Shown piece after piece: positions 1-64,000 of a stretch of 64,000 nt of DNA; position 1 is the first letter of the stretch; each line of letters starts with the position of its first letter. The notes under the pieces were generated by a model. It was not told where the DNA came from, made no database searches, and saw only the letters and a program-made list of their open reading frames with translations. Source of the stretch: Macrostomum lignano (lineage: Eukaryota); the NCBI GenBank assembly GCA_002269645.1, contig NIVC01001701.1:31899-95898 (forward strand), read 5' to 3'. The translations under genes were made by a program, and so were the position numbers.

Positions 1-699
1 TCAGCTATGAAGCAACTCTGTCAAAATAGAATCGGACTTTGCGGCCCGACCAGTCAGGCTATTTGAGTCTGTGCGTGTAAAAGGATGGAGAAAAATAAAT
101 TTTATCAATACTTGTAGATCCCAAAAGCAAAGTCAGAATGAGCTGATTTTGCACAGATAACTTTCCCCTGTTCAGGCTTTCATTGGATTACTTTGTTATC
201 GCGAATTCTCCCAGGAGAAGTTGACTAAAAGTGCATTATCAAATTGAACTAGAGTTTTTCTAAATTGAAGCTTGATCTGTCAATATTGATTTTAGATTTC
301 GAGTGCCCGACCATAGTGTCAATATTGAAGAGGAGTTTGTCGGTTTCAAAGTACTCCTTGTTCAAAATCGAGGGTAAAATGGTGTATTTCAACAAGGAGT
401 ACAAAACATTTTGAATCTTTTTCTCAGCAACCAAGTCAGCGGATTAAACCTAATCTTTGCTTTGAAAATCCATGTAACAGTCCTTGAAAACAAACAAAGT
501 TCACCGTCCGCATTACTCACACGTCATGTCTGTACCGGAGAGGCGGAATGCCCTAATTTGTGGCCCTGACAGAGCGGCGCAGTGGCTCTTCAGGCTCCGC
601 AAGATCTGATGCCGCCAACTCATCGCCGGCCAGAGCCGCTTGGGCCGCCAGTTGGACGTCTTCGGCTTCAGCAGTGGACTGCTGCGACGGCACTGATCA

Positions 700-1790
700 C
701 AGCTCCCGGCGATTGCGAATCAGCTCCCTGTCGCTTTGAGTCAGCAGTTGATAGGTGCGGCGCTCCGGGTCAGCTTGCGTCACAACAGCTGGCTCCCATC
801 TGAAACCGTGCCGAAAACAAACTGCATCTCCCCGATTCAGTGTTGAGAGCGGTCGGGCTTGCTGGTCGTAGTGCCGTTTTTGAGCAGCCTGCAGCGGGGC
901 TTTGGAGAATCCGGTTGTTTAGTCTTTGAGCAGTGCCTCCTCACCCGCTGGCAGCTTCGTCCGAATCAACCGACCGAACATGAGCTCGAACATGAGCTCG
1001 CTGGGGCTGGTGCTCGTACCGCTAATTGGCGAAGCTCGATATTCCATTAGCGCAATTTCGGACCGATTGGCTTTCCTCAGGATGTTCTTTGCCACCTTGA
1101 CTGCCTTCTCAGCCATTCGTTGGACTGCGGGTATCCGGGTGACGAGCGCGTGTGCACGAAACCAAACTGTGCAGCAAACTCTTGAAACTTAAACGAGCTG
1201 AATGGGGGCCCATTGTCACTGACCAGCTCTTCGACGATACCGAACCTGGCGAACATTGACTTAATTCGAGCAATCACCAGGTCAGCTCCAGACTGTTGAC
1301 CTAATTTGTTCGATCCAGTTGCTGTAATAGCAGCTGGTAACGACTAGCCACTTGTCGCCATTGAAGTCCAGCAGATCACAACCAACCTTGGTCCATGGTG
1401 CATTCGGAATCTGATGGTTCAACAGCGGTTCCTTTGGGTTGGCCGGCTGAAACGTCTGACATGCGCCGCAGTGCTTCACGAAGTTCTTAATGCCCTCTGA
1501 CATGCCTAGCCAGTACAGAATTTGAAGCCTCCGTATTGCCCGCGCCAGCATGACCGTGGTATAAAATTGGCAGAATCTTCTGCCGCAACGATGCTGGAAC
1601 AATAACGCGATCCAACTTCATCAGCACGCCATCATTGTTGGTCAAGTCCTCCTTGAAACTCCAATACTGACGGACAGAGTGGCAAATGTTCCGAAAGTTA
1701 CTTGGCCAACCCGCCTGAACCAACCGGGCTACAGCCCTCAAGTCTGAATAGTAGTAGGAAAATGGTACAGTCTGGTGCACGTCCACGTCC
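700..1790 (-). mobile_element. Degraded Ty3/gypsy LTR-retrotransposon pol fragment (integrase zinc finger, core and C-terminus), frameshifted
   Basis: Consecutive minus-strand frames give LYHGHAG, YWLGMSEGIKNFVKHCGACQ (HHCC zinc finger), PWTKVGCDLLDF, ELVSDNGPPFSS..F (DDE core), SPGYPQSN, and ALMEYRASP..SPSELMF..GRLIRTKLP. These motifs are typical of K02A2.6-like gypsy integrases. They are spread over several frames, so the copy is non-functional. Confidence 0.9.
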
Positions 1791-1914
1791 AGGAGCCAAT
1801 CAGCGAGGAGGAGCCAATCAGCGAGGAGGAGCCAATCAGCGAGGAGGAGCCAATCAGCGAGGAGGAGCCAATCAGCGAGGAGGAGCCAATCAGCAAGGAG
1901 GAGCCAATCAGCGA
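1791..1914 (+). repeat. 18-bp tandem repeat (GGAGCCAATCAGCGAGGA), about 7 copies
   Basis: Read directly; it abuts the gypsy pol remnant. Confidence 0.95.
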
Positions 1915-4900
1915 TGGGGAGCCCCCTGGATGTGGTTGAGTGTCCATTGGTTAAGTGTCCTCTACTCATGCGTTTCAAGAACGATGTGATTGATCAAAAG
2001 GGCCCGTTTCAGCAAAGGGTCCGATTGCTTGGAGTTTCCGAGTGGAAGAGATATTATTGGTCGAGAAAGCATTTAGAAGTAATTTCCTCGGAATTTCCTA
2101 GCAATGCGAGGGAGGGATTCTACTGGTCGAGGGGCCCCTGGTGGTCCCAGTACTGGGATTTGTTTGGTCAAAACACCCAGCGTCAGAAGGGGTCCAGGAC
2201 CCTTTGATGAGGACGCACTTTTTCCCAAATCCCGCGCTAGCACATGGGCTCTAAACTTACTTGCCTACTAACAGTGGGCAAGGGGCATTTTTATCCTTTT
2301 TCTGCGGATAGTCATAGAATCAATACTAGATATAATGTCTGGCCATACTAGTAGTCATAATAACATAGGCATAGCTTTTGGGGTCATAAATCATCGCTTT
2401 CGAAGCTGGTCTGACAGCCACCTGCGCCTCACTCAGTGTTGAGGCGGGCGCCAGATGGTCTGAGAGGATGCGGGCGGTAGCTTTTTTCTCATCATTTTGA
2501 CAGGCCATCAAGATTTATGAGGTCAAAGCCTATTGTTCGTGTTCACTCAAGCGTGTGACAGCTTTGACAGCTATGCGTTTTACCCCTAAAAGTACTTTGG
2601 GATTAGCGATTAGCAATTTCTCTTCATTATCTTCACTTTCTATTTAATAAGAGCTTTCTAATGTATATTTTTTCATTAATTTCTGTCAATCCTACGCGAA
2701 AAGTCATAAATCATTTTGTTGCGATTTTGAGTGATTTATGGCCGCACCTGTCATCTTTTTACGACCCTGTGGGAACTGATAGGATCTCTCGGTCACGTGA
2801 TTCTGGGTAGCAACAAGCTTAGCCAATCAGAAAATTCGGCGCTCATTTTAACAAAACGGCTCAGCCAATCAGAATCGACGTGTTCCATTATAACAAACTG
2901 CGGTCCAGTTGGCGGCTATTTAAACCGAAGTTTTTGGCCCGCTCGGACCCCAACTTTCCGGACCTGGTGCCCGGAGCTCTCACTCTTGCTCGGGCCCAGC
3001 ACGCAACTTCTGGTTCCCGGAGCGCGACCGTCGTTTCTTGATCCCCGGATTGCGACTTCCCCCCATCATCATCAAGGACGAATCCCCCGGTCGTCAGCAG
3101 CGAACATCAAGCGAAGATCACCACCTGCTAGCTATCAGCGAAGATTGTGTCAGCATCATCCCGAGTCTACAGCTGCGAAGCATCGAGCCGATTCGGTCAC
3201 TGTGGATTTCCTGGTCTCCGGCTGTTGAGTTTCTGATTGGTTGGGTGAGAGGCTACCTAGACTTGCTTGGTCGGGTGATTCCCTATCTGTCCCCTGTTTC
3301 AGTAGCTGGATTAGGCGCACACTTTTGCTCATTTTGTTCAGTAGTGCTGTTGCTGAGGCAGAAATCATTCAATAATACTGCTAGTAGTCTAAACTCCAAT
3401 TCAATCTGAAGTGTGAAGTGATCTAAGGAGAAGGTTAAATCTAACAGTTATTTTTATCGGTTTTATTTCTTTGTTCGCCGATGGCTCAGATGAGTAGCTA
3501 AGCTAGTAGGCGCTACTCGCAGTGGACCAATGGCAAGGCGGTTCTCAGTCGATCAATCTATCAAACTAGTGAGCAAAACTGCCAGAAGTGCAGAATCGGC
3601 GCCAGAGATGTACTTTGTGCACTCTAGGTTAGCCAAGCGGCTCGGGTAATGAATCATGCGGTCTCTGAAGTTCGAGTTAGTCTATCATCAGCGCTATGAG
3701 AGGCTAGTTAGCGCGTTGAAGGCCAAAAGTACATATCTTCGTATTTAGCAATGTAATAGTACATGTAGCTACCCCATAGACTCGCCACTGCAAGAATCCC
3801 CTGCACAAGTCCCCTCTGTACCTGCATGGCCAATGCGATCTAGTCCCAGCAGTGTCCCAGCTATGACTTCGAGATTGACAGCAAAAAGACACTAGTTGGC
3901 AGGTAAGTGCAAAGCCCCTTCTAGTCGGAAGCCCGATTTCGAGAGTCCCGGTGTGGTGAGCCAGGACGCACGGGCTGGTGGCAGCGAGTTAGCTTAGTCT
4001 GCGGATTAGCTAATTTCTACCTTCAAAATTCTCCCTGCTTGTCTCTCGCTGTCCCTCTCTTAGCTATAGGACCTAGACTGCTCGCCACACGATCAAGCTA
4101 CCATGGGGCTGACCATCTGACAGGAGTGGGGGGCCAGGACTCTAATTGATTTATTTCTGAGGCCTGAGGCCCGAAGGCATCCTCACAAGGGGCCTGAAAG
4201 GTCGAAACCCATCACCTTTATAAACACAGCACCTTGCGCTCGCTATGCTTCATGCCATTTTTTTTAAATGACAAATATTTATGATGGCGTTCATATGGTT
4301 ATCGCATCAGCCTGGTACCAGACACACGGACAATCAGTATTCGAAAGTGTTTCAAGTCTGGCGAGGATCATCGGCCCGATCTGCCCGGCATGGAGCTCAC
4401 CATCCATCGATTCCGACACCTGGCCAGCTTGAAACAGCGCTTGGAGGAGTTCGCTGACAGGAAACTCGATGTGCAATGCCTTCTGGGTGGCAACAGGCAA
4501 GTGCATGGTGGTCCAAGATGGTGCAATCTCACTCTGGTGTCTTCCAACAGTGCTCGGTCTGTGTCGGAGCTGACAGTGCCTCTTCAGTTTTCCACATTAA
4601 GTTTAGCGCAAGAGAGGCAAACGCCAATGCAGAAAGTGAAAAAAAAGAAATGTTTTAAAGTGACATTTACGCAGGAGATGGTGAGCACCTCTTGATATTG
4701 TTTGCTGCACCACAGACGGATGAAAATAACATGACCCACTGCTTTTCCGCTTAAAATATACTACAGTTAGGCAGGAACGCTAACCTTATGGTTATGCAGA
4801 GTTTAAGGTACGTAGATACGAGCGTATCATCGTGACTGCATTGGCACCACCGAGTCAAAAGCTTGAGCGTGTGTGCAATATACTAGTAGCTCAGTAGCTG

Positions 4901-5211
4901 TCAGAAGCACTCAAATATTGATTAGAAGATTTTAACAAAGGGAAGTGATCTTTACAGTCATACATTGGCCATAAGAAGTTAGTATCAGACATTGAACCTA
5001 AGTATGGAAACATTGCACAATAACGGTAAACGAAAAACATTTGTTTTTTTGTTTCAAAATTACATGTGTACTGGTAACAAACGCAGAAGGAGTAAATAAG
5101 ACTCTTTTTGCTTTCCTAACACATCAACAGAGTTATCATCTGCAGTGACATTTTGCAAGCAACTGCCTGAGTATTGATAAATCAAAGTTCAGAACAATTT
5201 TGCTATAGCTC

Positions 5212-5408
<197 letters not shown>

Positions 5409-6400
5409 GGCGAGGTGGCGAGCTGAGCGAGGCGGTTGATGCGCGAAGGCAGCCAGGCGGATAGGATTAATAAGCGGGTGCAATGTCTGGGCCGGAGGCC
5501 GCCGGCGTGGAGGAGCATCGGGTGCACCCGAATCTGGCGACAGAGGGGTGAACTTGCGATCCGACTGGAAACTTGAACTCCCCGAATAGCTCTAACACAA
5601 CCAAGGCAAAACATTCGAGTCTGAGCTAACCTCCCCCAGCCGGAGCAACCATGCAGCTGGATGTATAATGAGTTACAAAGCAAAATGATAAGTAGCCTAC
5701 CGTGATATCGTGTGTAAGCCCTTAGAAATAAACACGCGCCTCGGCGTTATAGCTCGTGTCTGCCCTCTGCAGCCCATCAATATTGGTATATCATATTTTA
5801 TGTCCGCAAATTAGCGGGCAGAAAATGACATTAACTGCCCGGTAATTTACGGGAAGTTTAATAAGAGTTTCACATACGAGCTCTAATTGCGAAAAGCTTC
5901 GTTTTCATCAAATGAAAGTGTCTTGTAGTGATCCGCTAGTTTGGTGTTAGGCGTCGCACTATTGTCAGCAGCTTCCCTCGCCCTCGCCCTCGCCCTGGGT
6001 TGCTGTCTGCCGCTGGGCAGCTTCCTCCCTTTTTGGCCAACTGGCCAACAACCGCAGCAACCCCCAGCCCAGTGTAAACACTGCCCCCCCCGGAAAACCG
6101 GGCCGAGAGCGAGAATGCCGCCCAGGTCGCGGCCCCGCCCTCGACCATGGAGACCATCCGGGAGGAGCCCATGGAACTGGAGCCTGGAGCCATTGGCGAG
6201 GCGGAAGAGGCAGCTCTCCTGCACAACTCGCCTTGAGCCGGCAGGAAGCTGCGCGGACCACTCGTGGAATCCCCAGAAGACTTGGTCTCGAAGCTTTCGT
6301 TACAAAGAAAGACTGCTCAGGTTAACCCAATATATTCTAAGAGAGAATTCCAATCAAAACTCGACACACTTGATAGGATTCCCCGGATTCCCAAGCTGTT

Positions 6401-6868
6401 TGTTGTTTTGCATCACTGCCTGTTGTTTTGCATCACTGCCTGTTGTTTTGCGTCACTGCCTGTTGTTTTGCATCACTGCCTGTTGTTTTGCGTCACTGCC
6501 TGTTGTTTTGCATCACTGCCTGTTGTTTTGCGTCACTGCCTGTTGTTTTGCATCACTGCCTGTTGTTTTGCATCACTGCCTGTTGTTTTGCATCACTGCC
6601 TGTTGTTTTGCATCACTGCCTGTTGTTTTGCATCACTGCCTGTTGTTTTGCAAAACTGCCTGTTGTTTTGCATCACTGCCTGTTGTTTTGCAAAACTGCC
6701 TGTTGTTTTGCATCACTGCCTGTTGTTTTGCATCACTGCCTGTTGTTTTGCATCACTGCCTGTTGTTTTGCATCACTGCCTGTTGTTTTGCAAAACTGCC
6801 TGTTGTTTTGCATCACTGCCTGTTGTTTTGCATCACTGCCTGTTGTTTTGCATCACTGCCTGTTGTTT
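6401..6868 (+). repeat. 20-bp minisatellite TGTTGTTTTGCATCACTGCC, about 23 copies
   Basis: Read directly; CATC, CGTC and CAAA variants occur. Confidence 0.97.
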
Positions 6869-7047
6869 CATAGAACAAACATTTTCCCAGCCTCTTGACA
6901 CGCCAAGAATAGACAATAGTTAAAAAGCTGGAAGCTGAGGATTTGCCAAGCCAGTCAGTTGGCTGCATCACTAGCGGGTGTATTTCCACTTCTGTGCTTC
7001 GATGCGTTCAAACAAAACGAGCCGACGCTCTCAGCAGGCCGCCCGCG

Positions 7048-7817
7048 TCACGGCGTGTCGGACCGCTTGCCGAACCTGCAAATTGCAGCGGTGCGAGATT
7101 GTTGCTGAGGATCTCGGGATCACCCATAGCTCGGGGCATTCGAGTTCTCCAGCTCTTCCCGCCCACACCGCCACTGAGGCGTCAAGCTACAGAGGCGGAG
7201 GCTGAATGCTGTGCTGAGCACAGGCAAAGCAGCAGAGTCTGCTATTGTTTCTGGTGCAGCTTCTGACGAGCGCGTCTGGTCGTATCTGGTTTTTTGTCTC
7301 AATCCTTTTCTCAAATATCCTCTTTCTAGCTGACTCAGCCGTAAATATCTCCCTGCCAACTCATGGGTAAAATGAGAGTTTTAGGGCCGGGGAACCTACT
7401 GCTACATTTCCATGTACACCCCTCAAAGACCAGGGCCGCAGAGCTTTCTTCCCTGCTTCAACTGGCCAAAGCAGCACCCTAAGCATCAAGAGCGCTGCTA
7501 TCAAGACACATCCAATTCACCTCTAGATTACTCAACCAGCCCTGCACTTCAACTCAAAGTAACATCTTAAATTTCCGCACAAACCAGTGGCTCACCTGGG
7601 CCGAGCGATGAGGCTCATGTAGCTGCGCAGGTTCTTCAGGTATTCCTTGAACTCCAGCTCCGCGGGCCGGCTTCTGCACGCGGTCGCTCGGGTCGCTCAG
7701 CTGCTCGCGTTTGTCCCAGGCCGGGCTGGCCCCACCGCCCGAGGCCTGCAGCAGCACCAGCAGGTGCACGAGTCCCAGCAGGATGAGGGCCCTGGAACCG
7801 GTTGTCAATGCCGACAT
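7048..7817 (-). CDS. npf: Neuropeptide Y/F (NPF) precursor, 2 coding exons, with a 1-nt frameshift in the present sequence
   Basis: Exon 1 (7817-7596) encodes a signal peptide MSALTTGSRALILLGLVHLLVLLQASGG.., then a KR site and EQLSDPSDRVQKPA. After a frameshift it reads AELEFKEYLKNLRSYMSLIARP-AG|gtgag. The intron is 7595-7076 (tttgcag acceptor). Exon 2 (7075-7048) is G TTC GGC AAG CGG TCC GAC ACG CCG TGA, giving RPRF-G-KR. The YL..L..Y...RPRFG motif and the intron within the last Arg codon are hallmarks of NPY/NPF genes. Confidence 0.9.
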
Positions 7818-7925
7818 TGCTCAGAAGGTTCTTAACGAATTAGGAGAGAAGGTTCCGGACTTCCGAATCTCTGTTGCGGGGCTGTAGTTTGGAGGGCTGC
7901 AGCGGCGGTAACGGGTTGCACCAGC

Positions 7926-7970
7926 TTTAAATACCTGTGCACTTCCCCGCGCTTGTGCGCAGCCAATCGG
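7926..7970 (-). promoter_or_regulatory. Putative NPF core promoter (TATTTAAA box, with a CCAAT box upstream)
   Basis: The minus strand reads TATTTAAA at about 7926-7933, roughly 110 nt upstream of the ATG. AGCCAATCGG lies at 7961-7970. Confidence 0.5.
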
Positions 7971-8091
7971 AAATTCTCGTTAAATATTTAATAACGGGAA
8001 AAGCATTTTCAGCCTCGCTCGCTTCCTTAATTTTCCAATCTGGAAGCTGTTTGCGACATTGCGACGCCATTGCTACACCAGACTCAGCTAA

Positions 8092-8478
8092 TGGCTGGAC
8101 CAGACTTAACTAATGGCTGGACCAGACTTAACTAATGGCTGGACCAGACTTAACTAATTGCTGGACCAGACTTAACTAATTGCTGGACCAGACTTAACTA
8201 ATTGCTGGACCAGACTTAACTAATGGCTGGACCAGACTTAACTAATGATTGAACCAGACTTAACTATAATGGCTGAACCAGACTTAACTAATTGTTGAAC
8301 CAGACTTAACTAATGGCTGGACCAGACTTAACTAATGGTTGAACCAGACTTAACTAATGGCTGGACCAGACTTAACTAATGGCTGGACCAGACTTAACTA
8401 ATGGCTGGACCAGACTTAACTAATGGCAGGACCAGACTTAACTAATGGCTGGACCAGACTTAACTAATGGCTGGACCA
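8092..8478 (+). repeat. 22-bp minisatellite TGGCTGGACCAGACTTAACTAA, about 17 copies
   Basis: Read directly. Confidence 0.95.
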
Positions 8479-8818
8479 GTCTTATAGTTAATTGCTGGTC
8501 GAGACTTGGCTAAATTGATAAAATTTGAGTAACGGACTCGCAGCGTTGAACTCATCTGGACTGCTATGCAACACCAGCAACACAATATATAAGTTGTAAG
8601 CCAGTCACGCAAGTCTGAGAGGCAGACAACGGACTGGCATGCTATTGGCAAGCCGGGAAGCCTTTAGCGAGAGTGATCGAGCAGTGCATTTTTGCCTTTG
8701 AGGATGAGATAAACTGAAAATGTAAGCGTGCAATGTCCTATAAAGCATTGAAATACAATATAGTTTTGGGCGAGCCAGGATTGCATGGTCGGGTTCCTCA
8801 TAGTTCGGAATTTGACAT

Positions 8819-9705
8819 TGTCACGTTATTGGCGTAGCGGCCAGCTATGCGATGACCCTTAAAAGGGCCGTTTTAGTCCCAAAATAAGTTGAAGTCAATT
8901 CTTGTAAAGCGGATTTTGTAGCGGAGCACTTGGCGATAAAGGCAGGAACTGCCGTAGTTGTCTTTATTGTTAATGTCAGTATTAAGTTTGGTTGTTACTG
9001 GCAATAAACAGACTATAGCTTTCTGGGCACTGGCGGCTGCAACAATGGGTTGAATATAATTTGGATATGAAGTCAAGTGGCAGGCGAATGACACAATGGC
9101 GACGTGACGTGAGCAGTGGCTATGAGCACAGTGAAGGCAGTGAAACGTAGTGGCGAGTTTGGCGTCGGTCGTGGCGTGAGACAGTCAAGCAAGTGTGTGA
9201 GCAGGCTGGCCCAGACAGAGGGGCCGTGGTGAGAAATAAGGAGGCTCGAGGCAGCCAGACAAACAGATAAGACAGCTAAGAGGCAGCAGGGAAGGAAACA
9301 AGGAACAAGGCTAGGCAAGCCAGACCGGACGGAGGACAAGCCTAGGGAGAGAGAACACAGAACACAAGAACAGGGACAAGCAGGGAGTGAGGAGTGCCTG
9401 CCGCCAGGCGGGGGGTTTAATAAAAGAGCGCAGAGGGGGGTAGCGCGAGCACGAGTGATTTCATTGGCTGGCGAGAGAACTTAAAATTATCGATCGTGCC
9501 AATTTTATACGGTCGCGAGAGAGGATAGCAAAATATACAGTGAATTAGAAATTGCCACAAAATCGTTGGGCACTACTACAAGTAAACGTCGCAATAAACG
9601 AATGGAAAAGTTTAGTTGAAACGGTGAAACTGAAGGGTTGAATGACTATGGAGAACAGCAGTCCAACGGCCCTTTTCGGGACCACCTTAAACTGACAACG
9701 TCACA
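8819..9705. mobile_element. Solo-LTR-like element (TG...CA) with 4-bp TSD ACAT
   Basis: The termini TGTCACGTT and AACGTCACA are inverted with 1 mismatch. ACAT occurs at 8815-8818 and 9706-9709. A 12-bp subterminal inverted repeat lies at 8861-8872 and 9665-9676. Confidence 0.75.
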
Positions 9706-11411
9706 ACATGGCCGAAATGAAGAAGTTTTGAGCTGTGGAAATGGTTGGCTCGGGAGTATTTGGTGATTTCGAGCCTGTGAAATTTTGAGGTGGTTATCAA
9801 AAGATTAAACTCTGTTTTCGACAGTGTACATGACATACAGCCAGTTTAAGGAGAATTAGTTCAATACTGAAGTACAACACATCTACAGTGTACTCGATCA
9901 GTACATGCATTTCCATTCCCGTGCATCGCGCACGCCCCTGCACACTCGAAGCTCGCACTACTGCAGATATTCAAGGTAATGCCAAGGAACTGCGAGCTCT
10001 TGCTAAATGAAATTAGGCCGCAAAATGTGCATAGTGTAACGTACAAAGTGCAGTTGGAAAACTCATTATTTGTGGCTTTAAAATGAGACTGAGCAAGAAT
10101 AATGCCGGGTTTTTGCGTTAAGGATTTTGATGAATAATTACATAGTTCTTTGGCCGTGTAACTTCTTAATATCGCTTAGAGTCTTTATGAAGGTCTCTGA
10201 AGAAAATATGGCTCACAGCTTCATCTCGGCTAGATGTACATTTCGGCTATTTTTGTGCAATAGCTGTCATTAAGCTGTCATTTATATTACAAACAGATAT
10301 GCAAGTTTATATTTGTCATGATCCCTTTGGAATCGAGCATTTTCGGGAATAAAATAGCTGCTGACAAATACCCAAAACCATGTTTACAATATTTTACTGC
10401 GTTTGATCAATCAAGATTACATGTAGTAACGAGCACATGCAATGTATGCGTAAAGAGCATTTGAGCAGTGCACTGATCAAAGACGCCTATTGGCGCAACT
10501 GCAGACAATGACCACCCTTGTCTCACGGCGCTAGCTTCTATAGGTATTAGACTCAGTGTCTCATGCAACTACCATTCCATCAATAAGCGCGCAGTCAAGA
10601 GACACACATGCCATACATGTACATGTTACATATCATGATGTACATGTAGTAGGAGTACCATATTCCATATCTGATTATAAGCCTGCAACGACGTTTTATG
10701 TCGCGTTCTCGCGCAGCAGCTCTGCAAGATCTCTTCTCATTATCGTAGCTTTTATAGTGAATTGATTTTTTGGAGTACATGTAGATGGCAGTGGTGGTGA
10801 ACAACAGCGCCTACATTGAGAATAGTAAGAATTAAAACTCTTGGATGTAAGAAGCTAAAATCCACGAAAAAGAAGCAAACTGAAATATTTCTTTTTGCCC
10901 GACGTTGATCGTTCCAACGGCAACAAGACGATCTGCTAAAAACAATAGCAAAAAGTTCCTGTTCTGACTGATGCAAGTAAATACAAGCAATTTAATTTGA
11001 AAATGAAATATTAATTTTAATTTTTTTACCAAGCCGGACTGACTTGATGTTTAAATAAATGCTAAGATATAGTGCAAAGTATCGGATGAAGATTAATAAT
11101 ATCAAAAGTACAAGTTTGCTTTATGTAACATCCATACCCCACTAGCATCATCGAAGTCGTTTTTTGTTCTTCCCGGCGTAAAATATATCAGGCGCACCTT
11201 TTTAAAACCGTGCTCATTGGCCGTTGAACTTTCAAACATCTCTTAACTTTTCTTCTTAACAATCCAAACTGTGGTGAATCACTCACTGAAATGTCAATAT
11301 TGTCCGTATAAAATTTCCATTCAAGCAAGATCTACACATTGATATATAACAAATCTAAACCGTGTAGCTATTTAAAGTTTTAAATCAAGTGAAGTGCCTC
11401 AAATTTCCAAA

Positions 11412-14400
11412 ATGGAAACAGATGCTGATGAAGTTTTAAAAGAACTCTACAATATAATGACTAAAATTTCAGAGAACAAGAAGAACAGTGATAATGCAGA
11501 GGTAAGTGACAACAGTTTAAGTTTAAGTTAGAATTCAGTATTGACCAGCACAGGTTACTGAGGTTAGGCCTATGTTTAAAGAAGTTTTGTATGCATATAT
11601 CATGTATACATTTAATTTTTTATGTTCTGAGCAAAACATGTTATTTGTTTTTTTGAGATGCTTTCCACCCTTGGTATGCAATGGCAATGCTATATGAAAG
11701 TTTTTGTGATTAAGAGCTTTGATAGGCCCTAGACTGGTTTTTAATTCACGATTTATATAATATGGGTTAGAATTAATCTAATATTGAATGGGTCTCAATG
11801 CCTCTATTCAAGTTTAGGTTATTAAAAAATCAGTCCCTATAAAATAAAAAATCTTAAACTTAAAACTCCTCATTTACTACCACTACCATACATGCGCAAC
11901 TTTGGGAATCACTTGGCCATTTCTATTGGCAACACATACATACATGTAAGTTGCTAGGCTATTGGCTGAGAATAGTCATATGATTACTATTTTGTCCAAT
12001 AGCGACTTACATGTGTGTGTTGCCAATATAAATGGCTGTGTGAATCCTTAAGTTGCACTTAAGCATGATATATGGTTCTTAGTCATTTTGTCATCTGCCA
12101 TTTTGTCATCTGGGTGTCTAGGGTGCTCACCTCGACTATGGTCACTTTGTCATCTTAATTAACATGCACTACCTGAAGAGAGTCATTTTGTCATCTACCA
12201 ATCATATTAGTTCCAACTTCAAGTGAATTATTGTGGCAATCAAACATACGAGGGGTGTCCAAAAAGTAGTGATACTTTTAACTGTAGCTCTCATTCTATA
12301 CCTTCCTGTGATTTAAAATTTTATGAACTGATAGTGGAAAATCTCTTCTACAGACTGCTTTTTAAATTTTTAAAATTGATACTAGAGAACAAAAGTTATA
12401 CCCACGAAAGTAACAGTACCTGTACCATAGAGTTACACAAATTATAGGCTGAGCTTCACGAGATCCATGCGAGTAAGCTTCAATGAATTGTTGATTTCGG
12501 CTTGTCCAACCTGTCAGCGATCTCTCTAATGGTCAAGAAGATCCAGAATGGAGTCCGCTAGTACATCAGGTCGGTGAACGTATGGCCGCCCTGTCCAATG
12601 CTGATCTGCCAAGTCAGTCCTTCCCTCGCTGAACTGCTCCATCTATCAATAAACTGTCATTTTGCTGACCGCAGAGGATCCGTGCACAAAGCAAATTTTT
12701 GCATGAATTTCTGAGGCACCATGGCCAGCGCCCCAAAGAGTGAAGATGGTACTTTGCTGAGCAACAACTGAGTGCACATTCATGTGTGTTGTCAAGTATG
12801 GGCAATGAAATCATGAACGAATCGCAAAATGCAAGCTCCTCTGTTTGCAAGTAAAATAATGCATTTAATGCTTTATTTTTCTGCGCTTGATCCTGTCCAT
12901 AGATAAATTTCAGTCAGTCACAGTGAGCATCATTTTGCAATTGGGCTTTGGTATTGCTTAAACAAGACATTTATCGATGCCTTCTTAATGAATGAGTGCA
13001 GAAGTCAACTATTATAAATTTCGATATAATTTGTAACTCTATGGTACAGGTACTGTTACTTTCGTGGGTATAACTTTTGTTCTCTAGTATCAATTTTAAA
13101 TATTCAAAAAGCAGTCTGTAGAAGAGACTTTCTGCTATCAGTTCATAAAATTTTAAATCGCAGGAAGGTATAGAATGAGAGCTACGGTTAAAAGTATCAC
13201 TACTTTTTGGACACCCCTCATATTTACTTGGAATCCTAATGATCCCAGTCATTTTGTCATCTCAATTGATAAAACCTGTCAATCGATTGGTTCTGCTTGC
13301 CACAGCTTATAGTTATTAAACAAAAATAGTTTACACTAACTTGAATCACACACAGATTGATTGGTTGATGACAAAGTATTTAGCATAAGTAAATATTTGG
13401 TCACTTCGTCATATTTTTTCTCAAGCTACTTTGCTTCTGGTCACTTTGTTATCCAATATGATGAAATGGAATATGACAATCTGACCAGTGACTTGATATA
13501 TACCCAGTAGTTGGCTATTGACCTTTTAGTTAGGTCATCTTAACATCTTTCAAATCCTAGATCCAGAATTTATAAATATAATCCATTTCGGTAATAGCCA
13601 CTTTGGTAACTGCCACTTCTATAGTAACAAAAAATGACCAGTGATGGGCACCGCTAAATATTTTTGTAGCGCCGCTATATAGCATTTCCGCTATCAAATT
13701 TTTAAAAAAAGTTTGCGCTGTTATGTAGCGGCCACTATTTTAGTTTCAAAATTAGCGAATTTAGCGCCGCTAAATATGAAATTCACTAAAATTCAAAATT
13801 TCCTAAAAACATGAAAAAAAGATTCATTTTTACCATTTCTTTTGTTTAGTTTGAGCAGTATAAATATTAGAAAGATTTTACTTTACATTTAATAAAATAA
13901 AACGCAAATTAGTCAAAAATTTGTCAAATTGAAAAAAGTAATTTGTTGTACTTATATGGCACAAAGCCAAAGGATAAGGTAAGGTAACCGGTACAGTTAA
14001 CACTAACACTAACAGACAATAGTACCATAGTAAGTTTAGTAACTTTACTTAGTAAGTTGCCACTGCCAGTCGCCAAGTCGGTCACTGTCGCCAGTTGGTA
14101 GTCAGTGTTGGTAATTGACGTGACTATTTAAATTCTACTATCGGAATTGATTGAATTGCTGATTTACAGAATTGTATTGTAATTACGACACTTGCAATTG
14201 AATCAATTGAATAAATTGAATAATAAAATAAACATTTAAAGATTTATTTAGGAGATAAAATAATTATTCAGACAAAAAACAAACAGCAAGAACAACAGCA
14301 GCAAAAACGAGACAAGTAACAAAAACAAAAAAGAAAAGTTAGACTCATCACTCATCAATCATCAGTCATCACTATCGTCTATCAGGCATCAGCATCAGTC

Positions 14401-17400
14401 TATGATCTATCTATGAGTCCTATGACTATGAGTATGACCATACATGCGCAACAGTTGGCCAAGTCGGCCGATCCAGCCGACTGATTTGGTGGCCAACCAA
14501 GGAAGTTGCAAAAATTCCCACCCAAAAAAATACCCATAGTAGTACTAAGTAGCTGACGAGGCACTTTAGCTCAATAAGACAGTCATAGTTACTTCTGCCG
14601 TTTACCCAAAGTTGCGTTAATTTTGCTTTAGGGTTTTTTTACTTGTAAGTTGCATTTTTGGCCAAAAACTATGTCGCATTTTTGTTAAAACTAAGTCGCA
14701 TGGCCGACCGAATTTTGGAGGTTGCGCATGTATGAGTATGACTGAATATCAATTTATTTTATTTCTATCCCTATCAGTATCAGTATGACAGTATCAGTGA
14801 GTACAGTATACATGACTTGATTGTAAATTCTAAATACTGTCATTACGTTACGTACATTAAAAAAAGACTTTAAAAATTAAAATCAGTAAAACAAAATTGT
14901 TTAGAAGACTGAAAACCCTAAAAAACAATGTAAAAGAAAATTTGTTGCCTAAAATTTAGCGAATTTCAATTTTTAGCGAATTTGAACGAAATGTAGCAGC
15001 GCTTTTATAGCATACGCTAAGTCAAAATTCAATTTAGCAATATTAGTGAATTTCAAAAATCGTAGCGGCACTATAGCAAATTTCAAATTTAGCGCCCGCT
15101 ATGCCCATCACTGAAAATGACCATTGACTTTAGTAATAGCTACTTTGGTAACAGCTGCTTCAGTAACAGCCATTTTGGTAATAAAACAGATTTACAACTA
15201 CTAATATCGTAGGTATACTAGTTCTCACCCTGTAACTATTCTACTGCTGCAACCAAAGTTATAATAGGCATGATTGCTTTCATTGAAATTATCCCACTGC
15301 TGAGTCACCAAAGTTGTAACAGGGGTCTTGCTTCCCTCTTAGCTATTCTACCAATGCCACCAAGTTATAATAGGGCTTAACTTCTATCTTTATAAATGTC
15401 TTAATATTGGTAGCTGCCACCAAGACTATTCTATTAATAAATTATGAGTTTAAAATCTTAAAGTAACTCTGAGAAATGTTTCTTAGAATTAGTCTGAGTA
15501 TTTATTCTAAGTATAAGTCAGAGTATTTGATCTGTGAACTATTCTTAGAATACTATCTAGCCCTTATGAGTATCATTCTTTTGTATTTCTGGTAGCATTT
15601 ACTCTTATTCTAGTTGCATTCTACTAGTAATTTGGCCTGAGAGGTATATTGGCTTACTGGTATATATTGTATATATTTTCAGTCCTGGACATGACTGAGA
15701 TCAGAGGGTCACAGCCTCCAGTTATTCTTACATGTATTGATTTAGGATCTACTTTGTAGTCTCTTACTACACTTCTACTTCTAAGTAGTATATACTGTAT
15801 ATGCTTTGACCTACTTCACTTTTACTTATGCAAATGAATAACTTGGAAAACAATTTTCCAATACTTTAATAACATTTACTCAGAACTCTTATTATTCAAT
15901 ACTGGCTTTCTTTCTTAAGGAACTGCAATGTGCGAGGTTGGCCTCTCCTCTGCCAAAAACACTTCTATTTATACTAAAAATTTTTGCTAGTTTAAACAAA
16001 AATTAGTTTGCATAAAATATTATAAAAAATACATGTATTATAACAAATATGTTTTCCTAGATTCGGCATGCATTCAAAATGAGTTATACAATTATAAATT
16101 TTGTAAAAGAATTGGGAGGGGCCCTGCACACTAATGCTATATCTTTATGGTAAAAGACTTTGGCAACAATTAGTTTAATAATAAATATTTCATTTCAACT
16201 ACTTTATTGCCAAGTTTGGTTCAATTTTCTAGCTAAATAAAAATATAATTTGTTTAAATTTATGGAATTATGCATAAAATTTATTAAAAATTTCATGGTG
16301 GCAAGGAAAATTATGTAAGTTGAAAATTGGAAATTTTAAGTAAGTAATTATAATATAAACAAATAAAAAAGTTGTTTCTATAAATGAAGTTGCTAATTCA
16401 AAGATTCTAATATACACAATATTTCATCAACAGGATGTATTAGCTTGTATATACATTTGGCGCATCCAAAAATTAAAATAAAAATATATCTAGATTAAAA
16501 TACATAGGCCTATAATTTTCTGCTTCAACCCAAATCTTGAAGTTTGCAAGAAAATGTCTTAATTATTTTTCATCATTATTTCTTTAAAGTTGGCTTGCAA
16601 AATCTTTTTGAGCATATCAATCAATACATATCATTATTTTCACTTGTTATCAAAGTGGCTGTTACTGAAATGGCTATTACCAAAGTGGCTGTTACTGAAA
16701 TGGCTATTACCAAATTGGCTGTTACTGAAATGGCTATTACCAAAGTGGCTGTTACTGAAATGGCTATTACCAAAGTGGCTGTTACTGAAATGGCTATTAC
16801 CAAAGTGGCTGTTACTGAAATGGCTATTACCAAAGTGGCTGTTACCAAATTAGACTATTACCAAATTTATGCACCTAATCTTGAAAAGGTCTGTATGCTT
16901 TAATCCAAGTTTAGATTGATAATTTCAATCGCCATGAATAATCTCCCTACCTTAAAACCCCTCCTTCCCTATGCCTGGCTGGTTGGCTTTAAGCTATATA
17001 TAGTTAGGTTGAAATTGAAGTTGAAATTGGGGTTGGTCTTGAATCATTCAAATTTGTTTCTTTGCTAACACTGGAACCAGATCAATGGCAGTATGAATAT
17101 AGCCTTGAACTGCCTCCATGGATGGAGGTCTTATGAGAATAAGGATTAAGGAAAAAACGAGTTCAGTTCATTGGGTATTGAGATGAGACAAATTGGGACT
17201 AAAGTTTTTAATGAAATACAAAAGGCCTGCTTATTATCACTTTAATTTTGTTGAATGCTGTCTGTATTTGTAAGGAAGTTGAGAAAAAAGTTTTAAAATA
17301 TATGCTTAAAAATATATGATATTGATTAGGTGTAGGTTTACCATACCCAAATATTCCCCATTTTCCATCCATGGAAATTTGGGTTCCATGTTGGGTTTGA

Positions 17401-20400
17401 TCTAAAAAATTAATGAAATTACCCGAAATTTGGAATTTGGTTTGGGTACCCGAAACAGCACTAGCTGGGCATGCCTAGGTGCTCTCATGCATGATGCTGA
17501 CACCCTATTAAACTCAATACTCCATCCAATCACTGCGCCAGCAAAACGCGGCCCTGTTCAGGAAGATCTTGGAGCTTCCACGCAGTCAGAGCGCCGATTC
17601 CCGATCGAAGCGACTCGCTTCCCAGTTTGTCGGCCGGCTGTTCAAGGACTTTCCGGAGGACCAGCCGGCAGCATTCGAAGCCATGGTTGACCTTGTTGAG
17701 GATGACGACTTGAATGTTCGGAAGCAGGCGATTAGTGACTTGCCTAAGCTGTGCAAGGATGTGCCAGTGTACGTTGCAAAGGTTACTGACCTGCTCGTCC
17801 AGATGCTGCAATCTGACGATCCACAGGTTGGTTTGAGTTTCTGTTGCTGATCAATGCAGCGGTTGATGCAGAGTCCAGCCTGGGAACAGCGGTTGATGCA
17901 TAACTCAGGGCTGGGAGCAGCAGTTAATGCAGAATCCAGGGCTGGGAGCATCAGTTAATGCAGAATCCAGGGCTGGGAGCAGCGGTTGATGCAGCATCCA
18001 GGGCTGGGAGCAGCAGTTGATGCAGAATCCAGCGATTGGAGCAGCAGTTGATGCAGAATCCAGGGCTGGGAGCAGCAGTTGATGCAGAATCCAGGGCTGG
18101 GAGCAGCAGTTGATGCAGAATCCAGGGCTGGGAGCAGCAGTTGATGCAGAATCCAGGGCTGGAAGCAGCAGTTAATGCAGAATCCAGGGCTGGGAGCAGC
18201 AGTTAATGCAGAATCCAGGGCTGGGAGCAGCTGCAACATCTTCCAAATCCCCAACCCCGCTGAAAAACTCGCCAGGAGCAGCCCCTGGTGAACAACGCTC
18301 TGTCGCAGACTTTGACTGGACACCCGGCCGAGGCCCTCACCGGGCTGTTCAACCAGCTGACTCACGAGGAGGCCTCCGACCTGACCCGGGAGAGAGCGCT
18401 GCGCTTTCTAACCGCCAAGTTGGCACACCTGGCGCTGACGCCGCCACAGGAGGAGCTGCTGTCTCGCCTGCTGATCGATGAGCTGCTGTACGACGTGAGC
18501 GAGGACGAGTTCACCACGGCCGTCAACCTGCTGGCCGGGCTTGGCTGCATGCGCGGAGCAGCGGGCCGGCAGCGCCTGGTTGACGCCGTCTGCCAGCAGG
18601 CCGACCTGGCGGTCCCCTTTGATCCGGCCAGCCCAGCCGATGTGGCCCGCCTGAGCGAATGCGCCAGGATGGCTGCCAAGCATATGGGGGTGCGCATCCA
18701 CCCATGACTTTGGGGTTCCTGTTTTTCCTGCTTGTTCACACTATTTTATCCGTGTCTCCACATGTATCACATTATATTCTGTGTTTTACCTGTGTCTTCA
18801 CTTGTCATTTCCTGTCTTCACTTGTGTCATTTCCTGTGTCTTCACTTGTGTCATTTCCTGTGTCTTCACTTCTCATTTCTGTGTCTTCACTTGTGTCATT
18901 TCCTGTGTCTTCACTTGTGTCATTTCCTGTGTCTTCACTTGTGTCATTTCCTGTGTCTTCACTTGTGTGTCATTTCCTGTGTCTTCACTTGTGTCATTTC
19001 CTGTGTCTTCACTTGTGTCATTTCCTGTGTCTTCACTTGTGTGTCATTTCCTGTGTCTTCACTTGTGTCATTTCCTGTGTCTTCACTTCTCATTTCTGTG
19101 TCTTCACTTGTGTCATTTCCTGTGTCTTCACTTGTGTCATTTCCTGTGTCTTCACTTGTGTCATTTCCTGTGTCTTCACTTGTGTCATTTCCTGTGTCTT
19201 CACTTGTGTGTCATTTCCTGTGTCTTCACTTGTGTCATTTCCTGTGTCTTCACTTCTCATTTCTGTGTCTTCACTTCTCATTTCTGTGTCTTCACTTGTG
19301 TCATTTTCTGTGTCTTCATTTGTCATTTCCTGTGTCTTCACTTGTGTCATTTCCTGTGTCTTCACTTCTCATTTCTGTGTCTTCACTTGTGTCATTTCCT
19401 GTGTCTTCACTTGCGTCATTTCCTGTGTCTTCACATGTGTCATTTTCTGCGTTTTCACTTGTCATTTCCTGTGTCTTCACTTGTGTCATTTCCTGTGTCT
19501 TCACTTGTGTCATTTCCTGTGTCTTCACTTGTGTCATTTTCTGCGTTTTCACTTGTCATTTCCTGTGTCTTCACTTGTGTCATTTCCTGTGTCTTCACTT
19601 GTGTCATTTCCTGTGTCTTCACTTGTGTCATTTTCTGCGTTTTCACTTGTCATTTCCTGTGTCTTCACTTGTAATTTCCTGTGTCTTCACTTGTGTCATT
19701 TCCTGTGTCTTCACTTGTCATTCCCTGTGTCTTTACCTTATATTTTCCTGTGTATTTCCATTTCACTGTCTTTCTCTTTACTGGATTTTTTCCTGCGCTC
19801 CTGCGTATTCCAGGGAAAACAGGTAAGCTCGTCACCCCTTATCCGGTGTTTTTATTTTGGTCTTCAATGTTTCTACCGGTGTCTTAGAAACTCGACACTT
19901 GTTTATCTGTCCCATATTTTTTCAAGAGTATGTACGTCCTTACCTATCTCTGGCTGTCTTTACATGTAACACTGGTGTGTTGTTCCTCTTTTCCATTGAT
20001 ATCAGCCTGATGCAACCCTTCCCAACTCAGTCACACACCCATTTCCTTGTACAGCGCAACGTCAGCGCCAAGGCTCTGCTGGTGTACTACCTGGACCGGG
20101 TGGTGCCCAGCATCGACCTGGTGGACGACTCGGCTTCCGGGCCTGGCCTGGCCGACTCGCCCCGCCTCGGCCTGCTGCGTCGCCTGGCGGAACTGAGCTC
20201 TGCTGCCGGTGAGGATTTGGGATCAGTAATGGCTGTATTGGGATCAGTGTTCAGTGCTAATTAGCTCTCATTTCACCTGTCAGGCTCCTCATTCGCGGTC
20301 ACTGACAAGCAGCTTTCGGCACTGCTTGACCGCCTGCTCGACCGCCTGCCGCTGCCGCCGACGCCGCCGCCAACGCCAATGGCGACTTCGTCAAACGATA

Positions 20401-21295
20401 ACGAGCAGGCCGAGACTGACAAGGTGCCGGAGGAGGGTGAGATTGCGCCAGCAGTCGGCGAGCCCGAGCTGAACTTCTCTCAGATCGAGTGCCTGTTGTT
20501 CGCCTTCCACCGCCTGGCCAAGACCAACTCGGACTTCCTGACCGCCTGTCCCGACCGACTGGCCGACTTTGCCAAGCGGATCGGCTATCTGAGCCAGTGA
20601 GGCTTCTGTTTCAGTCTGCATCACTGCTAAGAGTCCTATCTCAAATCCTCAATCTTTCTGAGATCCTCAACTTGACCTCGCAATCTTGATTCTCACTAAT
20701 TATTCAGCCTTATTTGTCCTAAATTTTACTGCATGTCTTCATCTCGTTACTTCGCCAAACCAAACTCAGAGCCAACCAAGTGTACCTGCGATCGCTGCGG
20801 TCAGCAGTTCGAGCTCCATTACGTGCGGAGGACGCCGTCCCCACCCCTGCTGCAGCCGTTGAAGATGCCGCCCCATCGACTCAGCCGGATGCGAGCGACG
20901 ACGCCGAGAAGGCGGAAAAAGCTGAGGAACCCAAAGCTGCTGAGCCGCCGATCGCAGACCCCGCCCGCCTTCGCGAGGTCGCCCTGGCCACCGCCGAGAA
21001 CATCGCCCTGCTGGCTCGCGACCTGTCCAGATCGCCGCCCTCCTACCGGGCTGAGCTGGCCGTCTCCTGTCTGTCTTGGCGCCAGTTGGCCGCCTCCGGC
21101 GCCGACCGGCTCGGCAAGCGGCGCGGCGAAGTCAGCGACGACGAGGAAGAGGATCGCGGCGGAGCCCGCCGACGCTTTGCGGGGGATCAGCGGAGCTCTG
21201 ATCGGAGGGCGCGGGACCGATTTGGCGGCGGTGGCGGCGGGATGCGAAGCCGTCGCGGTGGCGGCGGTGGCGGATGGCGAAGCAACCGGTGGTAG
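11412..21295 (+). CDS. API5: Apoptosis inhibitor 5 (API5/AAC-11), 6 coding exons, 593 aa
   Basis: Exons are 11412-11501, 17542-17826, 18276-18689, 20055-20208, 20284-20596 and 20770-21295. All are GT-AG and phase-compatible (1782 nt). Peptides [78 protein letters not shown] and PPSY match API5, and there is a C-terminal RGG-like tail. Exon 1 is the least certain. Confidence 0.92.
11890..12060. mobile_element. Degenerate hairpin MITE in API5 intron 1
   Basis: The arms CCATTTCTATTGGCAACACATAC..ACATGTAAGTTGCTA and TAGCGACTTACATGT..TGTTGCCAATATAAATGG are inverted. The left end CATGCGCAAC is shared with the MITE at 14443. Confidence 0.55.
12249..13220 (-). mobile_element. Internally deleted Tc1/mariner transposon, about 200-bp TIRs, TA TSD
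   Basis: The ends are TA|CGAGGGGTGTCCAAAAAGT... and ...ACTTTTTGGACACCCCTCA|TA. The interior minus strand encodes an N-terminal transposase remnant, [32 protein letters not shown] and [18 protein letters not shown] (HTH). No DDD domain is present. Confidence 0.92.
13639..15113. mobile_element. Non-autonomous hAT-type DNA transposon
   Basis: The TIR is CAGTGATGGGCA / TGCCCATCACTG. An exact 8-bp TSD AAAATGAC lies at 13631-13638 and 15114-15121. There are subterminal TAGCG/CGCTA repeats. Confidence 0.9.
14443..14730. mobile_element. 288-bp MITE nested in the hAT element
   Basis: TA|CATGCGCAAC ... GTTGCGCATG|TA. Confidence 0.75.
16650..16862 (+). repeat. 30-bp tandem repeat CAAAGTGGCTGTTACTGAAATGGCTATTAC, about 7 copies; inverted relatives at 13585-13625 and 15125-15180
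   Basis: Read directly. It is probably the right arm of an older foldback element whose left arm was split by the hAT insertion. Confidence 0.85.
17851..18235 (+). repeat. 31-bp minisatellite in API5 intron 2
   Basis: Unit GATGCAGAATCCAGGGCTGGGAGCAGCAGTT. Confidence 0.93.
18790..19730 (+). repeat. About 24-bp minisatellite in API5 intron 3
   Basis: Unit TGTCATTTCCTGTGTCTTCACTTG with small indel variants. It generates the spurious long ORFs at 18659-19969. Confidence 0.97.
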
Positions 21296-23274
21296 ATGAT
21301 AGGCTCCGAGCTTGACGATCTCGAAGTTGGTTTTATATAACCGACTAAAAGCATAGGCTTTTACTTAGTCGATTTGTTTGTGTCCGTTTCTCTGTATTTA
21401 TTACCAAAATTTAACAAGTCCATGCGTTCATCAAGCTGTCCGGTCTGTCGCAATCGCTAGTTTCAACAGGCTTGTTATAAACAGATGCGTTAGTAAATTG
21501 GTACCCGTCCAAACCATCTATATCTTAGTTTTATCCTTCTGTCACTGCATTATGTATTAAAGTTATAAACGACTTGCTCTTTTTTATGTTCAAGCCATAG
21601 GATAGTCACCCACGAGTCGTTCCGTTCCCATCCCATACATCTCGTTGCAGCAATACCTGTATTCTGTATTTCCCAGTGTTCTGGTGTAGCTAAACTTACA
21701 GACAGCTTTTCTGACTAGGCTGCAGTTTGCAGTTTGCAGACAGCATTTAGCTCTGAATTTGTCCCTTGCTGTTGATGCGGAAATTACTACGTGCACTATA
21801 CATTAATTAGTTAACTAAGCGAATTATAAATTGGTAACAATTAAGTAACAATGCCTACATCTAAGTTTACTTCCTTGCTTACCTAAAAGTAATTCTGTTG
21901 CAGTCTTGTTAATTTGGGGAAAAGTAGCTTTTTGGTAATATTTACTGATATACTGAAGCAAAAACAAATAGTTTTTTATTGCTTAGCTATCATGCATTTT
22001 GGGGGTTAAAGCAGATAAAAATATGTGTTCGTTTAACGCACAAATAGGACGATAAAGTATGGTCTAATTCAGTTAATTAAAGCAGTATTAACTTCTTAAA
22101 TATTTTAACATATTGGCTAATTTTTATCAATTGGCCACGCAAGCCAGTTATTGTACAAATAACGGTACGATACCGGCCGTATTTTGTCTAAGTAATTAGT
22201 AAGGCTTTAAACTGTACAATCAAATACAAAGTAAAAAATTATAATGAAATAAAATAATTAGGAAACTTGTCCAGCTTGAAATGCAGTAAAGTAAAGTAAA
22301 CTTTGTTTTAAAAAGATGTTTACACGTAATTTTCAAGGACGACTTAAGTCGTCCTTGGTAATTTTTTGTATTTCGTGTGGCGCACGCGCACATCTGCAGC
22401 CGGCGATCTTATGTTATATGGCGCGCCTTGCCTTGCATAGTCCATTTTGGTTTAAATACTGCTTCATAATTTCAAAACTTTTATTCTCTAGCAGTTATTT
22501 CCACGAACCTGTAGGCCTACCAAAAATTTACGAAGTTTTAAAACTAATGAGACTTGGGAGTTGACATTAAGAGTAAGACTAGTAGGGCCGGGGCGGGGGG
22601 CCTAAGACTTAAGACTTATTTATGATGAAAACTAAGGCAGTAGGTCTACTATAACTAGGCCTAGCCTAGTCAAAAATTTTTAAGCAATAAACTACCTCTA
22701 GCAGTTAGGTTAGGACTGAATAGCATTTTATCTATTTTGAAATTTGTGTAATCCTACTGGCATTGCATTAGGCCTAATGCATTCTGCTATGCTAGGCCTC
22801 CTCATGCATCAGACTATTGATTGCTAGGGGCCTACAGTCTGGGTTTTTTGGGCCATAGCCTATGGGGTTTTTTGGCCCCTTGAAAATCTCATTGGCAACT
22901 AGATGTTTTTGGCATCAGAGGCCAATCTGGCAACTTAATTTTCCTTATGCCAGTTGCCAATTTCAAAAAATGATTTTGTAAGTGTAATATAAAATTAAAA
23001 TATATATACACATAAATGCTAATGTCATGTTTAATATTTTGTTAGTAGACAAAATGACTAAATTGTATTTTTGCAAAAAAAGTGGCAAACAAACTGGCAG
23101 CAGACAAAATGACTATCAACCATTTTATTCTCTTAGTCTTGGGCATTCCTAGTATCAAAGGGTCATGACTTCTAAAAATGTTATAGGCCCTACTGCCCTG
23201 AGGGAGGCAATTTACTGCCCTAAGGTGTTTTATTACTCTAAGGTGATCTATTGCTCTGAGGCAATCTTTTGCTA

Positions 23275-23565
23275 GGTAATGGCTAGAGTTCCGACACCGG
23301 AACCTGTCTTCTAATGGCTATGGATCCGGCAGTCTTCTGCAGGCAGTTATCTACTAATGAAGTCTTTGAACATTAGAAGTATCTTGTTTTGAATCTCATC
23401 GTTTCGTTTTGATCTTATCTTGAGCAAAATCCCAATATCAACAACCTGTTAAAAAAGTAAAATGTTTCTGCTATATTATACCCATAAATTGCACTATTGG
23501 AATACCACTGCCAGATCCATAGCCATTAGAAAATGGGTTCCGGTGCCGGAACTCTAGCCATTGCC
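23275..23565. mobile_element. Non-autonomous Mutator-like element (MULE/MITE)
   Basis: The TIRs are about 58 bp (GGTAATGGCTAGAGTTCC... / ...GGAACTCTAGCCATTGCC). An exact 9-bp TSD CTTTTGCTA lies at 23266-23274 and 23566-23574. Confidence 0.88.
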
Positions 23566-24006
23566 CTTTTGCTATTAGGCAATTTACTGCTCTGAGATAG
23601 ATGTTTTATTGCTCTGAGTCTGAGACAACCTACTGTCCTAAGGTGATCTATTGCTCTGACTCCCCCTTTGAGCTTAAGGTAATTTTCACTTTCTGATGGA
23701 TCTTAATTCTCCCAGGTTGAGGCTTTTAATTCTTAATAAATAAATAAGCCAAATTGAAAAATTGTTATATATTTAATGAGTAATAAATTTTGCTTGCAAG
23801 TTTTCAGGTTTGTAGATCTTTGCAAGTTAGCAAGTTGCTTCCCTTGGCCTACTCAAGGCTTCTAGGCCTATTTATATTAGTTGAGCAGTCTATTTAAAGC
23901 TGGGTTTTTTTTTTCGCCAGAGATAAGGTGTGAAATCGCACCTTGTGCCAAATTTCAAGGTGCGATTTTAAGGCTCAGAGTGCAATTTCTCTTGAGTCTT
24001 GTTTAG

Positions 24007-26492
24007 AATGTGAGGGTTTCACGAGAGATATTCAGACAGACATTCGAAACGATCGTCTGTAACTTTAAACAAAATTGACCCGCTTCAACCATCTTTTTGG
24101 CAAATACTTACGCAAGTGTTGGGCGTCGAATAAGCTTTAATTTATTAACTGAAGTAAAAATCCTTCTGACATACATTGATTTAAAAATTGCTTAGCAACA
24201 CTAGCTCTGATTAGAAATCGCTTTAGTGTTGACTAAAATTGTTTTGATCGTAGCAGCCTAAAAGCAGATACTGGATTTAAAAATGCTTCGATTTACTCTA
24301 TACGCATGTCTCAGCTTTAAAATGACACCTCAGGCGTCGCAAAAGACAGCTTTGATGCTGAGATATTCGACACTAAACATGCATTGCTTTGCGCAATCTC
24401 ACATTCAGAAATTTCACTGATTTTTTGTCGATATTTGTGCAGTTGCCGTGTCCTTGTTTTTCATCAGAAACTTGTCAAATTCTAGTCATGTCCAGTTTAA
24501 ACCTGGACTTCTCTTAAACTGTCTTAAGTATTTGATTTTTAATGATTCCTGCCTTTATATTGCATAGATTGTACCTGAGTCAGTGAGTCTGTGAGTGTAC
24601 ATTTGTACATATGGCAACCAATCATGACTTTTTCACCGCTTTGTGGTTCAAATAAATATACGAATGTACGAGAAACATGTTCCAACTGTTATTGAGAGAA
24701 ATTGACGTCGCGTTTATTAACAGTCAGTGGCAATTAATATGAAGCAAATAGTTTATTGTTATGTTTTTACTTTTTTTGCGTGGCAATTCTGCTATCCAAA
24801 TCGGAATGAGGTAAGCGGTGGGAATAAAATAAAAAGGAAGAATTTTTTCTACTGTTGTTGCAACCCAATAGCTATATGTACTTCAAACTTTTTAGATTGA
24901 ACTGGCGATTTCTAATGTACTGCTAAGCTTTCCAATCCCTACGGACTACAGTAGCAGTTCTTAACTTTTTTCTGTCTTGACTTCTAGACTCGGAATTCGG
25001 AACAACCTAAGGAGCCGCATGAAAATATTTAATTGGATAAAGATATTTTCTAAAAACAGCTTAAGTCGTGACACATCTTCTTCTCACCTCAGTCCATCAA
25101 CTGCTGCTCCTTCTGAGACCAAAGCGATCATGAAAGTAAAACAGATCAGTTTAGATCCCATGGCCATGAATACAACCATTTCAATTGTGAACCTGCTTCG
25201 CTTACAAGTACGAGCACTAGCCTTCCATTTGATGCCATTAGCTCACTTAACTCTGAAATAGTTCAAGGACGGTTCCAAATGTTGAGATCTGACGTAGAAG
25301 CAGTCCAATTTGTGGAAATTTATCAACTGGACTCCATGAATCACTCCAATGAAAGGCGGCGAATAGCTGCAGAATGCGTAAACAAGTTTAAGTGAGTCAC
25401 AAAAACCCCATTTACTGTAACTACATACACTTGTACGTTAGCAAGGCTCCATGCGATGGTTAATAAATGGAGAAGTAGACAAGCATCTGAACAAATATTG
25501 AATAAAAATCAGTGAAGTTTCCGAATGTGAGTTTGAGCAAAGCAACGTTTAGTGTAGAATATCTCAGCATCAAAGCTGTCTTTTGCAATGCCTGAGGTGT
25601 CATTTTAAAGCTGAGACATGCGTATAGACATGACTAGAATTTGACAAGATTCTGATGAAAAACAAGGACATGGCAACTGCACAAATATCGACAAAAAATC
25701 AGTGAAATTTCTGAATGTGAGATTGCGCAAAGCAATGCATGTTTAGTGTCGAATATCTCAGCATCAAAGCTGTCTTTTGCGACGCCTGAGGTGTCATTTT
25801 AAAGCTGAGACATGCGTATAGAGTAAATCGAAGCATTTTTAAATCCAGTATCTGCTTTTAGACTGCTACGATCAAAACAATTTTAGTCAACACTAAAGCG
25901 ATTTCTAATCAGAGCTAGTGTTGCTAAGCAATTTTTAAATCAATGTATGTCAGAAGGATTTTTACTTCAGTTAATAAATTAAAGCTTATTCGACGCCCAA
26001 CACTTGCGTAAGTATTTGCCAAAAAGATGGTTGAAGCGGGTCAATTTTGTTTGAAGTTACAGACAATCATTTTGAATGTCTGTCTGAATGGGTCTCCCTA
26101 AAACACGCCCCGCACCGCCCTGCAGCGCTACACATTAAAACAAATTGGACTATAACTAAAGACACTTCAGAATGCGTTTTCTGTTAAGCTTCAAGTTTTT
26201 ATTAAATTTAGTTTTTTTACTTTGAAATATAAAATTCGGTGAACAATAAGTGATATTAATAATAATATTAATAAAATAATAATATTATAATTAAATAATG
26301 AAAACGAGAATATAAAAAATAATAATATTTAAAAAAAAAATAAAGATATTTATTCCATTACTATTTTAACTTTTCCTTGCAATCAAATACTGCATTGACA
26401 AAAAATGTTATAATGTGTAGCAGTTCGGGGCCCGGTGCGGGGCGTGTTTTAGGGAGCCTTTGTCTGAATATCTCTCGTGAAACCCTCACATT
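24007..26492. mobile_element. Long-TIR (about 480 bp) foldback-type element nested in the hAT element
   Basis: 24007-24491 is inverted at 25628-26089 plus 26461-26492. A partial extra arm copy lies at about 25500-25625. I found no clear TSD or transposase ORF. Confidence 0.8.
26090..26460. mobile_element. MULE-like MITE inserted in the right TIR of the foldback element
   Basis: The TIR is ..CTCCCTAAAACACGCCCCGCACC / GGTGCGGGGCGTGTTTTAGGGAG... The 9-bp TSD TGTCTGAAT lies at 26081-26089 and 26461-26469. The interior is AT-rich. Confidence 0.85.
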
Positions 26493-28428
26493 GCTCACAT
26501 TTCAGACAACTGGGAATGTATATTTTAATATCTTACATAAGGCTATAGCTATAGGCTATATCGCCTATATGACTTAATAGGATTTAAAGAGTTATTTTGT
26601 TTCATATTTTAAGGCAGTGCATAAAAAATAGCTTAAGCATGGTTAAGCCTTTAAAGAAAAATGGTTATAAGACCGCACCTAAACCGCACCTACTTTTTTA
26701 ATTTCAGGGTGCGATTTTAAAATTTAGGGTGCATACGCACACTCTGCGCACAAAAAAAAAACCCTGATTTAAAGCAAATTTATTTGCAAAGTATTATTTT
26801 GTATCACAACATTAAAACAAAAATATTTTAGTGGACATTTGAAAATTAGTACTCGTATTTTCTAAGAAATAATAGTTTTTAGTTGTAATTATAGCAAAAT
26901 ATACTAAAAGAATATAAAGTATTATAGAAATGGTGCAATTTGCATTATGAGAATAAATCTCAAAAAGTCATTGTCAAAATCAAAACTTAGACAAAAAATA
27001 AGCCTAGCAATGGCTAGCATGAACTTATATCAATGAATGAATGCAACTAAATCATAAATGTGCTAGGCCTAAGCCAATTAAAATTTAGTCAAAGTAGAAA
27101 AGTTTTTAACCAACTAAGAATTTAAACAATCCTAAGACAAGTTAATTAGACAATTAAGAAGATTGTTCTATAGGCCTACCTAGTCTATAGATTATAATTT
27201 TTGTTAATCTTTAAATTTTTATTTTTAAATATCTTATTTCTATGTATGTTTTATGTTTTATATGGCTTAAGGCATAGTAAAGTAATTTATATAATGTCAG
27301 TTCTATGCCAATAATGCTCTATTTATTTTAATAGCCTTTTTGACTATTCTCTTTCCTCTCTTCTTTTCCCTTTCTTCTTTTTTCTTTCATTTCTTTGCCC
27401 TCTTTTTCTCTCCTCTCTCCCCTCTCCTATTGCAGCCAATGACCATTATTGCAGACAGCATTGTTTAAGTCCTGAATTCTAGAGACTATAATATTTATAC
27501 TAGAATTAAATTTTTAACATAAATATATAAAACTTCTGGCCTCATAAAAGAATCATATAGTTGGTATAAGAGCTATATTAATAAGTAAGAATATCATTAC
27601 TAGTAAGAATATAAAGATTCTAATTATAATTATATATTTAAACAAGTATACCCTAGACTATAGCAATAGGTCTTTAAAAAGAAAGGTACTAGGCCTAATT
27701 AAATGACAATGCTATTGATTAAAGAGTGTGCTCTTTGTATAAAAATATTTTGTTATTAATGTAAAAAAACACATTGACACTTTTTTGCTACCATTGAACA
27801 TTGAAATTAATAAATAGTTGTTTTGCTTAAGTGACCTATAATAAGGCCTCTGTAGATTAATAGAAGCAAACTAAATGCTTCTACCAATGCTCTTAGAACT
27901 TAACTCTGTTGCAGACATTACACTATTATCATTGCAAGGAACCTCGTCTAACCGAATTTACATTAGAATAGCCTATAAGGCTTCTATGAAGACTATAGAG
28001 TATCTTTAAAAAGACAAAAATATATATCAACTTAATAGAATCATTTAAAAAATCCCATCTTGTTTGTTGTGCTAAACCCTGGTGGTATTAATAAGAGTTA
28101 AATTCCTCAATTTACCTTAATTTTTATATTTTAAATTAGGGTTACATAGCATTAGGGTTCATTGTCACCATTCATTGTAAAATTTGTTTTCATCATGCTA
28201 GGCTAGTTATATATTGAGTTTGAAGTACTTATTCATCATAGTTTTCATTAGCTGATAGCTGTGACATTAGTTTGCAGAATTGACATTGAAAATAACATAG
28301 CATGTATTTTTTTACAATTTTAATATTTTTACTTTGGTAATCCTGCATTTGCAGCTGTTTGAGCTGTCCAGCAGTTGCAACTCATCGTCAGATTTGCTCA
28401 GAGATTTCTAATTAACCAAAGCGCTGCA

Positions 28429-31400
28429 ATGTCTGCCATCTCCTTTCCCAATGAGCCGCGGGCGCAGTTCCCCAATGCCAGCCGCGACGAGCAGGAGTAC
28501 ATCAAGTACTTGTGCGGAGTCAAACTGACCGATGCCGGCTCTGTGAGTCTCGCGCTGTCTTGTGGGTTGCTCAACTTGCATTTGGGCTTCTTTGTGATTT
28601 TGATTCGATAGCTGGCAAATATGAATTCAATCGGCTTGCCCTGTTTCTTAATCACTTGTGCAATGAGTCAAATATAGAGGATAAAAAACTTTTCAAAAGA
28701 TACTAGGTTAGGCTTTGTGGGCCACCGCCACAGCGCCAGCCTCCCAGATCCTCAGTTGCTGGGCCAGCCTCCCAGATCCTCAGTTGCTGGGCCAGCCTCC
28801 CAGATCCTCAGTTGCTGGGCCAGCCTCCCAGATCCTCAGTTGCTGGGCCAGCCTCCCAGATCCTCAGTTGCTGGGCCAGCCTCCCAGATCCTCAGTTGCT
28901 GGGCCAGCCTCCCAGATCCTCAGTTGCTGGTCCAGCCTCCCTGATCCTCAGTTGCTGGGCCAGCCTCTCAGATCCTCAGTTGCTGGGCCAGCCTCCCAGA
29001 TCCTCAGTTGCTGGGCCAGCCTCCCAGATCCTCAGTTGCTGGGCCAGCCTCCCAGATCCTGAGTTGCTGGGCCGCTGTCACCCTCTGGGATCTGCTTCAG
29101 ATTGTGGAATTTTAACTTGCAATACAATTAAAGCCAGAAGCGGCACATCTCGCTGACCAGCAGTAGTGCCATAAATTTGGCTGTATGAGGCCTGCCGTGG
29201 CTGTCCGTGTTTCATTGCCAACCGACGCTCCTAGCCGCCATCTCAATCGCCCTCCCCGACCCCCTAGGCTGATGGTAAACCAAAATCCGCCCTCAGTGCG
29301 GAGGTGGCAAAGGCCAGGCAGAAAATTACAGAGAGCCTGGCCATTGCTGTAAGTACAGCTTGCACTTTGCTCCGAGAGCGCCTTAATTCGCCTACAAGTG
29401 TGCATTGAGTCAGTGGCTGCTGTCCCGCGTTTATTGTTACCATTCTGGGTTCTGGGGTCACCTGTTTTCCTATCACTAAGAATGTATTCTGCATGCACGA
29501 TTTCTCTCTGGTTGAATTGTAGTTTCTAGTCCTTGATTGATAGGTAAATCCGGTTCTTGAGTCCTTCAGCTCCCTCCACCCTCAGCCCTTCAGCTCCCTC
29601 CACCCTCAGCCCTTCAGCTCCCTCCACCCTCAGCCCTTCAGCTCCCTCCACCCTCAGCCCTTCAGCTCCCTCCACCCTTAACCCCTCTGCTCCCTCCACC
29701 CTCAGCCCTTCAGCTCCCTCCACCCTCAGTCCTTCAGCTCCCTCCACCCTCAGCCCTTCAGCTCCCTCCACCCTCAGTCCTTCAGCTCCCTCCACCCTCA
29801 GCCCTTCAGCTCCCTCCACCCTCAGCCCTTCAGCTCCCTCCACCCTCAGTCCTTCAGCTCCCTCCACCCTCAGCCCTTCAGCTCCCTCCACCCTCAGTCC
29901 TTCAGCTCCCTCCACCCTCAGCCCTTCAGCTCCCTCCACCCTCAGCCCTTCAGCTCCCTCCACCCTCAGCCCTTCAGCTCCCTCCACCCTCAGTCCTTCA
30001 GCTCCCTCCACCCTCAGCCCTTCAGCTCCCTCCACCCTCAGCCCTTCAGCTCCCTCCACCCTCAGCCCTTCAGCTCCCTCCACCCTCAGTCCTTCAGCTC
30101 CCTCAGCCCTTCAGCTCCCTCCACCCTCAGCCCTTCAGCTCCCTCCACCCTCAGCCCTTCAGCTCCCTCCACCCTCAGCCCTTCAGCTCCCTCCACCCTC
30201 AGTCCTTCAGCTCCCTCCACCCTCAGCCCTTCAGCTCCCTCCACCCTCAGTCCTTCAGCTGCCTGCGCCTTCGGTCCTTCAGTCCTCTACCCTCTGCCCC
30301 ACGGCCCTAGCAGCTTTGCATTGACGTGCCATAATTTACCTCCTCAATACCAATAGCATTTTGCACTGCATTTCACTTTAATTATCACTCCTCACAAAAA
30401 CCAGCAGCGTCTCTCGCATACCTTAAATCTGGTTTTTCGCCATTTTCGGAAATAATAATCTTACTTCAGTTTGTACCGTTGTGATGTTCATTGTTTAAGA
30501 TAATTTTTGTCAAGCCAGTCTACCGGCTCTTACAAAACAAAAAGTGCAGCGCACAGCCTTATTAACGTGTTGTGGAGTGCCTTGTGTTGGATTCATTTAA
30601 CCTAGCGTCTCGACTCTCGACCCTTCTGCGGGGGGAGGGGGGGCACAGGGTCTCATTTTTGGGCTGTGTAATTGTCCTGGGGTCATTCAGGTCATCTTGG
30701 GACTGAATAATAGGCTTGGGACACCCAGCTGCTCGGTAGACCTAGGGTCATTCGGGGTCAGTTCGGGTCACCCAGCTGCTCGGTAGACCTAGGGTCATTC
30801 GGGGTCAGTTTGGGTCACTCAGCTGATCGAAAGGCCCATTGTATTGTTAGCTCGTACTCATCAATAGCCCAATACTAAGTGGAATTTGTGAAAATATTCT
30901 TAATTCAATCAGCTTGCATTCTCTGTGGGCTGCGGTGTTAAGACCGTACCTTATATTTTTTTCTATTTAATCGTGTACTTTACTTTCGTGCTGTCTTTGC
31001 AACAACGTGTCTTGTGTTTGTGGTATAACTATTTATTTTTAGAATGCTTTATTTATACTACTATTATATTTTACTTATTGATAGAATTTTCCTATTGTTT
31101 CCTATGCCTGCTTGCACTTGTATGTAATATTAAATGACTTCTAGTAAACTTTGCGTTGTGCCCTACTTACAGTAGCCGCCTGCAATCAGTTGTGTAGAAA
31201 TTCTGCAATCATTGCTTAATGATGACTTTCCCTGTCTGTGCCAGAGCGCCTCCGGAGACGATGCTCGAATTGCCAAGCTGGAGGCGGACAACAAGAACCT
31301 GCTGAAGAGTGAGTTCGGTTTTGTGACTTCTTCGGTTATTGTATGCTTTGCCTTTCCCCGTTTCCTCAGGCCTCCGCTGCTTCTCCCTTCCCCCGTTCCC

Positions 31401-32702
31401 TCAGGCCTCCGCTGCTTCTCCCTTCCCCCGTTCCCTCAGGCCTCCGCTGCTTCTCCCTTCCCCCGTTCCCTCAGGCCTCCGCTGCTTCTCCCTTCCCCCG
31501 TTCCCTCAGTCTCTATAGCAATACTAATTCCATGTGATGTCTGAGCCAGCAGCAGCTTTGCCCACCCACGCCGCCCCCGCCAGCCGTGGACTGCTTGACC
31601 AGCCGCATCGCTGAGCTGGAGAAAAAGTTCGCCGCCCTCTCCGCCGGCGGCCCGGCCAAACCCGCCGCCCCGCCAGCAGCCGCCAAGCAGAAGAACGGTG
31701 GCGACGACGACGACGTGGACCTGTTTGGTTCCGACGACGAGGAGGCGGACGCCGAGGCCGAGCGGATCAAGCAGGAACGGCTGCAGGCCTACCAGGAGAA
31801 AAAGGTGAGGCTTAGCTTCGCCATTGAGTGCATGCTGTGGGGCTTGCAGTTCGAGACAACCGTTTGTTAATTTGAGTGCCAGACTGGACCTGCTGAGACT
31901 GAGACTAAAGCCATCAGGCTGAGACTAGAGCCCTCAGGCTGAGACTAGAGCCCTCAGGCTGAGACTAGAGCCCTCAGGCTGAGACTAGAGCCCTCAGGCT
32001 GAGACTAGAGCCCTCAAGCTGAGACTAGAGCCACCAGTATGAGATTAGAGACACCAGACTGAGACTAGAGCCTTCAGGCTGAGACTAGAGCCCTCAGGCT
32101 GAGACTAAAGTCACAAGGCTGAGACTAGAGCCCTCAGGCTGAGACTAGAGCCCTCAGGCTGAGACTAGAGCCCTCAGGCTGAGACTAGAGCCCTCAGGCT
32201 GAGACTAGAGCCCTCAGGCTGAGACTAGAGCCCTCAGGTTGAGACTAGAGCCACCAGTCTGAGACTAGAGCCCTCAGGCTGAGACTAAAGTCACAAGGCT
32301 GAGACTAGAGACACCAGACTGAGACTAGAGCCCTCAGGCTGAGACTAAAGTCACAAGGCTGAGACTAGAGCCCTCAGGCTGAGACTAAAGTCACCACCAC
32401 CCCGCCGCCCGCAGTCAAAGAAGCCGGCCCTGGTGGCCAAGAGCAGCATCGTGCTGGACGTGAAGCCGTGGGATGACGAGACTGACATGGCTGAGATGGA
32501 GCGCTGCGTCCGCAGCATCGCAACCGACGGGCTGCTGTGGGGCGCCAGCAAGCTGGTGCCGGTAGGCTACGGCATCAAGAAGCTGCAGATCGGCTGTGTT
32601 GTCGAGGACGACAAAGTCGGCACCGACTTCCTGGAGGAGGAGATCACCAAGTTCGAGGATCTGGTCCAGTCCGTGGACGTGGCGGCCTTCCAGAAGATTT
32701 GA
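28429..32702 (+). CDS. EEF1D: Translation elongation factor 1-delta-like (eEF1B GEF subunit), 4 coding exons, 228 aa
   Basis: Exons are 28429-28542, 31245-31308, 31584-31804 and 32415-32702 (687 nt, phase-compatible). The protein has a leucine zipper [21 protein letters not shown], the acidic [13 protein letters not shown] motif and the GEF domain [18 protein letters not shown]...[13 protein letters not shown]...[10 protein letters not shown]. There is no GST-like N-terminus, favouring delta over beta. Confidence 0.9.
28735..29070 (+). repeat. 28-bp minisatellite CAGTTGCTGGGCCAGCCTCCCAGATCCT (dispersed family, locus 1)
   Basis: Read directly; the same unit occurs at about 46570 and 54500. 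Confidence 0.95.
29545..30260 (+). repeat. 24-bp minisatellite CAGCCCTTCAGCTCCCTCCACCCT
   Basis: Read directly; it lies in EEF1D intron 1. Confidence 0.97.
30723..30825 (+). repeat. 47-bp tandem duplication, about 2 copies
   Basis: ACCCAGCTGCTCGGTAGACCTAGGGTCATTCGGGGTCAGTT starts at 30723 and again at 30770. Confidence 0.85.
31345..31510 (+). repeat. 35-bp minisatellite in EEF1D intron 2
   Basis: Unit CCCCGTTCCCTCAGGCCTCCGCTGCTTCTCCCTTC. Confidence 0.92.
31895..32392 (+). repeat. 20-bp minisatellite GAGACTAGAGCCCTCAGGCT in EEF1D intron 3
   Basis: Read directly. Confidence 0.95.
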
Positions 32703-33978
32703 AGCGGTTCGCACGGCGCCCGACATTATGGGAAATCATTGAGTTGGTGGCTGAGAACTCGGGGGGGGGGGCTGTTAACTCCGATATCAGAATGTGCATC
32801 TTCGCCAGGACCGAGACCGTCCCCCCGCTTTAGTGACTTCAATTTCTGTGCGCGCCCTCCGCCTGTTTTTGTGTCTCTGAACGCTGAGCAGATCACACAG
32901 CGATGCCAACAGACCAGGAGACTGTGAAATCTAAATTTAACAGAAAAAACATTTTTAATCGAATGTGATTTTTAAGAGTTATTTGTCATTTTTCAACAGA
33001 ACTCGAACAACCCGACTGGGCCTACTAGCTGGCATATATAGAGTATATTATTATATCAGTGTACGCTTTTATCAATTGCGGCTTATGAGCCGAGGGGGGT
33101 GGGAAAATAAGAAAAGGATACACGATACGAAATTCCTGAAGAATGCGGCTTACAGGTATAAAGCATTAAGCATGGACTTGACATGGACAGTTAAAGAGAT
33201 CATTTCTTGCTTTGGGTTCCAGTGCATCTGGTTAACTCCACTTGCCGGCATACTAGTATACAAGTGTCCGAGTGCGCCTACGGTACCTGATGTACTTTTA
33301 AAATAACGTTTAGAAATAAACATTGATTGTTCCGTCAGTGGCCAGGCGTCAAATATAATAATATAGTAGTAAAGTCAACAGCGCATAAGAGAATTTAAAA
33401 ATCATGGTCAAATTTGTCCAAGTAAACAGAAAAATACAAGAATAATATGTCAAAATAATAATATATATATATGTGTATAGCGGATAAATACAGCATCTTG
33501 CAGGTGCAGTGGGTCAGCGGCCAGGCATAACTATTGAGTGCTGAGAGCTGCAGCTTGACTTTGTCTAAAATTTCTAATCGATTTACCGACATCTGATAAG
33601 GACCTCTGCTGCTGAACCATATCGCTTTTGTCAGACTAAGTAGTAAGGCGTGGAGTGCACAACATTGTTAAGTACGTGTCTATGACACTATGGGCTCTAA
33701 GTGAGCTTTGGCCATAGACAACTGCACTGCACGGGTTTGAAGTGACCTCGCTAGTGTAAGCGTGAAAATGATACGCGCAGTTGTCTATGGCCAAAACTTG
33801 CATGGATCCAATAGGCATCATAGACTGCCCAAGCAATCGGCTCTGAAGCTAGGTGTAAATCTTCCTTACACTTTGATGGAAGCCACAGAAGATGGAATAT
33901 CTGTAGCTCGGAAGTTTTCTACTTCAAATCGGCCTTCAAAACAACGGCTACTCTTGCTAGTAGAATGCAATTTAATAA

Positions 33979-39290
<5,312 letters not shown>

Positions 39291-40814
39291 GAATAATATT
39301 TATATGGTACGTTCTAAAGCGATCATATGAAAAACGAAGTTGCCAACAAAAAATACTAATATTTGTGCAAACTAAATATGCAAAAATTTGTACACATAGT
39401 GTTACTATGCTATATTAGCTAATGGAAAAAAAATAAATAATGAATTTTGCAATGAATAATTTTATTTTGCAAGGCTTTAAAGTATATAATAGATTTTAGT
39501 AAAATGAAATTATATATTTTAATATTTATTTGTTATACTTATATTTTTGCTACAAATACTAAAACCGGATAAAAGGCGAACTAGATTGGTAAGAATGTTA
39601 GTGTAAAAATTATATAATACTGTAAAAAGTATATACAGTTTTTTTTTAATTTTTAAAAATGCTTCAATCGCAAACTGCATGAAATTGAGTTTGAAAGTTA
39701 TTGGATCATTCATTTTAACCATTTTAAATATTGGACAATCATTAAAACATTTTAAATGGCGAACTTAACGATCATGCAATATGATGTAGATTCCGAGGAA
39801 AACTTCAGACCGATTGACAATAGAAGCAAAACCTTGCCTTCTGCGTGCAATGTCATGCATAGTTGTATACGCACCTAATGTACCATGATTGTTTGGCTCC
39901 AGTACAAATATTTGTGTCAATATTATATCTCAGAACATATCAAATTTGCTCAACATTAACCCGATTTATTTCAAATGCACGTACACGAATACAAATCTAA
40001 GCACAGCTGTACTACTCCTGTTATTACATGTACATGGGCATGTGAATGCAATCATTTATTTTTCTTTCATTTGGAATTATAATGACTATGATGCATATGT
40101 ACACTGTAACTGAAGTTACGAAAATGAAATATAAAATTTGTAAATTGTCATGGCGCAACTCGATATTTAAATTGACTCTTGAAATTATTTAATTATGCAG
40201 TTATTGCTAGCGCGGGAACCTTGAATTTGGACAACTGTTTATGTATGTACATGATGTACGTGTACGTACAAGTAGTTGAGATTCTTGCGCGCATATCTGA
40301 AGTGTTGCAGCGGTATTTATCTATGGATTTAGATATATTTATATACGCGGGTTCTCTTCTTTTCGCGGAGCTCCGGTCTGCACACATTTTTACTAACATG
40401 CTATTGAAAGTTATTCCATTAATACATGTACATTTACGAGTGTATAGGAATGCACAATAATAGCATTTATTTTATTTTTTTCGTTTATTTATAAATAAAT
40501 TTTGCAATACAATATTCAGCGACTTTATCAATTGCATTGGATAATGAAATACATGACAAAAACATCTACAAAGACAAGTTTTCAGGCAGCTTTCAGGTGC
40601 ATGTACGATCGAAGGTGATGGAAATGAAAAGTGCAAATTCTACCGGAGCTGTTACTGGATTGTTCACAACTCAATGACTGCATAAGTGATGCACAAATTC
40701 CACACAGTAATAAAGATCACAATTTAATATGTGCTTCCGCATCGTGGCCAAAAGACGCCCAATGTACAGCACATTCACGCAGGCGCCTGTCACGGTTCTG
40801 CTGGCACCCAGCTC

Positions 40815-42096
40815 TCAGCCGACTTTTGCTCTCCTGTTTCTCTCGCTCGCCCGCCACTCGTACGACAGGGCATCGCGGAGCACCTGGACTGGGCCATCGG
40901 TCCAGTACGCCAGCCAGTAGGTGGCCAGCGGCAGCGCCAGCCAGGCTGCGCCGACAACAAAGACAAAGTCGCTGGCCGTGCTGTCTTTGTTGAACCGGGT
41001 CACCGTGAAGCTGAGATGGACGGTGGTTTGAAAATTGTGTGGCTTACAGAAACTGAATTATGTCCACAGGTTCCAGCGGTGCTACAGGTGGGATTCCAGC
41101 GGTGCTACAGGTGGGATTCCAGCGGTGCTACAGGTGGTGGGATTCCAGCGGTGCTACAGGTGGGATTCCAGCAGTGCTACAGGTGGTGCGGGATTCCAGC
41201 GGTGCTACAGGTGGGGTTCCAGCGGTGCTGCAGGTGGTGGGATTCCAGCAGTGCTACAGGTGGTGCGGGATTCCAGCGGTGCTACAGCAAGGACCACTAG
41301 TAGATAGTACTTAAGTAGTCCGTGTGCTACAGGTGGTGGGATTCCAGCGGTGCTACAGGTGGGGCTCCAGCGGTGCTACAGGTGGCGTTCCAGCGGTGCT
41401 ACAGGTGGGGTTCCAGCGGTGCTACAGGTGGCGTTCCAGCGGTGCTACAGGTGGGGTTCCAGCGGTGCTACAGGTGGGGTTCCAGCGGTGCTGCAGGTGG
41501 GGTTCCAGCGGTGCTACAGGTGGTGGGATTCCAGCGGTGCTACAGGTGGGGCTCCAGCGGTGCTACAGGTGGCGTTCCAGCGGTGCTACAGGTGGGGTTC
41601 CAGCGGTGCTACAGGTGGGGTTCCAGCGGTGCTGCAGGTGGGGTTCCAGCGGTGCTACAGGTGGGGTTCCAGCGGTGCTACAGTTAGGGCTCCAGCGGTG
41701 CTACAGTTGGGTTTCCAGCGGTGCTGCAGGTGGGGCTCCAGCGGTGCTACAGGCGGGGTTCCAGCGGTGCTGCAGGTGGGGTTCCAGCGGTGCTACAGGT
41801 GGGGTTCCAGCGGTGCTGCAGGTGGGGTTCCAGCGGTGCTGCAGGTGGGGTTCCAGCGGTGCTACAGGTGGGGTTCCAGCGGTGCTACAGGTGGGGTTCC
41901 AGCGGTGCTACAGGTGGGGTTCCAGCGGTGCTACAGGTGGGGTTCCAGCGGTGCTACAGGTGGGGTTCCAGCGGTGCTACAGGTGGGGTTCCAGCTCCCA
42001 CATGAGATTAACTCACTCCATAAAATATCCCAGGCAGAGCAGGATGGCGGCAAAGGCACCCACGGCCAGCACCGAGTACTTCAGCGAGTGACTCAT
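40815..42096 (-). CDS. Small two-transmembrane protein, 91 aa, 2 coding exons, unknown family
   Basis: Exon 42096-42017 ends GA|gtgagt and exon 41010-40815 starts ctcag|C. The spliced protein is MSHSLKYSVLAVGAFAAILLCLGYFMDFTVTRFNKDSTASDFVFVVGAAWLALPLATYWLAYWTDGPVQVLRDALSYEWRASERNRRAKVG. Codon usage is GC3-rich like the neighbouring genes. Confidence 0.72.
41070..41996 (+). repeat. 23-bp minisatellite GGGGTTCCAGCGGTGCTACAGGT filling the intron of the small TM gene
   Basis: Read directly. Confidence 0.96.
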
Positions 42097-42554
42097 GGCG
42101 AGCTGCGTATTTACGACGCAGGTATTGCGAGTAGTTTGAGTTCCAATCCTTCTTGACCTGAGTCTTTCTGTTGAGGAATTTTCAGCCTATATCAGTGGTA
42201 AAGCAGCTGTAAGCTTCATCAGTGCCACTTCATCCCCTCCCTGTACACCGGTTGTCACGGTTACCACTGTTCTCTCTGTTTTCATTCCATGAGCATGAGA
42301 ATGAGCACGGGAGAATGTACGGCCGGCTTTGAGGAAATGGGGGAGGGTAGAGAAGTGAGCTCCGTGAGAGCCTCTGCATTGTTTGCCCCTCTTCAACGGG
42401 CTGTTGAGCAATGCCCTGTGCCGCTGCTTTGCCGAGTTGTACAGCATTTCAAGCCATTCTGCCTACTGATAGTAGCAAAGGACTGTTGCTTTTATGTTTG
42501 TTAGGAATTTATGGCTGTGGGTGATCGTCATTCTGGCAGCCGCCTTCAATCGTT

Positions 42555-43790
42555 TGGGAGATTCTCTGAGGTGGATAAGGGAGATTCTGTGGGGTGGATG
42601 ACGGAGATTCTGTGGTGTTGGTGAGGGATATTCTGTGAGGTTGGTGAGGGAGATTCTGTGGTGTTGGTGAGGGATATTCTGTGAGGTTGGTGAGGGAGAT
42701 TCTATGGAGTGGATGAGGGAGATTCTGTGGGGTGGATGAGGGAGATTCTGTGAGGTTGGTGAGGGAAATTCTATGGAGTGGATGAGGGAGATTCTGTGGG
42801 GTGGATGAGGGAGATTCTGTGAGGTTGGTGAGGGAAATTCTATGGAGTGGATGAGGGAGATTCTGTGGGGTGGATGAGGGAGATTCTGTGGGGTGGATGA
42901 CGGAGATTCTGTGAGGTGGATGAGGGAGATTCTGTGGGGTGGATGACGTAGATTCTGTGGGGTGGATGAAGGAGATTCTGTAGGGTTGATGAGGGAGATT
43001 CAATGGGGTGGATGAGGGAGATTCTGTGAGGTTGGTGAGGGAGATTCTTTGGGGTGGATGACGGAGATTCTGTGGGGTGGATGAGGGAGATTCTGTGAGG
43101 TTGGTGAGGGAAATTCTATGGAGTGGATGACGGAGATTCTGTGGGGTGGATGAGGGAGATTCTGTGAGGTTGGTGAGGGAAATTCTATGGAGTGGATGAG
43201 GGAGATTCTGTGGGGTGGATGAGGGAGATTCTGTGAGGTTGGTGAGGGAGATTCTCTGGGGTGGATGACGGAGATTCTGTGGTGTTGGTGAGGGAGATTC
43301 TGTGGGGTGGATGAGGGAGATTCTGTGAGGTTGGTGAGGGAGATTCTGTGGGGTGGATGACGGAGATTCTGTGGTGTTGGTGAGGGAGATTCTGTGGGGT
43401 GGATGAGGGAGATTCTGTGAGGTTGGTGAGGGAGATTCTCTGGGGTGGATGACGGAGATTCTGTGGTGTTGGTGAGGGAGATTCTGTGGGGTGGATGAGG
43501 GAGATTCTGTGGTGTTGGTGAGGGAGATTCTGTGGGGTGGATGAGGGAGATTCTGTGAGGTTGGTGAGGGAAATTCTATGGAGTGGATGAGGGAGATTCT
43601 GTGGGGTGGATGAGGGAGATTCTGTGAGGTTGGTGAGGGAGATTCTCTGGGGTGGATGACGGAGATTCTGTGGTGTTGGTGAGGGAGATTCTGTGGGGTG
43701 GATGAGGGAGATTCTGTGAGGTTGGTGAGGGAGATTCTGTGGGGTGGATGACGGAGATTCTGTGGTGTTGGTGAGGGCAATTCTGTGAGT
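42555..43790 (+). repeat. About 23-bp compound minisatellite (GGATGAGGGAGATTCTGTGGGGT / GGTGAGGGAGATTCTGTGAGGTT variants)
   Basis: Read directly; it explains the 423-aa ORF. Confidence 0.95.
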
Positions 43791-44192
43791 TTTGAGAGAT
43801 TTCCTAACGGTGCCTTGAGTGCTGGGACCCGGAGACGAGTTTATCACCGGGGCAGCAGAGACTGCAACTGCACACACAGCAGGTTCGCAGCAGAAATTAC
43901 TGCATGGGCAACTCATTCTGCCGAGGACACACGCGGGCTGCATTTTCCGACTCTCCACTGAGAGCTGGCAAATAACGGCTTCTGATTGGCTGGCTGCGCG
44001 CTAATCCGGCATGAGAGCTGATAAAACTGCCGCCCGTGAGCTCTTCTGCCTCTGAAAACGCCAGCTTCACCTGTAAACTTTCTCAGAAAGGTGAGCCGGT
44101 CTAAATGATAAAAGTAATCATTTGCATAATTCTCAATACTTAACTATCAATCATTTGACTCAAGAAGATCAGCAGTTTCCAAGGCTCCAGTC

Positions 44193-45193
<1,001 letters not shown>

Positions 45194-45589
45194 GTGCCGT
45201 CTTCAGCGGGACCTCATCGATTTTTGTGACTCCAAAACCGGACATGTTTTTTCATTCATTGCCCAAAATTTTGAAAATGGGGAATAAAGTGAGGCTGCAT
45301 GGGATCCTGATTTCCGATGGGCAGTGTAGGGTAATCTGTTTTTTGTTTTAATGAGCTCGGATATACTGAAAGCCCATCTATCTTTATATCAACTGTACAT
45401 GCCTTCTGCTTTAGATACACTTGCGACTTTCTGGTAATTAGTGAAATGCGGATTAAGAACTTCTCTTGTTAACTGTACATGTAAAACTGAATTTGTAATT
45501 GCCGGATTTCAACTCATTTGAGTAATGGATTTGAATACATTGTATTTGTAAGATTTCACATAGGTTTGAATTCTGATCAATGCGCCGGT

Positions 45590-46010
45590 GTCAGTGTCAG
45601 TCAGTGTCAGTGTCAGTGAGTGTCAGGGCCAGTCAGTGTCAGTCGTGTCAGTCAGTGTCAGTCGGTGTCAGTCAGTGTCAGTCGGTGTCAGTCAGTGTCA
45701 GTCGTGTCAGTCGGTGTCAGTCGTGTCAGTCAGTGTCAGTCGCTGCCAGTCGGTTTCAGTCAGTGTCAGTCGGTGTCAGTCAGTGTCAGTCAGTGTCAGT
45801 CGTGTCAGTCAGTGTCAGTCAGTGTCAGTCGGTGTCAGTCAGTGTCAGTCGCTGCCAGTCGGTGTCAGTCTGTGTCAGTCGGTGTTGCAGTCGTGTCAGT
45901 CAGTGAGTGTCAGGGTCAGTTAGTGTCAGGGCCAGTCAATGTCAGTTAGTGTCAGTCGGTGTCAGTGAGTGCCAGTGTCAGCCCCTGGTGTCAGTCAGTC
46001 AGTGACGTCA
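45590..46010. repeat. Irregular GTCA/GTGTCAGT low-complexity array
   Basis: Read directly. Confidence 0.9.
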
Positions 46011-46569
46011 GTCCCGTTTCGTCGGGAGGTCAGCAAGTATGCAAATTTTACTCATATTCGCAAAGCGGTTCCAAAAGGCCCAGAACTGTACGGCAAGCTA
46101 CAATGAAGAGGCGGCTTAAATCCACCCCACCGCCTTCCCATCAGCGGTTTTATTGTTAGCAACGGCCGAACAGCAGTACCTGGCCGGCCGGGAGCAAAGG
46201 ACGGGATATTTCGCTATAGTCTCAAGAGCTCAGATCCCAATTGCTAAACGGGAGGCGGGCGGTGGGAAGGCAGTCCGATGATGGCGCTAGCCCAGACTCT
46301 GGCAACACCTGCTGGAAATTTTCAAATGATGCGAGACAGCAGCGCCCCCCAGGTCGGGAGAGCGACTGCAGGTGAGGCAGGGTGAGTGCTTGTGTGAGCG
46401 GCCTGCACCCCCGCTGTCAATTGCCAGCAAGGCGATATAATGAGTTGATTGTTGAGCAGATATGCATAATGAATATTTTTAATGATGGGAACTCAGCGAG
46501 CACTTTTGGAGCCGGTAAACACGAAAAACGCTTCTTGTATATGGAATTCTCAGGCTGAGCCACCGCCCT

Positions 46570-46815
46570 CCCAGATCTTAAGTTGCTGTACCAGCCTCCC
46601 AGATCCTCAGTTGCTGGGCCAGCCTCCCAGATCCCCAGTTGCTGGGCCAGCCTCCCAGATCCCCAGTTGCTGGGCCAGCCTCCCAGATCCTCAATTGCTG
46701 GGCCAGCCTCCCGGATCCTGAGTCGCTGGGCCAGCCTTCCAGATCCTCAGTTGCTGTACCAGCCTCCCAGATCCTCAGTTGCTGTGCCAGCCTCCCAGAT
46801 CCTCAGTTGCTGGGC
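46570..46815 (+). repeat. 28-bp minisatellite family, locus 2
   Basis: Same unit as 28735-29070. Confidence 0.92.
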
Positions 46816-47224
46816 CAAGCTGCAGTCCCCAAAGCAGACACAGGAAAGGCAACTGCAGGTGTTAGGGCAGGCGCTGCCCCAGACGCGAACAATCACAAGC
46901 CCAAATTAATGATGCAAGGCATACGCGTGTATTTGATGAGCGGCTGCAAGTCGATCATGAATTATAATTTAGATATTTATGAGCAATTTATAACTATAAT
47001 AAAGCATATGATTTATAAGGCAATGTAGTTATAAATTTAGTAGCGCTGTGGCCTCCAGTAAAAGTGATTGATTTATTGGCGAGCAGTAGAGGGTCAGCCG
47101 GGCAGTCAGTGGCATCGCATCTGTACAGCGACTCGCGCAAACACAAATATTGGAAGCGGAGCTGAACTTTTGAAGGCCCTTTGAATAGAAACTGAAGCTT
47201 TGGCTATGGGAAACGCTGGACCGT

Positions 47225-47575
47225 TTTACTAATTGGACAGTGGAAAATTCCATGAGCTACAACTGGAAACAAACTAATTGGACAGTGGAAAATTCCATGA
47301 GCTACAACTGGAGACAAACTAATTGGACAGTGGAAAATTCCATGAGCTACAACTGGAGACGAACTAATTGGACAGTGGAAAATTCCATGAGCTACAACTG
47401 GAGACAAACTAATTGGATAGTGGAAAATTCCATGAGCTACAACTGGAGACGAACTAATTGGACAGTGGAAAATTCCATGAGCTACAACTGGAGACAAACT
47501 AATTGGACAGTGGAAAATTCCATGAGCTACAACTGGAGACGAACTAATTGGACAGTGGAAAATTCCATGAACTAC
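47225..47575 (+). repeat. 45-bp minisatellite, about 8 copies
   Basis: Unit ACTAATTGGACAGTGGAAAATTCCATGAGCTACAACTGGAGACAA. Confidence 0.95.
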
Positions 47576-48039
47576 AGAGGCACACAGACACACGCGGAAG
47601 ACCGCAACAAGAGCAGCAGCAGGGGCTTTAAGAACAGATCTGTGGAACCCGAAGGTCAGAGAATCCCCAGTCAGCAGGATTAGGAAGCATTAAACCATTA
47701 GTAAAACACGATATATGCATATCAAGTGAAGGAAAGAGAGCATGTTACTCATCAGTAGTAATGCAAGGTTAGTAAAAGTAGTAAACAGCGCGAGTTGCTA
47801 GCGGAGAGGATAAATTCAGCACTAAGCCGGTCACTGATCAGCCAGTGACACCAAGAATTTGAATACACAGTTTGTACATGCAGTAAGTTACATGCATAAA
47901 TAGATATGCCAGCATCACAATACATCAGATATTGCTTTGACAGAATTGGGCGCGAATAGCAAAAATAGAGGGTCTGGGGCGACTGGAGATGCCTTGAATC
48001 ATGCGGGGCATGGAGAGAGTGAGATCGATTGAGAGACTG

Positions 48040-48040
48040 A

Positions 48041-48093
<53 letters not shown>

Positions 48094-48846
48094 TGAGAGA
48101 GGGGAGGAGAGAGATGGAACAAGAGAGTGAGACACAATGAGAGATGGAACAAGAGAGTGAGATACAATGAGAGATGGAACAAGAGAGTGAGATACAATGA
48201 GAGATGGAACAAGAGAGTGAGATACAATGAGAGATGGAACAAGAGAGTGAGACACAATGAGAGATGGAACAAGAGAGTGAGATACAATGAGAGATGGAAC
48301 AAGAGAGTGAGATACAATGAGAGATGGAACAAGAGAGTGAGACACAATGAGAGATGGAACAAGAGAGTGAGATACAATGAGAGATGGAACAAGAGAGTGA
48401 GATACAATGAGAGATGGAACAAGAGAGTGAGATACAATGAGAGATGGAACAAGAGAGTGAGACACAATGAGAGATGGAACAAGAGAGTGAGATACAATGA
48501 GAGATGGAACAAGAGAGTGAGATACAATGAGAGATGGAACAAGAGAGTGAGATACAATGAGAGATGGAACAAGAGAGTGAGATACAATGAGAGATGGAAC
48601 AAGAGAGTGAGATACAATGAGAGATGGAACAAGAGAGTGAGATACAATGAGAGATGGAACAAGAGAGTGAGATACAATGAGAGATGGAACAAGAGAGTGA
48701 GATACAATGAGAGATGGAACAAGAGAGTGAGATACAATGAGAGATGGAACAAGAGAGTGAGATACAATGAGAGATGGAACAAGAGAGTGAGATACAATGA
48801 GAGATGGAACAAGAGAGTGAGATACAATGAGAGATGGAACAAGAGA
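48040..48846 (+). repeat. (GA)n tract followed by a 30-bp minisatellite GAGATGGAACAAGAGAGTGAGATACAATGA, about 24 copies
   Basis: Read directly; it starts about 100 nt downstream of the PPP1R12 stop codon. Confidence 0.97.
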
Positions 48847-48946
48847 GCGAAATAGAATTGGGATAATGAGACAGTGAGAAATGAGAGATGGACTTGGGAG
48901 CGGAGAACCGGGCGAGCGCGCAGCGAGAAGCAGTCACGGGAGCGGC

Positions 48947-51900
48947 TCAGGTAGCCGCAGACTGGGTGCTGAGGCGGCTGATCACGCGGATGAGGGAGGT
49001 GTTGTCTGCTTTCAGCTTGCTGTTCTCCAGCCTGAGCTTGTTCAGCTCCGCCTCCGCCTGGGCGGCCTGCAAATTTGAGGAACAGGTTTGGGAGATGCGG
49101 CCAGTGAGGCTGCAGAAGCTTGGCTGACTGCACGCAACTGTGGAATGCTGGGGAATGAGTGGACCAGGCATAGGCGTAGAAAAACATTGAGAGAGATCGA
49201 ATTAAAAACGGGAAGAGGTGACAGGGTAGAGAGAGGATGGAGATGGAAGAGAGGAGAGGGTAGAGATGGGAGAGGAGAGGGTAGAGATGGAAGAGGAGAG
49301 GGTAGAGATGGAAGAGGAGAGGGTAGAGATGGAAGAGAGAGGGTAGAGATGGGAGAGAGAGGGTAGAGATGGGACGGAGGAAAGGGTAGAGATGGGAGAG
49401 AGAGGGTAGAGATGGGAGGGAGGAGAGGGTAGAGATGGGAGGGAGGAGAGGGTAGAGATGGGAGAGAGAGGGTAGAGATAGGAGGGAGGAGAGGGTAGAG
49501 ATGGGAGGGAGGAGAGGGTAGAGATGGGAGGGAGGAGAGGGTAGAGATGGGAGGGAGGAGAGGGTAGAGATGGGAGGGAGGAGAGGGTAGAGATGGGAGA
49601 GAGGGTAGAGATGGGAGAGAGAGGGTAGAGATGGGAGAGGAGAGAGTAGAGATGGGAGAGGAGAGGGTAGAGATGGGAGAGAGAGGGTAGAGATGGAAGA
49701 GGAGAGGGTAGAGATGGGAGAGAGGGTAGAGATGGGAGAGGAGAGGGTAGAGATGGGAGAGGAGAGGGTAGAGATGGGAGAGGAGAGGGTAGAGATGGGA
49801 GAGGAGAGGGTAGAGATGGGAGAGGAGAGGGTAGAGATGGGAGAGGAGAGGGTAGAGATGGGAGAGGAGGGTAGAGATGGGAGAGAGGGTAGAGATGGGA
49901 GAGAGGGTAGAGATGGGAGAGGAGAGGGTAGAGATGGCGCTCAAGAATCGCCAATGCTGCAAATCCTCACCCTCTCCTGAGCCTCGTAGCCGGCCAGACT
50001 CCTGTTGATGACGGCCCGCTGCTGCAGCTGCTGCTCCTGCTGCTGCTGCTGCAAGGTTTCGAGCTCGCGCCGCATGCGGTCCATCTCCCGCCTCATCCGG
50101 CCGTTCTCCCGCTCCAGCTGCTCAGAGCGGATTTTCTCAGTCTCGAACATTCTGCGATAGTCCGTGGCCGGGGCTGCCGAGCTGCCGCCATGGAATGAAT
50201 CCGGCCTGACGCGGAAGGAGCTGCTGCCAACCTGCAAGGATTGGCTGGGGTTACCGTCAATAAGCCCGATGCCCGAACCCGAGCTGAGCCCGCACTCAGC
50301 CCGGTTGCCGAATTTCCCCCAACTTTCAATCACTTGCATTGGCCCGCCCCTGGCCTGACACATCTCATCCCCTGGCCTGACACATCTCATTCCCTGTCCT
50401 GACACATCTCATTCCCTGGCCTGACACATCTCATCCCCTCGCCTGACACATCTCATTCCCTGTCCTGACACATTTCATCCCCTGGCCTGACACATCTCAT
50501 CCCCTCGCCTGACACATCTCATCCCCTGTCCTGACAAATCTTATCCCCTGGCCTGACACATCTAATCCCCTGGCCTGGAATCTCATTACCTGACCTGACG
50601 CACAAAATCCCACCAAACTAATACCATTCAGAGCTCTGCCATTTCCAATTGATCCCCTATCCAACAACTGCCACGTGCCACCCAGCCCAACGCACCTCTT
50701 CAGTCCGGCTCGGCCAGGCAGACGCAGTCGTGGTAGCAGCCGGAGGCTCCTCGGAGCCCGCCGCCAAACCGGCCTTGCTGACTGCGGCAGACGACTGCTG
50801 CTCGTCAGCGGCAGCGGGCGGTTGGTTGTCCACGGAGTCGGCGGGCGCCGCCCGGGAGGCCATCAGCTTCCGCGCCTGCTCCACTTCGTCTGGGGTGACG
50901 CCCTGCGTCAGCCGCTTTGTGGCGCGATTGTGGCGCGAAATCCGGCGCCGCTCGGTCTCGGACTCCTCGGCCTTCTCCTTCTCCATGATGACGGACACAC
51001 GCCGGTGCGAGGCCGCGGCCGGCGGCTGCCGCTGCGGCGACAGGGAGCTGCGGCTGCCGTTCTGGTCTGAAGCCACGGGCGCCACCACCGAGTTGGCGAG
51101 CCGACCGCCTGCCGTGCCGCGCAGCCGCTCGAGTCGGTCCGCTGGCGCCTCCTGCTGGGACAGCCGGCTGCCGGCTGGCGGCTCCGTCTGCGGATTTTGG
51201 GGGTTGGGGAAAGCCTGAGGTCAGGTGGTTGGGGAAGGCCTGAGGTCAGGGGGTTGGGGAAGGCCTGAGGTCAGGGGGTTGGGGAAGGCCTGAGGTCAGG
51301 GGGTTGGGGAAGGCCTGAGGTCAGGGGGTTGGGGAAGGCCTGAGGTCAGGGGGTTGGGGAAGGCCTGAGGTCAGGGGGTTGGGGAAGGCCTGAGGTCAGG
51401 GGGTTGGGGAAGGCCTGAGGTCAGGGGGTTGGGGAAGGCCTGAGGTCAGGGGGTTGGGGAAGGCCTGAGGTCAGGGGGTTGGGGAAGGCCTGACGTCAGG
51501 GGGTCGAGAAGAGGGCGAGGTATGGCGACGGGGGCAACGACCACACGTGCAGTCGACCCACCTTGGGAAACACCAGCGGACTATTGAAGGAGGCCGACAG
51601 CCCGACACTGCCGGAAGCCGGCTTTGTCCCGCCAGCCGCGGACGAAGACATGGTCAAAGCGTCGGCCGCTGACCGGACGCGACCGCCGCCGATGCCCGCC
51701 CTGGCCTGAGGCTGGGTGTTCTGCCTGACTGCCACCGATGAGGAGCTGCCAGTTGAAGTCTCCTGAAGGCTCTCCATGCGGGTGAGAATGCTCTGCAGGT
51801 TGGGACATAACCAGGTGGGAAAACAATGACGCCTGACACAGACACCAGGGATGGTCTGACACAGACACCAGGGATGGGTCTGACACAGGGATCAGGGATG

Positions 51901-54900
51901 GGTCTGACACAGGGATCAGGGATGGGTCTGACACAGGGATCAGGGATGGTCTGACACAGGGATCAGGGATGGTCTGACACAGGGATTAGGGATGATCTGA
52001 CACAGGGATTAGGGATGGGTCTGACACAGGGATCAGGGATGGGTCTGACAGAGGGATTAGGGATGGTCTGACACAGACACCAGGGATGGGTCTGACACAG
52101 GGATCAGGGATGGGTCTGACACAGGGATCAGGGATGGGTCTGACACAGGGATCAGGGATGGTCTGACACAGGGATCAGGGATGGTCTGACACAGGGATTA
52201 GGGATGATCTGACACAGGGATTAGGGATGGGTCTGACACAGGGATCAGGGATGGGTCTGACAGAGGGATTAGGGATGGTCTGACACAGGGATCAGGGATG
52301 GTCTGACACAGGGATTAGGGATGGGTCTGACACAGGGATCAGGGGTGGGTTTGACACAGGGATCAGGGATGGGTCTGACACAGGGATCAGGGATGGGTCT
52401 GACACAGGGATCAGGGATGGGTCTGACACAGGGATCAGGGATGGGTCTGACACAGGGATCAGGGATGGGTCTGACACAGGGATTAGGGATGGGTCTGACA
52501 CAGGGATTAGGGATGGTCTGACACAGGGATTAGGGATGGGTCTGACACAGGGATCAGGGATGGGTCTGACACAGGGATCAGGGATGGGTCTGACACAGGG
52601 ATCAGGGATGGGTCTGACACAGGGATCAGGGATGGGTCTGACACAGGGATCAGGGATGGGTCTGACACAGGGATCAGGGATGGGTCTGACACAGGGATCA
52701 GGGATGGGTCTGACACAGGGATCAGGGATGGGTCTGACACAGGGATCAGGGATGGGTCTGACACAGGGATTAGGGATGGTCTGACACAGGGATTAGGGAT
52801 GGGTCTGACACAGGGATCAGGGATGGGTCTGACACAGGGATTAGGGATGGTCTGACACAGGGATTAGGGATGGGTCTGACACAGGGATCAGGGGTGGGTC
52901 TGACACAGGGATCAGGGATGGGTCTGACACAGGGATTAGGGATGAACCAGAACATTCAGCTGTCAATATTGCTTGGACAGGCGCGCAAGAAAAAACACGC
53001 TCGTATTTTAGAGGCTCGAGAAAGCTATTGATCGCATTTCGAAGAAAGCATTACTAAGCGAAACGATTGTCGTTAGAGAGGCCAGAAAGTACAGTGCTTC
53101 AGGCTGACTAGCTAAAAGTACATTTCGAGTTAAGGATTTGCTAAGACTACTGGATTTTAGACAGGACAATCCGATTACATTGAATTTAGTTCAGAAACGG
53201 TGTACGAGTATTGCAAGAGTAACCATTTCTAGACAAGTATAACAGTGAAAATGAACAAAATATGTGCGGCCGAATCAGTTCTCTACAGAAACTACCGAGC
53301 ATTCAAAGACACTGTCAAACTACCGTATTTACTCTGACTACCCACACCCTACCATACCTACTCTGACTACCCCACACCCTACCATACCTACTCTGACTAC
53401 CCACACCCTACCATACCTACTCTGACTACCCCACACCCTACCATACCTACTCTGACTACCCCACACCCTACCATACCTACTCTGACTACCCCACACCCTA
53501 CCATACCTACTCTGACTACCCCACACCCTACCATACCTACTCTGACTACCACACACCCTACCATACCTACTCTTACTACCCCACACCCTACCATACCTAC
53601 TCTGACTACCCCACACCCTACCATAACTACTCTGACTACCCACACCCTACCATACCTACTCTGACTACTCCATACCCATACCCTACCATACCTACTCTGA
53701 CTACCCCACACCCTATCATACCTACTCTGACTACCCACACCCTACCATACCTACTCTGACTACCCACACCCTACCATACCTACTCTGACTACCACACACC
53801 CTACCATACCTACTCTGACTACCCCACACCCTACCATACCTACTCTGACTACCCCACACCCTACCATAACTACTCTGACTACCCACACCCTACCATACCT
53901 ACTCTGACTACTCCATACCCATACCCTACCATACCTACTCTGACTACCCCACACCCTATCATACCTACTCTGACTACCCACACCCTACCATACCTACTCT
54001 GACTACCCACACCCTACCATACCTACTCTGACTACCACACACCCTACCATACCTACTTGACTATCAAAACTGCTGTCTACACCAGACCCTACCTTAAATG
54101 CATGGTTTAACTATAAGACACAGCCAAATTCCAACATGCTGAAAGGCCCAAAACGCAGACTGGTAGTCTGGGATAGAAAGAAAGTTTTCACTACAAAGAA
54201 CAGCTGATCAGGAAACAGGCAACAAATGGCGATGCAAAACTCAACAAACGAATGCATGCGAAAATGCACCTGAACTTCGTACACATGTAATAAAAGCACC
54301 ATGTATACAATATTAGTGCACTGTATAGTACTGGTTGTCAAGGAAACACGAGAGGCCTGTTGGTCACTTACATCCTCGGGCACAGTTTGCACTGGCGTGG
54401 CCTGAGCGAAATAGGGGAATTCTGAGTATAATTCCTGGCGACTGCGTTTAAATAGTGATACTGGGCAGTGCCTCATTGTGTGCGTTCATGATGCAGGAGG
54501 ATCAGGGAGGCTGGCTCAGCAACTGAGGGTCTGGGAGGCTGGCCCAGCAACCGAGGATCTGGGAGGCTGGCCAGGCAACTGAGAATCTGGGAGGCTGGCC
54601 CAGCAACTGAGGATCAGGGAGGCTGGCCCAGCAACTGAGGGTCTGGGAGGCTGGCCCAGCAACTGAGGGTCTGGGAGGCTGGCCCAGCAACTGGGGGTCT
54701 GGGAGGCTGGCCCAGCAAATGAGGGTCTGGGAGGCTGGCCCAGCAACTGAGGATCAGGGAGGCTGGCCCAGCAACTGAGGATCAGGGAGGCTGGCCCAGC
54801 AACTGAGGGTCTGGGAGGCTGGCCCAGCAACTGAGGGTCTGGGAGGCTGGCCCAGCAACTGGGGGTCTGGGAGGCTGGCCCAGCAAATGAGGGTCTGGGA

Positions 54901-57900
54901 GGCTGGCTCAGCAACTGAGGGTCTGGGAGGCTGGCCCAGCAACTGGGGGTCTGGGAGAGTGAAGATCAAAGCCAAGCAGTGAATCGGCACTCGTGAGAAA
55001 TCCAATAAAACCAAACTGTCCTGGTGGTGCTCACCCGAACTTTGCTCCTACTCGTCTGTGCTTCCGTCGCCGACTCAGGCGCGGTCGGGGCGGCCGCCGA
55101 GCCCGCGGGGATGATTTCTATCCGGCGCTTCGCCGACACAACACCAGAGGCCGGCGACGAAGACGAAGCGACTGAAGTTGGCGCAGGCGACTGACTGGCC
55201 GGAAGAGGCGGCGGAGGCTGCGACGGCGGAGGCGGCGACTCGGAGGTCGTTGTGATAACGAAGCCCGGAGGTGACGGGGTGGGCCGCCTCTGCTGCGGCT
55301 GCTGCAGCTGCTGCCTGGCTTCGGCAGTCGACTTGCGGAGCTCGTCATCCGAGCTCAACGACTCGCTGGAGGCCAGCGGCGACCTGCCCGGCGGCGCCAC
55401 CGCTGAAGTCGCCGCGGCGGCAGTTGGCAATCCCGCCGATTGTGTGGTTGCCGGGGCGACGGCGTTGCCTTGCAACAGCTTCTCGGGTGCTTCTCCTGTT
55501 CGGCGCCTTCAGGGTCAGGTCGTGCCGCTCCGACTGAGGCAGCCGCGTCACCGAGCTCCTGGCGGACGGGGAGGGGGGCGAAGGCTGCTGAGTGAGGGGC
55601 TGAGGGATGGCAGAGACAGGCTGCTGAGTGAGGGCTGAGGGGATGGCAGGGACAGGCTGCTGAGTGAGGGGCTGAGGGGGTGGCAGGGACAGGCTGCTGA
55701 GTGAGGGGCTGTGGGGCTGAGGGGATGGCAGGGACAGGCTGCTGAGTGAGGGGCTGTGGGGCTGAGGGGATGGCAGGGACAGGCTGCTGAGTGAGGGGCT
55801 GTGGGGCTGAGGGGATGGCAGGGACAGGCTGCTGAGTGAGGGCTGTGGGGCTGAGGGGATGGCAGGGACAGGCTGCTGAGTGAGGGGCTGAGGGGATGGC
55901 AGAGACAGGCTGCTGAGTGAGGGGCTGAGGGGATGGCAGGGACAGGCTGCTGAGTGAGGGGCTGAGGGGATGGCAGGGACAGGCTGCTGAGTGAGGGGCT
56001 GTGGGGCTGAGGGGATGGCAGGGACAGGCTGCTGAGTGAGGGGCTGTGGGGCTGAGGGGATGGCAGGGACAGGCTGCTGAGTGAGGGGCTGTGGGGCTGA
56101 GGGGATGGCAGGGACAGGCTGCTGAGTGAGGGGCTGTGGGGCGAGGGGATGGCAGGGACAGGCTGCTGAGTGAGGGGCTGAGGGGATGGCAGAGACAGGC
56201 TGCTGAGTGAGGGCTGAGGGGATGGCAGGGACAGGCTGCTGAGTGAGGGGCTGTGGGGCTGAGGGGATGGCAGGGACAGGCTGCTGAGTGAGGGGCTGTG
56301 GGGCTGAGGGGATGGCAGGGACAGGCTGCTGAGTGAGGGGCTGTGGGGCTGAGGGGATGGCAGGGACAGGCTGCTGAGTGAGGGGCTGAGAGCAGATGGC
56401 GGGGCCGGCGGCTGGAGAACCAGATGAGCTGAAGAACAAAGAGAGAGTGAGCAATTAAACAAAGCATTTAAAGCCCATCAGATTCGGACAACTTGCTCTG
56501 AAAAGAATTAGCAAAGCTGATGCTAGCTGTGCTCAGACTGACTGCTGGCTTCATGTGACTTTGTGCACGCAATCGAGACAGGCCTTGACTAAAGAAGAAC
56601 ATGCTTAATGTAACATATGAGAATCATGCGCCTAAAGGCCAGTAGTCTAAAATACGATTGTGTCAACTAGTTAAGCCCAATGTGCTAGATGCCAGCAGGA
56701 AGGCAACGAACACGGAAACAGGAAAACAACAAAACGGCAGAACAGAAATCCCGAACTGCTAAATGCGAGTTCAATCGGGGAACACGCGACAGGATTTAGC
56801 AAAATCAGAAATCAGCGCGTATAGACAGGAAATACACAGACAGCCCTAGCAACAAACTTTTTCTGGGCTGCAGCAGCTCCAACTTGCGAAACAATTTCGC
56901 TGCTGAAAATGTTAAATAAAAACAGATCTTATAAATAGAAAATTTATGCTAATGTGGCATACAATTTAATTCTGTAGTCAGCTAAATCCCTAACCAGAAC
57001 TGAGTTAGTCACAAAGCAACTGAGCTCACCGTCTCATCGAGTGCGCGCGACCCTCTTCCACTTTCAGAGTGGAAATAACGGGAGCTGGGCGCTTCATCAC
57101 TTTCTCCTGCATTATCTGCAATATAAAAGCGGACAATACTACTCAGTCAATTCAAAAGTAGAGTAGAAAGGCATTGGGAGAATTATATAATATAACAGCC
57201 ATTAACAGTCCGCTCTGCTCACCTCGCGCTGTTTAACTTTGAGTTCCTCGAGCAGCGGCTTAACGGACTCGTCGGCAAGATCAAAGACCGTTTGGTTCTG
57301 TGGTTCGAGAGTTCAAATAGCGATTTGCTGAGAATGCGTACTTACGACTGCTAGCATCGGTCACCGACTGCGATAAAATAATGCCACTTGAAAGCTGGCG
57401 AGGCATTTTCTATTTTAGCTTACAGTCAAAGTTACTCCTGCCTGACACTTGCGAAGTTGCTCGTTACTAATAAGCTGGCGAAGAATTTTTATATATAACA
57501 ACAGCCATAGTGACTCCCACCTGACACTTACAGCATTGGTCAGCGCGTCCATGTTGGCCCATTGGCCACCAGCATCCGACAGGCCTCGGCCTGGCCCCAG
57601 TGCGCGGCAGCGTGCAGCGCAGTCCAACCGTCGTTATCGACAGCTTCCAGCGGCACGCCGGGACAGAGCAGCAGCTCGGCCAGAGCCTGCTGGTAGCCCT
57701 TGGCGGCGGCCACGTGCAGCGGCCCGGCGTTGGCGACAGGATCGCGCAGGTCGCGGTAGCGCCCGGCCCGCCGCCACTCGATGGCGTCCGCCAGCATCGC
57801 GGCAGCCTCGGCGTTGCGAGCGGCGGCCTCCTCGACATCCGGCAGGCCGGTGCGCAGCAGGTTGCGCATCTCGGACTGTTCAGCGACATCGACTGGTAGG

Positions 57901-60900
57901 TCGCCGTCGCTGTTCGCGGAAGTCAGCGAGGCGCCCCGCTTGATGAGGTACTTGGCGATCTCCGTGTGGCCGCCAAGCGCCGTGGCGTGCAGCGGCGTCC
58001 AGCCCTCCTTGTCGCGGGCGTGCAGGTCCGCGCCGTGCTCGCAGAGGAAGCGGACCAGCTCCAGCTTATTGTCAATGCAGGCCTAGCAAAATGAGTTATG
58101 GAAAGAATCTGTGGGAGAGTTTGCCTACTGACAGCAGTAGAGAGTATGAGTATGAATTCTCACATGCATGGGCAAAGCATTAACAACAAACTGTTTCAAC
58201 TGGTCTGACATGCGGGTGACTGAGTTGCCAGGGCAAAATTGATATCAGTTCTAGTTAGTAACACTTGATTCTGTTGCTAGTACTCATAGTTAGCAGCAGT
58301 GTGCCATGGAGTTTTATGTATCTAAATGCACTATGCATATGTGTGACACTGGGTTTTCAAGCATCAAAATTGAATTTAGCCTTTTGGGTCCAAATTCAGG
58401 TTGGTAAGTTGAAAACCAATATGCCAAAACCAAAATATTAAAATTTCTATTCTATTACTTTATATTGTTGATACTCTCTAAACTGCAAAAAAACAGTAAA
58501 ATATTTTTGTTATTATTAATTATAGTCTATAAAATGTACCTAGAATTAGGAGTTTTCCAATTTTTATAAAACTATTAATGCTTTAATTGTTTTGGGAAGA
58601 TTATTAAATTTTCTCTTGTTGACATAGAAATTTGCCCAATGCACTTGGCATATATGTAGCACTTACTTAACTAAGCTAATCTAGCTAGGTAAGGAGTAGG
58701 GGTTGAACAATATTGAATTTTTGAGATTCAATATTTTTTGACAATACAATATGGGATTCAATTAAGATTTTCAGATATTTAATTAAAATAAGACAAAGCT
58801 AAAAACTAAAAAAAGCAATTCTCTTTGTACAACTTTTTTATATTTTGACAAAAAATGTGAACTTTGTGCACTTTTGTTAAATATCACAACTTTTAATTTG
58901 TAAAAAATATGGAAATTTTTAGGTGTATCATTTTTCTAAACACAGCCAAATCCCTTAATATGGATGACACTAAATGAGTATTATGAGTTGATTTTGTTTT
59001 AATTTAATTTATATGGAATTCAATGTGTTTATACTGACCTCTAGGTAATATATGCTATATTCAGAAGATTAGTATTTAACCTAGGGCTCTTTATTTTACT
59101 TTATTTTATATCTTGGATTCTTGGCACTTTTTAAAGTTGTAATTCAATTGAGAAAAAAGTCAAAATATTGAATATAGTAGGATTTGTTTTATGCTTTGAA
59201 GATAAAAATAACCATTTCACTATTTTTACCATTATTATAACAACAACTACTACTTTATTTAATATGGTATCCACACTTTTTGGTGCCTATGCTGTTTGGT
59301 GCTAGGCATTTCAGTGCCCTAGTTTGCTTCTCAGTGCCTCATTTTGCTTGCTTTTTGGTTCCAGCTTAACAAATATATATAATAAATACTGAAAGTCAAT
59401 CATACTATTCTAGATTCAATTGAAGGCAATTACAAATAAGAACAAATTTATTTTTTGCATTTTTCATCTTGCAAATAATTTTTTCAATGAAATTCATTTA
59501 AAGAACAAATTGAGAATTGATTATATTTGATTACGGAGACAAAAAACAAATGACTACCTATGCATACCTTATCCATTTATTATAACAACAATTTGCAGTT
59601 GCTTTGTGCAATTTCAGATTTCAAAGAAAATAATACTGGATTCATAAAAAGCAAGTCAGCTTAATAAAGTAAATAATACTTTTGGTTAGTTAGAGTATAA
59701 GATTATGGGGAAATCCAAAAATCGGGGGCAAGTTTTATGAAAATTCGTTTTTTGGCAATTTGAAAGCAATAAAGCTATAAAATAAATTTATTCAAGTTTT
59801 TAAAAAGTAAAAAAGTCTATTAAAGCACAAATTATTTTCGTATAGCTTTATTTTGAATAAAATGATTTGTTAAAACGGTAAGTTTAATTACGACATAAAA
59901 TGAGTCTAATGAAAATGATTGAAAAGCTATAATAATGTATTTTATTAACTTTAACTATCTTATAATGTTACACTCTATAATTCTACAACATATTTAACAT
60001 TATTTTAAGGTTTTATTTGTTTATCACTTTAGTTACTCTTGACAACGTGTATTTTGTAGAGTTCGTTTGCAATAAATTGTATTCAACGTAAGTTTATTAT
60101 TTAAACATACAAGTTCCCGTAAGGATCGGAAAATTGCATTTTACTCAGCTTCTACTAAAGCGATTTGGAAAATTCTTTTTTTCCTGCATACACGCCGCGA
60201 TGATACATGTTTTAGTGTAATTTCATTGTTCTTTGTCGCTTAATAAGCATACAGTAAGCATCTGATTTGGAAGCCGGGTAACACATTGGAATTCCCATAA
60301 GGATTGGAAAATTGCATTTTACTCAGCTTCTACTGAAGCGATTTGGAAAATTCTTTTTTTCCTGCATACACGCCGCGATGATACATGTTTTAGTGTAATT
60401 TCATTGTTCTTCGTCGCTTAATAAGCATACAGTAAGCATCTGATTTGGAAGCCAGGTAACACATTGGAATTCCCATAAGGATTGGAAAATTGCATTTTAC
60501 TCAGCTTCTACTGAAGCGATTTGGAAAATTCTTTTTTTCCTGCATACACGCCGCAATGATACATGTTTTAGTGTAATTTCATTGTTCTTCGTCGCTTAAT
60601 GAGCATACAGTAAGCATCTGATTTGGATGCCGGGTTCACATTTTGTGGTACCATTTTTTACCCAAAATTTTTAAGTCTAAATATAGGCATATTACAAATA
60701 CTAATACTATGCAAGTTGATATTTAAATGAAAGAAAACAACTTAAAGATTATTTTGCAACAAGGAATTAGCAATATATTTACTTTTAGAAAAAGATGTTT
60801 GCTGGCAAACTTTGCACTTTATATTAGTATGAATTTTTGCGAGTTTATATGGTTTTAGAAAAACTTTGAAATCCTTAGAAATACTTCATCTTTTTGAATT

Positions 60901-61771
60901 GAATAAAAAGTAAAACACAGATTACTTTCTGTTTTGTAAGTAGTAAAAAAATTAGCCTTCTCTAAGGCCTACAAGTCTTAAAATTAATTGTTTAATAATG
61001 AAAAAAAGTGAAACAAAAAATTGCAAATCGGTCAACTCGGACTTTCAAAATGCTTTTTGTGGTTTTTTCTTATTTATTCAACAATATAAAGCATGAAAAC
61101 AATAGTTTTTATCCAGAACTATTTTCTAAAGACCTATCTATCTTTCAAAAACCTTTTTTAGATACATTACTTTCCATCGAATGTCCGCAGATTTGTTTTA
61201 CCATTTTATCCCACGTTTTTGGATTTCGCCTTATCCATTATTATTATATCTTATTAATTAATATAGCTATCAATTATTGATTTGGTATCATATTCAAGTT
61301 TGGGACCAAAAAGCAAACTAGGGCACCAAAATGCCTGGCACCAAAAAGCATAGGCACCAAAATTCATGGAAACCTTTATTATTAGCTATTGCATTGGCAT
61401 TGCCATTAGGCCTACCAAAAAAATATTCTTTGTAGGCCTACTTATAATTCTTAATCTTAGTCTAGTTTAAGCCTAAATAATGCCAATAGTTAGAGCTAAA
61501 AGTATTTTCCACATACCTGATGCAATGCTGTTAATCCATCAATATTGCTGGTGTTAATTTCAACTTTATCTTCTTGCAATAGCCTAGTAATCTCATCAAA
61601 ATCTGATGAACTACAAGCTGCAAGAAAAGCTATTTCAAACTGAAATTTGACTTTGTGTTGAGATCGCATTTTTGATGATGCTTTATTTGTTTCTGAAGCT
61701 TCCCATGTGCGAACTTGCTCACGCCTGCTGTGCACATTTTTTGTAAGGGAAGCAGCAGGAGGCCGCTCCAT
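48947..61771 (-). CDS. PPP1R12A: Myosin phosphatase targeting subunit (PPP1R12/MYPT1/Mbs-like), 10 coding exons, about 885 aa, two apparent frameshifts
   Basis: Exons are 61771-61517, 58082-57532, 57297-57223, 57115-57030, 55558-55035, 54434-54372 (less certain), 51792-51562, 51187-50696, 50231-49971 and 49066-48947. Motifs are MyPhoNE RREQVRTW, RVxF-type KVKF, ankyrin repeats (DGLTALHQ, EGWTPLH, LHVAAAKGY, GWTALHAAAHWGQ), EESETERRRISR..KRLTQGVT and the C-terminal zipper LKADNTSLIRVISRL. Frame breaks occur at about 57558 and about 55480-55510. Confidence 0.93.
49220..49935 (+). repeat. Purine-rich minisatellite (GAGAGGGTAGAGATGG variants) in the last PPP1R12 intron
   Basis: Read directly. 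Confidence 0.95.
50345..50575 (+). repeat. About 23-bp minisatellite CTGACACATCTCATCCCCTGGC in a PPP1R12 intron
   Basis: Read directly. Confidence 0.9.
51200..51502 (+). repeat. 25-bp minisatellite GGGGGTTGGGGAAGGCCTGAGGTCA in a PPP1R12 intron
   Basis: Read directly. Confidence 0.95.
51832..52945 (+). repeat. 24-bp minisatellite CTGACACAGGGATCAGGGATGGGT in a PPP1R12 intron
   Basis: Read directly. Confidence 0.97.
53330..54056 (+). repeat. 30-bp minisatellite CTACCATACCTACTCTGACTACCCCACACC
   Basis: Read directly. Confidence 0.96.
54500..54955 (-). repeat. 28-bp minisatellite family, locus 3 (reverse orientation)
   Basis: Reverse complement of the 28735 unit. Confidence 0.93.
55585..56390 (+). 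repeat. G-rich 36-45-bp minisatellite in a PPP1R12 intron
   Basis: Unit GGGCTGAGGGGATGGCAGGGACAGGCTGCTGAGTGAG, with or without GGGCTGTGG. Confidence 0.95.
59266..61374. mobile_element. Foldback-like non-autonomous element in PPP1R12 intron 1
   Basis: TTTGGTGCCTATGCT..TTGGTGC.AGGCATT..GTGCCCTAGTTTGCTT at about 59280-59330 is inverted at about 61305-61365. No TSD was identified. Confidence 0.55.
60116..60640 (+). repeat. 178-bp tandem repeat, about 3 copies
   Basis: Units start at 60116, 60294 and 60472. Confidence 0.95.
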
Positions 61772-62475
61772 GATTTTAATAATAAAATAACACTAACAGG
61801 CTTAGAATCGTTAGATGCTAAAAAAAGAACATTGGCTGAAGTTAGGAAAAATAGAGCTTTTTTACGCAATAAGCCACTAAAACCTTTAACACCAGGGGTA
61901 AACTTTTAAGTCTAGCTCTGTTAAATTGTACTAGGCCTAGGCCTACCTTCTTGACATTCGATCCAACGTGATAAGATCGACCACGGGGACCACCTTGGCT
62001 TTCCTCTCAGTATCAAAAAAGGTTTATTATTAATTTCTTGAAAAGTACAAAGAATCAGCAGAACTATACTAAAGTAGGCCTACAAATAAAGAATAACGAT
62101 TCAATTCACTGCGCAATGATCCCATATCCATGCATTCATGCAGACTAAGTGACTGTATTAGGAGATGAATTGAAACTAGCTTTCTATGAAAATAAAGAAT
62201 GGTCCCTTTTGATATTCACTTTTGATACAACTTTATAAATATAGCTGTAAAAACGAGCGGCATAAATATAAAAACATTTGTGTAAACCATTATAAAAAGT
62301 CCTTATCAATAAAAATATTTGTTAGATTAATCTATTCTATATTTAATTTCGCGTGAAATCTATTTGACCTTCCATTGGTTTTTCAGTTCCAGTTCCCGAT
62401 AAGATAAAAATAACAAAAAGATCGATTTAGCAGAAAACACTTGAATGTAAAACGATTTTTTAGTCGAAACTCAAA

Positions 62476-63185
62476 TTTACCATCTGAAATCTGTGTATAT
62501 AAAAAAATCAGCTTCACAGACCTTACTGTTGCTTCAGTGCAGGTCTCCAATCTTGCATAGCGTGATGTTGAAACGTCAGAAACTGTACGATGTCGCATAC
62601 AGGCCAAATCATTATACCCCTAGAACTACGAAATAGCCAACAACAACTGATAACCAATTTTATTTTTGCAATTTACCATCTGAAATCTGTGTATATGTAA
62701 AAAATCAGCTTCACAGACCTTACTGTTGCTTCAGTGCAGGTCTCCAATCTTGCGTAGCGTGATGTTGAAACGTCAGTAACTGCAGAATTTCGCATACAGA
62801 CCAAATCATTCTACCCCTAGAACTGCGAAATACCAAACAACAACTGATAACCAACTTTATTTTTGCAATTTACCATCTGAAATCTGTGTATATGTAAAAA
62901 ATCAGCTCCACAGACCTTACTGTTGCTTCAGTGCAGGTCTCCAATCTTGCATAGCGTGATGTTGAAGCGTCAGTAACTGCAGAATTTCGCATACAGGCCA
63001 AATCATTCTACCCCTAAAACTACGAAATACCAAACAGCAACTGTTAACCAATTTTATTTTTGCAATTTACCATCTGAAATCTGTGTATATGTAAAAAATC
63101 AGCTTCAAACAGACCTTACTGTTGCTTCAGTGCAGGTTTCCAATCTTGCATAGCGTGATGTTGAAACGTCAGAAACTGTACGATT
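62476..63185 (+). repeat. About 197-bp tandem repeat, about 3.6 copies, upstream of PPP1R12
   Basis: TTTACCATCTGAAATCTGTG occurs at 62476, 62672, 62869 and 63066. Confidence 0.95.
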
Positions 63186-63289
63186 TCGTAGCTACAAGGG
63201 TTTGTAACTTTGAATTTGTAAAATAACCAGCTTATACTCGTAGGTAATTATAGAACAACAGTAACAAAAAATACGCAGTCCTCCCCCCC

Positions 63290-63645
63290 AGTAGTCAGTG
63301 GAGGGAGCGTCCGATGGCATGTCGAAGCGCCAGCAGGCGAGAATCAATTGTCAGGCCCATTGATCGACAGTGTCGGGCGCCCCAACGTTGCTCAGGATGC
63401 AGTCCACGTATCTCCGTGTCCTCGGTCGCTTGAGCCCGCCTGAACTGTTCCCGCAAAGTGAGCGGCAGGATGTCCTGGACAGGCTTGGGCAATAGCCCGG
63501 ATCACGTAGCGCCTGTCAGTTGGAGTCGCCGTCTCGCTGCAGGATGGTACATCCTTGGACAGGACGCTTTTGTCAGCCTGAACGCATGGAGCAGCCCCGC
63601 GGGCCGAGTGATCCAATTGTCTAGCTGTTGTCCAGCGTGGCCGTT
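63290..63645 (-). mobile_element. 3' fragment of an RTE-like non-LTR retrotransposon, frameshifted
   Basis: Minus-strand frames give RRLQLTG, VIRAIAQACP, KPVQDILPLTLREQFRRAQ and RTRRYVDCILSNVGAPD. These resemble the post-RT C-terminus of RTE-clade LINEs. Confidence 0.6.
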
Positions 63646-63660
63646 AACATCGGGACGCTA

Positions 63661-64000
63661 GAATTCGCGCGACTGGATTTCGCGCGATCTGGCATTCGAG
63701 CGACTGCATTTGCGCGACTGGAAATCGCACGACCTGGAATTGAAGCGTGCGCTTTCTTTCTAGCGACTGGATTCACACGAATGGATTTAAATCCAGTCAA
63801 TCGAAATCCGGTTGCGCGAAGTTCAGTCGCGCGAAATCCAGTCGCACAAAATTCTACGTCGCGCGAAATCTAGTCGGTTGAAGTAAGTCGCGAGAAATGA
63901 TGCAGTCGAATTCAATTTCAAGTCGCCTAAAATCATCCGATTCGCGCAAAAATCCTGGTGCGCAGAAGACAAATAGCGCAAAATCCAGTAGCGCGAATTC
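63661..64000. mobile_element. Palindromic foldback MITE built from TTCGCGCGACTGGAT units
   Basis: GAATTCGCGCGACTGGATT at 63661 is inverted as AATCCAGTAGCGCGAATTC at the window end. The internal units flip orientation around about 63790. Confidence 0.7.

What the first reader, a model, noticed from the sequence alone, without database searches (positions are those of the whole stretch)
7048..7817. Hidden NPY/NPF neuropeptide gene with the conserved RPRF intron and a single-base frameshift
The ORF track shows only an 87-aa nonsense product. Changing frame at AAG CCG GCC C|GCG GAG (about 7660-7695) and splicing 7595-7076 gives signal peptide, KR, an approximately 38-aa peptide EQLSDPSDRVQKPA(A)ELEFKEYLKNLRSYMSLIARPRF, then G-KR-SDTP*. 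The amidation signal, dibasic sites and the intron after nucleotide 2 of the last Arg codon follow established NPY/NPF architecture. Whether the frameshift is an assembly error, a null allele or a pseudogenised paralogue is inference. An automated annotation would probably miss this gene.
Basis: partly seen in the sequence, partly recalled or inferred. Interest (0 to 1): 0.78.

Follow-up and report, generated by a model that had tools for sequence, protein, structure and literature searches.

The report
Frameshifted copy of flatworm NPF gene
This is a real two-exon neuropeptide F (NPY-family) gene of the flatworm Macrostomum lignano whose reading frame is broken in this sequence by two missing G bases; near-identical copies are already catalogued, so it is an ordinary gene that is either mis-assembled or a dead copy.

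Summary
On the minus strand, ATG 7817 to AG|gt at 7596/7595, a 520-nt GT-AG intron (7595-7076), and exon 2 (7075-7048) encode a signal peptide, KR, an NPF-like peptide ending RPRF, then G-KR-SDTP-stop. The intron sits after base 2 of the last Arg codon. The signal peptide and the peptide are in different frames.

The repaired precursor matches Macrostomum lignano proteins. A0A1I8JDA1 (83 aa, "Pancreatic hormone", PF00159) is an intact copy at 1e-41. A0A1I8GYL4 is a mis-framed gene model. The paralogue Mlig021284 has three intact annotated copies with the same intron.

The intact copy reads KPGPRELEF, so the window lacks two single G's (GG runs at 7668-7667 and 7661-7660), not one extra base. 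The peptide is 39 aa: EQLSDPSDRVQKPGPRELEFKEYLKNLRSYMSLIARPRF-amide, with Tyr at -10 and -17.

A0A1I8GYL4's source DNA appears identical to the window apart from one of those G's. Run length at this GC-rich site therefore differs between otherwise identical records. I favour a long-read consensus error (about 0.55) over a real null copy in this polyploid genome (about 0.4). No reads were available to decide.

The gene is already known, and interest is low.

The parts
7951..7967 (-). Conserved upstream block ATTGGCTGCGCACAAGC (inverted CCAAT-like); putative promoter element
   Evidence: Identical except for one base in all three copies of the paralogue Mlig021284 (alignments). Function is inferred.
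7925..7933 (-). TATA-like TATTTAAAG
   Evidence: Conserved as TTTTAAATG in the paralogue loci. It lies about 40 nt upstream of where the transcript-derived partial model PAA94719 (P0127) begins in the paralogue. Function is inferred.
7596..7817 (-). Coding exon 1: ATG, signal peptide, spacer, KR, and NPF peptide up to the first two bases (AG) of the last Arg codon. The frame is broken at 7660-7668.
   Evidence: tblastn of P0001 and P0003 onto the window.
7743..7817 (-). Signal-peptide coding part (M1 to about A25; cleavage could lie as late as A30 at 7728)
   Evidence: One basic residue (R9), then a hydrophobic core at residues 10-23 with an 11-residue Kyte-Doolittle mean up to 2.9, then small residues QASGGGA. 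No signal-peptide predictor was available, so this is inferred.
7764..7766 (-). CAC (His18); the only amino-acid difference from the intact copy A0A1I8JDA1 (Tyr18) outside the indel site. Useful as a copy marker.
7707..7712 (-). AAA CGC = Lys-Arg, the dibasic site preceding the peptide
   Evidence: Conserved as KR-EQ in the paralogue.
7660..7668 (-). Frame-break site. Window GGCCCGCGG versus intact GGGCCCGCGGG. One G is missing from the run at 7668-7667 and one from the run at 7661-7660.
   Evidence: Back-translation of P0001 (KPGPRELE) and the 2-G repair, which gives an 83-aa ORF. The source of P0003 lacks only the first G.
7076..7595 (-). Intron, 520 nt, GT-AG, phase 2, inside the codon of the Arg in the C-terminal Arg-Phe
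   Evidence: The same junction is used by the gene models of P0001, P0003 and the annotated paralogues at loci L001-L003.
7486..7508 (-). Conserved intronic block TGTCTTGATAGCAGCGCTCTTGA. The core GATAGCAGCGCTCTTGA is invariant in all four loci.
   Evidence: Function unknown. No Rfam match in the window.
7048..7075 (-). Coding exon 2: G (third base of Arg), Phe, Gly (amide donor), Lys-Arg, Ser-Asp-Thr-Pro, TGA
6883..7047 (-). 3' untranslated region, partly conserved with the paralogue
   Evidence: blastn of L001 10808-10906 against window 6988-6883, 71% identity.

Best explanation
Window 7048-7817 (- strand) is one genomic copy of a Macrostomum lignano neuropeptide F (NPY/NPF-family) prohormone gene with two coding exons.

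In its intact form it encodes an 83-aa precursor. Signal peptidase removes about 25-30 residues. A prohormone convertase cuts after Lys36-Arg37 and at the Lys-Arg that follows Gly77. A carboxypeptidase trims that basic pair, and peptidylglycine alpha-amidating monooxygenase uses Gly77 to leave a C-terminal Phe-amide. The product is the 39-residue peptide EQLSDPSDRVQKPGPRELEFKEYLKNLRSYMSLIARPRF-NH2, which would act on an NPY/NPF-type G-protein-coupled receptor.

In this window the sequence CCGGGCCCGCGGGAG reads CCGGCCCGCGGAG. Two single G's are absent from two short G runs 7 nt apart, so the signal peptide and the peptide are out of frame.

I think the two missing G's are most likely consensus errors of a long-read assembly at a very GC-rich, palindromic site, and that the locus is intact in the animal.

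Shown: the gene's identity, its structure and the exact lesion. Inferred: the processing steps, the receptor and the cause of the lesion.
For: Identity:
- The repaired precursor hits M. lignano A0A1I8JDA1 at E 1e-41 (95% identity), A0A1I8GYL4, and BOX15_Mlig021284g2.
- Pfam PF00159 matches at E 4.6e-6.
- The best solved-structure hit is 1K8V, named 'NEUROPEPTIDE F'; 8 of the other 11 hits are NPY, PYY or PP family.
- Tyr lies at -10 and -17, and the peptide ends RPRF-G-KR.
- The intron is phase 2 in the Arg codon, as described for the family (PMC7314547, PMC2953531).
- The same gene structure is annotated in three intact paralogue copies.

Lesion:
- Inserting two G's restores an 83-aa ORF identical to A0A1I8JDA1 except H18Y.

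Artefact:
- Both differences are one-base shortenings of G runs within a 15-nt stretch that is 14/15 G+C.
- A0A1I8GYL4 matches the window at 100% over 57 codons read in a non-coding frame and over the rest of its length, yet carries one of the two G's. Run length at this site therefore differs between otherwise identical records.
- Nothing else in the gene is damaged: ATG, splice sites, dibasic sites, Gly, stop and upstream motifs are all intact.
- The published assemblies derive from PacBio reads. ML2 used PacBio only. The genome holds 180-312 Mb of blocks at least 95% identical, which makes polishing harder (PMC5730564).
- A G run upstream of the paralogue also differs (8, 9 or 10 G) among its three copies.
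Against: - No reads could be examined, so the cause of the lesion is not shown.
- M. lignano is a recent polyploid with redundant copies, so loss of one copy is plausible.
- Both known His18 records are frameshifted and share the first missing G. The only intact record carries Tyr18. That is what a real deletion in one copy lineage would produce.
- GenBank's annotation of the Pilon-polished Mlig_3_7 assembly contributes three intact proteins for the paralogue but none for this gene type.
- The API5 and EF-1-beta/delta exons elsewhere in the window show no frame breaks at Pfam resolution, so the window is not riddled with indels.
- I could not establish which assembly the window comes from.
Confidence: 0.55

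Rival explanations
1. The two missing G's are real. This is a pseudogenised or null copy of the NPF gene in a neopolyploid genome that carries several redundant copies. It yields only the 87-aa nonsense product, or a transcript that is degraded, while the Tyr18 copy supplies the peptide.
For: Both records carrying His18 (this window, and the source of A0A1I8GYL4) are frameshifted and share the first missing G. The one intact record carries Tyr18. No protein of this gene type comes from the GenBank annotation of the polished Mlig_3_7 assembly, whereas three intact paralogue copies do. Other coding exons in the window show no frame breaks. Copies of a locus in this genome differ by about 1-4% and by about 1.6 one-base indels per kb, so real indel differences between copies exist.
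Against: A second real deletion 7 nt from the first would be an unlikely coincidence, given that the two records are otherwise identical over about 260 nt. Both changes are G-run shortenings in an extreme GC context, which is the typical signature of long-read consensus errors. There is no other decay in the coding sequence, splice sites or promoter blocks.
Confidence: 0.4
2. The sequence is correct and the copy is still functional, because the frame is restored at the RNA or translation level (a small alternative intron, editing, or ribosomal frameshifting).
For: None found here. The only basis is that the rest of the gene is undamaged.
Against: In the peptide's frame there is a TGA upstream and no ATG between it and the peptide. 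By my reading of the sequence, the only GT...AG pair spanning the site (GT at 7678-7677, AG at 7653-7652) is 27 nt. That is too short for an intron and is a multiple of three. No such mechanism is known to me for neuropeptide genes.
Confidence: 0.02
3. A chance resemblance: no gene is present.
For: None.
Against: E 1e-41 to an annotated M. lignano NPY-family protein. Promoter, exon, intron-boundary and 3' UTR blocks are conserved with three annotated paralogue loci. The bare split motif arises in only 3 of 300 shuffles.
Confidence: 0.01

Closest known systems
Macrostomum lignano A0A1I8JDA1 (UniProt, machine-named 'Pancreatic hormone', 83 aa, PF00159)
   Same: Same gene. The sequence is identical to the two-G-repaired window product except His18/Tyr18, with the same exon junction (RPR|FGKRSDTP).
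   Different: It is intact (KPGPRELEF). The window lacks two G's and is out of frame.
Macrostomum lignano A0A1I8GYL4 (UniProt, 87 aa, partial gene model)
   Same: Its source DNA appears identical to the window. 57 codons read in a non-coding frame, and the whole C-terminal part, match at 100%.
   Different: It carries one G more than the window (in the run at 7661-7660), so its model joins a wrong-frame N-terminus to the correct peptide.
Macrostomum lignano paralogue Mlig021284 g1/g2/g3 (PAA59922, PAA87384, PAA94719; A0A1I8G5Z9)
   Same: 61% identical precursor. It has the same signal peptide core, KR-EQ start, KEYLxNLRxYMxLIARPRFGKRxDTP end, phase-2 intron, conserved donor-proximal and intronic blocks, and conserved upstream ATTGG and TATA-like motifs.
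   Different: The peptide is shorter (31 aa after KR). It sits at a different genomic location with different neighbours. All three copies are intact.
Flatworm NPFs: Moniezia expansa NPF (PDB 1K8V) and Schmidtea mediterranea npy genes
   Same: Long peptides (39 aa here; I recall 39 aa for Moniezia). The 1K8V alignment shows PSD...YL..(I/L)..Y..(I/L)I.RPRF. They share the Gly amide donor, the dibasic site, and the intron inside the Arg codon (PMC2953531 Fig. 2D legend; PMC7314547, citing Mair et al. 2000).
   Different: The C-terminus is ARPRF rather than the GRPRF seen in 1K8V. A short spacer ending in KR separates the signal peptide from the peptide. The C-terminal flank is only SDTP, with no C-flanking peptide and no second coding intron, which PMC7314547 calls typical of NPY/NPF genes.
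Vertebrate NPY / PYY / pancreatic polypeptide (Pfam PF00159)
   Same: The C-terminal half aligns to profile positions 16-36. PYY, NPY and PP chains are among the best solved-structure hits. The intron position is the same.
   Different: It ends in Phe-amide rather than Tyr-amide. The Pfam score of 27.0 bits is just under the 28.7-bit gathering score, and only the C-terminal half matches (profile positions 16-36).

Membership tests
NPY/NPF neuropeptide family | C-terminal RxR(F/Y) followed by a Gly amide donor and a basic cleavage site | tested here: met
   ARPRF-G-KR, read across the splice. Criterion from PMC4990251.
NPY/NPF neuropeptide family | Tyr residues at positions 10 and 17 from the C-terminus (invertebrate NPF signature) | tested here: met
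   Tyr at -10 and -17 in the peptide. Criterion from PMC4990251.
NPY/NPF neuropeptide family | Intron between bases 2 and 3 of the codon for the Arg of the C-terminal RF/RY | tested here: met
   CCC AG|gtgagc ... tttgcag|G TTC. The same position is used in three annotated paralogue loci. Criterion from PMC7314547 and PMC2953531.
NPY/NPF neuropeptide family | One continuous reading frame from the signal peptide through a single ~36-40-aa peptide | tested here: not met
   In the window as given, the signal peptide (frame A) and the peptide (frame B) are out of frame. The feature is met only after adding two G's, as in the intact copy A0A1I8JDA1.
NPY/NPF neuropeptide family | Match to the Pfam profile PF00159 (Hormone_3) above its gathering score | tested here: inconclusive
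   E 4.6e-6, 27.0 bits against a 28.7-bit cut-off, profile positions 16-36 only. Precomputed PF00159 hits are on record for the near-identical P0001 and P0003.
NPY/NPF neuropeptide family | [quoted passage not shown] | tested here: not met
   Only SDTP follows the KR, then the stop codon. The paralogue ends the same way, in PDTP. Described as typical in PMC7314547.
NPY/NPF neuropeptide family | Expression, processing to an amidated peptide, and activation of an NPY/NPF-type receptor | not testable with these tools
   No reads, transcripts or peptidomic data were available. Transcript-derived models exist for the paralogue only (P0127 includes translated 5' UTR).
NPY/NPF neuropeptide family | PP-fold: N-terminal proline-containing stretch packed on an amphipathic helix | not tested
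   The peptide has Pro6, Pro13 and Pro15, but no structure prediction was run.

The most novel reading that the evidence does not exclude
The two missing G's are real. This would then be a freshly inactivated copy of a neuropeptide gene in a neopolyploid flatworm: a dated, copy-resolved example of the first step of gene loss after genome duplication. The His18 copy lineage would be decaying by successive deletions at one GC-rich palindrome while the Tyr18 copy stays intact.
Probability: 0.4. Interest if true: 0.25.

Novelty: already known. Interest (0 to 1): 0.15.

Why it matters
It matters little for biology and somewhat for annotation.

The NPF gene family of M. lignano is already in public protein sets, though only under machine-given names. 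I found at least three types: this one, Mlig021284, and the three-peptide precursor Mlig009822.

The case shows how a 250-nt neuropeptide gene disappears from an annotation because of one or two bases at a GC-rich run. It also shows that the family's conserved intron position lets such genes be recovered.

For people working on M. lignano, the window gives:
- the correct mature peptide, a 39-mer with a calculated monoisotopic mass of 4691.48 Da as the amide;
- a copy marker (His18/Tyr18);
- conserved upstream and intronic blocks that could serve as a neuron-specific promoter for transgenesis.

By analogy with planarian npy-8 (PMC2953531), NPF signalling might influence reproductive maturation. 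Nothing here tests that.

Tried and rejected
- Exact-product look-ups for P0001, P0003 and the window's 87-aa ORF found no contigs. I could therefore not fetch the DNA of the intact copy or name the window's assembly.
- I spent two homology searches on neighbouring genes to identify the assembly. The API5 exon gave no hit at E <= 1e-10. For the EF-1-beta/delta exon no M. lignano protein was identifiable among the hits (best 88% identity). These results say only that the collection's coverage of this genome is patchy.
- The exhaustive profile-free search with P0001 found only 4 relatives. Short peptides are hard to reach by sequence search.
- dN/dS between this gene and its paralogue over 75 codons was 0.78, which is too little data to show constraint.
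- Literature string searches: LIARPRF gave 0 papers, and ARPRF gave only unrelated or arthropod hits. McVeigh et al. 2009, the flatworm neuropeptide survey that I recall included M. lignano, is not held, so I cannot say whether this peptide was printed there.
- Rfam found nothing in the window.
- I considered a mini-intron bypassing the frameshift. By my reading, the only GT...AG pair spanning the site is 27 nt, so I rejected it.

Full report
**1. The observation**

- An ATG at 7817 opens frame A: MSALTTGSRALILLGLVHLLVLLQASGGGASPAWD-KR-EQLSDPSDRVQKPA...
- In the given sequence this frame runs on into nonsense and stops at 7554. That is the 87-aa ORF listed.
- Frame B carries ...ELEFKEYLKNLRSYMSLIARP, followed by AG|GTGAGC. 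Exon 1 ends at 7596.
- After 520 nt comes TTTGCAG|G TTC GGC AAG CGG TCC GAC ACG CCG TGA (exon 2, 7075-7048).
- The split codon AG|G is Arg, so the spliced end reads ...ARPRF-G-KR-SDTP-stop.

Chance does not explain this. Each half of the split motif occurs exactly once in the 64-kb window, in the right order on one strand. Only 3 of 300 dinucleotide-preserving shuffles produced any such ordered pair, even without asking for the rest of the peptide.

**2. What it is**

A search with the repaired precursor returned three proteins, all from the free-living flatworm Macrostomum lignano.
- A0A1I8JDA1: 83 aa, 95% identity, E 1e-41, PF00159, machine-named "Pancreatic hormone".
- A0A1I8GYL4: 87 aa.
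- BOX15_Mlig021284g2: 80 aa, 61% identity.

Other evidence points the same way.
- Pfam PF00159 (the NPY, PYY and PP family) matches the repaired product at E 4.6e-6. The score is 27.0 bits, just under the 28.7-bit gathering score.
- Among solved structures the best match is 1K8V, named "NEUROPEPTIDE F". Eight of the other 11 hits are PYY, NPY or PP family chains.
- The peptide has Tyr at positions 10 and 17 from the C-terminus and ends RPRF-Gly-dibasic. That is the published NPF signature (PMC4990251).
- The intron lies between bases 2 and 3 of the codon for the Arg of the terminal Arg-Phe. This is the conserved hallmark of NPY/NPF genes across phyla, planarians included (PMC7314547, citing Mair et al. 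2000; PMC2953531, Fig. 2D legend).

The gene identification is secure.

**3. The lesion**

The intact copy instead reads VQKPGPRELEF.
- Back-translated, that is AAG CCG GGC CCG CGG GAG CTG GAG.
- The window has AAGCCGG-CCCGCGG-AGCTGGAG. One G is missing from the run at 7668-7667 and one from the run at 7661-7660.
- Restoring both G's gives a 252-nt coding sequence. Its 83-aa product equals A0A1I8JDA1 except His18 in place of Tyr18.
- The mature peptide is then 39 residues: EQLSDPSDRVQKPGPRELEFKEYLKNLRSYMSLIARPRF-amide.

A0A1I8GYL4 is informative.
- Its first 57 residues are a translation of the window in a third, non-coding frame, at 100% identity from 7830 to 7660. This stretch includes 5' untranslated sequence.
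- Its remainder is the correct peptide, also at 100% identity.
- Identity in a frame under no selection implies near-identical DNA.
- That record therefore equals the window plus one G, in the run at 7661-7660.

Three states are now known: intact (Tyr18), one G missing (His18), and two G's missing (His18, this window).

**4. Conservation of the gene structure**

The paralogue Mlig021284 has three annotated, intact copies in assembly GCA_002269645.1 (loci L001, L002 and L003). These features are shared with the window:
- the upstream ATTGGCTGCGCA.AAGC block and a TATA-like element;
- the signal-peptide core, about 47 nt of it identical at the DNA level;
- the KR-EQ start of the peptide;
- the KEYLxNLRxYMxLIARPRFGKRxDTP end;
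- the donor context CCCAG|GTGAGCCACT;
- an invariant intronic block GATAGCAGCGCTCTTGA;
- a block ahead of the acceptor;
- part of the 3' UTR.

One paralogue model (PAA94719) includes translated 5' UTR. It therefore looks transcript-derived, and it begins about 40 nt downstream of the TATA-like element.

A third NPF-like gene type exists in M. lignano. Mlig009822 encodes three tandem ...SRPRFGKR peptides. The only relative found outside M. lignano is a krill precursor built the same way.

**5. How it most likely works**

These steps are inferred from established prohormone biochemistry and were not tested here.
- Co-translational removal of the signal peptide. The hydrophobic core spans residues 10-23.
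- Convertase cleavage after Lys36-Arg37 and at the Lys-Arg that follows Gly77.
- Carboxypeptidase trimming of that basic pair.
- Amidation, using Gly77 as the donor.
- Action of the RPRF-amide peptide on an NPY/NPF-type GPCR.

Compared with typical family members, the precursor is minimal. A short spacer precedes the peptide, only SDTP follows it, and there is no second coding intron (compare PMC7314547).

**6. Assembly error or real null copy?**

I could not reach reads or the DNA of the other copies, so this stays a judgement.

For an artefact:
- Both changes shorten G runs inside CCGGGCCCGCGGGAG, which is 14/15 G+C and contains overlapping palindromes. That is the classic failure mode of long-read consensus calling.
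- Two otherwise identical records disagree on one of the runs.
- Nothing else in the gene is damaged.
- The published assemblies rest on PacBio reads: ML2 on PacBio alone, Mlig_3_7 on Canu plus Pilon. The genome has 180-312 Mb of duplicates at least 95% identical (PMC5730564).
- A G run upstream of the paralogue also varies (8, 9 or 10 G) among its three copies.

For a real lesion:
- The species is a recent polyploid with redundant copies.
- Both His18 records share the first missing G, while the intact record carries Tyr18.
- GenBank's annotation of the polished assembly contributes no protein of this gene type, yet three for the paralogue.
- The API5 and EF-1-beta/delta exons in this window show no frame breaks at the resolution I could apply.
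- Copies of one locus genuinely differ by about 1-4% and by about 1.6 one-base indels per kb.

I put the artefact at about 0.55 and a real null copy at about 0.4.

**7. Context in the window**

The gene sits between two minisatellites: a 20-mer array at 6401-6868 and a 22-mer array at 8077-8507. The window is crowded with more than 30 such arrays, consistent with the repeat content reported for this genome (PMC5730564).

Other genes seen:
- a retrotransposon integrase relic at about 700-1617 (-), with frame breaks;
- API5 at about 17.5-21.3 kb (+);
- EF-1-beta/delta at about 31.5-32.7 kb (+);
- a coiled-coil gene at about 34-36.7 kb (-);
- an ankyrin-repeat gene at 57.5-61.8 kb (-), which I judge MYPT/PPP1R12-like by eye.

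The neighbours differ from those of the paralogue loci.

**8. Verdict**

The gene, its exon structure, the family and the phylum are all right. The repair is wrong in detail: two G's are missing rather than one base being extra, and the peptide is 39 aa, not about 38.

The gene is not new. An intact near-identical copy and a mis-framed model of apparently the same sequence are in UniProt, and paralogues are in GenBank, all under machine-given names.

Novelty: already known. Interest: low, 0.15. The only open point is whether this copy is truly dead, which a k-mer count in existing short reads would settle.

Noticed in passing
window 1-64000 (e.g. 6401-6868, 8077-8507, 18789-19759, 42556-43787, 51833-52944): More than 30 minisatellite arrays (periods 12-70 nt, up to about 80 copies) fill much of the window. 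They generate most of the long 'ORFs', and several lie inside introns of real genes, for example 17856-18231 between two API5 exons.
   Followed up: partly
window 7486-7508 (-), and L001/L002/L003 near position 10290: An intronic block is conserved between the two NPF gene types: the window and L001 share TGTCTTGATAGCAGCGCTCTTGA, and the core GATAGCAGCGCTCTTGA is invariant in all four loci although the rest of the intron has diverged. It may be an intronic regulatory element. There is no Rfam match.
   Followed up: partly
window about 7735-7781 (-) versus L001 about 10040-10086: About 47 nt of signal-peptide coding sequence are identical at the DNA level between the two NPF gene types, although dS over the whole gene is about 0.26. 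This suggests gene conversion or a nucleotide-level constraint.
   Followed up: no
L001, L002, L003 about 9850-9870 (upstream of the paralogue): A G homopolymer just upstream of the TATA-like element has 9, 10 and 8 G's in the three copies within one polished assembly. Run lengths are thus unstable or unreliable in this genome.
   Followed up: partly
window 17512-21292 (+): An API5 (apoptosis inhibitor 5) gene is present, with exons matching Pfam PF05918 positions 20-110, 112-253, 304-353 and 403-532. A 130-aa exon found no protein at E <= 1e-10 in the 5.8-billion-protein collection, so this gene seems absent from the M. lignano protein sets held there.
   Followed up: partly
window 31538-31867 and 32349-32699 (+): Exons of translation elongation factor EF-1-beta/delta appear intact. 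The best database hit was 88% identical and no M. lignano protein was identifiable among the hits.
   Followed up: partly
window about 700-1617 (-): A retrotransposon integrase relic is split over at least two reading frames, probably more by eye (Integrase_H2C2 in 1285-1617, rve core in 1080-1343, further pieces downstream). Whether the frame breaks are decay or base-calling errors was not examined.
   Followed up: no
window 57543-58082 and 61499-61792 (-): Ankyrin-repeat exons that resemble a myosin-phosphatase-targeting (PPP1R12/MYPT-like) subunit. This was judged by eye only.
   Followed up: no
proteins P0005, P0130, P0131 (BOX15_Mlig009822 g1-g3) and P0004 (Meganyctiphanes norvegica): M. 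lignano has a third NPF-like gene type whose precursor carries three tandem peptides ending SRPRF-GKR. A krill 'Neuropeptide F' precursor has the same three-copy layout. Multi-copy precursors are unusual for the NPY/NPF family.
   Followed up: partly
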